The translations under genes were made by a program, and so were the position numbers. Positions 1-54,258 of a stretch of DNA of 54,258 bases are shown one piece after another (the stretch's first letter is position 1; every line of letters begins with the position of its first letter). The notes under the pieces were generated by a model. It had not been told where the DNA came from. It did not search any database and saw only the letters and a list, made by a program, of their open reading frames with translations. Where the stretch lies: assembly GCA_022823045.1 (NCBI GenBank), contig JAJDXW010000282.1, positions 1 to 54,258 of the forward strand, given 5' to 3'. This DNA is from Gammaproteobacteria bacterium (GTDB lineage Bacteria > Pseudomonadota > Gammaproteobacteria > HK1).

Positions 1-275
1 GTCGCGATGTTGTCCTTGAGGGCGAGGGGCACGCCGACGAGCGGACCGCGGGTGCCGGATCCGCCGTCCACGTCCCGCGCCGCCTCGCGCAGCGCGTCCC
101 AGTCGTGCGAGACGAAGGCGTTGAGCCCGGCCATCGCCTCCGCGCGCGCGATGAGCGCCTCGACGTATTCGCGGCACGAGCACGCCCGCTCGCGAAGCGC
201 GGCCGCAGCTTCCGCCACGGTCAGCTCGATGAGGTCGGTGTCCCGCACGCTCCCGTCCTCCCCGTCGCGGTGCAT
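1..275 (-). CDS. Amidase-signature family amidase, N-terminal 91 codons (gene runs off the left edge of the window)
   Basis: Absent from the ORF track because no stop lies in the window. Manual minus-strand translation from the ATG at 275-273 gives MHRDGEDGSVRDTDLIELTVAEAAAALRERACSCREYVEALIARAEAMAGLNAFVSHDWDALREAARDVDGGSGTRGPLVGVPLALKDNI. This has the typical AS-family N-terminus (LNAF, GPL.GVP.A.KDNI). No clear SD, so the start is uncertain. Confidence 0.8.
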   Translation of the reverse strand, partial: MHRDGEDGSVRDTDLIELTVAEAAAALRERACSCREYVEALIARAEAMAGLNAFVSHDWDALREAARDVDGGSGTRGPLVGVPLALKDNIA

Positions 276-342
276 CGGGGGGCCGACTTCGTTCAGAGGC
301 ACGGCCCCCGCTCCGATTGTGGGAGCGGGAACGCGGTCTTCG

Positions 343-364
343 ATATCCTCATTTCTGAGGATAT
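343..364. promoter_or_regulatory. AT-rich perfect palindrome ATATCCTCA-N4-TGAGGATAT upstream of the amidase start; candidate operator or hairpin
   Basis: Arms at 343-351 and 356-364 are exact reverse complements. The plus strand continues with TTTT. The site is 70-90 nt upstream of the minus-strand amidase ATG and is conspicuously AT-rich in GC-rich DNA. Confidence 0.3.
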
Positions 365-421
365 TTTGCGCTCCGGGTGAGCTTCTCCGATGACCCCGGC
401 GTGCCGGTAAGGCTCTACGCG

Positions 422-604
422 CGCATATCTCACCAACTTTCGTCGCGAGGGCGTCAAGATGCCGCTGTGACAAGGCGCACGGACCGAAAGAGCGCTTCGC
501 GCTGCTGAAGGCGTAGTCGACACTACGGTGAAGCGGCTTGAGGGAGTACGCCTTGTCACAGCGAGCAGATTGACGTCCGCAGCAGAAAGTTGGTGAGATA
601 TGCG
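422..604. mobile_element. MITE-like 183-bp inverted-repeat element (alternatively a long structured RNA)
   Basis: A 20-bp perfect terminal inverted repeat, CGCATATCTCACCAACTTTC (422-441), pairs with 585-604. The arms extend imperfectly to about 56 bp and include a second perfect 15-bp block (463-477 vs 549-563). The central 71 bp holds two small hairpins (AGCGC-TTC-GCGCT and CGTAGT-CGAC-ACTACG). The element is flanked by GGCTCTACGCG (411-421) and GGCTACGCG (605-613), a 9-bp target-site-duplication-like direct repeat with a CT indel. Confidence 0.5.
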
Positions 605-644
605 GGCTACGCGCGCGCGGGCTCCGCCACGGCGGCTCGGGGGT

Positions 645-1070
645 TCATCCGGGCATCCGCCGGGGCAGCCGAACGACCGCCTCGCGCGCGCTGACGATGG
701 GGATGCCCTCGACCCGTTGCACGGCCAGCATGTCGCCCTTGTCGCCGGAAACGATCAAGTCCGCTTCCCCGGCGATGGCCGTTGCAAGTATCGGATTGTC
801 CCCGGGGTCCGGCGAGAGGATCACCTCCGGAAGTTCGGACGTGACGGCGCAGAACGCTTCGAGGTGGTACAGGAGGTCGGCAGCTTCCTCCGGCCGGATG
901 TACGGCTTCAGGCGCTCACGGCGGAGGACGCTCCGCAGCTCCTCGATCTGAAACGTCGACGTGACCAGCGTGATGCGTTCTCGCCTGATCGCGGCCAGGA
1001 CCTGACCCGGGGGACCTTCCCCGGAGATGAGCGCGCTCACGAGAATGTTGGTATCAAGTACGATCCGCAC
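645..1070 (-). CDS. PIN-domain toxin (VapC-like ribonuclease)
   Basis: 141 aa. The N-terminus MRIVLDTNILVSAL carries the first PIN acidic residue. Later motifs DPGDNPILATAIAGEADLIVSGDKGD match PIN. It overlaps the upstream antitoxin ORF by 17 nt. Confidence 0.85.
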   Translation of the reverse strand: MRIVLDTNILVSALISGEGPPGQVLAAIRRERITLVTSTFQIEELRSVLRRERLKPYIRPEEAADLLYHLEAFCAVTSELPEVILSPDPGDNPILATAIAGEADLIVSGDKGDMLAVQRVEGIPIVSAREAVVRLPRRMPG

Positions 1071-1290
1071 GAGCTTCCGCCACCGCGTCGCCGGCCAGTC
1101 GAAGAACGTCGTCGCTCGAGAGGTGCCGATTGCGTTCCCAGATCGTCTCGAGCGTCTCCCAGAAGATCGCCTGCCGGACCGCGCGATCCACGAACCGCGA
1201 GAGGTCGCCCTTCTTCCCCCCGGTCCGCGCGAGATAGCTTCGGACGTGGCGGTCCGTGTCGTCCGCGATGACGAGATTCCACCGAGTCAC
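1054..1290 (-). CDS. Ribbon-helix-helix-type antitoxin partnered with the PIN toxin
   Basis: The track ORF is 1054..1338. I prefer the GTG at 1290 (product TRWNLVIADDTDRHVRSYLARTGGKKGDLSRFVDRAVRQAIFWE...) because AAGGTGG lies 7 nt upstream. The ATG at 1338 sits inside an AT-rich promoter-like tract. The N-terminal beta-strand plus two helices pattern fits RHH antitoxins. Confidence 0.65.
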   Translation of the reverse strand: MTRWNLVIADDTDRHVRSYLARTGGKKGDLSRFVDRAVRQAIFWETLETIWERNRHLSSDDVLRLAGDAVAEARADRT

Positions 1291-1313
1291 GAGCGCCACC
1301 TTGTGTGTGTATG

Positions 1314-1323
1314 TGCATATGCA
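1314..1323. promoter_or_regulatory. 10-bp perfect palindrome TGCATATGCA in a TG/CA-rich AT-rich tract just upstream of the antitoxin start; candidate TA operator/promoter
   Basis: The plus-strand sequence TTGTGTGTGTATGTGCATATGCATC (1301-1325) is the only AT-rich stretch here. It lies 11-35 nt upstream of the proposed GTG at 1290 on the minus strand. Confidence 0.25.
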
Positions 1324-1359
1324 TCTTTGCTGGATCATCGCGAAGAAGCAAGCGAGCGC

Positions 1360-1428
1360 GAAGTGGTTTTCGCCGACGAGCTACCGAAGACGCGGAGCGC
1401 TAAGATCCGCCGTCACGTACTGCGCGAG
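1360..1428 (+). pseudogene. Orphan C-terminal remnant of an AMP-binding acyl-CoA synthetase/ligase
   Basis: Plus-strand frame 1 reads EVVFADELPKTRSAKIRRHVLRE. This is the hallmark C-terminal motif of adenylate-forming enzymes (..F.DELPKT.SGKI.RR.LR). No upstream body of the gene is present, and the frame then runs on without the expected nearby stop. Confidence 0.6.
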
Positions 1429-1504
1429 CGGTCGAGCTGGCGGGGCGCGGGGCACGAGACCGGCGCACCAACGAATCGAAACGCCCGGGAGGGAAGACGA
1501 AGAC

Positions 1505-2314
1505 ATGAAGTACGTGCTGATCACCGGGGCGGCGGGCCTCATCGGGACCGGGCTCCGGGAGAACTTCAAGGGGCGGTATCGGATGCGCCTCAGCGACATC
1601 CGGGCGCCGGAGGACCTTCGCGACGACGAGGAGTTCGTGCCGGCGGACATCCGCGACTTCGATGCGGTTCAAGGAATCGTCGACGGGGTGGACGCGGTGG
1701 TGCACATGGGGGGCATCGCGAGCGAGGATACCTGGGAAGCGATCCGCGACATCAACATCGACGGAACGTACAACGTCTTCGAGTCGGCGCGCCGGGCGGG
1801 CGCGAAGCGGGTCGTCTACGCGAGCAGCGTGCACGCGGTCGGTTTCTATCCGCGCAGCCGCAAGATCGGCAGCGACGTGACGGTGCTCCCGGACAGCCGC
1901 TACGGGGTGAGCAAGGCGTTCGGCGAGGCGATCGGCGCGCTCTACGCCAACAAGTACGACCTCGAGGTGATGGCGATCCGCATCGGGAACGCGTACCCCG
2001 AACCGATCGACGAGCGCCGCCTCAGCATCTGGACCAGCCACCGCGACCTCGCGCAGCTCATCGGCATCGGGCTCGACCATCCGGATCTGAAGTTCGAGGT
2101 CGTCTACGGCGTCTCCGGGAACACGCGCTCATGGTGGGACAACGCGGCCGCGGAGCGGCTCGGCTACCGGCCGGAGGACAACGCGGAGGACTGGGCGGAG
2201 ACGATCATGGCGACCGCCCCCGAGGACCCGAGCGCGATCGGCGCCGATGTCCAGGGCGGGGCCTTCGCCTTTCTCGAGAGCGGGGCCGGAGTCCCGACGG
2301 ACGACGAAGACTAG
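1505..2314 (+). CDS. udh: NAD-dependent epimerase/dehydratase family protein, uronate dehydrogenase-like
   Basis: 269 aa. It has the MKYVLITGAAGLIG Rossmann motif, YGVSK (YxxxK), IRIGN..PEP and SWWDN, as I recall for Udh of Agrobacterium/Pseudomonas. The start at 1505 was chosen inside track ORF 1256..2314. Confidence 0.7.
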   Translation: MKYVLITGAAGLIGTGLRENFKGRYRMRLSDIRAPEDLRDDEEFVPADIRDFDAVQGIVDGVDAVVHMGGIASEDTWEAIRDINIDGTYNVFESARRAGAKRVVYASSVHAVGFYPRSRKIGSDVTVLPDSRYGVSKAFGEAIGALYANKYDLEVMAIRIGNAYPEPIDERRLSIWTSHRDLAQLIGIGLDHPDLKFEVVYGVSGNTRSWWDNAAAERLGYRPEDNAEDWAETIMATAPEDPSAIGADVQGGAFAFLESGAGVPTDDED

Positions 2315-2387
2315 GGAAAAGGACGACGAACCGGGAACGGCGCGCGGCGCGCCAGACGCAACCAGCAGACCATCCGGAGAATCCGCC

Positions 2388-2945
2388 ATGACGCTTCTCG
2401 TTGCCGGCCTCGCGCTCTTCGTCGTCCTTCACCTGATCCCGAGCGTTCCGCCGCTCCGCGCGGGGCTCGTCGCCCGCATGGGAGAGGGGCCGTACCGCGG
2501 GGTGTTCGCGCTCGTCGCGTTCGCGAGCCTCGCGATGGTGGTGTGGGGCTACTCGGCGGCCCCGTTCGAGCCCGTGTACTCGCCGCCGGGCTGGGGGCGC
2601 CACGCGGCGATGGGGCTGGTGCCGGTGGCGCTGGTGCTGTTCGCGGCCGCCAACATGCCGACCCACATCCGCGCTGTCGTCCGGCACCCCATGCTGCTCG
2701 GGCTCCTCGTCTGGGCGCTCGCCCACCTCGCGGCGAACGGGGACCTCCGCTCGGTCGCGCTCTTCGGAACCTTCGGCGGATTCGCGGTGGTGGCGGCGGT
2801 GAGCGCGGTCGCACGCGGGAAGCGGCCGGCCGCCGACAAGGCGCCGCGCCTCGCGCTCGACGCGGCGGCGATCGTGTCCGGCACCATCGTCGCCGGGCTC
2901 CTCGCCTACTTCCACGCCGCGCTGTTCGGCATGCCGCTCTTTTAG
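2388..2945 (+). CDS. NnrU family membrane protein
   Basis: 185 aa with multiple hydrophobic helices. The sequence MTLLVAGLALFVVLHLIPSVPPLR...HPMLLGLLVWALAHLAANGDL matches the NnrU pattern. Start is the ATG at 2388 inside ORF 2247..2945. Confidence 0.7.
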   Translation: MTLLVAGLALFVVLHLIPSVPPLRAGLVARMGEGPYRGVFALVAFASLAMVVWGYSAAPFEPVYSPPGWGRHAAMGLVPVALVLFAAANMPTHIRAVVRHPMLLGLLVWALAHLAANGDLRSVALFGTFGGFAVVAAVSAVARGKRPAADKAPRLALDAAAIVSGTIVAGLLAYFHAALFGMPLF

Positions 2946-3043
2946 CCGGAGCGTCTCACCGACTTCCTGGCGGGCGGACGCCAATCCGCCGGCGCGGGCA
3001 GGTCGAACGCATCCGGACGCGGACCCGCGGAATCGCGCGATCG

Positions 3044-4120
3044 TCAGGGCACGACCACGATGTTGCCCACGTGGCGCTTGTCGATGAACGCCCGCTGGGC
3101 CTCGCGGAGCTCGGCGAGCGGCCAGGTCGCGGCCAGCACCGGCCTCACCTCGCCCCGCTCGATGTAGCCGACGAGGTCGCGCAGGACATGGCTCGGGACC
3201 ACCGTCGAGCCGGTGAAGGTGAGGTCGCGAAGGTAGAACGGGCGGAGGTCGAACCGGACGATGGGGCCGGCGATGGCCCCCGAGCAGGTGTAGCGCCCGC
3301 CCCGCTCGAGAATGTCGATGAGCTCCGGCCAGCCGGACCCGCCGACGACGTCGGCGACCACCGTCACTCTCTCGCCGCGCAACGCGTCGCGGAGGTCTTT
3401 CGGGGCGCGGGGCACGATCGCGTCCGGGCCGAGACGGGCCACGTCGGCGTGCTTCGCTTCGGAGGCCATCGCGATCACCCGGGCGCGGCGGCGCCGGGCA
3501 AGCTGGACCAGCGCACCCCCCACGCCTCCCGAGGCACCGGGGACGAGCACGGTGTCGCCGGCACCCACGTTCGCGCGGTTCAGCATGCCTTCCGCCGTCG
3601 TGTAGGAGCAGGAGAAGGTCGCGAGCTCGGCGTCCGTCAGCCCGGAGTCGACGACCGCCACGCTGCGCGCGTCGCACTTGGCGTACTCGGCGAAGCCCCC
3701 GTCGATCTCCGACCCGAAGTAGCGGGCCTTGTCCAGGTTCTCGGGGTCCGACCAGTCGCGCTGCCACCCGTCGACCATGACTCGCCGGCCGAGGAGGGCG
3801 GAGTCGGCGCCCGCTCCGACCGCGACCACCTCGCCCACCGCGTCCGCCCCCTGGATCCGCGGAAACCGGATGGGCCGTCCGCCCCAGGTCGGGTCCGTCT
3901 CGTCGACCTCGGCATGGGAGTCGCCGGTCGTCGCCTCCGTCACCGTCCGGGAGTACCAGCCCGTGCGGGTGTTGACGTCCGTGTTGTTGAGCCCGCAGGC
4001 GCCGACGCGGATGAGCGCCTCCATCGGCCCCGGCTCGGGTCTAGGCCAGTCTTCGCGCCACTCGTACTTGTCGAGGCCGCCGTGGCCGGTGAGCACCATC
4101 GCCTTCATTGCACGCTTCAT
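3044..4120 (-). CDS. Zinc-type alcohol dehydrogenase / quinone oxidoreductase (MDR superfamily)
   Basis: Sequence reads MKAMVLTGHGG...ALIRVGACGLNNTD..., with the nucleotide-binding motif VLVPGASGGVGGALVQLA. Alternative starts lie at 4108 and 4099. Confidence 0.85.
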   Translation of the reverse strand: MKRAMKAMVLTGHGGLDKYEWREDWPRPEPGPMEALIRVGACGLNNTDVNTRTGWYSRTVTEATTGDSHAEVDETDPTWGGRPIRFPRIQGADAVGEVVAVGAGADSALLGRRVMVDGWQRDWSDPENLDKARYFGSEIDGGFAEYAKCDARSVAVVDSGLTDAELATFSCSYTTAEGMLNRANVGAGDTVLVPGASGGVGGALVQLARRRRARVIAMASEAKHADVARLGPDAIVPRAPKDLRDALRGERVTVVADVVGGSGWPELIDILERGGRYTCSGAIAGPIVRFDLRPFYLRDLTFTGSTVVPSHVLRDLVGYIERGEVRPVLAATWPLAELREAQRAFIDKRHVGNIVVVP

Positions 4121-4196
4121 GGATTGACCCGCTCTCGGCCGCGTCACCGCAGTTCGAGGGTCACCGGCCCGGGCGCCGGAATGGCGGAGGCTCCGG

Positions 4197-5912
4197 TCAG
4201 TCGTCTCCGGCCGCCGCGGCAGGTTCCGCGGACCCGGCCGGGGCGGCATTCCAGCTCCCCGCGCTCACCTTGCCGCCCGCGAAGTCGGCGGTGAGGAGGT
4301 CCGCCGGACGGGCCTCCGGGTCGCCGTAGCCGCCCCCGCCCGCCGTGTTGACCTCCACCCGGTCCCCGGGCTGGAGGCGCACCAGGGTCTTCGAGGGGAT
4401 GACCTCCTCCTCCCCACTCACCCGCCGGATGACGGAGTGCGCGCGCGCCCCGGCGTCGCCGCCCGCCGCGCCCCGGGCCGGGCGGCGGTGCCGCTCGCCC
4501 CGGTGGGTGAAGACCACCTCGCCGGAGAGGATCTCGTACTCGCGGCTGATCCCGAGGCCGCCCCGATATGCGCCCGGGCCGCCCGAATCGGGCCGGAGCT
4601 CCGAACGATGCAGGCGGATCGGGACGTCCATCTCGAGCGCCTCGACCGGGAGGTTCATGCAGTTCGAGCCGTCCGTCTCGATCACGTCGACCCCGTCCTT
4701 GCCGTCGCTCGCACCGCTCCCGGAGGCGATGAGCTCGCCGACCACGTAGCGCGACCCGTCCTCGCGGGCGCCGCCGAACGCGAGCACGTGAAGCGCGCCC
4801 CCGGCGTCCGCCGGAGCGTTCTCGGGCCGGGCCTCCCGGAGCGCGCCGATGATCGTCCCCGCGATCCGCTTGATGGTGGAGGTGCGCGAGTTGACCGGCG
4901 CGGGCTCGCGCGGGTTGACGAGGGTCCCCTCCGGCAGCACGAGCTCGATGGGACGGAAGCACCCCCCGTTGATCGGGATCGACGGGTCGGCCATCGCGAG
5001 CACCGCGAAGTAGGCGCCCGCGTACGCGCCGGACGGCACGCAGTTGAACGGGCCACGGAGCTGCGGGCTCGTGCCCGTGAAGTCGATCGTCACCCGGTCC
5101 CCCGCGATCTCCGCCGCGACCTCGATGCGCACCAGCTCGTCGAGCGCGACCCCGTCGTTGTCGAGCCAGTCGACGTAGGAGTAGCGTCCGTCCGGAAGCC
5201 GCTCGATGGCCCGCCGCACGAGCTGCTCGGAGCGGGCGAGGAGCTCCCCGGTGAGGGCCGGGAGGCGGTTCGTGCCATAGCGCTCCGCGAGCTCCGCGAC
5301 GCGGCGCGCGCCGATCGAGCACGCCGCGATCTGGGCGTTGAGGTCACCCATGAACGTCTCGGGCACCCGCACGTTGAGGCAGAGCATGTCGACGAGGGTC
5401 TGGTTGATGCGGCCCGCGTCCCGGTACTTGAGGGGCGGAATGCGGATCCCCTCCTGGAAGATCTCGGTCGCGTTCGGGGGAACGGACCCCGGGGACATCC
5501 CGCCCACGTCCTGGTGGTGGGTCATCGCGGCGCTCAGGGCAATCGGCCGCCCGCCCGAGAAGATGGGCATGACGAGCGCGATGTCCGGGAGGTGGGTCCC
5601 GCCCCGGTAGGGGTCGTTCAGGATGTAGATGTCGCCCTCGCGCATCGTCGATACCGGGTACTTCCCGAGGATCGTCCGCACCACCGGGATAAGGGTCGCG
5701 AGGTGGATGGGGATGGCGGTCGCCTGGGCGAGGGTCTCGCCGTCGAGGGTGAAGAGGCTCGCCGATGCGTCGAGCCCTTCCTTCACGATGGGCGAGAACG
5801 AACTTCGCACGAGGGTCGACTGCATCTCGTTCGCGATGCCGTCGAGCTTGTTGCGCACCACCTCGAGGGTGATCGGGTCGGAGGCGGGATTCGGGTTCGT
5901 CGCTGCGGTCAT
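4197..5912 (-). CDS. Hydantoinase B / oxoprolinase family protein (HyuB-like)
   Basis: 571 aa. DPITLEVVRNKLDGIANEMQSTLVRSSFSPIVKEGLDASASLF is the characteristic HyuB N-terminus, and similarity runs the full length. Confidence 0.85.
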   Translation of the reverse strand: MTAATNPNPASDPITLEVVRNKLDGIANEMQSTLVRSSFSPIVKEGLDASASLFTLDGETLAQATAIPIHLATLIPVVRTILGKYPVSTMREGDIYILNDPYRGGTHLPDIALVMPIFSGGRPIALSAAMTHHQDVGGMSPGSVPPNATEIFQEGIRIPPLKYRDAGRINQTLVDMLCLNVRVPETFMGDLNAQIAACSIGARRVAELAERYGTNRLPALTGELLARSEQLVRRAIERLPDGRYSYVDWLDNDGVALDELVRIEVAAEIAGDRVTIDFTGTSPQLRGPFNCVPSGAYAGAYFAVLAMADPSIPINGGCFRPIELVLPEGTLVNPREPAPVNSRTSTIKRIAGTIIGALREARPENAPADAGGALHVLAFGGAREDGSRYVVGELIASGSGASDGKDGVDVIETDGSNCMNLPVEALEMDVPIRLHRSELRPDSGGPGAYRGGLGISREYEILSGEVVFTHRGERHRRPARGAAGGDAGARAHSVIRRVSGEEEVIPSKTLVRLQPGDRVEVNTAGGGGYGDPEARPADLLTADFAGGKVSAGSWNAAPAGSAEPAAAAGDD

Positions 5913-6025
5913 GTTCCGTCTGCCCTGCTGGAGTCCCGGAAACGGGTTCGACTATCCTACCTGTCCACCGCGCACGAGCGAAGCACCGCGCAGCCCGGTG
6001 GAGGTGGGAAAGAGGGAGAGAGGTC

Positions 6026-6715
6026 ATGCTGCGCTCGGAGATCAACGCGCTCATCCGCGACGCGGAGGCCTACTTCGAGGCGGAACGCTTCCGGCTCCCG
6101 CCGTTCGCGTTCTGGACCCCGGATGACTGGGCGGACCCCGGCGGCGACATCTCGGAGATCGTCGACTGCGGCCTCGGCTGGGACATCACCGACTTCGGCC
6201 TCGGCGAGTACCACACCTGCGGCCTGCTCCTCTTCACGATGCGAAACGGCCGGCTCGCGAATCTCAAGGCCGGCGTCGGGAAGACCTACTGCGAGAAGGC
6301 GATCATCCTCGACCCCGGTCAGCACTGTCCCGCCCATCATCATTGGATCAAGGTCGAGGACATCATCGTGCGGGCGGGCGGCACCATGGGCGTCGAGGTG
6401 CACAACGCGGCCGAGGACGGCTCCTTCGCGGACACCGAAGTGTCCCTGAGCCTCGACGGGGTGCGGCGCAAGGTCCCGGCGGGCACCACCCTCGAGCTCG
6501 CTCCCGGGGAGAGCATCACCCTCGAGCCCGGCTGCTACCACAAGCTGACGGCGCCGCGCGGGCGGGTGCTCCTCGGCGAGGTGTCGGTGGTCAATGACGA
6601 CGTGAACGACAACCGCTTCCACCAGCCGGTGGGACGATTCCCGGAGATCGAGGAGGACGAGCCGCCCTACCGCCTCCTCGTCGGCGACTACGAATCTCTG
6701 GTGGGCGCCGGGTGA
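6026..6715 (+). CDS. D-lyxose/D-mannose family sugar isomerase (cupin)
   Basis: 229 aa. FRLPPFAFWTP..W, GWDITDFG, the cupin metal motif CPAHHHW and FGEVS..NDD.NDNRF match the D-lyxose ketol-isomerase pattern. A strong SD (GAGGGAGAGAGG) precedes the start. Confidence 0.7.
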   Translation: MLRSEINALIRDAEAYFEAERFRLPPFAFWTPDDWADPGGDISEIVDCGLGWDITDFGLGEYHTCGLLLFTMRNGRLANLKAGVGKTYCEKAIILDPGQHCPAHHHWIKVEDIIVRAGGTMGVEVHNAAEDGSFADTEVSLSLDGVRRKVPAGTTLELAPGESITLEPGCYHKLTAPRGRVLLGEVSVVNDDVNDNRFHQPVGRFPEIEEDEPPYRLLVGDYESLVGAG

Positions 6716-6848
6716 CCGCCTTCGGCCGAGGTCGCTCCCCCAGCATCCGCACATCGGCGGCCCTCCCGGAAATGCGGTCCGGGAAACCGGCGAACCGCGA
6801 CTGAGCTTCGTACGCAGCCGGGAGCTCGTAACCGCAGGAGGTACAACC

Positions 6849-8021
6849 ATGGCGCTATCCGGACGCGTGGCATTCGGAACGATGGAATCGGTCACCTTCG
6901 GCCGGCCATTCGCCGAGGCGGTGGCGGCGGAAGTCGAGAGCCGGGGCGCGGAACGCGTGTTCCTGATGGTGAGCGGCACCCTCAACCTCGAGACCGACGA
7001 GATCGCGAAGCTCCGCCGTGCGCTCGGCAACAAGGTCGCGGGCGAGTTCGACCGGATGTCGCCGCACACCCCGCGCTCGGACGTGATCGCGGCCGCCGAT
7101 GGCGCGCGGGAGGCCCGGGCGGATCTCATCGTCACTTTCGGGGGCGGCTCGATCACCGACGGCGCCAAGGCGGTCGCGCTCTGCCTCGCGAACGACATCC
7201 GCGAGCCGGACCGGATCGACATGCTCCGCCCGGTGGCCGGACCCGACGGGGCGCTCGGCCCGCCGCCCATCAATCCACCGGCCGTGCCCCAGATCACCAT
7301 CCCGACGACCCTGTCGGGCGGCGAGTTCAGCGCAATCTCCGGCGTTACCGACGAGCGCACCCGCACCAAGGAGCTGCTCCGCCACCCGGGCATCATGCCG
7401 CGGGCGGTCATCCTCGACCCCGCGCCGACCGTCCACACGCCGGAGTGGCTGTTCCTGTCCACCGGCGTGCGCGCCGTCGACCACTGCGTCGAAGGGGTCT
7501 GCTCGCTCGAGGCGCATCCCTATGGCGACGCGCAGGCGCTCCAGGGTCTCTCGCTGCTGACGAGCGGGCTCGCCCGGGTCAAGGCCGACCCGGACGACAT
7601 CGACGCCCGCCTCGACTGCCAGATCGGAACGTGGATGTCGATGGCCCCGCTCGCGAGTGGCGTCCCGATGGGGGCGAGCCACGGCATCGGCTACATCCTC
7701 GGGGCCGTCTTCGACATCCCGCACGGCCACACCTCCTGCATCATGCTGCCGTCCGTCATGCGCTGGAACCGGGAGGTCAACGCCGACCGGCAGGCGATGG
7801 TCGCGCGTGCGATGGGGCATCCGGACGAGGACGCCGCCGACGTGCTCGACCGCTTCATCGCCGGTCTGGGCATGCCGCGGAGCCTCTCCGCCGCCAACGT
7901 CGGCCCCGAGCACTTCGAGCGCATCGCCGAGGGCTCGATGAAGACGCCCTGGATCCCGCGCAACCCGCGCCCCATCGCCGGCCCGGCCGAAGTCAGGGAA
8001 ATCCTCGAGCTCGCCGCCTGA
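6849..8021 (+). CDS. Iron-containing (group III) alcohol dehydrogenase family, maleylacetate reductase-like
   Basis: 390 aa. Motifs GGGSITDGAK and HGIGYILG..FDIPHGHTSC match Fe-ADH. SD GCAGGAGG is upstream. Confidence 0.8.
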   Translation: MALSGRVAFGTMESVTFGRPFAEAVAAEVESRGAERVFLMVSGTLNLETDEIAKLRRALGNKVAGEFDRMSPHTPRSDVIAAADGAREARADLIVTFGGGSITDGAKAVALCLANDIREPDRIDMLRPVAGPDGALGPPPINPPAVPQITIPTTLSGGEFSAISGVTDERTRTKELLRHPGIMPRAVILDPAPTVHTPEWLFLSTGVRAVDHCVEGVCSLEAHPYGDAQALQGLSLLTSGLARVKADPDDIDARLDCQIGTWMSMAPLASGVPMGASHGIGYILGAVFDIPHGHTSCIMLPSVMRWNREVNADRQAMVARAMGHPDEDAADVLDRFIAGLGMPRSLSAANVGPEHFERIAEGSMKTPWIPRNPRPIAGPAEVREILELAA

Positions 8022-8579
8022 CCGCTCTCCGGCCTTGCATGCAGTAACCGCCAGCACACGTTCGCGAACCACCGCGTGAGCGGACGACCCTTGGCGGAAC
8101 GGACGGCGACAGGGCGGCAGTCACCCGATCGCCATCCTTGATGCCATGCATCAGAGGATAGCGGAACAGATCCCGGGAACCCCCGGCGCACTGCCACACC
8201 CGCGTCGTGACCGGTACCGGAATCATCGTGCAAGGCCGTGCACCAGCCGGCACGACACCTCGACACCAGGCCGGCCCGTGACAGTGATCGGCTGACCATT
8301 GCGGAGCGCGATGGCAGCCGCCGCTCGCGATGCGCCCCGTCGGTGACCGGACTCGACACCACCTCCACGGGAAGGAACGATGGCTCGGGTTCCTGATTCA
8401 GGTCTACCGACGCTCTCCTGGAAACGGTGTCGAACAGTCGTTACAGAATCTGGCTGGATGTGCAGATTTCGTGCTGACTCACAGATCCACGTTTCGGTAT
8501 TGCACGGACCCGGTTATGGCTGTATTTTCGCCATACCCTGGCTGGCTCTCGCCTGGAGAAAACGACGTTGGAGGCGGAC

Positions 8580-8807
8580 ATGATGAAACTGAAGAAGGTA
8601 ACGATGAACCTGACCCAGCGGGATCTCGACAACGCGGAGGCCCTTACCGAGCGGCTCCATTCAAGAACCAAGGCATCGACCGTAAGCGCAGCCCTGGCAA
8701 TCACCGAGGGCATTACGAGACGCGTTGTAGACGGAAGTGAGCTGATGATCCGGAAGAAAGATGGCTCGCTTGAGACGGTCGTGATTGCTGGTCTGGACAC
8801 AGCGTGA
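8580..8807 (+). CDS. Small hypothetical protein, possibly RHH/antitoxin-like
   Basis: 75 aa: MMKLKKVTMNLTQRDLDNAEALTERLHSRTKASTVSAALAI.... GGAGG lies 5 nt upstream of the ATG at 8580 (the track start 8568 is a TTG). It sits in a locally lower-GC islet. The family was not recognised. Confidence 0.45.
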   Translation: MMKLKKVTMNLTQRDLDNAEALTERLHSRTKASTVSAALAITEGITRRVVDGSELMIRKKDGSLETVVIAGLDTA

Positions 8808-8865
8808 ATCCGACGCCACCTCTGGTGGGGGTAACCCGCCCGGCCCCGTATCCCGCTGAACGCTC

Positions 8866-9138
8866 ATGACCAACAACAGAGAACCGGATCCGGGCGACAT
8901 CGACGACTGGGAGTCAGCCGACGCCCCATCCGCGCCGTTCACCCTGATTCCCGCTTATGTTGGCGATCGCGTGTTCTACCGCGTCGTCGCGTGGTCGTTA
9001 GCCGGGATAGCCGCAGCAGCAGTGCTCGGCTGCATCCTCATTGGTGCATTGGGACAGGATGTTCCGGAGTCGATTGTCGCGCTGGGTTCCACTGCGGTTG
9101 GAGCGCTGGCCGGGGTATTGGCCTCGAACCGGAAATAG
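8866..9138 (+). CDS. Small hypothetical membrane protein (two predicted TM helices)
   Basis: 90 aa with an acidic N-terminus, then VVAWSLAGIAAAAVLGCILIGAL and IVALGSTAVGALAGVLA. No clear SD. Same strand as, and 58 nt after, the 8580 ORF. Confidence 0.4.
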   Translation: MTNNREPDPGDIDDWESADAPSAPFTLIPAYVGDRVFYRVVAWSLAGIAAAAVLGCILIGALGQDVPESIVALGSTAVGALAGVLASNRK

Positions 9139-9362
9139 TCCGTAACACATCGTATCGTTGCAGAATAGACATTCTGTCGCGTTTCGGGATGGCTCGGGGC
9201 TCCGGGCCTCGGCCCGGACCGCCGGCGAGCGGGTCGGGGCCGAGTTCCCGCGCCCCGCAGGTGGCGGGGTAGAGTCCGCGCAGGGGCCTGCCGGGTGCGC
9301 CGCCCACGTTCGGGCACCCGTCGGGGCGGCTTGATCACCACGAAAAACCACAGGGTCACGCA

Positions 9363-10811
9363 ATGTCCGAGTTCCACTTCGAGTCGGCCACCCGGCTGAT
9401 GTCGCGGCTCGACGCGCGCGAGATCGGCGCGCGCGAGCTGCTCGATCACTTCCTGGGCCGCGTTGAGCGGCACAACCCGACGATCAACGCGATCGTCTGG
9501 CAGGACGCGGACCGCGCGCGAGCGGAGGCCGACGACTCGGACCGCCGCCGCGCGGCGGGGCAACCGACCGGCCCCCTGGACGGCCTGCCGGTGACGGTGA
9601 AGGAGAGCTTCGACCTCGTCGGCTCCCCCACCACCTGGGGCGTCCCGGAGTACCGTGACAACATCGCGGACACGGACTCGGCGGTGGTCGAGAAGTACCG
9701 CGCGGCCGGCGCGGTGGTCTTCGGCAAGACGAACGTCCCGTTCCTGCTGTCGGACTGGCAGAGCTTCAACTCGATCTACGGCACCTGCAGCAACCCGTGG
9801 GACCTCACCCGCACCCCCGGAGGCTCCTCCGGCGGGTCGGCGGCAGCGCTCGCCGCCGGGTTGACCGGGCTGGACGCGGGCTCCGACATCGGCGCCTCGA
9901 TCCGCAACCCGGCGCACTACTGCGGGGTGTTCGGCCACAAGCCGACCTGGGAGATCGTCTCCGGCCGCGGCCAGTCGTTGCCGGGCGACCATGCGCCGAT
10001 GGACATCGCGGTCGTCGGCCCCCTCGCCCGGTCGGCGGCGGACCTGAAGCTCGCCTTCGGCCTTCTCGCCGGAGCGGACGGCCCCGCCGCGCGGGGGTGG
10101 CGGCTGGCCCTGCCCGAGCCGCGCCGGCGGGAGTTGCGCGACTACCGGGTCGGGGTCCTGCTGAGCGACCCCCAGGCCGAGGTGGAGCAGTCCTGCCAGG
10201 ACGCGATCGCCGCCCTCGCCGGCTGGCTCGAAGGCGAAGGCGCGACCGTCGAGGTGGGCGCTAAGCCCGACTTCCCCACCGGCGAGGCGATGGAGGTCTA
10301 CACGATGCTGCTCCGCGCCGCGACCTCCAAGCGGATGAGCGACGAGATGGTCGCGCTCGCCCGCGAAGACCTCGGCCGCCTCCCGGCGGACGCGATCCCC
10401 TATCGGCGCCGGATGCTCGAAGCCCAGACCATGCTGCACCGGGACTGGCTCCGGTGGAACGAGCATCGGTACGAGCTGATGGCCGGCTGGGAAGCCTGGT
10501 TCGAGACCTTCGATCTCATGCTCTGCCCCACCGCGTCGTCGCCCGCCTTCCCCCACGACCAGGCGGGCGAGCGCCATGACCGGACGATCACCGTCAATGG
10601 CCGGCCCCAGCCGACCGTCGATCAGCTCTTCTGGGCGGGCTACCCCTGCGGGTACTACCTGCCCTCGACGGTAGCGCCGATCGGGCTCGCGGACGGCCTC
10701 CCCGTCGGGATCCAGATCGTCGGCCGCCAGTACGACGACCTCACCTGCCTGCACATGGCGGCGCTCATCGAGGAAGGCTACTGCCGCTTCTCGCCGCCCC
10801 CGGGGTATTGA
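9363..10811 (+). CDS. Amidase (amidase-signature family)
   Basis: 482 aa with LDGLPVTVKESF, GGSSGGSAAALAAG and GSDIGASIRNPA (the Ser-cisSer-Lys signature region). Confidence 0.9.
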   Translation: MSEFHFESATRLMSRLDAREIGARELLDHFLGRVERHNPTINAIVWQDADRARAEADDSDRRRAAGQPTGPLDGLPVTVKESFDLVGSPTTWGVPEYRDNIADTDSAVVEKYRAAGAVVFGKTNVPFLLSDWQSFNSIYGTCSNPWDLTRTPGGSSGGSAAALAAGLTGLDAGSDIGASIRNPAHYCGVFGHKPTWEIVSGRGQSLPGDHAPMDIAVVGPLARSAADLKLAFGLLAGADGPAARGWRLALPEPRRRELRDYRVGVLLSDPQAEVEQSCQDAIAALAGWLEGEGATVEVGAKPDFPTGEAMEVYTMLLRAATSKRMSDEMVALAREDLGRLPADAIPYRRRMLEAQTMLHRDWLRWNEHRYELMAGWEAWFETFDLMLCPTASSPAFPHDQAGERHDRTITVNGRPQPTVDQLFWAGYPCGYYLPSTVAPIGLADGLPVGIQIVGRQYDDLTCLHMAALIEEGYCRFSPPPGY

Positions 10812-10938
10812 CGCCGCCGGCCGCGATGACGCCCCGGCCCGAATCTTGTCCCGGGCGTCGTCCGGCCGGAACAAGCGTGGGTGGACATCCGGGCCGGCTA
10901 CCCCCGCGGACGGTTTCGAGAACGAAGAGCGACGACAG

Positions 10939-12876
10939 ATGAAGACACTCCCCTACGGGACGTGGCCGTCCCCGATCACCCCCGATGCCATCGTCGCCGA
11001 GACGGTCCGGCTCTCGTCGGTCAGCCTGGACGGCGGCGGCCGGGTCGGTTGGCTCGAGGGGCGTCCCGGCGAAGGGGGGCGCAACGTGCTCGTTCGAACC
11101 GACCTTTCGGGGCCGGGTGAGATCGAGGACCTCACCCCCCCGCCGTTCAACGTGCGCTCGGGGGTTCACGAGTACGGAGGCGGAGCGTACGCCGTGTCCG
11201 GGGACCGGCTGTGGTTCTCGAACTTCGCGGACGGACGGGTCTACTCCCGCACGGGCGGCGACGCGACGCCGGCTCCCCTCACCGCGGCAGGCCCGGCCCG
11301 GTTCGGGGACCTGACCTTCGACCCGGTGCGGCGGCGCCTGCTCGCGGTGCGCGAGACGCATGCAGGCGACGCGCCGCCCGTCAACGAGCTGGTCGCGATT
11401 TCGATCGACGACGGCTCGGAGAGGGTGCTCGCCTCCGGCCGGGACTTCTACGCCGCGCCCGCCCCGAGCCCCGACGGACGGCACCTCGCGTGGCTCGCCT
11501 GGGACCAGCCCGACATGCCCTGGGACGGGGCGGCCCTCTGGCTTGCCGAGCTCGACGGGGACGGCGCTCCCGGCGCGGCGACCCGGATCACCGGGGGCGC
11601 AGGGTGCTCCGCGTTCCAGCCCGCCTGGTCGCCCGACGGGGCTCTCTGGTTCGTCGCCGACCCGCACCGATGGTGGAACCTCCATCGCTGGCAGGGCGGC
11701 GAGCTCCGCTGCATGCACCGGGCCGAGCACGAGTTCGGGAAACCGCTCTGGCAGCTCGGAACGACCACCTTCGGGTTCGACGCGAACGGAGCCGTCGTCT
11801 GCACCTGGCGCACCGAAGCCGGGTGGCGGCTCGGCCGGCTCGCCCCGGACGGCTCGGGCTCCCTGCACGAGATCCCCCTTCCCTGGACAAGCATCGACTC
11901 GCTCAGCGTCCGGGGCGGGACGGCGGCCTTCATCGGCGGCGCGCCGGACCGGAGCACGTCGGTCGTGACCCTGGACCTCGCGTCCGGCGCGACGCGCGTG
12001 CTCCGCACCTCGAGCACGCTCTCGATCGGCGACGAGCTGCTGTCTCGTCCCGTCCCCCTCCGCTTTCCGACCGGCGAGGACGGAAGCGAGACCGCACACG
12101 GCTACTGGTACGCGCCGCACAACGCGTCGTGCCGCGCCCCGCCCGGCGAGCTTCCGCCGCTCCTCGTCCTCAGCCACGGTGGTCCGACCGGAGCGACCGG
12201 CGACACTCTGAGCCCCTCGATCCAATTCTGGACGAGCCGCGGCTTCGCGGTCCTCGACGTCGACTACCGGGGGAGCACCGGCTACGGACGCGCGTATCGC
12301 GAGCGGCTCTACGGCGAGTGGGGGGTGGTGGACGTCGAGGACTGCGTCGCGGGTGCGCTGCACCTCGCCGAGACCGGCCGCGCCGACCCCTCCCGCCTCG
12401 CGATCCGCGGCGGGAGCGCGGGCGGCTACACCACCCTCTCCGCCCTCACCTTCCACGACGCGTTCCGGGCCGGCGCGAGCTACTACGGCATCTGCGACCT
12501 CGAGGTGCTCGCCGCCGATACCCACAAGTTCGAGGCCCGCTATCTCGATCGGCTGATCGGCGAGTGGCCCGCCGACCGCGACGTGTACCGGGCCCGCTCT
12601 CCCCTCCACCACGCCTCGCGGCTCGGCTGCCCGATCATCTTCTTCCAGGGTCTCGACGACCGGGTGGTCCCCCCGAACCAGGCCGAGCTGATGGCGGATG
12701 CGCTCGACCGGCAGGGCCTCCCCGTCGCCTGCCTCATGTTCGAAGGCGAGGGGCACGGCTTCCGCAAGGCGGAGACCCTGCGCCGGTGCCTTGAGGCGGA
12801 GCTCGCCTTCTACGGGCGGGTCTTCGGGTTCGAGCCGGCGGACGCCCTCCCGTCCCTCGACATCCGGAACCTGTAG
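10939..12876 (+). CDS. S9 family serine peptidase (prolyl oligopeptidase / acylaminoacyl peptidase-like)
   Basis: An N-terminal beta-propeller-like region is followed by a C-terminal alpha/beta hydrolase with GGSAGGYT (GxSxGG) and a late EGHGF. Start is the ATG at 10939 inside ORF 10846..12876. Confidence 0.85.
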   Translation: MKTLPYGTWPSPITPDAIVAETVRLSSVSLDGGGRVGWLEGRPGEGGRNVLVRTDLSGPGEIEDLTPPPFNVRSGVHEYGGGAYAVSGDRLWFSNFADGRVYSRTGGDATPAPLTAAGPARFGDLTFDPVRRRLLAVRETHAGDAPPVNELVAISIDDGSERVLASGRDFYAAPAPSPDGRHLAWLAWDQPDMPWDGAALWLAELDGDGAPGAATRITGGAGCSAFQPAWSPDGALWFVADPHRWWNLHRWQGGELRCMHRAEHEFGKPLWQLGTTTFGFDANGAVVCTWRTEAGWRLGRLAPDGSGSLHEIPLPWTSIDSLSVRGGTAAFIGGAPDRSTSVVTLDLASGATRVLRTSSTLSIGDELLSRPVPLRFPTGEDGSETAHGYWYAPHNASCRAPPGELPPLLVLSHGGPTGATGDTLSPSIQFWTSRGFAVLDVDYRGSTGYGRAYRERLYGEWGVVDVEDCVAGALHLAETGRADPSRLAIRGGSAGGYTTLSALTFHDAFRAGASYYGICDLEVLAADTHKFEARYLDRLIGEWPADRDVYRARSPLHHASRLGCPIIFFQGLDDRVVPPNQAELMADALDRQGLPVACLMFEGEGHGFRKAETLRRCLEAELAFYGRVFGFEPADALPSLDIRNL

Positions 12877-12948
12877 CCCGGATACGGCACGAGGGCGTAT
12901 GCCATGTTCGTTCGGAGGTGATGGCGAAGCGGGTTACGCTTTCGCCGC

Positions 12949-15102
12949 ATGACGCGACTTTCCGCCTTCTTTCGGCCGCGCACGATCGCCTTCGTCGGCG
13001 CCACCGAAGACGAAGCGAAGCTCGGCGGGCGTCGGTATCGCTCGCTCGTCGCGGGCGGCTTTGCCGGGAGCATCTTCGCGGTGCACCCGCGAGCCCCGTC
13101 CGTGCGCGGGCGGCCCGCCTTCCCGACCCTGCGGGCGATTCCGGAGCCGGTCGACCTCGCGGTCGTCGTCGTGCCCCGCGACGCGGTGCGACCCGTGATC
13201 GAGGACTGCGCCGCCCGGAACGTGCCCGCTGTCATGGTGATCACGGCGGGATTCGGCGAGGTCGATGCCGAGGGCCGCCGGCTCGAGGACGAGCTCGCCG
13301 CTCTCGTCCGCCGCGGGGGCGGCCGTCTGCTCGGCCCGAACTGCGCGGGGCTCTACTCGGGCTCGACCGGCATCAATCTTGGCGGCGCGGAGGTCCCTTC
13401 CGGGCCGATCGCCCTCGTCTCCCAGAGCGGAAACCTCCTCCTCGACTTCAACCTTCGCGCCGCGGCGGCCGGGCTCGGATTCACCCGGCAGGCAACGATC
13501 GGCAACGCGGCCGACCTCGACGCCGTCGATCTCATCGCCGACTGCCTGGACGATCCCGATACGAAGGCCGTCCTCGCGTACGTCGAGGGAATGGGTGAGG
13601 GGCGCGGGCGCGCCCTGGTGGATACGGTCCGCCGCCATCGCGCGCGGAAACCGGTGGTGGTCCTCAAGCCGGGGAGGTCGGAGGCGGGACGCCGGGCCGC
13701 GCTGACCCATACCGGCACCCTCGCCGGCGAGGACCGCGTGGCCTCCGCCGCGCTTCGCGGCGCCGGGATACTGCGTGCGGACGGCATCGCCGAGGCGTGG
13801 GCGATCACGGAGGCGCTCTGCCGATGCCCTGCGCTCGCGGGGGACGGGGTGGCGCTCGTCTCCGACGGTGGCGGCCATGCGACGCTCCTCGCCGACTGCC
13901 TCGGTCTGGCGGGATTCGCGCTGCCCGCGTTTCCGGACGCGACGCGTGACGCGCTCGCCCGACTTCTCCCGCCACGGGCGGCGATCGCGAACCCGCTCGA
14001 CTTCGCCGGGGTGGTCGAGAGCGACCCCACCGTCCTCCCCGAGGGCCTGGCCGTCTGCCTCTCCGCTTCCAACGCCGACGCGGTCGTGGTCGCGGGACAT
14101 TTCGGCGGCTACCACCGGATCGGGGGCGCCGGCCTCGCGCCGCGCGAGATCGCGGCCGCCGAGGCGGTCGCCTCCGTCGCTTCCGGGCACGGCAAGCCGG
14201 TCGTCTTCCAATCCATCCACGCCGACGTCCCGACCGCGAGTCACACGGTCCTGCGCGAGGCGGGGATCCCCGTCGTCCGCGCGCCCGACGACGCGGTGCG
14301 GATGCTCTCGGGGCTGAGGGACGCGGCTCGCCGCCCGAAGCCCTCCGCCTCCAGCCGCGACGCGCCCGGATTCGCTCCTTCCGCGGCGTTCCAACGGCGC
14401 GCGGAGGGCCTCCTCCGCTCCCCCGGACCGAGCGGGGCCCTGGCGGAACCGGAGACGCGCTCCCTGCTCGAGGCCGCGGGCTTCGAGGTTCCGGAGTGGC
14501 GGGTGGCGGCGAACGCGGACGAGGCGGCGAACGCCGCGGACGACTGGCCCCGCACCGCCATGAAGCTCATCACCCCCGGCGCCGTCCACCGCAGCGAGCG
14601 GGGCTACGTGCTCCTCGACCTCGCGGGAGCGCCCGCAATCCGAAAGGGGGCGGAGACGCTCCTCGCCCGATGTCCGGCGGGCGAACGCCCGGCCGCACGG
14701 CTCCTCGTCACCCCGATGCTCGAGCCCGGGCTCGAGATCATCTGCAGCGCGATTCGAGACCCGCAGTTCGGCCCGACGGTGATGGCCGGTCCCGGCGGCA
14801 CGTCGGTCGAATCGCTCGACGAGGTCGTCTTCCACCTCGCACCGCTCGACCGCGAGGAAGCACGCTCGCTCCTCTCCGGGCTTTCGGCGCCGCGCACGAC
14901 GACCGGCCTTCGTCGCCCCCCGCCTCAGCCGGAGGAGTGCAAGGAGCTGGTCGACCGCCTGGTTCGGCTGGGGGTTCTCCTGGCCGCGCTCCCCGAGCTC
15001 GAGGAGATAGAGCTCAACCCCGTCATCGTGACCCCGGCCGGCGCGCGCATCGCCGACGCTCGGGCAGTCGTCCGGAGGTGCTCTCCGCACGACCTGCCAT
15101 AG
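12949..15102 (+). CDS. ADP-forming acyl-CoA synthetase / acetate--CoA ligase family protein (CoA-binding plus ATP-grasp domains)
   Basis: 717 aa. FFRPRTIAFVGAT..., DLAVVVVP, LLGPNCAGL and SQSGN are characteristic of NDP-forming acyl-CoA synthetases. Confidence 0.85.
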   Translation: MTRLSAFFRPRTIAFVGATEDEAKLGGRRYRSLVAGGFAGSIFAVHPRAPSVRGRPAFPTLRAIPEPVDLAVVVVPRDAVRPVIEDCAARNVPAVMVITAGFGEVDAEGRRLEDELAALVRRGGGRLLGPNCAGLYSGSTGINLGGAEVPSGPIALVSQSGNLLLDFNLRAAAAGLGFTRQATIGNAADLDAVDLIADCLDDPDTKAVLAYVEGMGEGRGRALVDTVRRHRARKPVVVLKPGRSEAGRRAALTHTGTLAGEDRVASAALRGAGILRADGIAEAWAITEALCRCPALAGDGVALVSDGGGHATLLADCLGLAGFALPAFPDATRDALARLLPPRAAIANPLDFAGVVESDPTVLPEGLAVCLSASNADAVVVAGHFGGYHRIGGAGLAPREIAAAEAVASVASGHGKPVVFQSIHADVPTASHTVLREAGIPVVRAPDDAVRMLSGLRDAARRPKPSASSRDAPGFAPSAAFQRRAEGLLRSPGPSGALAEPETRSLLEAAGFEVPEWRVAANADEAANAADDWPRTAMKLITPGAVHRSERGYVLLDLAGAPAIRKGAETLLARCPAGERPAARLLVTPMLEPGLEIICSAIRDPQFGPTVMAGPGGTSVESLDEVVFHLAPLDREEARSLLSGLSAPRTTTGLRRPPPQPEECKELVDRLVRLGVLLAALPELEEIELNPVIVTPAGARIADARAVVRRCSPHDLP

Positions 15103-15171
15103 ATGATCGGAGGGTGCGGGAAGAGTGGCGAGGCCGACCCGCGCCTCCTCGCACCAATCGGCCGCGTCGGC

Positions 15172-15960
15172 CTACCGGCCCGAGAAGTCCGGTTTCTCGC
15201 GGCGCGCGAACGCGGCCGCGCCCCGCTCGTTGTCGGCCGTGGCGTAGGTGGCGAGCAAGCCCTCGGTCTCGAACGCAAGCGCGCTCTCGAGGTCGCCAAT
15301 CGCGACTCGATTCAGGACACGCTTGGCGAGGGCGACCGACACCGGCGCATTGCCGGCGATGGTCCGGGCAAGCTCCTCCGCGCGAGGCAGCAACCGCTCG
15401 TCTTCGACCACCTCCTCGACGAGCCCGATGGCTCGAGCTTCCTCCGCGTCGAGGTGCTCGCCGGTGAAGACGAGGCGCTTTGCCCAGGAGACACCCACCG
15501 CCCGCGGAAGCAGCAGGCTCGCCCCGCCCGAGACGAAGCGGCCGATCGTGGTTTCGGGAAACCCGAAGCGGGCGCTCGCGCCCGCGATCCGGAGATCTGC
15601 GGCGAGCGCGATCTCGAGTCCGCCGCCGAGCGCGTAGCCGTTGATCGCCGCGATGATGGGGACCGGGGCCGCCACCATCTCCCGCGCGAGCTGCTGCTGG
15701 TTGCGCTCGACCCGGCGGCGCGACTCGTCCTGGGTCTCGCCGCGCCACGCCGTTTCCTTGAGATCGGCCCCGACGCAGAACCCACGCCCGTTTCCGGTGA
15801 TGAGGACGACCCGCACTCCCGGGTCGCGGGCCGCCTCGCGCACCGCGTCCACGAGCGCCTCCCACATCCGCTGATCGATGGCGTTGAGGACCTCGGCGCG
15901 ATTGAAGCGCATGACCGCAATCCCGCCCTCGGCCGTGACGAGGACCCTCGGCTTCGTCAT
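15172..15960 (-). CDS. Enoyl-CoA hydratase/isomerase (crotonase) family
   Basis: 262 aa with RFNRAEVLNAID, VVLITGNGRGFCVGADL and AAINGYALGGGLEIALAADLRIA. Start is the ATG at 15960 inside ORF 15172..16014. Confidence 0.9.
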   Translation of the reverse strand: MTKPRVLVTAEGGIAVMRFNRAEVLNAIDQRMWEALVDAVREAARDPGVRVVLITGNGRGFCVGADLKETAWRGETQDESRRRVERNQQQLAREMVAAPVPIIAAINGYALGGGLEIALAADLRIAGASARFGFPETTIGRFVSGGASLLLPRAVGVSWAKRLVFTGEHLDAEEARAIGLVEEVVEDERLLPRAEELARTIAGNAPVSVALAKRVLNRVAIGDLESALAFETEGLLATYATADNERGAAAFARREKPDFSGR

Positions 15961-16169
15961 CGCGAATCCACCTCCAGGTTCGGTTTGCCGGGGGGACGAA
16001 CCGCATGCCCGCAAGCGCGAAAGCGACCGTCGCGGAGCCGACGACGGAGCCCCCTCCGACCGATCCCGAGATTGTGTCTGATTTGCAGGCGCTTGAAATC
16101 CCCCTGCTCCGTCCCGTCAATGGGATACCGTTACGCTACCTGCCCGTCATCAGGTTATTGGAGGCGGCC

Positions 16170-17687
16170 ATGTCGATCCTGATCCGAAACGCCCGCGTCC
16201 TCACGATGGACGACGACGATACGGAGCTCGCGCGGGCGGACATCCTCGTCCGGGGCAGCCGGATCGCCGACATCGGGCCGGACCTCGACATCTCGAACGA
16301 GGGGGCGGACCTGCGAATCATCCCGGCCGACCGCCTCCTCGCGATGCCGGGCCTCGTCAACGGCCACGTTCACTCCCCCGGCAATTTCCTCAAGGGCGCG
16401 ACCGACGACGCGCCGCTCGAGATCTTCATGCTCCACGAGGTCCCGCCTTTCAGCGACGAGCCGCCCTCGCCCCACCTCAATCACGTGCGCACGATGCTGG
16501 GCGCGGTCGAGATGCTGAAGCTCGGGGTAACCGCCGTCCACGACGACGCCTTCTACAACCCGCGCGCGACCGAGGAGGCCATCGACGGCCTGATGCAGGC
16601 GTACGTCGAGAGCGGGATGCGCGCCGTCGTCACCATCGACCAGCCGAACGTGGTCGAGTACGAGAAGTACCCCTTTCTCCGCGACATCCTCCCGGACGAC
16701 ATCCGCCGGCGCATGGCCGAGACCCCCCGGCAATCGACCGAAGAGCTGACCGAGCTCTACACCGGGTTCATCGAGCGCTGGAACGGGGCCTGCGACGGAA
16801 GGCTCGGCACGGCCGTCTCATGCTCTGCGCCCCAACGGGTCACCCCGGAGTACCTCCAGATCCTGTCGGAGCTCAGCGAGCGGCACCGGATCCCCTACGA
16901 CGTCCATATCCTCGAGACGAAGCTCCAGCGGGTGCTCGGCGAGGAGAAGTACGGCAAGTCCCTCATCCGCTACGTCCACGACGCGGGCGTCCTCACCCCC
17001 CGGATGATGGTGATCCACGCCGTCTGGGTGGACGACGAGGACATCGAGCTCCTCGCCGCATCCGGCTGCACGGTCGCCCACAACCCCATCAGCAACCAGA
17101 AGATCGGGAGCGGGATCATGCCGTTCCGGCGGCTCCGGTCGGCCGGGGTGCCGATCTGCCTCGGGACGGACGAGGCCACCGTCGACGACAGCGCGAACAT
17201 GTGGGGCGTGGCCAAGGCGGCGGGCCTCATCCACAAGATCGCGGACCCCGAGTACCGGAACTGGCCGACGGCGCCCGAGCTCCTCTGGTGCCTCACCCGG
17301 GGCGGCGCGCGCGGCATGGGGCTTGAGGACCGCGTCGGCGCCCTCGTCCCCGGCCACGAGGCCGACCTCATCCTCGTCGACCTCGACACCATCGCGTTCA
17401 CCCCGCTCAACGACTTGCGCCGCCAGCTCGTCTTCTCCGAGAACGGCTCATCGGTGGTGATGACGATGGTGGCGGGCCGGGTCGTCTGCGAGCACGGGCG
17501 GGTCCTCACCGTCGACGAGGAGGCCCTCAAGGAGGAGGTGCGCGCCCTCGTCCCCGAGCACCGGCGCGAGCTCGCCCGAACCGCCGCCGCGGCCGCCGAG
17601 CTCCATCCCCACTATCGCAAGATGTACCTCCGCGCCGCCGCCCGCGACGTGGGCCTCAACCGCTGGGCCGGGCCCATGATCCCCTGA
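16170..17687 (+). CDS. Amidohydrolase family protein (aminohydrolase/deaminase-like)
   Basis: 505 aa with ILIRNARVLTMDD, the metal motif PGLVNGHVHSP (HxH) and later HILE and GTDE. GGAGGCGG SD lies before the ATG at 16170. Confidence 0.8.
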   Translation: MSILIRNARVLTMDDDDTELARADILVRGSRIADIGPDLDISNEGADLRIIPADRLLAMPGLVNGHVHSPGNFLKGATDDAPLEIFMLHEVPPFSDEPPSPHLNHVRTMLGAVEMLKLGVTAVHDDAFYNPRATEEAIDGLMQAYVESGMRAVVTIDQPNVVEYEKYPFLRDILPDDIRRRMAETPRQSTEELTELYTGFIERWNGACDGRLGTAVSCSAPQRVTPEYLQILSELSERHRIPYDVHILETKLQRVLGEEKYGKSLIRYVHDAGVLTPRMMVIHAVWVDDEDIELLAASGCTVAHNPISNQKIGSGIMPFRRLRSAGVPICLGTDEATVDDSANMWGVAKAAGLIHKIADPEYRNWPTAPELLWCLTRGGARGMGLEDRVGALVPGHEADLILVDLDTIAFTPLNDLRRQLVFSENGSSVVMTMVAGRVVCEHGRVLTVDEEALKEEVRALVPEHRRELARTAAAAAELHPHYRKMYLRAAARDVGLNRWAGPMIP

Positions 17688-17777
17688 TCGGGCCGGACGG
17701 GGGGACGCGAGGAGGAAAGTCGCCATGCCCGCCCGAGTCGGACTTGGCTCTGCGTTCCGACGCGCAAGGAATTTCCG

Positions 17778-18566
17778 TCAGGCCGCCTCCGTGTCCACCG
17801 CATCGACGATGTAGGCGAGGACGTCCTGCTTGGTCGCGGTCCGGCGGTCCAGGGTCGCGACCGAGCGACCGGCGCGCATCACCATGACCCGGTCGGCGAC
17901 CTGGAAGACATGATCGAGATTGTGGCTGATGACGATGAGCGCGATGCCCTGCTGCTTGAGGTTCTGCATCAGCGCGAGGGTGTTGCGGGTCTCCTCGGGA
18001 CCGAGCGCCGCGGTCGGCTCGTCCATGACGAGGATCTTGAGGTCGGTGGCGTAGATCGCCCGGGCGATCGCCACCGCCTGGCGCTCGCCGCCCGAAAGGT
18101 GATGGGTGGCGACGTGAATGTCCTCCAGCTCGATGCCGACCTCCTCCTTGAGCACCCGTGCCGCTTCCCTCGCCATGCGATCGTTGTCGAGGAAGTTGAG
18201 GCCGAGGACCTTGCGCTTGAGCTCGTGGCCCAGGAAGACATTGCCCGCGGCGTCGAGGGAATCGACCAGGCCCAGATCCTGGTAGACCGCTTCGATGCCG
18301 AGCTGGCGCGACTGCCGCTTGTTCGTGATCGAGACCGGCCGCCCCTCCATGCGGATCTCGCCGTCGTCCAGCACGTGGACGCCGGTGAGAACCTTGATGA
18401 GGGTCGACTTGCCGGCGCCGTTGTCGCCGACGATCGCCAGCGCTTCGCCCGCATCGAGGTGCAGGCTGACGCCGGCAACCGCCATGACACCGCCGAAATG
18501 CTTCGAGATCGACTGCATTTCCAGCAAAGGCGCGTCACTCCGCACGGAACGGGGCGGCTGGTTCAT
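17778..18566 (-). CDS. Sugar-type ABC transporter ATP-binding protein (single NBD)
   Basis: Walker A GDNGAGKST, signature LSGGERQ and Walker B ILVMDEPT are present. The start at 18566 lies 14 nt after the SBP stop. Confidence 0.85.
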   Translation of the reverse strand: MNQPPRSVRSDAPLLEMQSISKHFGGVMAVAGVSLHLDAGEALAIVGDNGAGKSTLIKVLTGVHVLDDGEIRMEGRPVSITNKRQSRQLGIEAVYQDLGLVDSLDAAGNVFLGHELKRKVLGLNFLDNDRMAREAARVLKEEVGIELEDIHVATHHLSGGERQAVAIARAIYATDLKILVMDEPTAALGPEETRNTLALMQNLKQQGIALIVISHNLDHVFQVADRVMVMRAGRSVATLDRRTATKQDVLAYIVDAVDTEAA

Positions 18567-18579
18567 CGATCGTGGCGCC

Positions 18580-19713
18580 TCAGCGTTCCAAGGTGCCGAT
18601 GCCGGTGTATCGGAAGGCTTCACGCTCCATCGCGTCCACGACATCGGCCCCCGTCTCGCCGCTCACGATGGTGATCCGGCCGAGACTCACGAGCGGGATG
18701 TCGTCGGTACGGCCCTCCAGGTGCGCGCGCACGACCTCCGCGGTCGCGACGCCCACGTCGTCGCTCATCCGCATCGGCGTCGCCCAGAGCTCACCGTGGC
18801 GCAGCGCCTCGAGCTCGTCGCCCGTGCCGCCCCAGGCCGTCACCTTGACGTCGCTGCCCGCCTCCTGCACCGCGGAGATCGAGCCCATCGCCATTGCGGT
18901 GTTGGCGTTGTGGATGAGCTCGACCTCCGGATACGCCTGCAGGATCTGCTGCGTTCCGGTATAGCCGCGCTCGCGTTCGAACATGCCGACGTGCTCGTAC
19001 GCGACCTGCCAGTTGCTCTGGCTGGTCACGCAGTCCTTGAACCCGCCCGAGCGCTGGTCGTCGATCGCGCCGGGAATGCCGCGCACCAGCGCCATCGTGC
19101 CCTCGGTTCCGAGCTTCTTGAGGACATAGTCACACATGATGAGGGCACCGGCGAGGTGCGAGAAGCTGAGGTAGGCCAGGGGCTGCGTGCTGCCCCAGGC
19201 CTGCGGTACCACCGTGAAGTTCCAGACGATCACCTCGGTGTCCGGCTTGTCGATCAGCCGCTTGATGTTGTCCTGCTGTACCTTGAGCTCGGTCGGGCCG
19301 AAGACGACGTAATCGAAGTCCTCCTGCTCGACCTGGTCCGTGTAGGTCGCCTGGATCATGTGATCGCCGACATCCGAGGCGAACTGCGTGTCCTTGGCGG
19401 GAATGCCCATCTCCTCGAGGCGCTTCATCATCGCCTGGTAGTTGCGCAGCCAGAAGTCCGACACGTCCTGGCTCGGATAGATGAAGGCGATCGTGACCGG
19501 CTCGGCCGGAGGGTTCGCCATCGTCTCACCGGGCTTGCCGACGATCTCCTGAAATGCGGCCAAGGTACCCTCGTCGGTGACCTCGTAGTACTCCCAGTAA
19601 CCGTCCTCACCGGAACCTTTCATATCAGCCAGCGCCGGGACGTCGCGCGCGTCGGCGACAGTAGCGCAAAGGGCCAGGCCCGCAACGCTTGCGATAAGGG
19701 TTTTCGTTCGCAT
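18580..19713 (-). CDS. Periplasmic sugar-binding protein family (type I PBP, TorT/LuxP-like) with signal peptide
   Basis: 377 aa. It has the signal peptide MRTKTLIASVAGLALCATVADA. Its position between permease and ATPase genes supports the call. The subfamily assignment is tentative. Confidence 0.7.
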   Translation of the reverse strand: MRTKTLIASVAGLALCATVADARDVPALADMKGSGEDGYWEYYEVTDEGTLAAFQEIVGKPGETMANPPAEPVTIAFIYPSQDVSDFWLRNYQAMMKRLEEMGIPAKDTQFASDVGDHMIQATYTDQVEQEDFDYVVFGPTELKVQQDNIKRLIDKPDTEVIVWNFTVVPQAWGSTQPLAYLSFSHLAGALIMCDYVLKKLGTEGTMALVRGIPGAIDDQRSGGFKDCVTSQSNWQVAYEHVGMFERERGYTGTQQILQAYPEVELIHNANTAMAMGSISAVQEAGSDVKVTAWGGTGDELEALRHGELWATPMRMSDDVGVATAEVVRAHLEGRTDDIPLVSLGRITIVSGETGADVVDAMEREAFRYTGIGTLER

Positions 19714-19765
19714 GATTGGTTCTCCCTGTCGTTGCTCGAGTATGTGTTCGTTGAGGATGCGGCGG

Positions 19766-20806
19766 TCAGGAGCGCCCGCTGCGTGCGCGTCGGAGCAGTC
19801 CGGACAGACCCCCCGTGCTCGGATCCTGCAGGGCCGCGTAGAAGGCGACAGAAGTGATGATGATGAGGCCCGCCGCGACCTGCTGCCAGAAAAAGTCCAG
19901 CCGCAGCATTACCAGCGCGTTGACCACCATGGACAGCAGCAGCACGCCGACCAGCGTGCCCGTCATGGATCCGCGGCCGCCGAACAGCGACGTGCCGCCG
20001 ACCACGACGGCGGCGATCGTGTGAAGGGTCAGCCCCATCCCGGCGGTCGCCTGGATCGCGTTGAGGCGGCCGGTGAGCAGAATGCCGGCAAGTCCGGCAA
20101 GGCCGCCGAGCAGCATGTACTGGTAGACCTTGTGCCGGTGGACATCGATGCCGGTGAGGAACGCGGCTTCGGTGTTGCCGCCGATCGCCACCGCGTAGCG
20201 GCCGAGGGGCGTGTACCGGTAGAGAACGTAGCCGGCCGCGATCGCGACGACCCCGATCACCGCGGCGACCGGCAGAAGGTCGAGGATGCGTCCCCGTCCG
20301 ATCCAGGTCAGCGGTTCGGGAAACCTCGCGAGCACCATGCCGGCGGCAAGGACGAGCGCCAAGCCGCGAAAGACGAGATCGGTCGACAGGGTCGCGATGA
20401 GATCGGGCACCCGCAGCTTGGTGACGACGAAGCCATTCACCGAACCGCAGGCGATGCCCACCAGGAGGGCGACCGCCATGCCGGCGAAGACGTTGACTCC
20501 GGCATCCTTGATCAGCATGGCCATGATCACCGCGGAGAGCGCCGCGATCGAGCCGACCGAGAGGTCGATTCCGCGGCCGGTGATCACCAGGGTCATGCCC
20601 ATGGCGAGAACCATGAAGATGGACGCATCCTGCAGGATGATCATCAGGTTCTGCCAACGGAAGAAGCGCAGATCGGCAAAGGCCATGATCAGGCAAAGCG
20701 CCATGATCATGACCAGCGGACCCAGTATGTTGACGGAACGCTCTGCCCAAGGAATCTCGCGCCGTCGAGACCCTGCCGCTGGCGAGCCTTCCGGAATGCT
20801 CGCCAT
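19766..20806 (-). CDS. ABC transporter permease (ribose/xylose type)
   Basis: Multi-TM protein with VITGRGIDLSVGSI and GGTSLFGGRGSM motifs typical of RbsC-like permeases. Start is the ATG at 20806 inside ORF 19766..20851. Confidence 0.85.
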   Translation of the reverse strand: MASIPEGSPAAGSRRREIPWAERSVNILGPLVMIMALCLIMAFADLRFFRWQNLMIILQDASIFMVLAMGMTLVITGRGIDLSVGSIAALSAVIMAMLIKDAGVNVFAGMAVALLVGIACGSVNGFVVTKLRVPDLIATLSTDLVFRGLALVLAAGMVLARFPEPLTWIGRGRILDLLPVAAVIGVVAIAAGYVLYRYTPLGRYAVAIGGNTEAAFLTGIDVHRHKVYQYMLLGGLAGLAGILLTGRLNAIQATAGMGLTLHTIAAVVVGGTSLFGGRGSMTGTLVGVLLLSMVVNALVMLRLDFFWQQVAAGLIIITSVAFYAALQDPSTGGLSGLLRRARSGRS

Positions 20807-20990
20807 TCGGCACCTGCATTGCGGAGCACAATCGACGGCGGATGCTCCCACCGCCCGCTTCGCGAGTCAAGGCACGGACGATGGGGTCCCGGTTACACGG
20901 GAACCGTCCGGTCGATACCATGTCACGCGGAAACGGACCGCCGCCAACTGGCTCGATACCCCTCGACCCGCCACCTTGCCGGAGACCTCG

Positions 20991-21812
20991 ATGACCGGAC
21001 ATCCGTTCGCCATGGTGCCCCTTCCCGCGGAGCGGAGCGGCTCGAAGCCGCGCACCAAGGGCCTCACGATGATGAAGGACGCGGGACTGCCGCGCGCTCA
21101 CCTGCGGGGCCTCCTCGACCTGATTGCGCCCTTCGTTGACTACGCGAAGTTCGTCACCGGTACCGCGCGGATCCATCCCGAGGACCATCTGCTCGAGAAG
21201 CTCGCGATCTACCGCGAGTTCGACGTTCACACGTTCATCGGCGGCCAGTTCCTCGAGTACGTCTTCGCGACCCGGGGCTTCGCCGGGGTTCGGCCCTACT
21301 GCGAGGAGGCCCGCCGGCTCGGGTTCGAGGCCATCGAGGTCTCCGACAACCGCGTTCCCCTGACCGACGAGGAACGGACCCGGCTCATCTCGACGGCGGT
21401 CGACTGCGGGCTCGAGGTCCACGGCGAGGTCGGCTCCAAGGACGTTCACACCACCGCCGCGACCCTCATCCGCCAGGCGGAGGACTGCTTCGCGGCCGGC
21501 TCGAAGCTGGTCCTCGTCGAGGGAGCGGAGCTCATCGTCGACGACGCCCTCAACGCCCCGCTCCTCGAAGAGCTGAAGGCGGGACTCGACGTCGCGAAGG
21601 TGATGTTCGAGCTGAGCGGCCCGTGGATCCCGGGAACGACCCTCGCGGAGGTCTACCAGCTCCGGAACTTCCTCATCGACGCGTTCGGCCCCGACGTCAA
21701 CATCGCCAACGTCCAGCCGGAGGACGTCTTCGAGACGGAGGTGCTCCGCGTCGGCCTCGGGAGCGCCGGCCCTCCCGCCGGCGTCGGGCAGGCAGGCCCG
21801 AGACCCGAGTGA
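20991..21812 (+). CDS. Phosphosulfolactate synthase (ComA) family protein
   Basis: 273 aa. SKPRTKGLTMM.D.GL, DYAKF..GTA and FEAIEVSD match the ComA family as I recall it. Start is the ATG at 20991 inside ORF 20286..21812. Confidence 0.65.
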   Translation: MTGHPFAMVPLPAERSGSKPRTKGLTMMKDAGLPRAHLRGLLDLIAPFVDYAKFVTGTARIHPEDHLLEKLAIYREFDVHTFIGGQFLEYVFATRGFAGVRPYCEEARRLGFEAIEVSDNRVPLTDEERTRLISTAVDCGLEVHGEVGSKDVHTTAATLIRQAEDCFAAGSKLVLVEGAELIVDDALNAPLLEELKAGLDVAKVMFELSGPWIPGTTLAEVYQLRNFLIDAFGPDVNIANVQPEDVFETEVLRVGLGSAGPPAGVGQAGPRPE

Positions 21813-21910
21813 AGGACGGTGCGCGACGCGCGGTACGCACCGAAGAGCGCGGTCAGGGGATGAGGCCACCGGGGCGCGACCAAACCGCGTGGCCGGCCTT
21901 GAGGGCACAG

Positions 21911-24166
21911 TCAGGACAGGAGGTAGATGGGGCTCGGCCAGGCCTGGTGGCCGTTCTCGAGGGTGACGCAGGCGTAGAGGCGGGTGTCCGCGCCCCGACG
22001 GAGCTTGACGCGGCGGCTCAAGGTCATCGAGCGGGTGGCGTTCTCGTCCGGCAGCCGGAAGACGCGGACCGCCTTGTGGAGGCCGCCCGCGTCGACCCGC
22101 GTGTCGGCGAGGCCGATGCCGGCGAGCTCGAGGTCGGCGTCGACCTCGCTCGTGCGAAGCCGGAGGACCCCGCGCTCCGCTTCGTCTAACCACACGTCGA
22201 TGGCGGAGAACCCACCCGTCGTGACGCAGCGCCACGCGACCTCGTCCTCTCCGACCTGCCGGGGAAGCTGCTCGACGTTCCAGAAGTTGACGGGCGCGAT
22301 GCGCTCGATCCTCGCCCCCTCGAACGTCGCGATTCCCTCCCAGGCGACGTTCCGGCCCCGGCCCCGATAGTGGGCGCCCTCGCAGACGATGCGGATGCGC
22401 CGGCCGAGGTCGGACTCCCCGTAGGGCCGCACCGTCTCGATGGTGTCGAGCCCGTCGCGAAGCTCGATCCGCTCGATGGGCGCGGGTGCGGTGACGTCGA
22501 GCCGGAAGGTCACCTCGTCGTCGTCGCCGGTCCGGACGATGTCTCCCATGATCGCGCGGCGGCACGTCTCCTCCCCGACATCGCCGAGGTCCGGGTTGCG
22601 GTGATGGAGCACGCCGGGGGAGTCGAGCTCGACCGAGGCGGCGAGATGGAGGCGGGCGCCGGTCGTCGCGTAGTGGTGGCGGCGGCGGAAGGCCTCGACG
22701 AGGCAGTCCCGGTCGAGGGATTCGAGAAGGTGACAGGTGAGCCCCCCGTAGGAGCCGAACTCGGCGACCCCGGGGTACTTGGCGCCGGGTCGACCGTCGT
22801 GCCCGTCGCTCGAGGCGACGATGCCGACCCGGTAGTCCGCCTCGAACGCGTCGCGGACGATCCACTCGAAGGTCCCCCACGCGGAGTGGATCTCGACCGA
22901 GGGCTCGATCCTCGCGTCGTGGGCGTACTTGACGTCCGCGTAGCGCCCGCCGATGTGCGCGGTGACGAGCGCGTCCTCGTGCCGGAGCGCGGCGAGGAGG
23001 TCCTTCGCGCTGTGGCAGTCGGTCTCCGGGTGGGCGGTGTCGTAGACGAGGGCCCGGCACGACCGGTAGATGGGCCGCCCCTCGTGCCGGTACCAGACGT
23101 TGTGGTCGCCGCCGAGGGAGGTGTTGCCGGACCACTCGTAGCCGGGGAGGGTCACGAAGCGGCCGGGCTCGTTGAACTCGGCGGTGAGCTCGTTGAGCTC
23201 GCGCCAGAACGCGTCCGTTATCTGGAAGTCGTTCCCCTGGTGGCCGCAGATGTCGAGGAACGCCCGGTCGCGGGCGAACGCGAAGTAGTCTCGGGCAGGG
23301 TTGGTGCCGACGGTCTCCTCGCTCTGTCCGTGGAGGTCGCTCCAGTAGTGGCGGTACGGGGTGTCGGCCTCGACGCGGAGGGGGTTCGACTCCGCGAGGA
23401 GGGCGCCGTCCTCGCCGAGGACCCGGACGCGGCGCTCCGCCACATCGGCGGCGGCGACCGAGAGGCCGTCCACCTCCCGGCCGAACTCCCCCGCCCGGAA
23501 CGCAACGGTCTCGGGCAGGCCGTCGATCGGCCCGTCGGCGGCGAGGCGGACCGTCCCCTCCACCCGGTCGCTCGGGTTGCCCCACCGGTCCTCGCACTTG
23601 AGGCAGAGCCGGAAGCGGTCCCCCGTCCGCCGGAGGGTCGGGAGGATCGCGACCCACTTCACCCCCGGCCCCGGCCCGATGCCGATGGTGGGCTGGGCTT
23701 CGTCCGGCAACGGGATGTACTCGTAGCTCGCGAAGGGATCGGCGAGCACGCGAAACTCGAAGCGCGGCTGGACGAAGGTCTGGAGCCGGAGCCCCGGCGA
23801 GCCCCCCCGCCGGTCACCGAAGCGGATGACGACCCGGTCTCCCTCGGAGAGGTACCGGTCGCAGCGAACGTAGAGCGAGATCCCCCACGGGCGCGTGTTG
23901 CGGCGGTGCTCGCAGCGCACCGTGAGAGGGATCCCGGTCGAGGTTTCGACCGTGGTGTACCCGGGGCCCGCGGGGTCGTCGCACTGGATCATCGACTGGT
24001 CGGTCTGCATCCGGAACGCGACCTTGAGGCTCCCCCGGTCGTCGATGCCGAACTTCCCGCAGGTGTAGGTGAGGGTGAAGCTCTGCCAGCTCCCGGCCTC
24101 GAAGCGGCCGACGGGCTCGATGGCCGCCGACCCCATGAGGTCGGGGCGGTAGTCGTGATGCGGCAT
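21911..24166 (-). CDS. Large DUF3604-like (PHP-superfamily metallohydrolase-like) protein
   Basis: 751 aa. HYWSDLHGQSEETVG, LPGYEWSGNTSLGGDHNVWY, VTAHIGGRY, VEIHSAWGTFEW and ASSDGHDGRPG resemble DUF3604 metal-site blocks. An extra N-terminal region of about 270 aa is present. Confidence 0.55.
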   Translation of the reverse strand: MPHHDYRPDLMGSAAIEPVGRFEAGSWQSFTLTYTCGKFGIDDRGSLKVAFRMQTDQSMIQCDDPAGPGYTTVETSTGIPLTVRCEHRRNTRPWGISLYVRCDRYLSEGDRVVIRFGDRRGGSPGLRLQTFVQPRFEFRVLADPFASYEYIPLPDEAQPTIGIGPGPGVKWVAILPTLRRTGDRFRLCLKCEDRWGNPSDRVEGTVRLAADGPIDGLPETVAFRAGEFGREVDGLSVAAADVAERRVRVLGEDGALLAESNPLRVEADTPYRHYWSDLHGQSEETVGTNPARDYFAFARDRAFLDICGHQGNDFQITDAFWRELNELTAEFNEPGRFVTLPGYEWSGNTSLGGDHNVWYRHEGRPIYRSCRALVYDTAHPETDCHSAKDLLAALRHEDALVTAHIGGRYADVKYAHDARIEPSVEIHSAWGTFEWIVRDAFEADYRVGIVASSDGHDGRPGAKYPGVAEFGSYGGLTCHLLESLDRDCLVEAFRRRHHYATTGARLHLAASVELDSPGVLHHRNPDLGDVGEETCRRAIMGDIVRTGDDDEVTFRLDVTAPAPIERIELRDGLDTIETVRPYGESDLGRRIRIVCEGAHYRGRGRNVAWEGIATFEGARIERIAPVNFWNVEQLPRQVGEDEVAWRCVTTGGFSAIDVWLDEAERGVLRLRTSEVDADLELAGIGLADTRVDAGGLHKAVRVFRLPDENATRSMTLSRRVKLRRGADTRLYACVTLENGHQAWPSPIYLLS

Positions 24167-24262
24167 CGGCTGGAAACTCCCCTGGAAATCGACGGCTGCG
24201 CCCCGGATCGGAAGCCGGAGGCCGGCCGCGCCCCATGCGGCCGTCCCTGACCGACCCTTCGT

Positions 24263-25324
24263 TCAGTACTTCCGGGCGCCGGCCTCGGAGGCGACGCGCG
24301 GCACCAGCGCCTTGACCAGATTCGTCATCTCGAGCACCCCGACGGGCGTTCCCTCGCACATCACGACGAAGGAGTGCGAGGTGTCGCCGCCGGAGCGCGT
24401 AATCGTGTCCTCGAGCGTGTCGTTGAGGTCCACCTCGCCGTGGGCGTCGGCCGGCGGTTCGCCTCCGTTCAAGGGAGTCATGATCGAGCGCACCCTGAGA
24501 ACGCGGGCACGATTGATGTCGCTGACGAAATCCTCGATGTAGGGGTCGTTCGGGTTCAGCAGGATGTACTGCGGCTCGCCCTGTTGGACGATATGGCCGT
24601 CCTTGAGGATCACCAGGCGATCCGCAAGCTTGAGCGCCTCGTCCAGGTCGTGGGTAATGAAGACGATGGTCTTGTGCAGCTCCTTCTGCAATTCCAGCAG
24701 AAGGTCCTGCATGTCGGTGCGAATCAGCGGGTCGAGAGCCGAGAACGCTTCGTCCATCAACATGATCGGCGAGTTCGAGGTCAGCGCGCGCGCAATGCCG
24801 ATACGCTGCTGCATGCCGCCGGAGAGCTGGTGGGGATAGTGGTTCTCGTAGCCGATGAGGCCGACCCTCTCGAGCCACTTCCTCGCCTCGGCCAGGTACT
24901 CCCGCTGGCTGACGCCGCGGACCTGAAGCGTCGTTCCGGCGTTCTCGGCCGCGGTGCGGTGAGGCATCAGGGCGAACTTCTGGAACACCATGGACATGAC
25001 TTCGCGGCGCAGCGAGCGCAGGCGCTCCTCGTCGTAGGCCAGCACGTCCTCGCCATCGACCTCGATCTGCCCCGAGGTCGGTTCAATCAGCCGGTTGAGG
25101 TGCCGGATGAGGGTGCTCTTGCCGGAGCCCGAAAGGCCCATGATGACCGTGATGTCGCTCTCGTGCATATCGATATCGATATCCTGCAGGCCGAGCACAT
25201 GGCCATGGCGCTCCAGCAGATCCGCCTTGCCGACGCCGGCCCGCACCTGATCGAGCGCGGCCTTCGGGTCCACCCCGAAGATCTTGTAGAGGCTCCGGAT
25301 TGCGATCTTGACCTTGCCGGACAC
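24263..25324 (-). CDS. proV: Glycine betaine/proline-type (ProU/OpuA-type) ABC transporter ATPase with C-terminal CBS-like region
   Basis: 353 aa with Walker A GLSGSGKST, signature LSGGMQQRIGIARAL, Walker B MLMDEAFSALDP and a C-terminal regulatory tail. Confidence 0.85.
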   Translation of the reverse strand: MSGKVKIAIRSLYKIFGVDPKAALDQVRAGVGKADLLERHGHVLGLQDIDIDMHESDITVIMGLSGSGKSTLIRHLNRLIEPTSGQIEVDGEDVLAYDEERLRSLRREVMSMVFQKFALMPHRTAAENAGTTLQVRGVSQREYLAEARKWLERVGLIGYENHYPHQLSGGMQQRIGIARALTSNSPIMLMDEAFSALDPLIRTDMQDLLLELQKELHKTIVFITHDLDEALKLADRLVILKDGHIVQQGEPQYILLNPNDPYIEDFVSDINRARVLRVRSIMTPLNGGEPPADAHGEVDLNDTLEDTITRSGGDTSHSFVVMCEGTPVGVLEMTNLVKALVPRVASEAGARKY

Positions 25325-25339
25325 GCCGGAACCCCCCGG

Positions 25340-26371
25340 TCAGACCTTCTGAGCGGCGTTGACGCGATCGAGCGCCGCCTTGGTCACGCGATCCAGGATG
25401 ATTGCCAGGAGCACGATGCCGAGGCCCGAGATGAGCCCGACCCCGAGCTCGAGATTCCGGATACCGCGCAGCACGAGCACGCCCAGACCCGGCGCCGACA
25501 CCAGCGACGCGATGACGACCATCGCCAGGCTCATCATGATCGTCTGGTTCACGCCGGCCATGATGTTGGGCAACGCCAGCGGAATCTGGACCCCGAACAG
25601 CTTTTGCCGGTCGGTCATGCCGAAGGAATCGGCCGCCTCGATGACGTCCCTGTCCACCAGCCGGATACCGAGATCGGTGAGCCGGATCACCGGCACGATC
25701 GCGTAGAGGATGATCGCGATTCCGTAGAGCTTCGGCTCCGTCACCGAGAACAGGAAGATCAGGGGAATCAGGTACACGAACGGCGGCAGGGTCTGGAGCA
25801 TGTCCAGCACCGGGATCGTCAGGCGCTGCATCCGGTCGCTGCGCGACATGGCAATGCCGATGGGCACGCCGAACAGGACGCAAAGGAAGGCGCAGACGAA
25901 GATGATCGCCAGGGTCTGCATGGCGAACCCGTAGTGGTCGATGAACGCCAGGAAGCCGAGGCAGGCGGTCACCAGGCCGATCAGCCGAATCGACCTCGTG
26001 GCCAGGTACACCACCACCATGAGAAGGGGAAACATGACCCACCATGGCGCGGCCTCGAAGACCAGAAGCGCGAATTCGAGTATCCAGCTCAGCGGCTGGG
26101 TAAGCGGATCGAGCACGAAGCGCAGAGCATCCTTGATCGCCAGGAACCCCTGCTCGAGGCCCTTCGTCGTGTCGCGCGACTGGGCGATCCGGCCGCACGC
26201 CTCGTTCAGTGCATCGAGCGAAGGGAACGGCAATTCCCACCACGGGGTTTCCTTGCCGGCGCCGCCCTTCGCCAGCAGGTCCGCCATCGACAGCGGCCCA
26301 TCGCCCGTCTTGCCCGCGTCGCACCAGCCGCGCAGGCCGAGCCCGTCGAACAGGAAGTCATACGTCGCCAT
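25340..26371 (-). CDS. proW: Glycine betaine/proline-type ABC transporter permease
   Basis: 343 aa multi-TM protein with the ProW-like core (LPPFVYLIPL, MTDRQKLFGVQIPLALPNIMAGVNQ). Confidence 0.85.
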   Translation of the reverse strand: MATYDFLFDGLGLRGWCDAGKTGDGPLSMADLLAKGGAGKETPWWELPFPSLDALNEACGRIAQSRDTTKGLEQGFLAIKDALRFVLDPLTQPLSWILEFALLVFEAAPWWVMFPLLMVVVYLATRSIRLIGLVTACLGFLAFIDHYGFAMQTLAIIFVCAFLCVLFGVPIGIAMSRSDRMQRLTIPVLDMLQTLPPFVYLIPLIFLFSVTEPKLYGIAIILYAIVPVIRLTDLGIRLVDRDVIEAADSFGMTDRQKLFGVQIPLALPNIMAGVNQTIMMSLAMVVIASLVSAPGLGVLVLRGIRNLELGVGLISGLGIVLLAIILDRVTKAALDRVNAAQKV

Positions 26372-26513
26372 GACCGGTCACCTCCTGCCAGCGGCCCGGG
26401 ACGAGGCACTCCCCGTCCCGGGTCGCGCGCGTTGCAGGTCGGTCAACGCATTGTCGCCGGCAGCGTTCCGACAGCGTTCGAATCGCGTCCCGACGGCGCG
26501 ACGGTGCGACGGC

Positions 26514-27494
26514 TCACTGGATGAAGTTCGAGAGCTTCGCGCGCGCGTCGTCGTTGATCCACTGCGACCAGATATCGGACTGCGAGGTCAGGAAGTAGAC
26601 GGCCGCCTCCTCCGCCGAGGCGCTGTTCTCCTCCTGCCAGGCGAGGATGCCGCTCAGGAGGCCGACCTCGAAGCTGACGTTGCCCATCAGCTCGACGATC
26701 TCGGGCTCGCGCTCGGTCAGCGCGGCGGTCGCGACCGTCAGGACGGGCGCCGGCGGGAAATCGGACACCCCCGGGCTCGGGTTGTCCTTGTTCTGGTTGG
26801 CCGAATGGACGTCGTTGTCGATGTCGCCGAGCGCAACCTTGACCATCTCGTACTTGCCCAGCACCGCGGTGGGACCCCAGTAGTAGCCGAACCAGGGCTC
26901 CTTGTTCTCGTAAGCGGCAGCGATCGAGGTCGCAAGCGTTTCCCCGGACCCGTGGTCGAACACCTCAATGCCCGCCTCCTCGACACCGAGCGCCTTGATC
27001 AGGTTGTCGTTGACGATCCGGCAGCCCCAACCGTCCGGGCAGTTGTTGAAACGCCCCCCGACCACGTCGGGATTGGCCAGAATCCCCTCGATGGTGGCAA
27101 GCTCCGGATGCGCTTCGGCGAGATAGGCCGGGACCCACCAGCCTTCCACGCCGCCCGGCGCGATGACGTCGGCGAGCCGGGAAACCTTGCCCTCGGCTTC
27201 GAGCTTGGCGTAGACGGCGCCGGTCGAGTTCAGCCACAGCTCGGTCACGAGATCGGGCTCACCGTTCTCGGCCAGGGACGCGACGGAGGTGGTGGTCGCG
27301 GACGGCACCTTCTCGATCGTGCAACCGTATCCTTGCTCCATCAGGAACTTGGAGACCTCCGTGATGATCTGGGACGACGCCCAGTTCATCTCGGTGATGG
27401 ACACCTCCCCGCACTCCGCGGAGGCCGTTCCCGGAACGGCGAGACTGGCGCTTGCTGCGAAACCGACCAGGGCGGCGGCTAGGGCTTTCTTCAT
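26514..27494 (-). CDS. Glycine betaine/choline-type ABC transporter substrate-binding protein
   Basis: It has the signal peptide MKKALAAALVGFAASASLAVPGTASA, then ITEMNWASSQ and WVPAYL. SD AGGAGCAGGA is upstream. Start is the ATG at 27494 inside ORF 26514..27605. Confidence 0.8.
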   Translation of the reverse strand: MKKALAAALVGFAASASLAVPGTASAECGEVSITEMNWASSQIITEVSKFLMEQGYGCTIEKVPSATTTSVASLAENGEPDLVTELWLNSTGAVYAKLEAEGKVSRLADVIAPGGVEGWWVPAYLAEAHPELATIEGILANPDVVGGRFNNCPDGWGCRIVNDNLIKALGVEEAGIEVFDHGSGETLATSIAAAYENKEPWFGYYWGPTAVLGKYEMVKVALGDIDNDVHSANQNKDNPSPGVSDFPPAPVLTVATAALTEREPEIVELMGNVSFEVGLLSGILAWQEENSASAEEAAVYFLTSQSDIWSQWINDDARAKLSNFIQ

Positions 27495-27783
27495 GGTCCT
27501 GCTCCTGTGTGACAGACCGCTCGTCTCGACATGCCGGAACCGGAGATGGGTCCACAGCCAAGCCGAACAACGGACTTCGCCGGCATCGTAAGCCAGGCGT
27601 CGCATTCGTTCAATCGAAGCCGCCGCGGCGAGATTCGGGCCTCCCGCGGCGGCGGAACGCGCCCCGGATCGACTGGCCAGCTCGAGGAGCTTCGGGCCCC
27701 TTCGGGGATGGTCGGCCGCACGACATTGGCGCGCTGCCCGTAGCGGGGCATGGTCCGGACCCGGGACCGGTTCGGGGGCCCGA

Positions 27784-28413
27784 TCAGGCGGCGAGGACGC
27801 CCGACATCGGGATGAACCCTGGGATGCGCTTGACGCGGTCCGTCCAGCGGCGGATCGCGGGGTAGGGCATGCGCGAGACCCCGCCTTCCTCGGAGAGCGC
27901 GACGTAGGGGAAGCAGGCGATGTCGGCGATGGTTGGATGGTCCGGTCCGCAGAGCCAGTCCCGGCCCTCCTGTTCCTGGAACCAGAGGTGCTCGTCCAGC
28001 ACCCGGAAGAGCGTGTGCGCCCCGGCGCGTGCCCGGTCCGCGTCCAGCTCGAAGAAGATCCCGTCGTGGAGCCGCGCGGCGGAGGCGGTCGCGGTGATGC
28101 CGTCGGCGAAGGCGAGCCACATCGCGATCTCGCCGAGGGTCCTCGCGTCGCCGGTCGGATACCACTCGCCGCTCCCGTCGTGCTTCGCGGCGAGGTAGAC
28201 GAGGATCGCCTGCGCGTCGCGGAGCGTGACGTCCCCGTCCTCGATCACCGGCACCTGGCCGAGGGGGTTGTGCCTAAGGAACCACTCGCTCTTGTGATCA
28301 CGCCGGGGGTGGAAGTCGATCCAGCGCGTTTCCCACTCGAGACCGAGGAGGCTCAGGAACAGCCGGATCTTGTAGCAGTTTCCGGAGAGCACGTAGTCGT
28401 AGAGGCGGATCAC
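27784..28413 (-). CDS. Glutathione S-transferase
   Basis: 209 aa. The N-terminal thioredoxin-like part is MIRLYDYVLSGNCYKIRLFLSLLGL...NPLGQVPVIEDGD. The C-terminal part is helical. Confidence 0.85.
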   Translation of the reverse strand: MIRLYDYVLSGNCYKIRLFLSLLGLEWETRWIDFHPRRDHKSEWFLRHNPLGQVPVIEDGDVTLRDAQAILVYLAAKHDGSGEWYPTGDARTLGEIAMWLAFADGITATASAARLHDGIFFELDADRARAGAHTLFRVLDEHLWFQEQEGRDWLCGPDHPTIADIACFPYVALSEEGGVSRMPYPAIRRWTDRVKRIPGFIPMSGVLAA

Positions 28414-28465
28414 GGCGATGCTTCCGCGCAGCGGTTCCCGGAAGGCCCGTGGTCGCGGAGACGGC

Positions 28466-29200
28466 TCATGATGAAGCGCTCGTCTCGATCGCGTCCCTCA
28501 CCGTGCGGAGACGGTCGTTCTCGCGGCGAAGGACCGCGATCCGTTCGGCCGCGGGCGGCGCCTTTGCAAGTGAGGCGTGGATGAACGTCTCGCCATCGGC
28601 GACCGGCTGAAGGGCGTACCGGATCTCGGCCCCCTCGGTGTGGGCGCTTCGCAGCAGGTAGGGATCGACGGCCTCGGGCGCGGACCCGTCGGACGCCTCT
28701 CCGGCATGGCGGGCGAGGGCGTGCGCGACCGCCGCGGCCGGAGCAAATACGTGGATGCTGCGAAGCGTGAGGCCCGCCGGCGTCGAGCCCGGCTCGAAGC
28801 CCGGGCCCGGATCGCCATCACCTTCCCCGGCGAGCCGGACCCAGACGTAGCCGTCGACCTCGACGCACGGGAACCGCTGCGCCCGGACGAGGGACGGGGG
28901 CTCTTCGCCCGGATGGGCCGGCCGCTCGACGCACTGCCCGGAGCCCGACGCGTACGTCCAGCCGTGATAGCGGCACTTGAGCCGGTCGCCGAGGTTGGTC
29001 CCGACGGAGAGCCGCACGCCGCGGTGCGGGCAGCGGTTCTCCCAGGCGTTGACGGTGTCGTCGTCCGCGCGCCACACCGCGAGCTCCTGGCCGAGGAGGG
29101 CGGTGTGGACGATGTGGCGGGGGGCGGCCTCCTCCCCGCGGCACACCGGGAACCAGCGACGCTCGGGACTCACCTCCGGCACGTCCGATATCTCCGGCAT
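28466..29200 (-). CDS. Stand-alone Rieske [2Fe-2S] protein with a degenerate C-terminal domain
   Basis: 244 aa with intact ligands CPHRGVRL...CRYHGWTY. The remaining roughly 135 aa lack the D/E-x3-D-x2-H-x4-H mononuclear-iron motif. Confidence 0.8.
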   Translation of the reverse strand: MPEISDVPEVSPERRWFPVCRGEEAAPRHIVHTALLGQELAVWRADDDTVNAWENRCPHRGVRLSVGTNLGDRLKCRYHGWTYASGSGQCVERPAHPGEEPPSLVRAQRFPCVEVDGYVWVRLAGEGDGDPGPGFEPGSTPAGLTLRSIHVFAPAAAVAHALARHAGEASDGSAPEAVDPYLLRSAHTEGAEIRYALQPVADGETFIHASLAKAPPAAERIAVLRRENDRLRTVRDAIETSASS

Positions 29201-29216
29201 CCTGCGACTGTGGTCC

Positions 29217-29245
29217 GCCCCCGCCCCCGCCCCCGCCCCCGCCCG
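29217..29245. repeat. (GCCCCC)x4 hexanucleotide tandem repeat plus partial unit, intercistronic
   Basis: Read directly: G at 29217, 29223, 29229, 29235 and 29241, each followed by C5 (the last by C3). It lies between the stop at 29253 and the ATG at 29200 of two minus-strand genes. The mRNA sense is (GGGGGC)n. Confidence 0.9.
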
Positions 29246-29252
29246 CGTCCGC

Positions 29253-30119
29253 TCAGGCCGCGGCCTGGGCCGGGATCGCGCCGTAGGTCACGCCCTGCGC
29301 GGCGAGCCACCGGCGGTACGCGAGCGAGGACGCATCGGAGCGCGCCGGGATCTCCGCCCGGGGGTCGAGGGGCAGGCGCTTCGGAAGCTGGTTCTCGAGG
29401 ATCGGCTTGTCCTGGCCGAAGATGAGCTGCTGGAACCAGCGCAGGGCCTCCGCGTCGATTTCGTGGGGGAGGTAGGCTAGGTAGGGATGGGCGACGCATC
29501 GCTCTTCGTCCACCGGCTGCACGAGGAGCGCGATGAAATCCCAGCGCTCGGGCTCGATCGGGTTGCTCTTGTAGAGGCACACCGTATAGGGACGGCAGAC
29601 CTTGTACTCGTAGTCGACCATCATGCCCCCATCGGCGCCCGGTGAGGAGAGGGGCTGAAAGAAGCGGCACTGCGTCGCGAGGATCTCGTTCTCCTCGGTC
29701 ACCGTGACCTCGTAGGGCTCCACTTCCGTGTACGGCTCGACGCCGAGGTAGTCGGTGTGGACGAACGGGAAGTGCCCAAGGTCGAGGAAGTTTTCGACGG
29801 CCCGGAGCCCCGAGACGTGGACCGCGAGGGAGCCGCCGGTCACGCAGATCCGATCCGCCTCGAAGCACTCGGGGAAGTGGACGATGTCCCGGTCCGGCTC
29901 GCCGAGCGATGCGAAGGCGTGACCGTACTTGATGCGCGCGGCAAGCGGGGCGCCCGTATCGCGCCGGACGACGCGAACCTCGCCGGAACCTGTGCCCGAC
30001 TCGGAGATCTCGATCGGGACGCCCAGCAGCACCGTCTCGAACGAGCCCCGCGTCGAGAGGAACTCGAGCTCGACGACGGCGTGCCAGTCGTTTACCAGGA
30101 CCGGATCGGGCTCGACCAT
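29253..30119 (-). CDS. VanA/PaO-type oxygenase catalytic subunit whose N-terminal Rieske site is degenerate
   Basis: 288 aa. The mononuclear-iron motif ENFLDLGHFPFVH is intact. The N-terminal roughly 75 aa still look Rieske-fold-like (NDWHAV..., GAPL) but the CxH/CxxH ligands are gone (RRDTGAPLAARIKYGHAF). SD AGGGAG precedes the ATG at 30119. Confidence 0.75.
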   Translation of the reverse strand: MVEPDPVLVNDWHAVVELEFLSTRGSFETVLLGVPIEISESGTGSGEVRVVRRDTGAPLAARIKYGHAFASLGEPDRDIVHFPECFEADRICVTGGSLAVHVSGLRAVENFLDLGHFPFVHTDYLGVEPYTEVEPYEVTVTEENEILATQCRFFQPLSSPGADGGMMVDYEYKVCRPYTVCLYKSNPIEPERWDFIALLVQPVDEERCVAHPYLAYLPHEIDAEALRWFQQLIFGQDKPILENQLPKRLPLDPRAEIPARSDASSLAYRRWLAAQGVTYGAIPAQAAA

Positions 30120-30515
30120 CTCACACTCCCTGACGTCCTCCGCGCGCCCTTGGGACGGCCGGGCGGCGCAGCGTGCTCCGCCCCGATACCGCGAAGCAGC
30201 GTTCCGCCCGGACGGGGCGCTCGGGCCTCCAGCGGAACCGCGGTGGTTACCGCCCCGCCGCCAACCCGCGCGCCGCCCGGACCACCACAACGATGACGTG
30301 GCGCGGCTCGCCGATGCTAACAAATCCGAAGGAGATTCCGCGGGGAGATCGTGGATACTACGCAGCACGGGCGCCAGTCGCCGGGCAGGCTCGGACCCCG
30401 TTCGGTTCGAAGCGGACGACCCGCTCCGCGCACACGGAAAAACCGGCCGGAAGTCGCCGCCCGGGAGCACCAGGCCGCGCGCCAGCTCACAGTTCGATCA
30501 CGGGGAGACCAACCC

Positions 30516-31619
30516 ATGGCAAGAAGAATCTCGCGCCGCGAGGCGCTCAAGTACTCGGCCGCGACCGGGGCGATGGCGACGGGCCTTGCCGGCCTTCCGC
30601 GCCTCGCCGCCGCCGCCGACCCGCTCAAGGTCGGGATCGTCTACGTCTCGCCGATCTCCGAGATCGGCTGGACCAAGCAGCACAGCCTCGGGGCCGAGGC
30701 CATCGCCGACACCTTCGGCGAGCGGGTGAGCATCACCGCGATCGACAACGTCTGGGACCCGCAGGCGGGCGAGCGCGTGTTCGCCGAGCTCGCGAGCACC
30801 GGCCACGGCCTCGTCTTCGGGACCAGCTTCTCCCACAGCACCCCGATCCAGAAGACCGCCCCCCGATTCCCCGACGTCGCGTTCGAGCACTGCTCGGGGC
30901 TCAAGCACTTCGACAACCTCGGCACCTTCGAGGCGAAGTACTACGAGGGGACCTACCTCGCGGGGATCGCGGGCGGGCACGTGACGGAGTCGAAGAAGCT
31001 CGGGTTCATCGGCGGCTTCCCGATCCCGGACATCGTGGGCCCGGGGAACGCGATGCTGCTCGGCGCGCAGAGCGTCGACCCCTCGATCACCTGCAGCGTC
31101 ATCTTCCTCAACTCCTGGTTCGACCCCGCGAAGGAAAAGGAGGCGACGGCCGCCCTCGTCGCCCAGGGGTGCGACGTCATCTGCTCCATGACCGACACCG
31201 CGACCGGGGTGCAGGTGGCCGAGCAGGGCGGGGCGTGGTCGATCGGCTACGCGAGCGACATGCGCCAGTTCGGCCCCACGAAGAACCTCACCTCCTTCAT
31301 GCTCGACTGGAGCAGCGTCTACGTCGGCGCGGCACGCGACGTGCTGGACGGAACCTGGACCTCCCAGGTCCGGTGGCAGGGGGTGAAGGAGGGCGTGGTG
31401 ACGATGTCGCCCTGGAATGACCAGCTTCCGGGGGACGTCATCGACCAGTTGACGGCGACCGAAGCCGCGATCAAGGACGGGTCGCTGCATCCGTACAAGG
31501 GCGAGCTCCGGGACCAGCAGGGCAACGTCCGGGTCGAGGCGGGGAGCCGGCTCTCCGATCCCGACATCCGGGGCTTCAACTGGTTCGTCGAAGGGATGAT
31601 CGGCAACCTCGAGGGCTGA
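30516..31619 (+). CDS. BMP family (PnrA/Med-like) ABC transporter substrate-binding protein with Tat-type signal
   Basis: MARRISRREALKYSAATGAMATGLAGLPRLAAA is followed by KVGIVYVSPISEIGWT. SD GGGGAG is upstream. Start is the ATG at 30516 inside ORF 30351..31619. Confidence 0.85.
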   Translation: MARRISRREALKYSAATGAMATGLAGLPRLAAAADPLKVGIVYVSPISEIGWTKQHSLGAEAIADTFGERVSITAIDNVWDPQAGERVFAELASTGHGLVFGTSFSHSTPIQKTAPRFPDVAFEHCSGLKHFDNLGTFEAKYYEGTYLAGIAGGHVTESKKLGFIGGFPIPDIVGPGNAMLLGAQSVDPSITCSVIFLNSWFDPAKEKEATAALVAQGCDVICSMTDTATGVQVAEQGGAWSIGYASDMRQFGPTKNLTSFMLDWSSVYVGAARDVLDGTWTSQVRWQGVKEGVVTMSPWNDQLPGDVIDQLTATEAAIKDGSLHPYKGELRDQQGNVRVEAGSRLSDPDIRGFNWFVEGMIGNLEG

Positions 31620-31786
31620 GCCCGGACGATCACGGCGGCCGCGGCACATGCGCCGGCACCGGCATGCGATGACCGCGGCCGCCCTCCCCGGGGAGCGCGG
31701 GCTTCCCGCCCGCGGCACTTCGAGCACCGGCACGCGATGACGGCGACCGGCGGCGGCGGGCGGGCGGGCGCATCCGCGGAGGCTCG

Positions 31787-33358
31787 ATGACGCCGCGCCT
31801 CGAGCTTCGCGGGATCACCAAGACGTTCCCCGGGGTGCTCGCGAACGACGACGTCTCGCTCACCGTGATGCCGGGCGAGATCCACGCCGTCCTCGGCGAG
31901 AACGGCGCGGGCAAGAGCACCCTGATGAAGATCATCTACGGGGCGCTCGCGGCGGACGAGGGCGAGATCCTCTGGAACGGGGAGCCGGTCCGCATCCCGA
32001 GCCCGACCGCCGCCCGTCATCTCGGCATCGGCATGGTCTACCAGCACTTCTCGCTGTTCGAGACGGTCTCGGTCGCCGAGAACATCGCCGTCGCGGTGGA
32101 CGAGCCCTTCGACCTACCCGCGATCTCGGCGCGCGTCCGCGAGCTCTCCGAGCGATACGGGATGCCGCTCGACCCCGATCGGCTGCTCCACCACCTGTCC
32201 GTCGGAGAGCGGCAACGGGTCGAGATCGTGCGCTGCCTCCTCCAGCGCCCGACCCTCCTCGTCCTCGACGAGCCGACCTCGGTGCTCACCCCTCAGGCGG
32301 CGCGGAGCCTGTTCGAGACCCTGCGGGTCATCGCGCAGGAAGGGTGCAGCCTGCTCTACATCAGCCACAAGCTCGAGGAGATCCGCGATCTCTGCGACAC
32401 CGCGACGATCCTCCGGGCGGGCGCGGTCGCCGGCACCGCCGATCCGAAGACCACGTCGCCCGCGGAGCTCGCGGCGCTGATGGTGGGCTCGGCGCTCCCC
32501 GAGACCCACCGCGACCCGGCCCGGCCCGACCCGACGCCCCGCCTCGAGGTGCGGGGCCTCGTCGCCGAGGCCGAGGACCCGTTCGGCACCGACCTCGGGG
32601 ACGTCTCGCTCGCGGTCCACGCGGGCGAGATCGTCGGCATCGCGGGCGTTTCCGGCAACGGGCAGGGGGAGCTCGCGGCCCTGCTGAGCGGCGAGCGCAC
32701 CTTGGCCGAGGGCGATGCGATTCGCCTCGACGGCGAGCCCATCGCCCGCCTCGACGCGGGCGCAAGGCGGCGGCGCGGGCTCGCCTTCGTCCCCGAAGAC
32801 CGCCTGGGGCGCGGCGTGGTGCCGCTCATGTCGCTCCGCGAGAACGTCATCCTCACCGCCCACGCCCGCGCCGGCATGGTGCGCGGCGGCATGGTCCGGC
32901 GCGATCGCGCGGACGCCTACGCCCGCCGGGTGATCGATCGCTTCGACGTGCGGTGCACGGGGACCGGCGCGATCGCCCGCGCCCTGTCCGGCGGGAACAT
33001 CCAGAAGTTCATCGTGGGACGCGAGATGGAGCTCGCGCCACGGGTCCTCGTCGTCTCCCAGCCGACGTGGGGACTCGACGTCGCGGCGGCCGCCTTCATC
33101 CGCCAGAGCCTCATCGACTTGAGCCGCGAGGGGGCCGCGGTCCTCGTGATCTCCGAGGAGCTCGACGAGCTCCTCGAGATCTGCGACCGCATCGCGGTGC
33201 TCTACCGGGGCCGCCTCTCCGAAGGCCGGAATCGCGGCGAAGTGAGCGTCGAGGACCTCGGCCTCCTGATGGCGGGCGGCGCCACCGAGTCGGGCGCGGC
33301 GGGCGTGGCGGACGCGGCGAGCACCGCCGCCCCGAGCCCGGAATACCCGGAACCCTAG
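31787..33358 (+). CDS. ABC transporter ATP-binding protein with two NBDs (CUT2 / nucleoside type)
   Basis: 523 aa with Walker A GENGAGKST, LSVGERQRVEI and LVLDEPT, plus a second degenerate NBD with LSGGNIQK. Confidence 0.9.
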   Translation: MTPRLELRGITKTFPGVLANDDVSLTVMPGEIHAVLGENGAGKSTLMKIIYGALAADEGEILWNGEPVRIPSPTAARHLGIGMVYQHFSLFETVSVAENIAVAVDEPFDLPAISARVRELSERYGMPLDPDRLLHHLSVGERQRVEIVRCLLQRPTLLVLDEPTSVLTPQAARSLFETLRVIAQEGCSLLYISHKLEEIRDLCDTATILRAGAVAGTADPKTTSPAELAALMVGSALPETHRDPARPDPTPRLEVRGLVAEAEDPFGTDLGDVSLAVHAGEIVGIAGVSGNGQGELAALLSGERTLAEGDAIRLDGEPIARLDAGARRRRGLAFVPEDRLGRGVVPLMSLRENVILTAHARAGMVRGGMVRRDRADAYARRVIDRFDVRCTGTGAIARALSGGNIQKFIVGREMELAPRVLVVSQPTWGLDVAAAAFIRQSLIDLSREGAAVLVISEELDELLEICDRIAVLYRGRLSEGRNRGEVSVEDLGLLMAGGATESGAAGVADAASTAAPSPEYPEP

Positions 33359-33361
33359 GAC

Positions 33362-34516
33362 GTGCGCCTTCAGTTCGAGCCGCGGCCCACGCCCTCGCTC
33401 GCGGCCCAGGTGCTCGCCCCCGTCGCCGCGTTCGCGCTCACCGTGGTCTTCGGGTCGATCTTCTTCCTCATCCTCGATCTCGACCCCTTCGAGACCCTTC
33501 ACGTCTTCCTCATCCGGCCCCTGAGCTCGGCCAACGGCGTCTCCGAGTGGCTGCTCAAGGCGTCGCCGCTCATCCTCATCGGCCTCGGACTCGCGGTCGG
33601 CTTCCGGGCCAACGTGTGGAACATCGGCGCCGAAGGGATGTTCATCTGCGGCGCGATCTCGGCCGGCTGGTTCGCGCTCGCCTTCGGAGACGGCGACCAC
33701 GTGTGGCTGCTGCCCCTCATGGCCCTCGCGGGCATCGCGGGCGGCATGGCCTGGGCGAGCGTCCCCGCCTTCCTCAAGGTGCGCTTCAGCACCAACGAGA
33801 TCCTCGTCACCCTGATGCTGAACTACGTCGCGGTCCTGCTCCTCGGCTACCTCGTGCGGGGGCCGTGGCGCGATCCCCTCGGCTTCAACTTCCCGCAGAC
33901 CGCCCTCTTCGGCCCGTCCGCGCTCTTCGACCCGCTGGTCGGCGTGTACCGGGTCAACACCTCGATCTTCATCACCCTCGTCGCGGTCGGCATCGCCTGG
34001 CTCTTCGTCCAGCACACGTTCACGAGCTACCGCATGACGGTGGGGGGCGCGGCGCCGGCGGCGGCCCGGTTCGCGGGATTCCGGGACTCGCACTCGGTCT
34101 GGATCGGCCTTCTCGCCGGGGGCGGTTGCGCGGGCCTCGCGGGGATGATGGAGGTGGCGGGGCCGCTCGGCCAGCTCACCGGCCACATCTCGCCCGGTTA
34201 CGGGTTCGCGGCGATTATCGTCGCGTTCATCGGGCGCCTGCACCCGTTCGGGATCGTGCTCGGGGGGCTCCTCCTCTCGCTCCTCTACATGGGGGGCGAG
34301 TCGGCCCAGATCATGCTGAGGCTCCCCGCCGCGCTCACCCGAACGTTCCAGGGGGCGCTCCTGTTCTTCCTGCTCGCGGCCGACTTCCTCATCTACTACC
34401 GGCCGCGCCGGGTCGGGCGGGCGGGGCCGAGGCGAGGCCGGGGCGAGGCGGAGGCCGGGACCGGGGTCGGGGCCGAGACCGGGGCCAAGGCCGAGACGGC
34501 GGCGGGGCAAGGCTGA
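33362..34516 (+). CDS. ABC transporter permease with a 38-aa low-complexity C-terminal tail
   Basis: GTG start 4 nt after the ATPase stop. Multi-TM core. The tail is RPRRVGRAGPRRGRGEAEAGTGVGAETGAKAETAAGQG (nt 34400-34513). Confidence 0.85.
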   Translation: MRLQFEPRPTPSLAAQVLAPVAAFALTVVFGSIFFLILDLDPFETLHVFLIRPLSSANGVSEWLLKASPLILIGLGLAVGFRANVWNIGAEGMFICGAISAGWFALAFGDGDHVWLLPLMALAGIAGGMAWASVPAFLKVRFSTNEILVTLMLNYVAVLLLGYLVRGPWRDPLGFNFPQTALFGPSALFDPLVGVYRVNTSIFITLVAVGIAWLFVQHTFTSYRMTVGGAAPAAARFAGFRDSHSVWIGLLAGGGCAGLAGMMEVAGPLGQLTGHISPGYGFAAIIVAFIGRLHPFGIVLGGLLLSLLYMGGESAQIMLRLPAALTRTFQGALLFFLLAADFLIYYRPRRVGRAGPRRGRGEAEAGTGVGAETGAKAETAAGQG

Positions 34517-34517
34517 G

Positions 34518-35438
34518 ATGGAAATCGCGATCGCGATCATCACCGGCACCGTCGTCGCGGCGACGCCCCTCCTCTTCGCCGCGATGGGGGAGCTCGTCGC
34601 GGAGCGCTCGGGGGTGCTCAACCTCGGGGTCGAGGGGATGATGCTGATCGGCGCCGTTACCGCCTTTCACTTCGCGTTCGCGGGGTACCCGCTCCCGGTC
34701 GCGGCGGGCGCCGGGGTGCTCGCGGGGGCCGCCTCGTCACTGGTCTTCGGGGTGCTCGCGCTCAACCTCCTCGCGAACCAGTACGCGGCCGGGATCGCGC
34801 TCACGATCCTCGGGGGCGGGCTCTCCGCCTTCCTCGGCCGGGAATTCGGGGCCGCCCCCATCGAACCCGTCGAAGCGGTCCACATTCCGGTGCTCTCCGA
34901 CATCCCTGTCCTCGGCCGCATCCTCTTCGACTACGACCCCCTCGTCTACGTCGCCTTCATCCTCTTCGGGCTCATCTGGTGGATGCTCTTCCGTACCAGG
35001 ACGGGCCTCGTCCTCCGGATCATCGGGGAGAACCCGCAGGCGGCCCACGACATCGGGTTCAAGGTCATTCCCATCCGGTACCTCGCGGTCCTCTTCGGGG
35101 GCGCGATGGCGGGGCTCGGCGGCGCCTATCTCGCCATCGCCTACACCCCCCTCTGGGTCGAGAACATGACCGCCGGCCGGGGCTGGATCGCGCTCGCCCT
35201 CGTCGTCTTCGCGAGCTGGCGGCCGCTCCGGGTGCTCCTCGGGGCGCTCCTCTTCGGGGGGGTCAACATCCTTCAGCTTCACGCGCAGGGGCAGGGCATC
35301 GGCCCCGCGTCGGAGTTCCTCTCCGCCCTGCCCTATGTCGCGACGATCCTCGTCCTCGTCCTCATCTCGCGGAACCGCCAGACCCAGAAGGTGAACTTTC
35401 CCGCCTCGCTCGCGAAGCCCTTCCGCCCGGGGCACTGA
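34518..35438 (+). CDS. ABC transporter permease (second membrane subunit)
   Basis: 306 aa multi-TM protein. The ATG lies 2 nt after the preceding stop. Confidence 0.85.
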   Translation: MEIAIAIITGTVVAATPLLFAAMGELVAERSGVLNLGVEGMMLIGAVTAFHFAFAGYPLPVAAGAGVLAGAASSLVFGVLALNLLANQYAAGIALTILGGGLSAFLGREFGAAPIEPVEAVHIPVLSDIPVLGRILFDYDPLVYVAFILFGLIWWMLFRTRTGLVLRIIGENPQAAHDIGFKVIPIRYLAVLFGGAMAGLGGAYLAIAYTPLWVENMTAGRGWIALALVVFASWRPLRVLLGALLFGGVNILQLHAQGQGIGPASEFLSALPYVATILVLVLISRNRQTQKVNFPASLAKPFRPGH

Positions 35439-35534
35439 GGGCGCGACGCGGAAGGCGACGCGGCAGGGAGCACGGCGAGCGCATCGGCCCGGTCGACCCC
35501 GTCGGGACGGCGGTGGCCTCCGCTGGCGCGCGTT

Positions 35535-36179
35535 TCACTTCGCCGGAGAGAAGTCCCCGGTCGCCGGGTCCATCGTCCAGAGCTCGCCGTCCGCGATGTC
35601 GAACCAGGCGCCGTGGAGGTGGAGCCGGCCGCGGTCCTCGAGGATCGAGACGCAGGGGAAGCTTCGCAGGTTCGCGACCGAGTGGCGAATCGAGGCGCGC
35701 TCGAGCGCGGTCTGCCGCTCCGCCTCCGTCCGCCCGCCGCCTGTGTCGGCGGCGACCTCGCGCGCGGCGGGCCCGAGCAGGGTCATCCACTTGCCGATGA
35801 AGTCGCCCGGGGAGAGCGGCTCCGCCTCCGGATGCAGGGCGGCCCGGATGCCGCCGCAGCGCCCGTGACCGAGCACGACGATGTGCCGGACCTTGAGGCT
35901 CTGCACCGCGAACTCGAGCGCGGCGGAGGTGGACTGGTGGGGGCCTTCCGGCTCGTAGGGCGGCACCAGGTTGGCGACGTTGCGGACGACGAAGATCTCG
36001 CCCGGGGCGGCGTGGAAGATGGTCTCCGGCGCCGACCGCGAATCGCAGCAGGCGATGACCATGACCTCGGGCGTCTGCCCGTGCTCGGCGAGCGCGCGGT
36101 AGCGCGCACGCTCGGGCTCGTATCGGTAGTCCCGGAAGGAACGGTAGCCGTCGAGAAGCGAGTCCGGGAAATCGCTCAT
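35535..36179 (-). CDS. Beta-class carbonic anhydrase
   Basis: Zinc ligands are in CCDSRSAPE and GHGRCGG. The start MSDFPDSLLDGYRSF at 36179 is preferred over the track start at 36206. Confidence 0.85.
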   Translation of the reverse strand: MSDFPDSLLDGYRSFRDYRYEPERARYRALAEHGQTPEVMVIACCDSRSAPETIFHAAPGEIFVVRNVANLVPPYEPEGPHQSTSAALEFAVQSLKVRHIVVLGHGRCGGIRAALHPEAEPLSPGDFIGKWMTLLGPAAREVAADTGGGRTEAERQTALERASIRHSVANLRSFPCVSILEDRGRLHLHGAWFDIADGELWTMDPATGDFSPAK

Positions 36180-36400
36180 GCGAGCCTGTCGGTCAGCGGC
36201 CGTCATCGTGCGTCGTTCGTTCGCTCAGCCGGGGCGGCGAGAGATTGTCGCACCGTCGTCCGCAATCCGTTCCGCCCCGACCCGAAAGACTCGGAGATTT
36301 TTCGGGCGACCGCCAAGATCGAGAAGTTCGCAGAATTTTTCGATCAAGCGACGAAAATCGATGATTCATGCGGGCAGTGGCGAGGAGCGGGGGCGCGATT

Positions 36401-36418
36401 GCGGGAGAAATCTCCCGC
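36401..36418. promoter_or_regulatory. Perfect palindrome GCGGGAGA-AA-TCTCCCGC in the divergent intergenic region
   Basis: The 8-bp arms are exact reverse complements. It lies 26 nt upstream of the TGGCAC element. Confidence 0.25.
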
Positions 36419-36443
36419 GCGGACTTCGAAGCCGGCCAACCGC

Positions 36444-36458
36444 TGGCACAATAGCCGC
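36444..36458 (+). promoter_or_regulatory. Sigma-54-like -24/-12 element TGGCAC-N5-CCGC upstream of the response-regulator/PP2C gene
   Basis: TGGCACAATAGCCGC has a perfect -24 hexamer and GG/GC at the canonical spacing, but the -12 TTGC is only CCGC. It lies 33 nt upstream of the ATG at 36491, which has a strong GAAGGAG SD. Confidence 0.25.
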
Positions 36459-36490
36459 CCCACACCGGACGGACACGAAGGAGTCCCGAC

Positions 36491-37681
36491 ATGGACCGGC
36501 TCTCGGGCGACGAACGGAGCGCGCCCACCCAGATCCTCGTGGTGGACGATGAGCCCGATATCGAGCTCCTCATGCGCCAGAAGATGCGAAGGCAGATCCG
36601 CAAGGGCCGGTACGCCTTCGACTTCGCCCTGAACGGAATCGAGGCACTGGAGAAGCTGAACGCACCGCGCGATCCCCCGTTCGACATGCTCGTCACCGAC
36701 ATCAACATGCCCAAGATGAACGGGCTCGAGCTTCTTGGCGAGATCGCCAAGCGCAACGCCGAGGTGAAGGCCATCGTCGTCTCCGCGTACGGCGACATGG
36801 ACAACATCCGCACCGCGATGAACCTCGGCGCCGTCGACTTCGTGACCAAGCCGGTCGACTTCGAGGATCTCGAGACCACGATTGCGCGCACGGAGGAGCA
36901 TATCCGTACCTGGCGCGACGCGATGCACTCCCGGGATCGGTTGCGAGCCCTCGAGAACGAGCTGGACATGGCCCGGACGCTCCAGCAGTCCATCCTCCCG
37001 GGCGAGATGCCGACCAGCCACCGCTACGAGATCGAGGCGCACATGACGCCGATGCGCGAGATCGGGGGCGATTTCTTCGACATCGTGAAGCTCGAGAACG
37101 AGCACCTCGGAACCGCGGTGGCCGACGTGTCCGGGAAGGGGATCCCGGCGGCGCTGTTCATGATGGGCGCGAGGAGCGTCCTCAAGGGCACCGCGATCGG
37201 GGCGAACGAGCCCGGGACCGTGCTCGCGGAAATGAACCAGATCATCGAGCAGGACAACCCGAACACCATGTTCCTGACCCTCGTGTACATGGTCTACAAC
37301 CCGCGGACGGGGGAGATGCGGTACGCAAACGGGGGCCATCCGTCGCCGATGGTGGTGGGCGGGGACGGAACCTGTTCGGAGCTCGCGCCCGTGCAGGGGG
37401 TCGCCGTCGGGCTCGACGCGAATGCCGCCTTCGAGGAGGGAACGGCAACGCTCGAGCCGGGGGAGACGGTCGTCCTGTACTCCGACGGGGTGGTCCAGGC
37501 CAAGAACGCGGCGGGCGAGGCGTTCGGCACCGAACGGCTGAAGCACGTGTTCGAGGGGCGGCCCCCCGCGGGAGCGGGGGAGGCGATCCGGCGGATCGAG
37601 GAGGCGGTCGCCGCGTTCTCCGAGGGCCGGGAGCATGACGACGATCTCACGATTCTCGCCCTTCGGAGAAGGCCGGCGTAG
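36491..37681 (+). CDS. Response regulator receiver domain fused to a PP2C/SpoIIE-type phosphatase (RsbU-like)
   Basis: The REC domain shows ILVVDDEPD, the phospho-acceptor context MLVTDINMPKMNG and VSAYGD. The PP2C domain shows GGDFFD, VADVSGKGIPAAL and DDLTILALRR. Confidence 0.9.
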   Translation: MDRLSGDERSAPTQILVVDDEPDIELLMRQKMRRQIRKGRYAFDFALNGIEALEKLNAPRDPPFDMLVTDINMPKMNGLELLGEIAKRNAEVKAIVVSAYGDMDNIRTAMNLGAVDFVTKPVDFEDLETTIARTEEHIRTWRDAMHSRDRLRALENELDMARTLQQSILPGEMPTSHRYEIEAHMTPMREIGGDFFDIVKLENEHLGTAVADVSGKGIPAALFMMGARSVLKGTAIGANEPGTVLAEMNQIIEQDNPNTMFLTLVYMVYNPRTGEMRYANGGHPSPMVVGGDGTCSELAPVQGVAVGLDANAAFEEGTATLEPGETVVLYSDGVVQAKNAAGEAFGTERLKHVFEGRPPAGAGEAIRRIEEAVAAFSEGREHDDDLTILALRRRPA

Positions 37682-37785
37682 CGGGACCGGGGCCGCCGCG
37701 CAGCAAGGCGGGCCGTGCCCGCAACGGACCCACCCCGGACGCGGCCCGGAGGCGGCCCGGGACGGGCGGCGCGCGACCCCGCAGG

Positions 37786-38883
37786 CTAAGGCCAGGCCGG
37801 CCGGTGGGCGGCGAGGGCCTCCCAGTCGAACACGATGCCGTGGCCCGGGCGGTCCGGCGCGCGCGCGTAGCCGTCCTCGACGGTCAGCGGGTCCTCCATG
37901 AACTGGTCGAGCCCGAAGGCATGCCACTCCAGGTAGGCCGCGTTCGGGGCCGCGGCCAGGAGGTGGATGTGCAGGTCGTGCGCACCGTGGCTCATCACCG
38001 GCAGGCCGTTCGCCTCGGCGAGATGCGCGATCTTCATGAACGGCGTGATGCCGCCGCAGGTGGTGAGGTCGGGCTCCGGGAAATCGACGCCCCCCGCTCC
38101 GATGAGCGCCGCGAACTCCGCGAGGGTGTGGTGGTTCTCGCCCGCCGCGAGCGGCACCTTGCCGAGCGAGCGGAGGTGCGCGTAGCCGGCGGTGTTGTCG
38201 GGCGCGATGGGCTCCTCCAGCCACACGAGGTCGAAGGGCTGGAGCAGGGTCATGGCGCGCATCGCCTGCTCCACCCGCCAGGCCTCGTTCGCGTCCGCCA
38301 TCATCTCGATGTCGTCGGGGAGGTGGTTGCGCATCGCCTCGACGCGGGCGATGTCCTCGGCGATGGTCGGGCGGCCGAGCCGCATCTTGACCGACCGGAA
38401 CCCCTGCTCGACGCTCGCCATGCCGCCCGCGAGGAGCCGGTCCACCGGGAAGTTGAGGTCGATGTTGCCGGCATAGGCCCGGACCGAGGGGTTGGCGCCG
38501 CCGAGGAGCCGCCAGAGCGGCGTGCCGAGCCGGTTGCCCTTGAGGTCCCAGAGCGCGGTATCGACCGCCGCCATCGCGAAGGCCACCGGTCCGCCCCGTC
38601 CGGCGTAGTGGTGGCGCTTGTAGATCTCGCGCCAGATCGCCTCGATGAGGTCCGGGTCGCGGCCCTCGACGCAGGGCCGGAAGGACCCGTCGCAGAGCGC
38701 CGCGATGGGGCCGCCCTGCTCCGCGTGCATCACGGTGTAGCCGATGCCGGTGGCTCCGTCGCTGTCCGTGATCCGCGCCGTCACCATGTCGAAGGCGGTC
38801 ATCACGCCCGCGGCCGAGGCTTCCATCGGCACGGGCAGCGGCAGACGGAAGAGATCGATTTCCAGCTTGTCGATGGTCGGCAC
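37786..38883 (-). CDS. Enolase superfamily enzyme (mandelate racemase / muconate lactonizing enzyme family)
   Basis: Motifs VDTALWDLKG, KMRLG, MADANEAW, WLEEP and AAGEN are present. The GTG start at 38883 has AAGGGGGG 8 nt upstream. The track ORF extends to 39276, but that extension is Arg/Pro-rich. Confidence 0.85.
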   Translation of the reverse strand: MPTIDKLEIDLFRLPLPVPMEASAAGVMTAFDMVTARITDSDGATGIGYTVMHAEQGGPIAALCDGSFRPCVEGRDPDLIEAIWREIYKRHHYAGRGGPVAFAMAAVDTALWDLKGNRLGTPLWRLLGGANPSVRAYAGNIDLNFPVDRLLAGGMASVEQGFRSVKMRLGRPTIAEDIARVEAMRNHLPDDIEMMADANEAWRVEQAMRAMTLLQPFDLVWLEEPIAPDNTAGYAHLRSLGKVPLAAGENHHTLAEFAALIGAGGVDFPEPDLTTCGGITPFMKIAHLAEANGLPVMSHGAHDLHIHLLAAAPNAAYLEWHAFGLDQFMEDPLTVEDGYARAPDRPGHGIVFDWEALAAHRPAWP

Positions 38884-39209
38884 GGGCGAGGCCCCCCTTT
38901 GTGCTTGTGCGTGCGGCAGTGATGTCGCGCCGTGGCGCGGCGGGGATGATTCACCATGCGCCGCGGGGAGGCAACCGGTCGCGGCCGCCCAGCAGCAGGC
39001 CTGACCCGGGCCGCCGCGTCGCCTCGCCCGGTGCGTCGGCGGCCGGGCGAGGAGAGCGCAGCGCGATGCCGCGGGAGCGCGGCCGCCGCAAGGCGCGGCG
39101 GCGACCACCGGAATCGTTGCAAAATGGGGACGACGCGCGGCTCTGAGGACCGGACGATCAGCGCCGCACGATGACCGCCGCCCCGTCAGCCGCCCCTTGT
39201 GCCGGACCC

Positions 39210-39812
39210 ATGTCGCAGCTCCACCTCTTCCGCGACGAGACCCCGGACCAACCCGGCCAGGCGAGCGCCGCCCCACGCCGGCTTCAGCTCGATCCGCAGT
39301 CGTGGGTCGACCATGAGCCGGGCTGGCTCCCGGGGCATGCCGCGCTGTTCGGCGCGCTCCGCGACGGGGTCGAGTGGCACACGGAGCAGCGCGCGATGTA
39401 CGACACGGTCATCGAGGTCCCCCGGCTCACCGCGACGATCCCCGACGACGGGCCGAGCCCGCCTGCCCTCGCGCGTGCCCACGAGGCGCTGGAACGCCGG
39501 TACGGGCGGCGGTTCGAGAGCGTCCGGCTCGCCTGGTACCGGGACGGCCGGGACAGCGTCGCGATGCACGGCGACCGGATCGGGCGGCGCATCGCGGACA
39601 CCGTCGTCGCGATCCTCTCCCTCGGCGCCCCGCGGCGCTTCCTGCTGAAGCCGGCCGCGGGCGGCCCGTCCCTCCGGTTCGACCTCGGCGGCGGCGACCT
39701 CCTTGTCATGGGCGGGGCGTGCCAGCGCACCTGGCGCCACGGCATCCCCAAGGTGAAGTCGGCCGCCCCGCGAATCAGCATCCAGTTCCGCGAGCGCCGC
39801 GAATACGCCTGA
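39210..39812 (+). CDS. alkB: AlkB-like 2-oxoglutarate/Fe(II)-dependent dioxygenase
   Basis: HxD is in AMHGDRIG, the distal His in RTWRHGIPK, and RISIQFR matches the RxNxTFR-type motif. The start is uncertain (39171 or 39210). Confidence 0.65.
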   Translation: MSQLHLFRDETPDQPGQASAAPRRLQLDPQSWVDHEPGWLPGHAALFGALRDGVEWHTEQRAMYDTVIEVPRLTATIPDDGPSPPALARAHEALERRYGRRFESVRLAWYRDGRDSVAMHGDRIGRRIADTVVAILSLGAPRRFLLKPAAGGPSLRFDLGGGDLLVMGGACQRTWRHGIPKVKSAAPRISIQFRERREYA

Positions 39813-39981
39813 GCCCCGCCCGCCTCACGGGCGAACGCGGCTCTCCGTGGAATCCCGGGTCACTGCACGCGTCGGACGGATGAACGAAGCGGTGCTCCAC
39901 GGCTTGAGCCGCGTCCTTCGACTTCAGCTCGCGGCGATAGTACGATCGCCTTCCGAGGCTTCCGCAGCCAGAAGAGGACAG

Positions 39982-40206
39982 ATGTCTCGAAAAAGTCAGC
40001 ACGTAGTCCCCCGAGACGGAAGATGGGCGGTACGTAAGGGCGGAGCCGACCGCATAACCCGGAGCTTCAACACTCAACAGGAAGCGATTGAGGTAGCGCG
40101 AAACATCGCACGCAACCAGCAGACGGAACTCTATATTCACGGACGCGATCGTCGAATTCGCGAACGGAATTCCTATGGGAGAGACCCGTTTCCACCGAAG
40201 GGGTAG
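39982..40206 (+). CDS. DUF2188 domain protein
   Basis: 74 aa: MSRKSQHVVPRDGRWAVRKGGADRITRSFNTQQEAIEVARNIARNQQTELYIHGRDRRIRERNSYGRDPFPPKG follows the DUF2188 consensus closely. SD AGAAGAGGA is upstream. The region is low-GC. Confidence 0.75.
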   Translation: MSRKSQHVVPRDGRWAVRKGGADRITRSFNTQQEAIEVARNIARNQQTELYIHGRDRRIRERNSYGRDPFPPKG

Positions 40207-40214
40207 ACCTCGAT

Positions 40215-40847
40215 TTGCCTTGCTCCGACTTCAATCGAAATGTATTTGTAAACTGTCCGTTTGACCGTGAATACGAACACATTCTCCAGGCAATTCTCTT
40301 CTGCCTTGTGCGATTCGGACTAACGCCGCGCACTGCCTCCGAACGCAGTGACGCAGGTGAACCAAGGATCGAGAAAATCCTTGAACTGGTTGGGTCATCT
40401 CTCTATTCAATTCATGACCTAAGCAGATGTAAAGCGACGCAGGCCGCAGAACACTACAGACTCAATATGCCGTTCGAACTCGGTGTGGATTTCGGGTGCC
40501 GACATTACGGCGGCGCTCCACTCTCGAGCAAGGTCATTTTGATACTTGAAGAAGAACCATATCGCTACCAGGCGGCAATTTCCGATCTGGCTGGCAGTGA
40601 CATCGAGACACACAATGGCGATTACGAAACCGCCGTGAGAAAGGTACGCAACTGGCTCACCGGTCTGGGTGGATTTGAACGTATCGGTGCTGCCCGAATC
40701 CAGGCGGAATATGAAGACTTCTTGGAGTGGAATTACGACCGGCAACTCAAAGCCGGTTTCTCCGAACAAGACATCCAAGACTATTCGACCGCGGAACTTC
40801 TGCAAGCAATGTTCGACTGGAACAATCAGGGCAGACCAAGGGAATAA
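40215..40847 (+). CDS. Hypothetical protein with an N-terminal nucleoside 2-deoxyribosyltransferase-like / TIR-like (Rossmannoid) domain
   Basis: 210 aa. The TTG start lies 8 nt after the DUF2188 stop, with GAAGGGG upstream. The pattern VFVNCPFD.EY...I......G..PR.A.E...... then YSIHDLSR, NMPFELG and KVILILEE follows the layout of NDT/TIR-like effector or sensor domains. No confident family name. Confidence 0.5.
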   Translation: MPCSDFNRNVFVNCPFDREYEHILQAILFCLVRFGLTPRTASERSDAGEPRIEKILELVGSSLYSIHDLSRCKATQAAEHYRLNMPFELGVDFGCRHYGGAPLSSKVILILEEEPYRYQAAISDLAGSDIETHNGDYETAVRKVRNWLTGLGGFERIGAARIQAEYEDFLEWNYDRQLKAGFSEQDIQDYSTAELLQAMFDWNNQGRPRE

Positions 40848-40888
40848 GGCCGCCGCCCGTCCAGCGCGAACAGAAGCGCAGGCGGAGC

Positions 40889-41935
40889 TCAGGAAACGAC
40901 GCGGGCGGGGCGGGAGTGCCGCCGGCGTCTGACCGCCTCCATCGCCTCCTCGGTGCCGTCGTGCTCGGTGCCGAACCACCGATCGCAGGGCATGAACGGC
41001 GTTCCGTAGTTGCAGTCGTAGTGGCGGTGGTGAAGCTGGTGATGGAACGACCCGAGCATGAGGAGCGGCCGTCCCCGGAACGTCAGCGACTCGAACCCCG
41101 CATGAGAGACGGCCGCCCCCAGGGTGTTCCACTGCATGTGAAAGAGGACGTGGAGCGGATGCGAGGCGACGACGAGATGGACGAGGACGCTGCTCAGGTA
41201 GATGACGTGCTCGAGCGGATGCATCGAGAGCCCGGACCAGGGTCCGAGGTTGTCGTTGCGGTGGTGCAGGGCGTGGGCGAGCCGATAGAGCGGGCGCCAG
41301 TGCAGCAGGCGGTGGATGAAGTAGAAGTGCGTCGCCGCGAAGAACGGGACGGCGACGAACCCGAGGACGAACCAGACCGGGTGGGCGCGCGGGTCGAGGT
41401 AGAACGGCACGAGATGGTTGGCGTAGGCCCACATGAAGCCGACCTCGTAGGCGGTCCAGACGGTGACCCCGCTCGCGCTCGTCCAGAGCATGTTGTCGAG
41501 GAGCTGGCTCCGCGCGAAGAAGCGCTGGGGCGTCGCGTTGAGCGCCCGGGCATCGAACTTCCGCTCCTTCCCCTGGCGCCCGAGGGTGTGGAAGAAGAGG
41601 TGCAGTCCGCCCGCCACGAGGAGCATGAGCCCGAGGTTCCGGGCGTACATCTGGAGGATCCAGTCCGCCCGGAGCTCGGCGCAACGCTCGAGCGCGGGCT
41701 GAAGCCAGAGCCAGGTGATCGCGGCGAGGGCCCCGAACGGAAGCAGGACCGATCCGAGGAACGCGCGCGACAGGAGGTAGCGGAGCGTGACGAGAGGGCG
41801 GGGCGGCCAGACGAACACCGGGACCGGCGCGAGAGGGAGCGGCGGGTGCCATGCCCAGCCGGCGCGGAGCGGCGGCGACGGTGGCGGCTGGGCGGCATCC
41901 TGGTCCGCGTACGACGAGAACTTCGTGCCCGACAT
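40889..41935 (-). CDS. Fatty acid hydroxylase / sterol desaturase family membrane protein
   Basis: It has His boxes HRLLHW, HALHHRN and HHQLHHRH plus several TM segments. The ATG at 41935 has a GGAGGTG SD. The longer track ORF to 42298 is not supported. Confidence 0.8.
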   Translation of the reverse strand: MSGTKFSSYADQDAAQPPPSPPLRAGWAWHPPLPLAPVPVFVWPPRPLVTLRYLLSRAFLGSVLLPFGALAAITWLWLQPALERCAELRADWILQMYARNLGLMLLVAGGLHLFFHTLGRQGKERKFDARALNATPQRFFARSQLLDNMLWTSASGVTVWTAYEVGFMWAYANHLVPFYLDPRAHPVWFVLGFVAVPFFAATHFYFIHRLLHWRPLYRLAHALHHRNDNLGPWSGLSMHPLEHVIYLSSVLVHLVVASHPLHVLFHMQWNTLGAAVSHAGFESLTFRGRPLLMLGSFHHQLHHRHYDCNYGTPFMPCDRWFGTEHDGTEEAMEAVRRRRHSRPARVVS

Positions 41936-42291
41936 CCCCCGCACCTCCGCTCGATCCGGGATCGGCCGTGCATCGACCGTGCTTCGACCGCACACAACGG
42001 CGACGACGGCGCGGACGATTGTCGGCAGTCCCCCTCCGAATTCGCGCCCGTTCCCGACACCGCATGACGCAATCGGCACCGCGCGACGAATCAACGACCA
42101 ATGACGAATCTGTACCAAGTGGCCCGACCGTCCGCGACCGACGCCGACTGCCGCCTTCGCTGCGTCGCCGAATTCCCGCACTTCGCCGCTCCCACGCCAG
42201 GAACGTATCGCCAGTCCCGACCAGCCTCGTGCTGCCAGTGGGGGAAAGCGGAGACAAGCCGCTACGCCCGGCGTTCCGCCCGTGCTCCACG

Positions 42292-42320
42292 TTGACAAGT
42301 GACATAGTGCGTATTACGGT
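42292..42320 (+). promoter_or_regulatory. Candidate sigma-70 promoter TTGACA-N17-TACGGT that would give a leaderless higB mRNA
   Basis: A perfect -35 lies at 42292-42297 and a -10 with TAnnnT at 42315-42320. The ATG at 42326 follows 5 nt later and no SD is present. Confidence 0.3.
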
Positions 42321-42325
42321 CCACC

Positions 42326-42604
42326 ATGATTCGGAGCTTCAGAAGCAGGGCGCTCAGGCGGTTCATGGAACGCGGCGACGAACGGCGCATCCATCCCGAG
42401 CACCGTGAGACCGTGCGCGACATCCTGGCCCGTCTGAACGCCTCCGCCGCCCCGAACGACATGGACGTGCCCGGCTTCCGGCTCCACCGGTTGAGGGGGG
42501 ACCAATCCGGCTTCTGGGCGGTCACCGTCCGCGCCAACTGGCGCGTGATCTTCCGATTCGAAGACGACCATGCCGTCGACGTCGACTACCTCGATTACCA
42601 CTAG
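42326..42604 (+). CDS. higB: HigB-type toxin (RelE/ParE superfamily, plasmid maintenance system killer)
   Basis: 92 aa: MIRSFRSRALRRFMERGDERRIHPEH...GFRLHRLRGDQSGFWAVTVRANWRVIFRFEDDHAVDVDYLDYH is the classic HigB pattern. Confidence 0.85.
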   Translation: MIRSFRSRALRRFMERGDERRIHPEHRETVRDILARLNASAAPNDMDVPGFRLHRLRGDQSGFWAVTVRANWRVIFRFEDDHAVDVDYLDYH

Positions 42605-42616
42605 AGAGGTCCTGCC

Positions 42617-42904
42617 ATGCTCATGCACAACCCGCCTCATCCTGGCGAGTTCATCAGGCGCCAGTGCCTCGAGCCTCTGGGACTGACCGTGACGGAAGCT
42701 GCGAAGGGGCTTGCCGTCTCGCGCAACACGCTCTCCATGCTGCTCAATGGACGGCTCGGTATCTCTCCCGAGATGGCCATCCGGCTATCGCAGGCCTTCG
42801 GAGGAAGCCCGCAAAGCTGGTTGCAGCAACAGATGCAGTACGACCTCTGGCACGTTCAGCAGAACCGGGAAGAAATCGCAGTCCGCAAGTTCGCCGCCGC
42901 ATGA
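42617..42904 (+). CDS. higA: HigA-type antitoxin (XRE-family HTH)
   Basis: 95 aa with [64 protein letters not shown]. It lies downstream of the toxin, the reversed order typical of higBA. Confidence 0.85.
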
Positions 42905-42993
42905 CGAAGCAGTTCGCGCTCGAACTCACCCCGCGCGGCATCACCTGCGTCGCGATTGCGCCCGGCCCGGTCGAGGGCGACATGGCCCGCATC
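42904..42993 (+). pseudogene. Orphan internal/C-terminal remnant of a short-chain dehydrogenase/reductase
   Basis: The frame starting at the higA stop reads [30 protein letters not shown]. This is the SDR segment that follows the catalytic YxxxK (LA.EL.P.GI.VN.IAPG.....M). No N-terminal Rossmann part exists upstream. Confidence 0.5.
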
Positions 42994-43015
42994 CATCCAC
43001 CCGAACCTGACCGCA

Positions 43016-43945
43016 ATGACCGAGCTCATCCTGCACCACTACGACATCTCCCCCTACGCGGAGAAGATTCGCCTCGCCTTCGGGCTCAAGGGACTCTCCT
43101 GGGCGTCGGTCATCGTCCCGGCGACCCTCCCGAAGCCGGACCTGATGCCGCTCACGGGGGGCTTTCGCCGCACCCCGGTGCTGCAGATCGGCGCCGACAT
43201 CTACTGCGACACCCTGCGCATTGCGATGGAGCTCGACCGTCGCTGCCCCGAACCCCGGCTCCTCCCCGAGAGCGGGGGAGGGGCCGGCTTCGACGGGATC
43301 CTCGCCACGTGGGCCGAGCGGGTGTTGATGTGGCCCACCGCACGCTACGTCACGGGAATGAACCGCGATGCCCTGCCGGAGGCCTTCTTCCGGGACCGCG
43401 CGGAGATGCGGGGCCACCCGGTGCCGACCCCGGACGAGGTCGCGGCCGGCCTTCCGCACGAGGAAGGCCAGCTCCGCCTCATGCTCGGCTGGGTGGAGGA
43501 CCTTCTCGCCGATGACCGGCGGTTCGCCCGCGGGCGGCTGCCCCGGCTCGCGGACCTCGCCCTCTACCAGCGGCTGTGGTGGTTGCGGGCGCTCGACGGC
43601 CGGGCGGCGCATGCCCTCGACGACTTCCCGCGGACCCGGGACTGGATTACCCGCATCGCGTCCGTCGGGCACGGGGAGCGCTCCGAGCTCTCTCCGCGCG
43701 ACGCCCTTCGCATCGCATCGGCCGCGGAGCCGGCCGACCCGCCCCGCGGCGTCCCGGACGATGACCTCGCGCCGCAGGGCCGAGTTCGAGTCACGACCGA
43801 GGACTTCGCGCGGGACCCGGTGGAGGGCGAGCTCGTCCACGCCACCCGAGAGACGATCGCCATACGGCGCGACGACCCCGAAGTCGGCCGCGTGCACGTC
43901 CACTTCCCGTGCCTCGGATACGCGGTGACGCCATCGCCGAAGTGA
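43016..43945 (+). CDS. Glutathione S-transferase family protein with a roughly 80-aa C-terminal extension
   Basis: The N-terminal LILHHYDISPYAEKIRLAFGLKGLSW...TPVLQIGADIYCDT is thioredoxin-like and GST-type, followed by a helical domain. An additional beta-rich tail is present. Confidence 0.7.
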   Translation: MTELILHHYDISPYAEKIRLAFGLKGLSWASVIVPATLPKPDLMPLTGGFRRTPVLQIGADIYCDTLRIAMELDRRCPEPRLLPESGGGAGFDGILATWAERVLMWPTARYVTGMNRDALPEAFFRDRAEMRGHPVPTPDEVAAGLPHEEGQLRLMLGWVEDLLADDRRFARGRLPRLADLALYQRLWWLRALDGRAAHALDDFPRTRDWITRIASVGHGERSELSPRDALRIASAAEPADPPRGVPDDDLAPQGRVRVTTEDFARDPVEGELVHATRETIAIRRDDPEVGRVHVHFPCLGYAVTPSPK

Positions 43946-43982
43946 TCGACCTCGCGCGGAACAGACGCGTTCCGGCACTTGT

Positions 43983-44046
43983 CACGTCATGATTCACGCG
44001 CAATACCACGTCATGATTGACGTGTCTTCATACACCAAAATATACT
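43983..44046 (+). promoter_or_regulatory. Fic promoter region: two 16-nt direct repeats (second is an 18-bp palindrome) overlapping a TTGACG-N18-TATACT promoter
   Basis: CACGTCATGATTCACG (43983-43998) and CACGTCATGATTGACG (44007-22) match at 15 of 16 positions, 24 bp apart. The second extends to the palindrome CACGTCA-TGAT-TGACGTG (44007-44024). The -35 TTGACG lies at 44017-22 and the -10 TATACT at 44041-46. The stretch is strongly AT-rich. Confidence 0.4.
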
Positions 44047-44089
44047 TGTAACAACACGACACGATAAACTTGCAAGACAACCACAACCC

Positions 44090-45637
44090 ATGGCTGCGCC
44101 GAGCGAGAAACTTGCCGCATCGCTGACACGGCTCGAACAACTCCAGAAAGGCGGACGTCGTGTCTTTCGCTCCGCGGAGTTGACCCGCGTCCATCGCGAA
44201 CGTCTGATCAGGAGCGGCTATCTGCGCGAAGTCATGAAGGGTTGGCTGATCTCCTCCAGCCCGGAAGCCGCGGCCGGCGACACGACCCCCTGGTTCGCGT
44301 CCTTCTGGGAGTTCTGCACGTCGTATTGCACGGCGCGATTCGGAGCCGACTGGCACCTGTCCCCGGAGCAGTCCCTGCTGCTCCATGCGGAAAACACCGT
44401 CATCCCGCCGCAGCTCATCATCTACACGCCGAAGGGCACCAACAACACCGTAGCGCTTCCCTTCGGTACGTCGCTCTACGACCTCAGGCGACGGGGGATG
44501 CCTCCGCAGGCAGACCTGACCAAACGCGACGGCCTGAACCTGATTGCGCCGGAAGCCGCGCTGGTCAGCGTTCCCGAAGTCTGCTTTGTCCGCAATCCGG
44601 TCGAAGCCCACGTTGTCCTCTCCGGAATTCCCGATGCCTCCAATCTTCTGCGGAGACTCCTCGACGCGGGCCATTCGGTGATTGCCGGCCGGCTGGCCGG
44701 TGCGTTCCGCCGCATCGGGCGCGGTGACATCGCGGGTGAAATCGTCACCGTCATGAAGCGTGCGGGTCATGACGTTCGGGAATCCGACCCGTTCGAGCCG
44801 GCGCATGTCCTTCACACCCTGCCCCGGGCACGCGCGCCGATCGTCGATCGTCTGCATTCGCTGTGGGAGTCGATGCGCGAGTCGGTCATTGCCGCGTTTC
44901 CGGCCGCGCCCGGACTGCCGGAGGACACCGACGCCTACCTCGCCTTCGTTGACGACCTGTATCGGAGCGACGCCTATCACTCGCTGTCGATCGAGGGCTA
45001 CCGCGTCACCATGGAACTCATCGAGCGCGTCCGCACCGGCGACTGGGACCCCGACAACCGGGACAGTGACCGGCAGAGTCGCGATGCGCTTGCCGCACGC
45101 GGCTACTGGCAGGCGTTTCAGCTCGTCCGGGAAACGGTCCGCGCCGCGATCGCCGGGGACGATCCCGGCGTTCACGCACGCGCGGCCCACCAGGACTGGT
45201 ACCGCGAGCTGTTCCAACCCTCCGTGGCGGCCGGCCTCATCCCGGCTTCGGCCCTGGCCGGCTACCGGAACGGCCCCGTCTTTCTTCGCGGTTCGCGCCA
45301 CGTCCCGCCTCGCTGGGAAACGGTGCGCGACGCCATGCCGGCGTATTTCGATCTGCTCGAGAGCGAGGCGGAACCGTCCGTCAAGGCCGTCCTCGGGCAC
45401 TGGCTGTTCGGCTATATCCACCCCTACGCGGACGGCAACGGCCGCATGGCGCGCTTCGTCATGAACGCGCTTCTCGCGTCCGGCGGCTATCCGTGGACCG
45501 TGATCCAGGTCGATGATCGAGACGCCTATCTCGCGGCGCTCGAGCGAGCGAGCATCGAACAGGACATGGAGCCGTTCGCGCGGTTCCTGGCCCGGCGCGT
45601 CGAATCCGCCATGGACCGTGCCGGCACGAAGTCATGA
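44090..45637 (+). CDS. Fic family protein (class II, intramolecular inhibitory helix) with a large N-terminal domain
   Basis: 515 aa. The Fic motif HPYADGNGRMAR is at aa 444-455 (nt 45419-45454). The inhibitory motif S-x3-E-G (SLSIEG) is at aa 298-303 (nt 44981-44998). Confidence 0.9.
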   Translation: MAAPSEKLAASLTRLEQLQKGGRRVFRSAELTRVHRERLIRSGYLREVMKGWLISSSPEAAAGDTTPWFASFWEFCTSYCTARFGADWHLSPEQSLLLHAENTVIPPQLIIYTPKGTNNTVALPFGTSLYDLRRRGMPPQADLTKRDGLNLIAPEAALVSVPEVCFVRNPVEAHVVLSGIPDASNLLRRLLDAGHSVIAGRLAGAFRRIGRGDIAGEIVTVMKRAGHDVRESDPFEPAHVLHTLPRARAPIVDRLHSLWESMRESVIAAFPAAPGLPEDTDAYLAFVDDLYRSDAYHSLSIEGYRVTMELIERVRTGDWDPDNRDSDRQSRDALAARGYWQAFQLVRETVRAAIAGDDPGVHARAAHQDWYRELFQPSVAAGLIPASALAGYRNGPVFLRGSRHVPPRWETVRDAMPAYFDLLESEAEPSVKAVLGHWLFGYIHPYADGNGRMARFVMNALLASGGYPWTVIQVDDRDAYLAALERASIEQDMEPFARFLARRVESAMDRAGTKS

Positions 45638-45768
45638 ACGATCTCCCGGATCGGCGCTCGTCGAACCCTCGATCCAGACCTGAACCTGGCCGCAATCCTT
45701 CGCCGATTTCCTGGCTGGCGGACGACAGCCGGTTCGCCGGAGGTCACGGATCCGTCCGGACCCGCCCC

Positions 45769-46590
45769 CTATTGAACGCCCATGGTCGCGACCGTGCACC
45801 CGACCGCGAAGATCGGGATCGGCGCATAGAACCACAACTCGCCGGTCGCGCCTTCGGTTGCGGCGGCAACCGCGATGAAGGTGCGGATCTCGAAGCCGCC
45901 GTGGCCGGCGTCGCGGTAGACCTCCTCGTCGGTGTAGGCGAGCAGGTCTTCCTTGCGGTTATTGACGAACTTGTCGAGGAAGTCCCGATCGAACGCCTCG
46001 TTCACCATGCCGCTGTCCGGCGTGGCGGGCCAGTGGGAGATGCCCCCGGTTCCGATCAGCGCGATGCGTTCCGGCGCTGCGTCGCAGGCCTTGCGCAGCG
46101 CCCGACCGAACGCCCAGGTCCGGTGCAACGGGGTCAGCGGCGGTTCCTGGCAGTTGATGTTGACCGGAACGACCGGCAGGTCGTAGCGCGGCGTCAGGAA
46201 GTGCAGCGGAACCGAGATGCCGTGGTCGAACTTCCATTCCTGGGCGTAGGCGACGTCGCAGTCCTCCAGGATCCGGGTGATGAGCCGCCTCGACAGCTCC
46301 GGCGCACCGGGAATGCGCCGGCGCTCGATCGCCAGCCACGCCTCGTCCTCGATGGGGCCTTCGTAGAAGTCCGCCATCCCGACGCAGTAGGCCGGCATGT
46401 TGTCGAAGAAGAAGTTGGCGAAGTGTTCGGCTCCGACAACGACCAGGGCATCCGGCCGGCTCGCCTCCAGTGCGTCGCGCAGCCGGTCGAAGTGGCGGTA
46501 GAGCTCGTCCCGGATCTCCGGATCGGCCAGATGCGCCCGGCCGGTGATTCCGGGGGCGTGACTGCACGCGCCGGCAAAGACCAGTGGCAC
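45769..46590 (-). CDS. Class III extradiol ring-cleavage dioxygenase, catalytic beta subunit (LigB-like)
   Basis: Sequence reads VPLVFAGACSHAPG..., EHFANFF, KFDHGISVPL and GTGGISHW. The GTG start at 46590 lies 4 nt after the LigA-like stop, with AGGA upstream. Confidence 0.8.
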   Translation of the reverse strand: MPLVFAGACSHAPGITGRAHLADPEIRDELYRHFDRLRDALEASRPDALVVVGAEHFANFFFDNMPAYCVGMADFYEGPIEDEAWLAIERRRIPGAPELSRRLITRILEDCDVAYAQEWKFDHGISVPLHFLTPRYDLPVVPVNINCQEPPLTPLHRTWAFGRALRKACDAAPERIALIGTGGISHWPATPDSGMVNEAFDRDFLDKFVNNRKEDLLAYTDEEVYRDAGHGGFEIRTFIAVAAATEGATGELWFYAPIPIFAVGCTVATMGVQ

Positions 46591-46594
46591 CGCG

Positions 46595-46897
46595 CTATTC
46601 CTGCCGCATGGTGTAGAGGCCCGCGCGCACCTTGCCGTGCTCCGCGACTCCCTCGCGCATGGCCTGCATGTAGTCGGCCCAGGCGTATCGGTGCATCGCC
46701 GCATAGTGCATCAGGAGCTGGCCGTTGACGCCGAGCACGTACAGCAGGCCGATATCGGGCTTGCGGATCGCCTCCAGCTCCTCGTCCGTGAGTTCGTATT
46801 CCTCAAGCACGCTCTCCGGATCGTCCTCGAATCGCTCGCGCACCAGGGTGTCGCGGTTGAGGTGGTAGAGCAGCTTCTGAACGTAGTAGAGGCTCAT
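46595..46897 (-). CDS. LigA-like small (alpha) subunit of the extradiol dioxygenase
   Basis: 100 aa: MSLYYVQKLLYHLNRDTLVRERFEDDPESVLEEYELTDEELEAIRKPDIGLLYVLGVNGQLLMHYA matches the LigA/aromatic-ring-opening dioxygenase small-subunit pattern. Confidence 0.7.
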   Translation of the reverse strand: MSLYYVQKLLYHLNRDTLVRERFEDDPESVLEEYELTDEELEAIRKPDIGLLYVLGVNGQLLMHYAAMHRYAWADYMQAMREGVAEHGKVRAGLYTMRQE

Positions 46898-47080
46898 CGC
46901 AGGATGCACCCGTCTGCGCGATGCGGTGGTCACGCAGCGTAACGCAGGAAGCCCCGATTTCCATGCGAGCGGCAACCGGGAAATGCCGCGTGCTTCGCAG
47001 GAGCGTGACGAAGCCTCGCGGGGACATTGCCCACGATGCAGCGACCGGCGGCCCCTCGCATAATCGTTAGGAAGAAACGG

Positions 47081-48610
47081 TCACGGCAGCGCGGCCCGGC
47101 AGTCCGCAACCGCGCCGACGAGTCGACTGCCATCGAAGTCGCCGGTCTCGCTCATGGCGTCTCGCAGTCCCGTCCACAGGCTCTTCAGGGTGCCGCGATG
47201 CTCCGGGTCCCCGGCGAGGTTGCGCATCTCGTACGGATCGGCGTCCAGATCGTAGAGCTCGGCGAATCCGTGCTCCTGGACCACCAGCTTCCAGTCGTCC
47301 TCGTACCAGGCGCGCTGCGGCACCGGTTCGTGCAGCCCGTAGTGCTGGGCCATGAATCCCGAGCGCCACGCTGCGCCGGGCTCTTGCATCAGCTCCTCCA
47401 GGCTCCGCCCGTGCATCCGCAGCTCTTCGTCGAGACCGCACATCCGCAGGATGGTGGGCGGAATATCCATGTTCGAGACAGCCTGACTGCAGATCGTGCC
47501 TTGCGGGACTCCGGGGCCGCGAATCAGCAATGGGATCCGCATGGTCTCCTCCACCATCAAGCCTCCCTTGTTGCATACGCCCCCGTTCGATCCCACCGCA
47601 TCGCCGTGGTCGGCGGTGAAGACGATGAGCGTGGAGTCCGCCCGGCCGATGCGATCGACGGCATCAACCACTTCGAGGAGCGCGGCTTCGACGAGCGCGA
47701 CATGCTCCAGCGCGCGCACGACCATCCGGCGCCATCCCTCGGCGTCGAGGTCCAGCGTGGCGCGCCAGAAGTCACGGTATCGGTGGTGATGGGTCGGTCT
47801 ACCCTGGAGGTCGAACCGAAAATTGGGAGACACATCGACGGCGCTACGCTCGAACAGTCCGTGCCATGGCCCGGCCACGAGGTAGGGCGGATGCGGCCCC
47901 CAGGGATCGATCCTCACGAAGAAGGGGTCCATTCCGAGCGATTCGAGCCATTGTCCTGCCAGCCGGGACAGGAAGAAGGCTTCATGTACCTCGGCCGGAC
48001 CGTTCAGGCGGGCGACTCCGGACTCGTAGTCGAACCAGTCGCCCGTATCCATCAACTCGACCCGCGTCCCGACCGCGAGGCCGGACTCTCCGGATATCTC
48101 GATTCTCGTGGCGGGCGGCGGCAAACCCGCGTCCTCGAGGTAGCGTCGATACTCGGGCGTCGCGTAGGGATATCCGTAACCCGACAGGGAGAACCCCTCG
48201 AAGCCGTAGTCCGCGGCAGGTCGGCGATTGTCGACATGCCACTTCCCGAACCAGCCGCAGCGGTATCCGGCCTCACGAAACGGCTGGTGCACCAAACGGT
48301 CGCCGGGGTCCAGGCCGGCCCGACCACCGAACCGACCGTCGTTTTCGGTGACACCGTGCGCGTGAGGATAGAGGCCGGTGAGCATGGAGGCGCGTGCCGG
48401 ACTGCAGATCGGCAGCACCGTGCGGGCGCTCGTGAAGTTGCACCCCTCGCGCGCGAGACGCCGCTTGAGGGGGGTGCTCCACACGAGTGGCCAGTGGTGC
48501 GCATGCGCCTGATGATCGGCGACCATCCAGACGACGTTGAGCGGTCGGTCGATTGTCTTGGCTCCAGTCTCGCGGGTCGGGCGGAACGCCGTCGCGGCGC
48601 GGCCCGCCAC
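47081..48610 (-). CDS. Sulfatase (formylglycine-dependent, arylsulfatase family)
   Basis: NVVWMVADHQ and the C-x-P-x-R signature CSPARASMLTG are present, with GKWH downstream. The GTG start at 48610 has no SD, so the start is uncertain. No signal peptide was seen. Confidence 0.85.
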   Translation of the reverse strand: MAGRAATAFRPTRETGAKTIDRPLNVVWMVADHQAHAHHWPLVWSTPLKRRLAREGCNFTSARTVLPICSPARASMLTGLYPHAHGVTENDGRFGGRAGLDPGDRLVHQPFREAGYRCGWFGKWHVDNRRPAADYGFEGFSLSGYGYPYATPEYRRYLEDAGLPPPATRIEISGESGLAVGTRVELMDTGDWFDYESGVARLNGPAEVHEAFFLSRLAGQWLESLGMDPFFVRIDPWGPHPPYLVAGPWHGLFERSAVDVSPNFRFDLQGRPTHHHRYRDFWRATLDLDAEGWRRMVVRALEHVALVEAALLEVVDAVDRIGRADSTLIVFTADHGDAVGSNGGVCNKGGLMVEETMRIPLLIRGPGVPQGTICSQAVSNMDIPPTILRMCGLDEELRMHGRSLEELMQEPGAAWRSGFMAQHYGLHEPVPQRAWYEDDWKLVVQEHGFAELYDLDADPYEMRNLAGDPEHRGTLKSLWTGLRDAMSETGDFDGSRLVGAVADCRAALP

Positions 48611-48786
48611 CGGGGATGCTATCCGGTGGCCATGTCTCGCAGCCGTACGTTCTCCGGATCGTGGAAGGGAAAGGCGATGGGACCACTGTGTTGGCGCGAT
48701 GATGTACCGCTATCGTGGTGTTTGCGACACCTGTTGCATCTGCGGCATTTGGAGTCTAACGTGTCGCAGAATGGTGGAGGATCGAG

Positions 48787-49233
48787 ATGAACGCGACGAC
48801 TGCAACAGCCATTCCGAACGATCAGGATGTGGCGCTCGCGGACCGAGCGGGCCGGAAGTTGGCGGCCTTCGGTGATGGAACGGGCGCGGTCCCCGCACGT
48901 TTTGGCGCCGCTGCCTCCGAACCCGTCGATATCCCGACGTCGGCGGTTCGGCTACTCAAGGAGATCCTTGACCAGATGGCGCACGGCAACGGCGTGGCGT
49001 TGACACCGCTGCATGCGGAACTCACGACGCGTCAGGCAGCCGACCTCTTGCAGGTATCGCGAACGCATCTGGTCCAGTTGCTGGACGAAGGCCGAATTCC
49101 CTGCCGCAAGGTAGGCGCGCATCGCCGTGTCCGGGTCCAGGACATCGTCGACTACCGCCGCGAGACGGAATCCCGTCGGCGCAAGGCGCTGGATGAGCTC
49201 ACCGCCTTCGACCAGGACCTTGGCTTGCAATAG
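48787..49233 (+). CDS. Excisionase/MerR-type HTH DNA-binding protein, antitoxin partner of the downstream PIN protein
   Basis: 148 aa with LTTRQAADLLQVSRTHLVQLLDEGRIPCRKVGAHRRVRVQDIVDY. SD GGTGGAGGA is upstream. Its stop lies 3 nt before the PIN GTG. Confidence 0.75.
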   Translation: MNATTATAIPNDQDVALADRAGRKLAAFGDGTGAVPARFGAAASEPVDIPTSAVRLLKEILDQMAHGNGVALTPLHAELTTRQAADLLQVSRTHLVQLLDEGRIPCRKVGAHRRVRVQDIVDYRRETESRRRKALDELTAFDQDLGLQ

Positions 49234-49236
49234 TCC

Positions 49237-49806
49237 GTGGCCCTCCTCACGGCGTTGCTCGACGCCAACATCCTCTATCCGGCCGGCCTCCGGGACGTTC
49301 TTCTGCGTCTCGCCGACCAATACCTGTATGCGCCGCTTTGGAGCGCAGACATCCACGCAGAGTGGATACGGAGCGTTCTGGCGGACCGTCCCGATCTCAC
49401 GGAAGGCATGCTGGAACGAACCCGGATGGTAATGGACCGCCACTTTCCCGAGGCGGTCGTGACGGATTACACGTCACGCGCCGCTGGACTCGACCTCCCG
49501 GACCCCGACGACATCCATGTGCTGGCCGCTGCGATTGAAGGGAGGGCGGATGTGATCGTGACCCGCAACCTGCGGGACTTTCCGGCTGACCGCCTGGCTC
49601 CCCACGGACTCACGGCACAGCATCCCGACGCGTTCATCGCCGGGCTTTTCGATGCCGACCCCGAGGCTGTGCTCTCCGCGGTCCGCAGTCACCGGGCGGC
49701 CCTGCGGAATCCACCTCGAACGGCGAACGAATACTTGGCCGCACTCGAACGCTTGGGTCTTGTCCAAACGGTATCCCTCGTTCGACCGCACCAGGATTCC
49801 TTCTGA
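49237..49806 (+). CDS. PIN-domain protein (toxin of an HTH-PIN pair)
   Basis: 189 aa with LLDANILYPAGLRD, DPDDIHVLAAAIEGRADVIVTRNLRDF and an extra C-terminal helical region. Confidence 0.8.
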   Translation: MALLTALLDANILYPAGLRDVLLRLADQYLYAPLWSADIHAEWIRSVLADRPDLTEGMLERTRMVMDRHFPEAVVTDYTSRAAGLDLPDPDDIHVLAAAIEGRADVIVTRNLRDFPADRLAPHGLTAQHPDAFIAGLFDADPEAVLSAVRSHRAALRNPPRTANEYLAALERLGLVQTVSLVRPHQDSF

Positions 49807-49967
49807 CTGGCGCGGCCACCGACGTTCACGAGGAGCTCGCGTTCCGTCAAACTCCACTTGGCGTTCGCGATGGATAGCCGATGAACCCACCGCGAATGAT
49901 TGCCGGGATCTCGAATCTTGCGCGGCGGCGGTGGCGCGTCGTCTCCCGTTGCGCGGCACGCCTGCGC

Positions 49968-50001
49968 GGGGCGGGGGGTGGGGCGGGGGGTGGGGCGGGG
50001 G
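49968..50001. repeat. G-tract repeat (GGGGCGGGGGGT)x2.8, six consecutive G4-G6 runs; G-quadruplex-type motif
   Basis: Read directly as GGGG C GGGGGG T GGGG C GGGGGG T GGGG C GGGGG. It ends at the base before the SDR stop codon (50002-50004, minus strand). Confidence 0.9.
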
Positions 50002-51006
50002 TCAGATTCGCATTTGTTGGACTTGGGCGGAGATGCCGCCGTCGAGGACCCAGAGCTGGCCGGTTGCGTAGCGGGCTTCGTCGCCGGCGAGCCAGTTGAC
50101 GAGGTTCGCCATGTCCTCGGGGGTGCCGTAGCGCCGGAGCGGGTGCACGAGGCGCGCCTCCTCCCGCATGCTCGCGGCCTCGGCATCCCCCTTCGCGTCG
50201 AAGAAGCTCTTCAGCATCGGGGTATCGACGTAGCCGGGGCAGATCGCGTTGACGCGGATGTTGTCCGGCCCGTGGTCGCAGGCCATCGCGCGCGTCAGGG
50301 CATGCACCGCGCCCTTGGTCGCGCAGTAGGCGGCGAGGTTCGGGTCCGCGATGAAGCCGTCGTAGGAGCCGAAGTTGATGATCGAGCCGCCGCCCGCCCG
50401 GCGCATGAGGGGGAGCGCGTGCTTGGACGTGAGGAAGGTGCCGGTCACGTTGACCGCGAAGATCCGGTTCCACTCCTCGAGCGAGGTGTGCTCGACGGTC
50501 TTCTCGATCTCGATGCCGGCCGCGTTGACGAGCACGTCGAGCCGGCCGTGCTCGCGCGAGACGCGGGCCATGAGCGCGACGGTGCTCTCCTCGCTCGTCA
50601 CGTCGTGGCGGTGGAAGACGACGTGGCCGGCGACCGGCGCGGGCGCGGCATGGGCGGCGGCACCGGCACCGGCACCGGCATCGGTACCTATACCCGCATC
50701 GGCGGCGGCACCCGCGCCGGCATCGTTACCTGCACCGGCATGGGCGGCGGCACCGGTACCGGCATTGGTCTCTGCACCTGCACCAGCCTCGGTACCTGCA
50801 CCGGCATCGGCACCCGCCGCGGGCCCGGAGAGGCCGGTCGCGTACACCGCCGCGCCCTCGGCCGCGAACCGCGCGCAGACGGCCGTCCCGATGCCCCCGC
50901 GGCCCCCAGTAACGACCGCCACCTTCCCGGCGAGGTAGCCCTCGCGGACGGCGCTCGCAGCCGCGGCCGCACCCGCACCACCGCCACCGCCACCGCCCCC
51001 GTTCAT
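50002..51006 (-). CDS. Short-chain dehydrogenase/reductase with a poly-Gly N-terminus and a large Gly/Ala-rich insertion
   Basis: The ATG at 51006 overlaps the upstream stop (ATGA). Motifs are KVAVVTGGRGGIGTAV, NAAG, YCATKGAV (YxxxK) and PGYVDTPM. The track ORF 50002..51822 is an over-extension. Confidence 0.85.
   Translation of the reverse strand: MNGGGGGGGGAGAAAAASAVREGYLAGKVAVVTGGRGGIGTAVCARFAAEGAAVYATGLSGPAAGADAGAGTEAGAGAETNAGTGAAAHAGAGNDAGAGAAADAGIGTDAGAGAGAAAHAAPAPVAGHVVFHRHDVTSEESTVALMARVSREHGRLDVLVNAAGIEIEKTVEHTSLEEWNRIFAVNVTGTFLTSKHALPLMRRAGGGSIINFGSYDGFIADPNLAAYCATKGAVHALTRAMACDHGPDNIRVNAICPGYVDTPMLKSFFDAKGDAEAASMREEARLVHPLRRYGTPEDMANLVNWLAGDEARYATGQLWVLDGGISAQVQQMRI
50626..50832 (-). 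repeat. In-frame low-complexity repeat encoding about 69 aa of G/A/T/D/E (SDR aa 59-127)
   Basis: A 20-nt perfect direct repeat, GGCATGGGCGGCGGCACCGG, occurs at 50647-50666 and 50737-50756 (90-nt = 30-aa period). The peptide is ...GADAGAGTEAGAGAETNAGTGAAAHAGAGNDAGAGAAADAGIGTDAGAGAGAAAHAAPAP.... Confidence 0.8.
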
Positions 51007-52154
51007 GACGCGCCCGCCCCCCGCCGGTACGCCGCGAGCACCATCCCGTGGAAGTGGTGCACCGCGTGCTCGCTCAGGCCCGACCCCTCCGGGTCCACCA
51101 CGTAGCGGCCGCGCTCGAAGGCGGGGGTCCGCATGCCGCGCTGCACGCTCTCGACGAGCCCGATGTCCTCGGGCTGCAGCACCTCGTCGATGTACCGGAT
51201 CGCCTCCATCTCCGCCTCCGCCGGCGTCTCGCTTTCGAAGAAGAAGTCGAACTCCTCGTACGTCTCCTCCGGCTCCACGGGGACGAACCGCCACACCATG
51301 AAGTTCCCGCGGCCGGGATAGCGCATGAGGGCCGTGTTCGGCCAGAGGTACCAGACCGCGTGGTCGGTGACGCTCGCTCCCCCGACCCCGTAGGCGCTGT
51401 TCTCGGCGCGACCCGCCTTCGCCATGTGGCTCGACCAGGTGCCGTGGGTGGTGACCCGGTAGGTATCCATCTCCACCAGGCTCACGAAGTCCCGGTGCGC
51501 GACCGGGCAGTGGTAGCACTCGAGGAAGTTGTCGACGACCGCCTTCCAGTTGGCGCGCACCGTGTAGGTGAGGCGGTGCGCGAAGGTGAGCGAGGCGAGG
51601 TCCGGGGCGTACCCCATCACTTCCCGGGCGAGGCCGCCCTCGGTCTGGTCGGCAAGGGGCGGCGCCTCGCCGTCGAGGTTCACGAAGACGAGGTGGCAGA
51701 ACACCTCCACCTGGACCGGGGTGAGGGAGATCGCGGAGGGGTCGAAGTTCTCGATGCGGTCGGAGTGCCGGGCCCGGTGGAGCCGCCCGTCGAGCGCGTA
51801 GACCCAGCCGTGGTACGGGCACGTGATCTGCCGCGTCCGGCCAGCGACGCCCGCCAGCACCTCGTGCCCGCGATGCTTGCAGACGTTGTAGAAGGCCCGA
51901 AGCGCGCCATCCTCACCCCGGACCGCGACAACACCCCGATCCTGAATCCGGGCCGTCACGTAGCTCCCCGGCTCCCGCAGCTTCTCCTCGTGGCAGAGGA
52001 ACTGCCAGCTCCGCCGGAAGATTTCCGCCCGCTCCACCTCGAGGAACGCCGGATCGACGTAGCAGTCCGCCCCAATCGACGCCGACCGGGTGGCAACCGG
52101 GTCGTACCCCGCCCCGGCGCCCGCAAGCCGCTCCCGCGTCAACCGCTCCGACAC
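51003..52154 (-). CDS. Rieske non-heme iron oxygenase alpha subunit (GbcA/CntA/choline monooxygenase-like)
   Basis: 383 aa. Rieske ligands are in CKHRGHEV...CPYHGWVY and the mononuclear iron motif is NFLECYHCPVAH. Confidence 0.9.
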   Translation of the reverse strand: MSERLTRERLAGAGAGYDPVATRSASIGADCYVDPAFLEVERAEIFRRSWQFLCHEEKLREPGSYVTARIQDRGVVAVRGEDGALRAFYNVCKHRGHEVLAGVAGRTRQITCPYHGWVYALDGRLHRARHSDRIENFDPSAISLTPVQVEVFCHLVFVNLDGEAPPLADQTEGGLAREVMGYAPDLASLTFAHRLTYTVRANWKAVVDNFLECYHCPVAHRDFVSLVEMDTYRVTTHGTWSSHMAKAGRAENSAYGVGGASVTDHAVWYLWPNTALMRYPGRGNFMVWRFVPVEPEETYEEFDFFFESETPAEAEMEAIRYIDEVLQPEDIGLVESVQRGMRTPAFERGRYVVDPEGSGLSEHAVHHFHGMVLAAYRRGAGAS

Positions 52155-52268
52155 GAACCATCTCCCCCCAGGCAGCTCTCAAGGAGAGGATACTCGAATA
52201 TCTGGTTGACTCCTCGTGAGTTTCACTATAGTGTGCATCGCTATGGAAACTCATACCAGGGGATGATC

Positions 52269-52952
52269 ATGGCCGAGCTGCCGGAGGCCCTTCCCGTGGT
52301 CGAACTGACAACGGACGAAGTCGAGAGGCTCTCGGGTCGTCTGCAAGAAGAGGCCAGGGGGGCAAAGCGCTCGCAGGGCAAGCAGCAACGATGGATTCTG
52401 ATCGGCGCCGGGTCCCGGCGAGAGGCGGCGGTCATTCGCACGACCGCGGCGATGGCCCGGCGAATCGTCGGGCAGCGCCGCAAGGAAATCACCGAGCGCA
52501 ATGTCGAGGCGCTTGTCGACCTGTATCTCGAAGGCGAGAAGCGCGCCGAGGTCGATGGGGAGCTCGAGCAGGACAACGCCGAGCTGCGCGCGCGCTACCT
52601 TCTGGAGGTGCCGACCTTCACCGCCGCCGAAATCCACGAGCTCATGCACGGCTCGCAATTGCGCAACCCGAGCGAACCAGCCTCGCGTTGGAGGCGCGAG
52701 AAGAGGGTCTTCGCGGTGCGTGGCGGCCGTGCCCAACTCTTTCCGCGCTTCCAGTTCGCCGAAGGCAATCCACTGCCGGTCATCAAGGAAGTGCTGAAAC
52801 GTCTGCCGGACGACATGACGCCGTGGCAGATCGCGTTCTGGTTCCGGTCGGGCAACGGCTGGCTCGACGGGAAGTCGCCCGAAGAGGCGCTGGGCGACGA
52901 GGACGGCGTCCTCAATGCCGCCGACCGCCTGCGTGAGCCGGCCGTCGGCTGA
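52269..52952 (+). CDS. Xre/MbcA/ParS-type antitoxin (C-terminal DUF2384-like toxin-binding domain)
   Basis: The C-terminal segment PWQIAFWFRSGNGWLDGKSPEEALGDEDGVLNAA is DUF2384-like. It lies directly upstream (2-nt gap) of a RES gene. The start is ATG 52269 or 52263. Confidence 0.7.
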   Translation: MAELPEALPVVELTTDEVERLSGRLQEEARGAKRSQGKQQRWILIGAGSRREAAVIRTTAAMARRIVGQRRKEITERNVEALVDLYLEGEKRAEVDGELEQDNAELRARYLLEVPTFTAAEIHELMHGSQLRNPSEPASRWRREKRVFAVRGGRAQLFPRFQFAEGNPLPVIKEVLKRLPDDMTPWQIAFWFRSGNGWLDGKSPEEALGDEDGVLNAADRLREPAVG

Positions 52953-52954
52953 CG

Positions 52955-53590
52955 ATGACGATCCGGAAACCGCCGTCTCCGCTCACGCGCCCGCAGTTTT
53001 CCGTTCTACCCTCCGGAACCGCGCTGCATCGCGTTCATCGAACCGCCTGGAGGGCAGCGGAATTCAACCCGGGTCTCGGCGGGCCGACACGCTTCGCCCC
53101 GTTCAACGACAGCTCCGGAGCGCCGGTGCCCTCCCTCTATGCGAGCGCCACGCTGCGGGCGGCGATCCATGAAACGATATTCCACGACATACCCGCGAAC
53201 GCAAGGACCAAGACGGTTCGTCTGAACGAGGTGCAGAGCCGCACGCATTCGGAGCTTCTGACGAACCGTGATCTGCGCCTTGTCGAGCTGCGCAACGTGA
53301 CTCTGGGCAAATGGGGCATTTCGCGCCGGGACCTGATCTCGTCCAGTCCGTCTGCCTACGGTGAGACTGTCTTGTGGGCCGAAGCCGTCCATCACGACAT
53401 TCCGGACGCCGACGGTCTCGTCTGGACATCCAATCAATGCGACCCCGACGACGCATGTCTGTTCTTCGGTGACCGCGTTCGCGAAAGCGATTTCACGGCG
53501 GTGCGATCGCGCGACGGCGCAACCGTCAAGTCGTTCGTGAAGGACGCAAGGGACGAAGGCCGGCGGCGGGGCATCACTCTGACGATCTGA
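52955..53590 (+). CDS. RES-domain toxin (NAD+-targeting ParT/MbcT family)
   Basis: 211 aa. R is in GGPTRFAPF, E in AAIHETIFHD and S in VWTSNQ, at the expected spacing. Confidence 0.85.
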   Translation: MTIRKPPSPLTRPQFSVLPSGTALHRVHRTAWRAAEFNPGLGGPTRFAPFNDSSGAPVPSLYASATLRAAIHETIFHDIPANARTKTVRLNEVQSRTHSELLTNRDLRLVELRNVTLGKWGISRRDLISSSPSAYGETVLWAEAVHHDIPDADGLVWTSNQCDPDDACLFFGDRVRESDFTAVRSRDGATVKSFVKDARDEGRRRGITLTI

Positions 53591-53951
53591 GCGGCCCCGT
53601 ATCCGGACTTCGGGCCACCGGCGCGGCCGAATCCTTCCGCCCGTTCGCGCCGGACGGTCGAGGGCCGGAGGGGACGCTACCATGCGCTGCATGGCGCGCA
53701 TGTCCGGCCAGGTTCCGAACCCGGTCCGAACCGCTCCCGCTCCCACGCGAAGCTGCTTGCTTGTTGAAGCTTCCGTGACGCGATGAGCCGGCCGTACCGG
53801 CGAGCGGTTCGGCACATCGGGGACGATGCACTCACTCTGCGCCCCCCGGCCGGCCCGGCGCGGCGCGCCCGGGGTCGGGTCCTCCCCGGACCGCCGCGTC
53901 CGCGCAATCGCGTTGCGCGGCCGGCATCGACCAAGGTCGAGGTGAAGCGAC

Positions 53952-54258
53952 ATGACGATGAAAGGCACCGGGGACAACGCGTTCACGGCGACGACACCCT
54001 ACGGCCTTCGCGACGAGGCGACCTACGCAGGGGCGCTCAGCTTCCTCCGCCGGCCCTATACGCGCGATCTCGCGGACGCCGACATCGCGGTCACCGGGGT
54101 CCCGTTCGACCTCGCGACCACCAACCGCCCGGGGGCGCGTCTCGGGCCACGTGCGGTCCGGGCCGCCTCGGCGCAGCTTTCCTGGGGACCGCCGTGGCCG
54201 TGGGGGTTCGACCCGACCAAGCGCCTTGCCGTCGTCGACGCGGGAGACTGCGCCCTGG
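53952..54258 (+). CDS. Agmatinase/arginase (ureohydrolase) family protein, N-terminal 102 codons (runs off the right edge)
   Basis: Absent from the ORF track because there is no stop. Manual translation gives MTMKGTGDNAFTATTPYGLRDEATYAGALSFLRRPYTRDLADADIAVTGVPFDLATTNRPGARLGPRAVRAAS..., the typical agmatinase/guanidinobutyrase N-terminus. SD GAGGTG is upstream. Confidence 0.8.
   Translation, partial: MTMKGTGDNAFTATTPYGLRDEATYAGALSFLRRPYTRDLADADIAVTGVPFDLATTNRPGARLGPRAVRAASAQLSWGPPWPWGFDPTKRLAVVDAGDCAL

Follow-up and report, generated by a model that had tools for sequence, protein, structure and literature searches.

Three adjacent minus-strand genes in the window (the whole 54,258-nt stretch of DNA analysed here) encode a variant of the known and barely understood NdmCDE system, in which the Rieske module is free of its reductase. 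On balance, we favour the view that the three products form a multi-subunit Rieske-type non-haem-iron monooxygenase of the NdmCDE family, which takes electrons from a reductase in trans and acts on a purine-type substrate, probably by N-demethylation. The sequence-only reading of this locus had proposed an NdmCDE-like split oxygenase, and the identities bear this out: G1 is 45% identical to NdmC of Pseudomonas putida (P0256, UniProt M1EY73) over its full length (residues 5-282, E 3e-81), G2 is 50% identical to residues 8-154 of NdmD from the caffeine cluster L091, and G3 is 60% identical to NdmE of that cluster over its full length. Judged by these alignments, the three are homologues of NdmC, the NdmD N-terminus and NdmE, rather than mere analogues.

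The open reading frames G1 (29253..30119; 288 aa), G2 (28466..29200; 244 aa) and G3 (27784..28413; 209 aa) were confirmed at the positions first given for them, with 52-nt spacers between G1 and G2 (29201-29252) and between G2 and G3 (28414-28465). These two spacers are mutually unrelated in sequence, and their equal length is therefore a coincidence. All three genes are under purifying selection (dN/dS 0.10-0.40), with every domain well below 1.

Complementary loss of cofactor sites in two oxygenase paralogues

G1 was assigned as the catalytic subunit from Pfam, its identity to NdmC, its ligand motifs and an AF2 model. VanA_C is the sole Pfam match (residues 106-274, E 5e-20), with no match to Rieske, and no NCBIfam model matches the protein. 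The VanA_C helix-grip domain holds a 2-His-1-carboxylate mononuclear iron site (H116, H121 and D237). In agreement with the initial claim that G1 retains this site, E109-N110-x2-D113-x2-H116-x4-H121 and Q236-D237 are invariant across 30 family members; we take D113, the conserved Asp, to be the bridging residue. The family as a whole retains ENFLDxGHFPFVH and QD and is without all four Rieske ligands. In the alignment, no Cys or His occupies a Rieske ligand position of G1, and a deletion of ~50 residues has removed the whole cluster-binding part, both Cys-His pairs included, leaving residues ~1-72 as a vestigial Rieske fold without cluster ligands. The absence of both pairs had been recognised correctly, but 'KYGHAF', which had been read as a degenerate C-x-YHGW, falls in the alignment on the final strand of the Rieske domain, where GxtA has 'RYGLVW'. 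The AF2 model, in which the active-site loop (residues 116-132) is a low-confidence region, overlays a complete Rieske-oxygenase alpha subunit, with a TM-score normalised to the query (TMq) of 0.70-0.78 against GxtA/SxtT. The dN/dS of G1 is 0.25-0.28.

G2 was assigned as a stand-alone Rieske subunit from Pfam, homology to the NdmD N-terminus and AF2. Rieske is its sole Pfam match (residues 16-97, E 1e-20), so that in the HMM check VanA_C was found only in G1 and Rieske only in G2. The [2Fe-2S] Rieske domain (residues ~14-126) is intact by sequence, and 25 family members all have its ligands C57, H59, C76 and H79. Residues ~144-244 are a miniaturised catalytic-domain remnant without iron ligands, and no H-x4-H...D site is conserved in the C-terminal part of the G2 family; a perfect Rieske centre with no C-terminal iron motif is what had been described. 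Evidence for the remnant comes from the AF2 structure (pLDDT 84.5), Foldseek, which aligned the model over its whole length with the GxtA alpha subunit (TMq 0.67-0.74 for GxtA/SxtT), and a MAFFT alignment; when the G1 and G2 families were compared profile against profile, the match was confined to the 47 N-terminal columns (probability 77%) and the remnant went undetected. The dN/dS of G2 is 0.33-0.40 overall, 0.17-0.26 in the Rieske part and ~0.6 in the remnant.

G2 ends at residue 244, 52 nt ahead of G3, and has no FNR-type flavin/NAD or plant-type [2Fe-2S] domains, whereas its fused relatives carry FAD_binding_6, NAD_binding_1 and Fer2. One of these, a 588-aa fusion protein of Hoeflea, is 39% identical through its N-terminus (243 residues) to residues 14-243 of G2. 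G2 is best described as the NdmD N-terminal module (~245 residues) minus the reductase. A Rieske ferredoxin of ~100-115 aa (T4moC, CarAc type) was also considered for G2 and rejected, given its 244 aa and second folded domain.

Since both AF2 models overlay a full alpha subunit, the proposal that the two paralogues have suffered complementary losses is upheld, and the locus clearly exemplifies a duplication after which the cofactor sites degenerated in complementary fashion. Origin by frameshift had been discounted, and indeed two observations exclude it: each protein retains traces of the domain found in the other, and purifying selection has conserved the arrangement.

The locus belongs to a large family

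NdmCDE is part of a large family, and this locus is not alone in having the split. Catalytic-subunit relatives were found in 563 species-level genomes. The survey of neighbourhoods for recurrence of the trio, which had been suggested as a check, found the catalytic gene, the Rieske module and the GST together in 84/84 untruncated related loci. In 74 of the 84, mostly from Rhizobiales, the Rieske module and an FNR/ferredoxin reductase form one fusion protein; in the remaining 10, including the window and relatives annotated as Immundisolibacterales or Gammaproteobacteria, it is free-standing. Clusters of ndmCDE homologues with the fused form were already noted in Rhizobiales in 2013, with no function assigned (PMC4408171). 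Literature searches for the stand-alone variant, or for a purine-methyl Rieske demethylase, returned nothing. A copy of the fused cluster is borne by pSymA of S. meliloti 1021, and in one close relative, P0025, the C-terminus is frameshifted.

The stand-alone Rieske protein is represented by at least 120 database clusters (45-91% identity). In the tree, stand-alone modules are monophyletic (bootstrap 98) and lie within a 100%-supported clade that includes NdmD-type modules; bootstrapped neighbour-joining left fission from a fused NdmD-like ancestor and a pre-fusion origin unseparated (deciding nodes 41-47). The two locus types also differ in the divergent intergenic region between G1 and the transporter operon (30120..30515 in the window), whose sequence we read and where the promoters are presumed to lie. 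A GntR regulator gene occupies this slot in fused-type loci and none is present in window-type loci; no sigma-70 consensus was found in 30120..30515.

A conserved transporter points to a probable purine-type substrate

Divergent from G1, a BMP-type ABC transporter is encoded on the plus strand by genes for a substrate-binding protein (30516..31619; Pfam Bmp), an ATPase (31787-33358; ABC_tran) and two permeases (33362-34516 and 34518-35438; both BPD_transp_2). This transporter accompanies nearly all related loci, and an identical set of genes lies beside the oxygenase in, among others, Hoeflea and S. meliloti. The binding protein has a TAT signal and matches the BMP model weakly. By sequence it resembles the purine-base-binding subfamily, matching guanine-binding AtzT (E 4e-86; ligand data in PMC6834077) and adenine-bound 3s99 (E 1e-85). 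All 76 cluster-linked homologues (>=50% identity), from both locus types, have one pocket signature in common, W-S-F-T/C/S-D-P-W-M-D. Relative to AtzT, the stacking aromatics, Ser-Phe and Thr are kept, but substitutions affect three polar contacts (Glu165 to Asp, Asn218 to Met and Asn220 to Asp). As these three changes are invariant in cluster-linked proteins, the protein probably binds a purine-like base that is not plain guanine.

The neighbours of related loci point the same way. One locus lies among urease, purine nucleoside permease and HIU hydrolase genes; L088 has xanthine dehydrogenase and an amidohydrolase nearby; an adenosine-deaminase-family gene shares the operon at another; HpxO, an NCS2 nucleobase permease and OmpK adjoin one; and HIU hydrolase and Xdh adjoin a further one. 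Together with the relatives of the BMP transporter, these neighbours strengthen the purine link at which the sequence-only reading had hinted. No recognisable purine-catabolic genes were found within the 54-kb window.

A purine-type substrate would also suit a different chemistry, in which the three-protein complex, again served by a reductase in trans, hydroxylates a purine ring or side chain (HpxD-like hypoxanthine/xanthine oxidation, or urate-type). Among solved structures, the C-hydroxylases SxtT and GxtA come closest, and G1 is nearer to these in sequence (E 4e-23) than to NdmA/B (E 3e-7), so its chemistry could be hydroxylation rather than demethylation. In addition, the full-length protein that lies nearest to the Rieske modules in the tree is an HpxD-like oxygenase beside hpxO (bootstrap 90), and HIU hydrolase or xanthine dehydrogenase genes adjoin some loci. 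The window and its relatives also lack ndmA/ndmB and frmA/frmB, which are present in the caffeine-type cluster L091, where formaldehyde-detoxifying frmA/frmB are encoded after the GST; however, formaldehyde detoxification is often encoded elsewhere in a genome. NdmC, the sole characterised member of the Rieske-less clade, is an N-demethylase to which G1 is similar along its full length, and L088-like loci already encode xanthine dehydrogenase, so a second xanthine oxidase there would be redundant. We therefore consider hydroxylation possible but doubtful, and retain N-demethylation as the preferred reaction.

The GST-like protein and the missing reductase

Pfam GST_N and GST_C domains and its identity to NdmE establish G3 as the GST it had been taken for. 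It has a dN/dS of 0.10-0.29 and is the best conserved of the trio, with 71% identity to its counterpart in the Hoeflea cluster (62% for G1 and 39% for G2). This conservation, an N-terminal SGNCYK motif and weak similarity to a model of the YfcG-type GSH-dependent disulfide oxidoreductase (E 6.5e-10) could suggest a loose pathway, with G2 as a diffusible Rieske ferredoxin and G3 as a catalytic glutathione-dependent enzyme (formaldehyde trap or disulfide reduction). We find this improbable. G2 is much longer than a ~110-aa ferredoxin and has a folded catalytic remnant; its best matches are oxygenase alpha subunits (E 5e-24), with ferredoxins far weaker (E 3e-6). Furthermore, the Rieske module is covalently joined to a reductase in most relatives, and NdmCDE is reported to be a tight, GST-requiring complex (PMC4408171, PMC13237722).

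A reductase was sought across 54 kb in this genome and over +/-10 kb in the related ones. None was found within 10 kb of stand-alone loci, and the claim that no reductase or ferredoxin lies near the trio holds across the 54-kb window: an NdmD-type reductase domain used as tblastn query gave no match at E<1, Pfam identified neither a reductase nor a ferredoxin among ~46 ORFs, and a motif scan of coding-like ORFs detected no ferredoxin or FAD motifs. Only two Rieske motifs occur in the window, in G2 and in an unrelated oxygenase (51003-52154), which is likewise without a neighbouring reductase.

The lack of a local reductase in three separate stand-alone lineages, combined with the GST being best conserved, suggested a self-sufficient glutathione-linked oxygenase, in which the GST feeds glutathione electrons to the free Rieske protein and no flavin reductase is needed. 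We regard this as very unlikely; if it were true, fused NdmD and the reductase-less forms would be two ways to power the same complementary half-enzymes.

The trio might alternatively be a decaying, non-functional remnant of an NdmCDE-type system that has lost its reductase domain, for which one could cite the absent reductase, the faster evolution of the remnant domains than of the cofactor domains, and the frameshift in P0025. However, the stand-alone form is old and monophyletic, is found at no fewer than 10 loci and has invariant ligands; the reading frames are intact, the spacers compact, and dN/dS is well under 1 in all three genes and each domain. Rieske oxygenases commonly use shared, unlinked reductases, and the second oxygenase in the window is itself without a reductase neighbour. 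Decay is accordingly extremely unlikely.

Hardly credible is demethylation of a quaternary amine or betaine imported by the OpuAC-type ABC transporter encoded downstream on the same strand (24263-27494, minus; Pfam), a link once hinted at: Rieske betaine demethylases exist (stachydrine demethylase and CntA, distant structural matches), but GbcA, CntA and Stc2 are just distant matches, the OpuAC gene lies ~290 nt away from G3, OpuAC genes are confined to the window and its closest relative, L002 (in L005 a DUF3604 gene comes directly after the GST), and the conserved partner is the BMP transporter.

Proposed mechanism

In the mechanism that we favour, G1 would bind the substrate and the catalytic Fe(II), and G2 would supply the Rieske [2Fe-2S] cluster that G1 has lost, docking where the Rieske domain of the neighbouring subunit sits in an ordinary alpha3 oxygenase. 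The vestige that each protein keeps of the other's domain is probably the interface, and electrons would pass from G2 to the G1 iron through D113. G3, as the NdmE homologue, would be the third obligatory component; the role proposed for NdmE in NdmCDE is to hold the complex together. Because G2 is a free 244-aa protein, a reductase encoded elsewhere in the genome would have to supply it with electrons from NAD(P)H, either directly or via a ferredoxin. For the substrate, a purine-type base taken up through the divergent BMP transporter is most likely, and the homology of G1 to NdmC makes oxidative N-demethylation of a methylated purine, yielding the plain purine and formaldehyde, the likeliest reaction.

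These results link the NdmCDE family with a purine-type transporter and, in many cases, with purine catabolism. The stand-alone variant is a simpler system for study, as its 244-aa Rieske subunit is separable from the reductase for expression, titration and modelling, and it makes half-enzyme assembly, the role of the GST and the identity of the reductase directly testable. If the substrate is a methylated purine (e.g. 7-methylguanine), the family would represent a widespread, unrecognised route by which soil and rhizosphere bacteria salvage the modified bases released by nucleic-acid turnover.

Comparison with known systems

To our knowledge, NdmCDE is the sole described Rieske oxygenase that has its cofactors on different polypeptides and requires a GST. 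The trio resembles this 7-methylxanthine N7-demethylase of Pseudomonas putida CBB5 in having a Rieske-less catalytic subunit, the cluster on another polypeptide, an adjacent GST-like third component and an identical gene order (catalytic, Rieske, GST). In the model of Summers et al. 2013 (via PMC4408171), the Rieske domain is split off and the GST is needed for solubility and activity; the structure of the complex is still unsolved (PMC13237722). The systems differ in that the Rieske domain of NdmD is fused to FMN, NADH and [2Fe-2S] reductase domains, whereas G2 stops at 244 residues with no local reductase, and in that a BMP-type ABC system replaces the permease of the caffeine cluster. As the organism is not a known caffeine degrader, the substrate of the trio is probably not 7-methylxanthine.

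The clusters of Rhizobiales (Sinorhizobium, Mesorhizobium, Aminobacter, Hoeflea and others) have a first catalytic paralogue 58-64% identical to G1 and a GST 65-73% identical to G3. They also share the BMP transporter with an identical pocket signature, and the substrate is therefore probably the same. They contain two Rieske-less catalytic paralogues, a Rieske-reductase fusion of 586 aa and a GntR regulator, in contrast to the single catalytic gene, free Rieske protein and absence of both reductase and GntR in the window.

For the transporter, AtzT (PDB 6pi5) and Brucella 3s99 are the counterparts of the binding protein (E ~1e-85), which has a TAT signal like AtzT. For the oxygenase, the closest solved structures are the saxitoxin Rieske hydroxylases SxtT and GxtA (PDB 6wn3, 6wnc; TMq 0.67-0.78 for G1/G2), which have the alpha-subunit fold of both G1 and G2 and share the VanA-type catalytic domain and the iron motif, but combine both cofactors in one 334-aa chain, do not require a GST and are just 20-24% identical. 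Canonical alpha3 Rieske oxygenases (VanA, DdmC and SxtT) likewise carry both cofactors on one polypeptide, whereas here they are divided between G1 and G2.

Two half-enzymes with complementary cofactor sites

The window trio is an NdmCDE-type split oxygenase whose Rieske module is made as a separate protein, with no reductase gene at the locus. Its open reading frames lie on the minus strand exactly where the sequence-only reading had placed them: the catalytic subunit G1 (29253–30119, 288 aa), matched in Pfam by VanA_C only (residues 106–274); the Rieske protein G2 (28466–29200, 244 aa), matched by Rieske only (residues 16–97); and G3 (27784–28413, 209 aa), with GST domains. No NCBIfam model matched G1. 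The two intergenic spacers are each 52 nt and unrelated in sequence. On the mRNA (minus) strand, the G1–G2 spacer (29201–29252) has CGGGGG repeated about five times (cgggcgggggcgggggcgggggcgggggcgg), immediately 5′ of a weak G2 ribosome-binding site, and this run could form a G-quadruplex or affect translational coupling.

Residues E109, N110, D113, H116, H121, Q236 and D237 are invariant in an alignment covering 30 relatives of G1, and the N-terminus in the same alignment has no conserved feature resembling a Cys-His pair. When aligned jointly with GxtA, with a full-length HpxD-like oxygenase and with proteins of the NdmC and NdmD types, G1-type proteins lack ∼50 residues containing both Cys-His pairs. 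Among 25 relatives of G2, the ligands C57, H59, C76 and H79 never vary, and neither an H-x4-H motif nor a carboxylate triad is conserved in the C-terminal half. These alignments agree with the initial proposal that G1 kept its iron motif and lost both Cys-His pairs, and that G2 has an intact Rieske centre and no iron motif. One detail was revised: 'KYGHAF', read as a degenerate C-x-YHGW, aligns instead with the last Rieske-domain strand, a small correction that leaves the conclusion unchanged.

For G1 and G2 alike, the nearest solved relatives are SxtT/GxtA, followed by NdmA/NdmB. The AF2 model of G2 (pLDDT 84.5) contains the Rieske domain and then a small helix-grip unit (strand, helix, four strands and a long C-terminal helix), and the whole protein superposes on GxtA/SxtT alpha subunits (Foldseek; TM-score normalised to the query (TMq) 0.67–0.74 over 264–294 columns). 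The G1 model (pLDDT 77) superposes on a complete alpha subunit (TMq 0.70–0.78), with a confidently modelled beta-sandwich remnant of the Rieske fold at residues ∼1–70. On these overlays, G1 and G2 are both cut-down alpha subunits, each retaining a single cofactor site together with a remnant of the second domain, in line with the complementary loss of sites proposed at the outset. Profile–profile comparison of the G2 and G1 families recovered the shared N-terminus and nothing further, so the evidence for a catalytic-domain remnant in G2 is the predicted structure plus a MAFFT alignment. In four Gammaproteobacteria MAG genomes (L007, 10933–12120; L008, L009 and L029), the G2 orthologue is ∼395 aa, due to a Gly/Ala/Pro-rich, partly repetitive insert of ∼150 residues ('GVGGAGRTGKPD...') between the Rieske domain and the catalytic-domain remnant; hence, these two parts tolerate a long flexible linker.

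The trio is related to NdmCDE and lacks a linked reductase

G1 shares 45% identity over its full length with the genuine NdmC of P. putida (P0256, UniProt M1EY73; E 3e-81). With the caffeine-type cluster L091 as the source of NdmD and NdmE sequences, G2 was 50% identical to NdmD residues 8–154 and G3 was 60% identical to NdmE over its full length. These homologies support the NdmCDE-like assignment made from sequence alone, and the overall interpretation was essentially right: the finding is real. Residues 14–243 of G2 also align end to end (39% identity) with the N-terminal 243 residues of a Hoeflea protein of 588 aa, the remainder of which contains FAD_binding_6, NAD_binding_1 and Fer2. By this end-to-end match, G2 is the N-terminal module of an NdmD-type protein with the reductase missing.

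No reductase was detected in the 54-kb window by tblastn with the reductase half of the fusion (E < 1), no reductase or ferredoxin was found with Pfam among ∼46 of its ORFs, and a motif scan of the same 54 kb returned no ferredoxin or FAD motifs. The earlier remark that neither gene lies nearby therefore holds for the entire window. Besides that of G2, the window has just one Rieske motif, in an unrelated full-length oxygenase (Rieske and Ring_hydroxyl_A; 51003–52154, minus strand). Neither this gene nor a LigB-type extradiol dioxygenase (45769–46704, minus strand) has a beta subunit, ferredoxin or reductase gene near it. Such partnerless oxygenases fit an organism whose oxygenases use electron-transfer components encoded elsewhere. 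Most simply, the electrons would come from an unlinked, possibly shared reductase.

Fused and stand-alone Rieske modules

Database searching gave 2865 relatives of the catalytic subunit, and 563 species-level genomes encode it. A tblastn survey gave 86 distinct loci (L numbers), 84 of which are not interrupted by a contig end. Recurrence of the trio across genomes, which the sequence-only reading had proposed surveying, was complete: the catalytic gene, Rieske module and GST occur together in 84/84 uninterrupted loci. The Rieske module is fused to a reductase in 74 loci. The other 10 (the window, L002, L003, L005, L006–L009, L029 and L087) have a stand-alone module and no reductase within 10 kb.

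Hosts of the fused type are mainly Rhizobiales (Mesorhizobium, Aminobacter, Hoeflea, Nitratireductor, Labrys, Ensifer, Rhizobium and S. meliloti pSymA), with further examples on Pseudomonas and Klebsiella plasmids, and these loci usually contain two Rieske-less paralogues, a GntR regulator and a divergent BMP ABC transporter. In L001 (10001–11816) and ∼70 further fused-type loci, the catalytic paralogues are in tandem (∼290 and ∼300 aa) and share ∼48% identity, which suggests two regiospecificities or a mixed oligomer; the window type corresponds to the first kind only. On the P. putida plasmid NZ_MT074087.1 (L085, 5551–19937), the genes flanking an NdmCDE-like cluster encode a xylose-isomerase-like TIM-barrel protein, two 2OG-Fe(II) oxygenases, HpxO, OmpK, an NCS2 permease and a full-length HpxD-like Rieske oxygenase that lacks a reductase of its own; the region lies beside Tn7-like transposition genes and looks like a mobile purine-modification island.

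Among stand-alone loci, L005 (annotated as an Immundisolibacterales MAG) is 85% identical to the window version, L006–L009 and L029 are annotated as Gammaproteobacteria, L002 and L003 are metagenome contigs and L087 is more distant. Further stand-alone modules occur in L088, where the locus meets a contig end, and in L028 and L052, with a different gene order. Overall, the stand-alone protein forms at least 120 clusters at 45–91% identity, nearly all of 200–270 aa. The L028 (553–8582) and L052 (minus strand) loci are a second, deeply branching trio, ordered stand-alone Rieske module, catalytic subunit, GST, and the operon also includes an adenosine-deaminase-family gene and a BMP ABC transporter specific to this trio; no reductase accompanies it, and both contigs additionally carry a fused-type cluster.

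Neighbour-joining with bootstrapping united the stand-alone modules of the window group with that of L087 in one monophyletic group (bootstrap 98), nested in a clade with 100% support that also includes NdmD-type modules and the fused modules of Rhizobiales. Support for the order in which these three groups branch is low (41–47), and both fission of a fused ancestor and an ancestral split are possible origins. Against two relatives, dN/dS was 0.25–0.28 for G1, 0.33–0.40 for G2 and 0.10–0.29 for G3; by domain, cofactor-bearing parts (0.17–0.26) were lower than vestigial parts (0.35–0.6), and all were <1, which argues against the trio being a decaying remnant. The sole sign of decay seen in the family was P0025, a close 315-aa G1 relative (72% identity) from a 75-kb metagenome contig, which loses all similarity past residue ∼215 and ends in an Arg/Pro-rich tail, as a frameshift or sequencing error would produce.

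Neighbouring genes point to a purine-type substrate

Divergent from G1 are plus-strand BMP transporter genes (30516–35438), the binding protein of which has a TAT signal and is similar to AtzT (E 4e-86) and to Brucella 3s99 (E 1e-85). The Kd of AtzT is 110 nM for guanine and 2.5 µM for adenine, and the deposited 3s99 structure contains adenine (PMC6834077). When the AtzT pocket was mapped on the window protein, the stacking aromatics W52 and W201 were retained, as were S104-F105 and T146, whereas Glu165 is replaced by Asp, Asn218 by Met and Asn220 by Asp. The resulting signature, W-S-F-T/C/S-D-P-W-M-D, was present in 76/76 cluster-linked homologues at ≥50% identity from both architectures, and since it is common to both, the stand-alone and fused forms probably handle the same purine-like base. 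Purine-related neighbours include urease, a purine nucleoside permease and HIU hydrolase (L087); an amidohydrolase, xanthine dehydrogenase XdhABC and GntR (L088); an adenosine-deaminase-family gene in the same operon (L028); HpxO, an NCS2 nucleobase permease and OmpK (L085); HIU hydrolase with Xdh (L049 and L081); and xanthine-dehydrogenase-family genes (S. meliloti).

The sequence-only reading had also hinted, as speculation, at a methylated amine as substrate, citing a flanking betaine-type transporter. This is an OpuAC/ProX-type ABC transporter (binding protein, permease and ATPase; 24263–27494, minus strand). Among the loci, these genes are confined to the window and L002 and start ∼290 nt past G3, so the betaine idea is not supported; given this restriction, they look more like an inserted segment than a conserved member of the cluster. 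In both loci they separate the GST gene from one for a 751-aa DUF3604 protein (21911–24166, minus strand), which has a weak CehA/McbA-type metallohydrolase match and no solved relatives. In L005 only 29 nt lie between the GST gene and the start of the orthologue (90% identity), and the protein may act in the same pathway as the trio in this lineage. Elsewhere, the window encodes a HigB-like toxin (42308–42604, plus strand), a RES-domain protein (52955–53590, plus strand) and a 508-aa protein (20286–21812, plus strand) with a C-terminal ComA (phosphosulfolactate synthase) domain and an N-terminal half of ∼250 residues without assignment. Nothing at the locus falls outside known enzyme classes.

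Proposed mechanism and comparison with NdmCDE

The distribution of cofactor sites, the homologies, the co-occurrence of the genes and the purifying selection are demonstrated. We infer that an unlinked reductase reduces the Rieske cluster of G2, which would be held on G1 via the reciprocal vestigial domains and the GST. Single-electron transfers from G2 to the G1 iron would pass through the conserved D113, and O2 activated by G1 would oxidise a purine-type base delivered by the BMP transporter. Based on homology to NdmC, the most likely reaction would be loss of an N-methyl group as formaldehyde; the main rival retains this architecture with hydroxylation as the reaction.

Split oxygenases of the NdmCDE type were already known, although scarcely studied: a BLAST search in 2013 found ndmCDE-homologous clusters of unknown function in 18 organisms, mostly Sinorhizobium/Mesorhizobium, and NdmD was the sole reported reductase with an additional Rieske cluster (2015 review, PMC4408171). 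We found no description of the free-Rieske form in the literature, and this reductase-less form is new. For specialists, the notable points are the pair of free half-enzymes and how widely the family is spread, and the variant offers a tractable route to open NdmCDE questions. The caffeine cluster L091 contains two NdmA/B-type oxygenases, GntR, NdmC, a 588-aa NdmD, NdmE, and FrmA-like (alcohol-dehydrogenase family) and FrmB-like (esterase family) genes, and differs from the window in having the two oxygenases, GntR and the FrmA/FrmB-like genes. In NdmCDE itself and most of its relatives the Rieske module is fused to the reductase, whereas in the window the module is free and no reductase is encoded at the locus.

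What the first reader, a model, noticed from the sequence alone, without database searches (positions are those of the whole stretch)
39813..40911. Low-GC two-gene island: DUF2188 protein plus a TTG-initiated protein with an NDT/TIR-like N-terminal domain
G+C drops sharply between the alkB-like gene and the fatty-acid hydroxylase gene. My hand count of line 40201-40260 is 27/60 = 45%, against about 70% in the flanks. The island holds two tightly linked plus-strand ORFs with an 8-nt gap. The first is a clear DUF2188 protein, a family of unknown function. The second is a 210-aa protein whose N-terminus follows the layout of nucleoside 2-deoxyribosyltransferase-like / TIR-like Rossmannoid domains: VFVNCPFD-EY...PR.A.E......KI......YSIHDLSR...NMPFELG...KVILILEE, with a conserved Glu in the ELG block. 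Such domains act as NAD/nucleotide-processing effectors or sensors in many anti-phage systems. I do not recognise this pairing as a described system. The island is bracketed by an 11-bp inverted repeat, GCCCCGCCCGC (39813-39823) and GCGGGCGGGGC (40901-40911). This motif is GC-only and similar G/C tracts recur in the window, so I treat it as weak evidence of an insertion boundary.
Basis: partly seen in the sequence, partly recalled or inferred. Interest (0 to 1): 0.68.

Follow-up and report, generated by a model that had tools for sequence, protein, structure and literature searches.

The report
DUF2188 plus TIR-like two-gene cassette
A foreign-looking, low-GC pair of genes, a small DUF2188 protein and an unannotated enzyme with a TIR/deoxyribosyltransferase-type fold, is an almost obligate, horizontally spread couple across bacterial phyla and most likely acts as a toxin-antitoxin-like or anti-phage module, although nobody has tested it.

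Summary
The two genes at 39982-40847 form the lowest-GC stretch of the 54-kb window (52% against 69%, z = -5.3). They are separated by 8 nt, and the second gene can only start at TTG.

Gene 1 is DUF2188 and matches PADLOC's untested candidate PDC-S16. Gene 2 (210 aa) has no Pfam, NCBIfam or PADLOC match. It belongs to a large family of more than 4,500 non-redundant proteins. A confident AlphaFold model (pLDDT 94) matches TIR domains and nucleoside deoxyribosyltransferases, and 12 of 150 relatives give sub-threshold hits to the CAP12/Pycsar TIR family. Glu88 in the NMPFELG block is invariant.

In 80 of 82 loci, spanning at least seven phyla, DUF2188 sits directly upstream. The two proteins co-evolve and carry opposite charges. 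The enzyme gene starts with TTG in 64% of loci, whereas DUF2188 never does. Divergent plasmid relatives carry a different small upstream gene. In a mycobacterial prophage, DUF2188 is fused to a protein annotated as an antitoxin.

My best reading (confidence about 0.45) is a TIR-fold NAD+/nucleotide glycosidase toxin held in check by DUF2188. The 11-bp inverted repeat is chance, and its right arm lies in native coding sequence of the neighbouring gene. I rate this a new variant of a known kind, of moderate interest.

The parts
39813..39981 (+). 169-nt spacer between the alkB-like stop and the DUF2188 start. Presumed promoter/leader of the cassette. GC starts to fall here (about 62-64%).
   Evidence: No sigma-70 consensus and no Rfam family. 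No conservation with the upstream regions of other loci.
39982..40206 (+). DUF2188 gene: 74 aa, net charge +9, pI 11.5. Proposed small partner or antitoxin.
   Evidence: Pfam PF09954 E = 3.7e-25. PADLOC PDC-S16 E = 6.4e-37 over the full length. PHROG 3220 E = 2.8e-29. Present directly upstream of the 210-aa gene in 80 of 82 loci. Charges.
40197..40203 (+). Shine-Dalgarno-like GAAGGGG inside the last codons (P-K-G) of DUF2188, 11 nt before the TTG start. Suggests translational coupling.
   Evidence: Sequence. An SD-like motif is found at -22 to -4 in 39 of 55 loci. DUF2188 ends in PPKG in 31 of 55 loci and PPRG in 7 of 55.
40215..40847 (+). TTG-initiated gene for the 210-aa TIR/NDT-fold protein (net charge -11, pI 5.0). 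Proposed effector or toxin.
   Evidence: ORF. No Pfam, NCBIfam or PADLOC hit. 4,542 homologues and 2,330 clusters at 50% identity. Model pLDDT 94. Foldseek matches TIR and NDT.
40215..40670 (+). TIR-like Rossmannoid core, residues 1-152. Secondary structure: b1 9-13, a1 18-33, b2 37-39, a2 51-60, b3 64-68, a3 84-98, b4 107-112, a4 137-151. Invariant residues: F11 N13 P15 R51 D68 R82 N84 E88 G90 S123.
   Evidence: Sub-threshold PF10137 matches cover residues 33-130, equal to profile positions 22-113 of 119, in two plasmid homologues.
40476..40478 (+). Codon for Glu88 in the NMPFELG block, the candidate catalytic residue at the start of helix a3.
   Evidence: Invariant in alignments A1 and A2. 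Human DNPH1 carries its Glu in the motif YELG, and the PDB holds a DNPH1 variant with Q at that position (YQLG). Equivalence by superposition was not tested.
40689..40826 (+). C-terminal three-helix domain, residues about 159-204. Variable across the wider family. Possible partner-binding or oligomerisation domain.
   Evidence: Many family members match only residues about 1-150/170 of the query.
40848..40888 (.). 41-nt spacer to the convergent fatty-acid hydroxylase gene. The right edge of the foreign segment lies here.
   Evidence: Homology to the related contig L172 resumes at 40909.
39813..39823 (+). Left arm of the 11-bp GC-only inverted repeat. Judged to be chance.
40901..40911 (-). Right arm of the inverted repeat. 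It lies in native coding sequence of the hydroxylase tail. Judged to be chance.
38977..39017 (+). 41-nt remnant of the 3' end of a short-chain dehydrogenase gene. It marks the left breakpoint relative to the related contig L172.

Best explanation
The pair is a self-contained, horizontally mobile two-gene module of the toxin-antitoxin / abortive-infection type.

The 210-aa protein is a divergent TIR-fold (TIR/NDT-like) N-glycosidase. It is most likely an NAD+ hydrolase, or alternatively a nucleotide hydrolase, with Glu88 of the NMPFELG motif as the catalytic residue. Several invariant Arg/Lys/Ser residues probably bind phosphate.

The 74-aa basic DUF2188 protein is made from the same transcript. 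It is probably made in excess, because it starts with ATG while the enzyme starts with TTG and has its ribosome-binding site buried in the end of the DUF2188 gene. DUF2188 binds the acidic enzyme and keeps it inactive.

Loss, degradation or titration of DUF2188 (phage infection, stress, or loss of the element) would free the enzyme. The enzyme would then deplete NAD+ or nucleotides and stop growth.

Shown here: the genes, the fold, invariant Glu88, the near-obligate pairing, co-evolution, opposite charges, the start-codon asymmetry, partner replacement in divergent relatives, spread across phyla, and carriage on plasmids.

Inferred: enzymatic activity, toxicity, neutralisation by direct binding, and the trigger.
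For: Fold:
- Foldseek top PDB hits are TIR domains: SPARTA TIR-APAZ (E = 1.1e-3), RPP1, RPS4, SfSTING and AbTir (TM 0.70 on the target). NDT is also hit.
- The viral library gives the CAP12/Pycsar TIR and deoxyribosyltransferases.
- PF10137 (the effector-type TIR of CBASS/Pycsar) is hit by 12 of 150 family members. No unrelated family recurs in more than 3.

Pairing:
- DUF2188 lies directly upstream on the same strand in 80 of 82 loci.
- It is also present for a 34%-identical member.
- A natural fusion protein, P0121, exists.
- A mirror-tree test gives r = 0.60, Mantel p = 0.001.

Operon anatomy typical of toxin-antitoxin modules:
- Gaps are mostly 0-9 nt.
- The enzyme gene starts with TTG in 38, GTG in 10 and ATG in 11 of 59 loci. 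DUF2188 starts with ATG in 51, GTG in 8 and TTG in 0.
- An SD-like motif lies inside the DUF2188 C-terminal codons. Net charges are +7.6 and -7.9.

Partner swapping:
- Plasmid relatives L170 and L171 keep the NCPFD / IHDL / NMPLELG motifs. They are preceded by a different small gene that is still tightly coupled.

DUF2188 in antitoxin contexts:
- A mycobacterial prophage gene annotated 'antitoxin', next to a BrnT-like toxin, carries DUF2188 at its C-terminus.
- The literature proposes a HicB-N-terminal-like fold (PMC13621843).

Mobility:
- The cassette is found in Spirochaetia, Acidobacteriota, Alpha- and Gammaproteobacteria, Gemmatimonadota, Latescibacterota and Actinomycetota at 50-78% identity.
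- Its GC is lower than the flanks in 61 of 70 loci.
- It is on 17 plasmids, one copy beside TniA/B/Q transposition genes.
- It often sits beside transposases, integrases and other toxin-antitoxin genes.
- The window itself has HigB/HigA and a Fic protein within 4 kb.
Against: - No experiment exists for any member.
- Sequence-profile links to TIR are all below Pfam thresholds (15-16 bits against 24.7). hhalign against canonical TIR alignments and against DNPH1 was not significant.
- The position of Glu88 relative to known catalytic Glu residues was not verified by superposition.
- Both proteins are unusually well conserved (65-82% identity across phyla) for a conflict system.
- Pseudogenisation is not biased beyond what gene length predicts: 13 loci with the enzyme broken against 2-3 with DUF2188 broken.
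- In five Rhodobacterales genomes the pair sits in a conserved co-directional cluster with an AAA ATPase and DUF6638. It may work with other genes there.
- DUF2188 has no recognisable DNA-binding domain for autoregulation.
- My HMM search did not recover the PDB DUF2188 structure 5JN6 or HicB.
Confidence: 0.45

Rival explanations
1. Thoeris-like signalling pair. On infection the TIR-like protein makes an NAD-derived signal (a cADPR isomer or similar). DUF2188 is the signal-binding effector or adaptor.
For: Yirmiya et al. 2025 list 'DUF2188' as one of about 29 putative Thoeris effector types next to canonical TIR genes. DUF2188 also occurs in a cluster with a cNMP-binding TIR protein (Lau et al. 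2022). A ThsA_Macro gene lies next to the cassette in L163/L164.
Against: The DUF2188 protein here is 74 aa and has no enzymatic, pore-forming or transmembrane part that could act as an effector. The nearest Pfam family of the TIR-like domain is the NAD-depleting effector type (PF10137), not the ThsB type. No significant profile similarity was found to the TIRs of the DUF2188-type putative Thoeris. Gene order, coupling and the weak start codon fit a restrained toxin better.
Confidence: 0.13
2. Non-conflict nucleotide-metabolism enzyme. The 210-aa protein is an NDT/DNPH1-like N-glycosidase that removes or salvages unusual (deoxy)nucleotides. DUF2188 is a small regulatory or stabilising subunit.
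For: Foldseek also hits nucleoside 2'-deoxyribosyltransferases, dUTPase-annotated and CMP/hydroxymethyl-CMP hydrolase phage proteins. The FELG motif resembles YELG of DNPH1. Sequence conservation is very high. Many neighbours are housekeeping genes. In Rhodobacterales the position is syntenic and apparently long-resident.
Against: No member hits Pfam PF05014 even at E <= 10, whereas TIR families recur. The distribution is patchy and cross-phylum, with foreign GC, plasmid and transposon carriage, and about 20% broken copies. That is not how housekeeping genes behave. The partner is replaced in divergent relatives.
Confidence: 0.15
3. Host-interaction factor of symbionts. A TIR-like protein is delivered to, or sensed by, a eukaryotic host such as a sponge, in the manner of bacterial TcpB/TcpC.
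For: Several loci come from lineages whose record titles suggest sponge association (for example Candidatus Poriferihabitaceae), and an ankyrin-repeat gene is adjacent in L001. TcpB/BtpA TIR domains are among the Foldseek hits.
Against: The family is also present in free-living soil and plant bacteria and their plasmids: Methylobacterium, Sphingomonas, Variovorax, Bradyrhizobium, Propionicimonas. No secretion signal or secretion-system linkage was seen. The obligate small partner is not explained.
Confidence: 0.04
4. The pair is only part of a larger, still unrecognised system, and the two-gene unit is not autonomous.
For: In five Rhodobacterales loci the order is [396 aa][AAA ATPase 645 aa][DUF2188][210 aa][DUF6638 449 aa][about 90 aa]. 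All genes are on the same strand and tightly spaced.
Against: Among 140 immediate neighbours from 37 loci no third family recurs in more than 4 loci. The window and most loci have unrelated neighbours.
Confidence: 0.08

Closest known systems
Effector-type TIR domains of CBASS/Pycsar (Pfam PF10137, CAP12/PycTIR; for example SfSTING, PDB 7un8)
   Same: Same three-layer alpha/beta fold by Foldseek. This is the only Pfam family that recurs, below threshold, across the family. Both have a short protein with an N-terminal TIR-type domain followed by a C-terminal extra domain. A conserved Glu sits at the start of the helix after strand 3.
   Different: No cyclic-nucleotide-binding or STING domain, and no cyclase partner. 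Regulation would be by a small protein (DUF2188) rather than a nucleotide ligand. Sequence similarity is below every curated threshold.
Putative 'DUF2188-type' Thoeris (Yirmiya et al. 2025, bioRxiv 10.64898/2025.12.03.692087; untested)
   Same: A TIR-fold gene next to a DUF2188 gene.
   Different: Those TIRs are canonical (DxFxSH...W..xEL) and detectable by standard TIR models. The protein here is not, and hhalign between the two sets is not significant. The authors assign DUF2188 the effector role, whereas here it looks like the restraining partner.
PADLOC phage-defence candidate PDC-S16 (PDC set of Payne et al. 2024, bioRxiv 10.1101/2024.01.29.577857)
   Same: The window's DUF2188 protein matches both PDC-S16 models end to end (E about 1e-36).
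   Different: PDC-S16 is a single-gene, untested candidate. The PDC set was derived from genes found embedded in BREX/DISARM/type I RM systems. The 210-aa partner is absent from PADLOC.
NAD+-targeting type II toxin-antitoxin systems (RES-Xre, MbcT-MbcA). This comparison is from my own knowledge and was not tested here.
   Same: A small upstream antitoxin gene is tightly coupled to a downstream NAD+-degrading toxin. The modules are solitary, mobile and scattered in genomes.
   Different: Unrelated folds: RES and MbcT are ADP-ribosyltransferase-like, and their antitoxins are HTH or helical proteins.
Nucleoside 2'-deoxyribosyltransferase / DNPH1 (Rcl) family (Pfam PF05014)
   Same: Fold match (8pqt, 8rh3). 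There is an acidic residue at the end of strand 3, and Glu in an [FY]ELG motif at the start of the next helix.
   Different: No PF05014 hit in 210 scanned members. hhalign is not significant. There is an extra C-terminal helical domain and an obligate DUF2188 partner.
HicB / BrnA-type antitoxins
   Same: DUF2188 has been proposed to share the HicB N-terminal beta-beta-beta-alpha fold (PMC13621843). It also forms the C-terminus of a protein annotated as an antitoxin next to a BrnT-like toxin in M. abscessus prophages.
   Different: The published HHpred link is not significant (E = 0.5). I could not reproduce any PDB link with HMMER. The partner toxin here is not an RNase.

Membership tests
TIR domain superfamily | Flavodoxin-like alpha/beta fold with a parallel five-stranded sheet (bA-aA-bB-aB-bC-aC-bD-aD-bE-aE) | tested here: met
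   Model pLDDT 94, pTM 0.91. Most of the 50 best PDB matches are TIR domains with probability 1.00, and target-normalised TM reaches 0.70 (AbTir 7uxu). The top viral match is a CAP12/Pycsar TIR.
TIR domain superfamily | Significant match to a curated TIR sequence profile | tested here: inconclusive
   The window protein has no hit at E <= 10. 12 of 150 relatives hit PF10137 (best E = 4.7e-4) and 4 hit PF01582, all below gathering scores. L170 and L171 score 15-16 bits against a cutoff of 24.7. hhalign against two canonical TIR alignments gives P about 0.1.
TIR domain superfamily | Catalytic Glu on helix aC | tested here: inconclusive
   E88 is invariant and lies in the first turn of the helix after strand 3. 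No superposition or residue-level alignment to a known catalytic Glu could be made.
TIR domain superfamily | NAD+ glycohydrolase or cyclase activity | not testable with these tools
   Needs biochemistry.
NDT / DNPH1 (PF05014) | Fold, plus catalytic Glu in a D...[FY]E[LI]G arrangement | tested here: inconclusive
   The fold is matched (8pqt E = 9.6e-3). D68 and the FELG motif are present, against YELG in DNPH1. hhalign did not align them.
NDT / DNPH1 (PF05014) | Match to the family profile | tested here: not met
   PF05014 is not among the families listed (the 25 matched by most members) for the 60 + 150 members scanned, at E <= 10 and E <= 1.
Thoeris | A ThsB-type TIR plus an effector that has a signal-sensing domain and a toxic domain | tested here: not met
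   The partner is a 74-aa DUF2188 with no further domain. The TIR-like protein is not detected by TIR models and is nearest to effector-type TIRs.
Thoeris | Production of an NAD-derived signal and phage defence | not testable with these tools
   Needs experiments.
Type II toxin-antitoxin module | Two small co-directional, translationally coupled genes; autonomous, mobile and scattered | tested here: met
   Gaps are mostly 0-9 nt. The SD lies within the upstream gene. Start codons are ATG for the first gene against TTG for the second. There is no conserved third gene. The pair is spread across phyla and carried on plasmids.
Type II toxin-antitoxin module | Modular exchange of partners | tested here: met
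   Divergent relatives on two plasmids have a different small upstream gene. DUF2188 is found with a BrnT-like toxin in a prophage.
Type II toxin-antitoxin module | Toxin toxicity, and neutralisation by direct binding of the antitoxin | not testable with these tools
Opposite charges (+7.6 and -7.9) and a natural fusion are only suggestive.
PADLOC PDC-S16 | Full-length match to the PDC-S16 HMMs | tested here: met
   PDLC04942 E = 6.4e-37 and PDLC04941 E = 1.5e-36, over residues 1-74 of 75.
DUF2188 (PF09954) | Match above the Pfam gathering score | tested here: met
   88.3 bits against a cutoff of 22, covering profile positions 1-62 of 62.
HicB-like antitoxin fold | Detectable similarity of DUF2188 to HicB or to PDB 5JN6 | tested here: not met
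   phmmer and hmmsearch of a 56-sequence DUF2188 profile against the PDB found neither. The link rests on HHpred results reported in PMC13621843.

The most novel reading that the evidence does not exclude
DUF2188 is a dedicated protein partner (inhibitor or trigger sensor) of TIR-fold enzymes in general. It is found with this unannotated TIR-like family, with canonical TIRs in the putative 'DUF2188-type Thoeris', and in a cluster with a cNMP-binding TIR protein. The stand-alone DUF2188 genes in the lysogeny modules of temperate Streptococcus, Gordonia and other phages would then be counter-defence or cross-immunity copies that neutralise host TIR toxins. The window's cassette would be the minimal founding example of a protein-restrained TIR toxin class.
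Probability: 0.18. Interest if true: 0.8.

Novelty: new variant of a known kind. Interest (0 to 1): 0.58.

Why it matters
TIR-fold NAD+-processing enzymes are central to immunity in bacteria, plants and animals. This family has more than 4,500 non-redundant proteins and more than 2,300 clusters at 50% identity. It is invisible to Pfam, NCBIfam and PADLOC. Where annotation was shown it is called 'hypothetical protein', and in at least two plasmid records the gene is truncated, apparently because annotators missed the TTG start.

If the cassette is a TIR toxin restrained by a 74-aa protein, three things follow. It would add a protein-inhibited TIR to the known ligand- and oligomerisation-activated ones. 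It would give DUF2188, a widespread orphan domain also carried by temperate phages, a concrete function. It would also supply a very small (866-nt) system that can be tested directly in E. coli.

If it is instead a nucleotide-cleansing enzyme, it would be a new branch of the NDT/DNPH1 group.

Tried and rejected
1. The inverted repeat as an insertion boundary. Rejected: its frequency equals chance, and the right arm lies in native hydroxylase coding sequence.

2. Sequence searches of the 210-aa family against the PDB with profiles A2 and A7 found nothing relevant.

3. hhalign of the family profile was not significant in three tests. The targets were canonical TIR alignments taken from Yirmiya Table S1 (A3, A4) and human DNPH1. 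The DNPH1 sequence was recalled from memory and verified as identical to PDB 4p5e.

4. The first structure model, built from a shallow alignment (A1, all members above 64% identity), was poor (pLDDT 62) and was discarded in favour of the A2 model.

5. The empty-site search through the alkB-like neighbour returned 80 metagenome loci, none syntenic. The search through the hydroxylase succeeded only partly: L172 shows a replacement, not a clean empty site.

6. The window's own proteins are not on record as exact sequences.

7. An excess of broken enzyme genes over broken DUF2188 genes (13 against 2-3) looked like toxin decay, but it matches the 2.8:1 length ratio. I do not use it as evidence.

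8. Defence-island enrichment was not shown. Among 140 immediate neighbours from 37 loci only scattered Mrr, ResIII, AAA_15/21 and integrase hits appeared, and no far-flank control was run.

9. There is no Rfam family, no sigma-70 promoter and no terminator in or around the cassette.

10. The DUF2188 profile against the PDB did not recover 5JN6 or HicB.

11. Programmed frameshift or read-through joining the two ORFs is rejected, because the gap length and frame relation vary among loci.

12. Burroughs and Aravind 2020 (PMC7685563), cited by others for the DUF2188-defence link, is not held in the library and could not be read.


Full report
OBSERVATION

The region was read directly, ORFs were listed and composition was profiled.

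- The 866 nt from 39982 to 40847 are the lowest-GC window of that size in the whole 54,258-nt sequence: 52.1% against 69.1 +/- 3.2% in 59 non-overlapping windows (z = -5.3).
- Third-position GC is 53-56% in the two genes and 92% in the alkB-like gene just upstream.
- Two plus-strand ORFs fill the trough: 39982-40206 (ATG, 74 aa) and 40215-40847 (210 aa), 8 nt apart.
- TTG at 40215 is the first start codon after the in-frame stop at 40095-40097. The next candidate, a GVG codon at position 32, would delete residues that are invariant in the family.
- Homologues share the 210-aa length and N-terminus.

The 11-bp inverted repeat exists, but the motif is as frequent in the window as in shuffled sequence: 17 matches with up to 1 mismatch against 14.7 +/- 3.8 expected. 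Its right arm lies within the last codons of the convergent fatty-acid-hydroxylase ORF.

WHAT THE TWO PROTEINS ARE

Gene 1 is an unambiguous DUF2188 protein.

- Pfam PF09954: 88 bits, E = 3.7e-25.
- It matches both HMMs of PADLOC's PDC-S16 over its full length, E about 1e-36.
- The PDC systems come from Payne et al. 2024. They are untested candidates picked because homologues are embedded inside BREX, DISARM or type I RM loci.

Gene 2 has no hit in Pfam, NCBIfam or PADLOC. It is nevertheless far from an orphan.

- 4,542 clusters at 90% identity match it.
- An exhaustive HMMER scan finds 2,330 clusters at 50% identity, 1,310 of them with E <= 1e-10.
- Where a source name is shown it is 'hypothetical protein'.

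A first AlphaFold run on a shallow alignment failed (pLDDT 62). A 60-sequence alignment reaching down to 33% identity gave a confident model (pLDDT 94, pTM 0.91).

- Residues 1-152 form a beta-alpha-beta Rossmannoid core.
- Residues about 159-204 form a three-helix C-terminal domain.

Foldseek results:

- Against the PDB, the top hits are TIR domains: SPARTA TIR-APAZ, plant RPP1/RPS4/RUN1, SfSTING, TcpB and AbTir. Probability is 1.00, and target-normalised TM reaches 0.70. Nucleoside 2'-deoxyribosyltransferases follow a little lower.
- Against predicted viral structures, the best hits are a CAP12/Pycsar TIR protein and deoxyribosyltransferases.

Sequence-level signal:

- 12 of 150 family representatives give sub-threshold hits to PF10137 (CAP12/Pycsar effector TIR, best E = 4.7e-4) and 4 hit PF01582 (TIR). 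No unrelated family recurs more than three times.
- Two plasmid homologues align collinearly to positions 22-113 of the 119-position PF10137 profile.
- Profile-profile comparison with canonical TIR alignments and with human DNPH1 was not significant.
- PDB sequence searches found nothing.

I therefore call the protein a divergent TIR/NDT-fold domain, nearest to effector-type TIRs. I do not call it a demonstrated member of any curated family.

The invariant residues are F11, N13, P15, R51, D68, R82, N84, E88, G90 and S123. E88 sits in NMPFELG at the start of the helix after strand 3. From established knowledge, that is where TIR NADases and NDT/DNPH1 enzymes carry their catalytic Glu. DNPH1 has YELG, and the PDB holds a DNPH1 variant with Q at that position (YQLG). 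I could not verify the equivalence by superposition.

THE PAIR IS A UNIT

A scan of one genome per species returned 80 loci. Together with two duplicate look-ups, DUF2188 lies immediately upstream on the same strand in 80 of 82. Further evidence for the pairing:

- It holds in five further look-ups, including a member only 34% identical.
- One natural DUF2188-enzyme fusion protein exists (P0121).
- Pairwise identities of the two proteins are correlated across 55 loci (r = 0.60, Mantel p = 0.001).
- Gaps are mostly 0-9 nt.
- The downstream gene starts with TTG in 38, GTG in 10 and ATG in 11 of 59 intact loci. DUF2188 starts with ATG in 51, GTG in 8 and never TTG.
- The conserved C-terminal PPKG of DUF2188 encodes an AAGG Shine-Dalgarno-like motif for the second gene (39 of 55 loci).
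- The proteins carry opposite charges: +7.6, pI 10.7 against -7.9, pI 5.4.

No third gene is conserved. Among 140 immediate neighbours from 37 loci, no family recurs in more than four loci.

DISTRIBUTION AND MOBILITY

- Hosts include Spirochaetia, Acidobacteriota (Vicinamibacterales, Bryobacterales), Alpha- and Gammaproteobacteria, Gemmatimonadota, Latescibacterota, Candidatus Binatia and Propionibacteriaceae. Amino-acid identity to the window protein is 47-78%.
- The cassette has lower GC than its flanks by at least 5 points in 61 of 70 loci (mean 53% against 64%).
- This is true even in five Rhodobacterales genomes where it occupies one syntenic position. Low GC is therefore partly an intrinsic property and not only a mark of recent arrival.
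- Homologues are on 17 alphaproteobacterial plasmids, and none are in 50,697 phage records.
- One plasmid copy follows TniA/TniB/TniQ transposition genes.
- Elsewhere the cassette sits beside transposases, integrases, PIN/Phd, Fic, NERD, a reverse transcriptase, ThsA_Macro and AAA_15/DUF4276 genes.
- It also sits beside plain housekeeping genes.
- In the window, HigB/HigA (42326-42904) and a Fic-domain gene (44090-45637) lie within 4 kb.
- About one locus in five has a disrupted copy: 13 with the enzyme broken, 2-3 with DUF2188 broken, 1 with both. That ratio is what the gene lengths predict, so I draw nothing from it.

COMPARISON WITH A RELATIVE

A 3.8-kb contig (L172) shares 88% nucleotide identity with the hydroxylase gene (window 40909-42092) and 95% with the MR_MLE side (38289-38990).

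- Between the convergent stops of a short-chain dehydrogenase and the hydroxylase, L172 has 146 nt.
- The window has 1,884 nt there, holding the alkB-like gene and the cassette. A 41-nt remnant of the dehydrogenase 3' end is at 38977-39017, and another dehydrogenase fragment is at 42897-43004.

The cassette is therefore absent from this position in the nearest relative found. The difference is a rearranged replacement rather than a clean insertion, so the left edge of the foreign DNA cannot be fixed. The right arm of the inverted repeat falls in hydroxylase sequence that is similar in L172, so it is native.

PARTNER EXCHANGE AND DUF2188 ELSEWHERE

Two plasmid relatives (L170, L171) keep the NCPFD, IHDL and NMPLELG motifs. 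They are preceded by a different small gene with no DUF2188 or Pfam signal. It is still coupled: TTG one nt after the stop in one case, ATG overlapping TAATG in the other.

Conversely, DUF2188 occurs without the enzyme.

- It matches PHROG 3220 (E = 2.8e-29).
- 32 phage records hold a match, most at 35-58% identity. The gene stands alone near the integrase or cI genes of temperate Streptococcus and Gordonia phages.
- It forms the C-terminus of a protein annotated 'antitoxin' next to a BrnT-like toxin in Mycobacterium abscessus prophages.

Published notes on DUF2188:

- It is linked to defence and to CapH/CapP-regulated operons. One of these operons also encodes a cNMP-binding TIR protein (Lau et al. 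2022, citing Burroughs and Aravind 2020, which I could not read).
- It is listed as a putative, untested Thoeris effector beside canonical TIRs (Yirmiya et al. 2025).
- It is proposed to have a HicB-N-terminal-like fold related to PDB 5JN6 (PMC13621843). I could not reproduce that link with HMMER.

MECHANISM

The anatomy is that of a type II toxin-antitoxin or abortive-infection cassette.

- A small gene with a strong start is followed by a tightly coupled gene with a weak start, which encodes an enzyme of a fold known for NAD+ or nucleotide glycosidase activity.
- The two proteins have opposite charges and co-evolve.
- Partners are exchanged in relatives.
- The cassette is solitary and spreads horizontally.

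I therefore favour (confidence about 0.45) a TIR-fold NAD+/nucleotide hydrolase that is kept inactive by DUF2188 and released when DUF2188 is lost or titrated. Activity, toxicity, binding and trigger are all inferred.

Rivals:

- A Thoeris-like signalling pair (0.13). This is disfavoured because the 74-aa partner has nothing effector-like, and the TIR-like domain is nearest to effector TIRs.
- A non-conflict NDT/DNPH1-like nucleotide enzyme with a small subunit (0.15). This is favoured by the high conservation and the FELG motif. It is disfavoured by the patchy, mobile distribution and the absence of any PF05014 signal.
- Part of a larger system, as in Rhodobacterales (0.08).
- A symbiont host-interaction factor (0.04).

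NOVELTY AND VERDICT

The components are of known kinds: a TIR-fold enzyme, DUF2188, and toxin-antitoxin-like architecture. Half of the pair is already a PADLOC candidate. The 210-aa family itself is unannotated, and I found its near-obligate pairing with DUF2188 described in none of the papers or libraries I could search.

I rate it a new variant of a known kind, interest 0.58. It is a large, testable, unrecognised TIR-like family with a plausible but unproven mechanism.

Noticed in passing
window 42326-42904: A HigB-like toxin (PF05015, E = 6e-20) and an HTH_3 antitoxin (HigA-like) form a second toxin-antitoxin pair 1.4 kb from the cassette, on the other side of the hydroxylase gene.
   Followed up: partly
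window 44090-45637 (GC dip to about 53% at 43900-44200): A 515-aa ORF carries the Fic motif HPYADGNGR. Its 5' region and upstream spacer form the third-lowest-GC stretch of the window. It may be another mobile or stress gene in the same small variable region.
   Followed up: no
window 38977-39017 and 42897-43004: Two fragments of a short-chain dehydrogenase gene that is intact in the related contig L172. They flank the block alkB-like / cassette / hydroxylase / HigBA, so the region has been rearranged relative to that relative.
   Followed up: partly
L013, L015, L028, L036, L041 (for example L036:4468-10257): In five Rhodobacterales genomes the cassette sits in a conserved co-directional cluster: [396 aa, no Pfam][AAA ATPase, 645 aa][DUF2188][210 aa][DUF6638, 449 aa][about 90 aa]. 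The only PADLOC hit among these proteins is a weak TRIP13 match (E = 3.8e-4) for the ATPase. The cassette keeps its lower GC there although the position looks long-resident.
   Followed up: partly
L169 (AP027328.1) 5232-5615; L171 (NZ_CP064705.1) 5139-5597: Public annotations truncate the 210-aa gene to 127 and 152 aa, apparently because the true start was missed: a TTG in L169, and in L171 an ATG that overlaps the stop of the upstream gene. The family is probably under-called in databases for this reason.
   Followed up: partly
L175 (Streptococcus phage Javan35) 3504-3728; L178 (Gordonia phage Easley) 1998-2216: Stand-alone DUF2188 genes (35-58% identical to the window's) sit in the lysogeny or integrase region of temperate phages, with no TIR-like partner. 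32 phage records hold a match. Their function there is unknown; anti-defence or orphan antitoxin are possibilities.
   Followed up: partly
L177 (Mycobacterium phage prophiT48-1) 1797-2731: A BrnT-like toxin gene is followed by a 197-aa gene annotated 'antitoxin' whose C-terminal 74 residues are a DUF2188 domain (41% identical to the window's).
   Followed up: partly
L163/L164 8900-9865: A ThsA_Macro (PF20016) gene lies immediately downstream of the cassette on the opposite strand, amid transposases and an integrase. DUF2188 was not called by the gene finder there but is present according to the HMM search.
   Followed up: no
L168 432-1652 (protein P0154, 406 aa): A longer family member has the TIR-like core fused to a C-terminal region with a weak Mrr_cat restriction-endonuclease hit (E = 0.006). 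No DUF2188 is present on its 2.7-kb contig.
   Followed up: partly
window about 8325-9190: The second-lowest-GC stretch of the window (58.8%). Not examined.
   Followed up: no
L003-L082 record titles: Several of the closest homologues come from metagenome-assembled genomes whose names suggest sponge-associated lineages (for example Candidatus Poriferihabitaceae). In L001/L005 an ankyrin-repeat gene is adjacent. Recent exchange within one habitat could explain the 70-80% identity across phyla.
   Followed up: no
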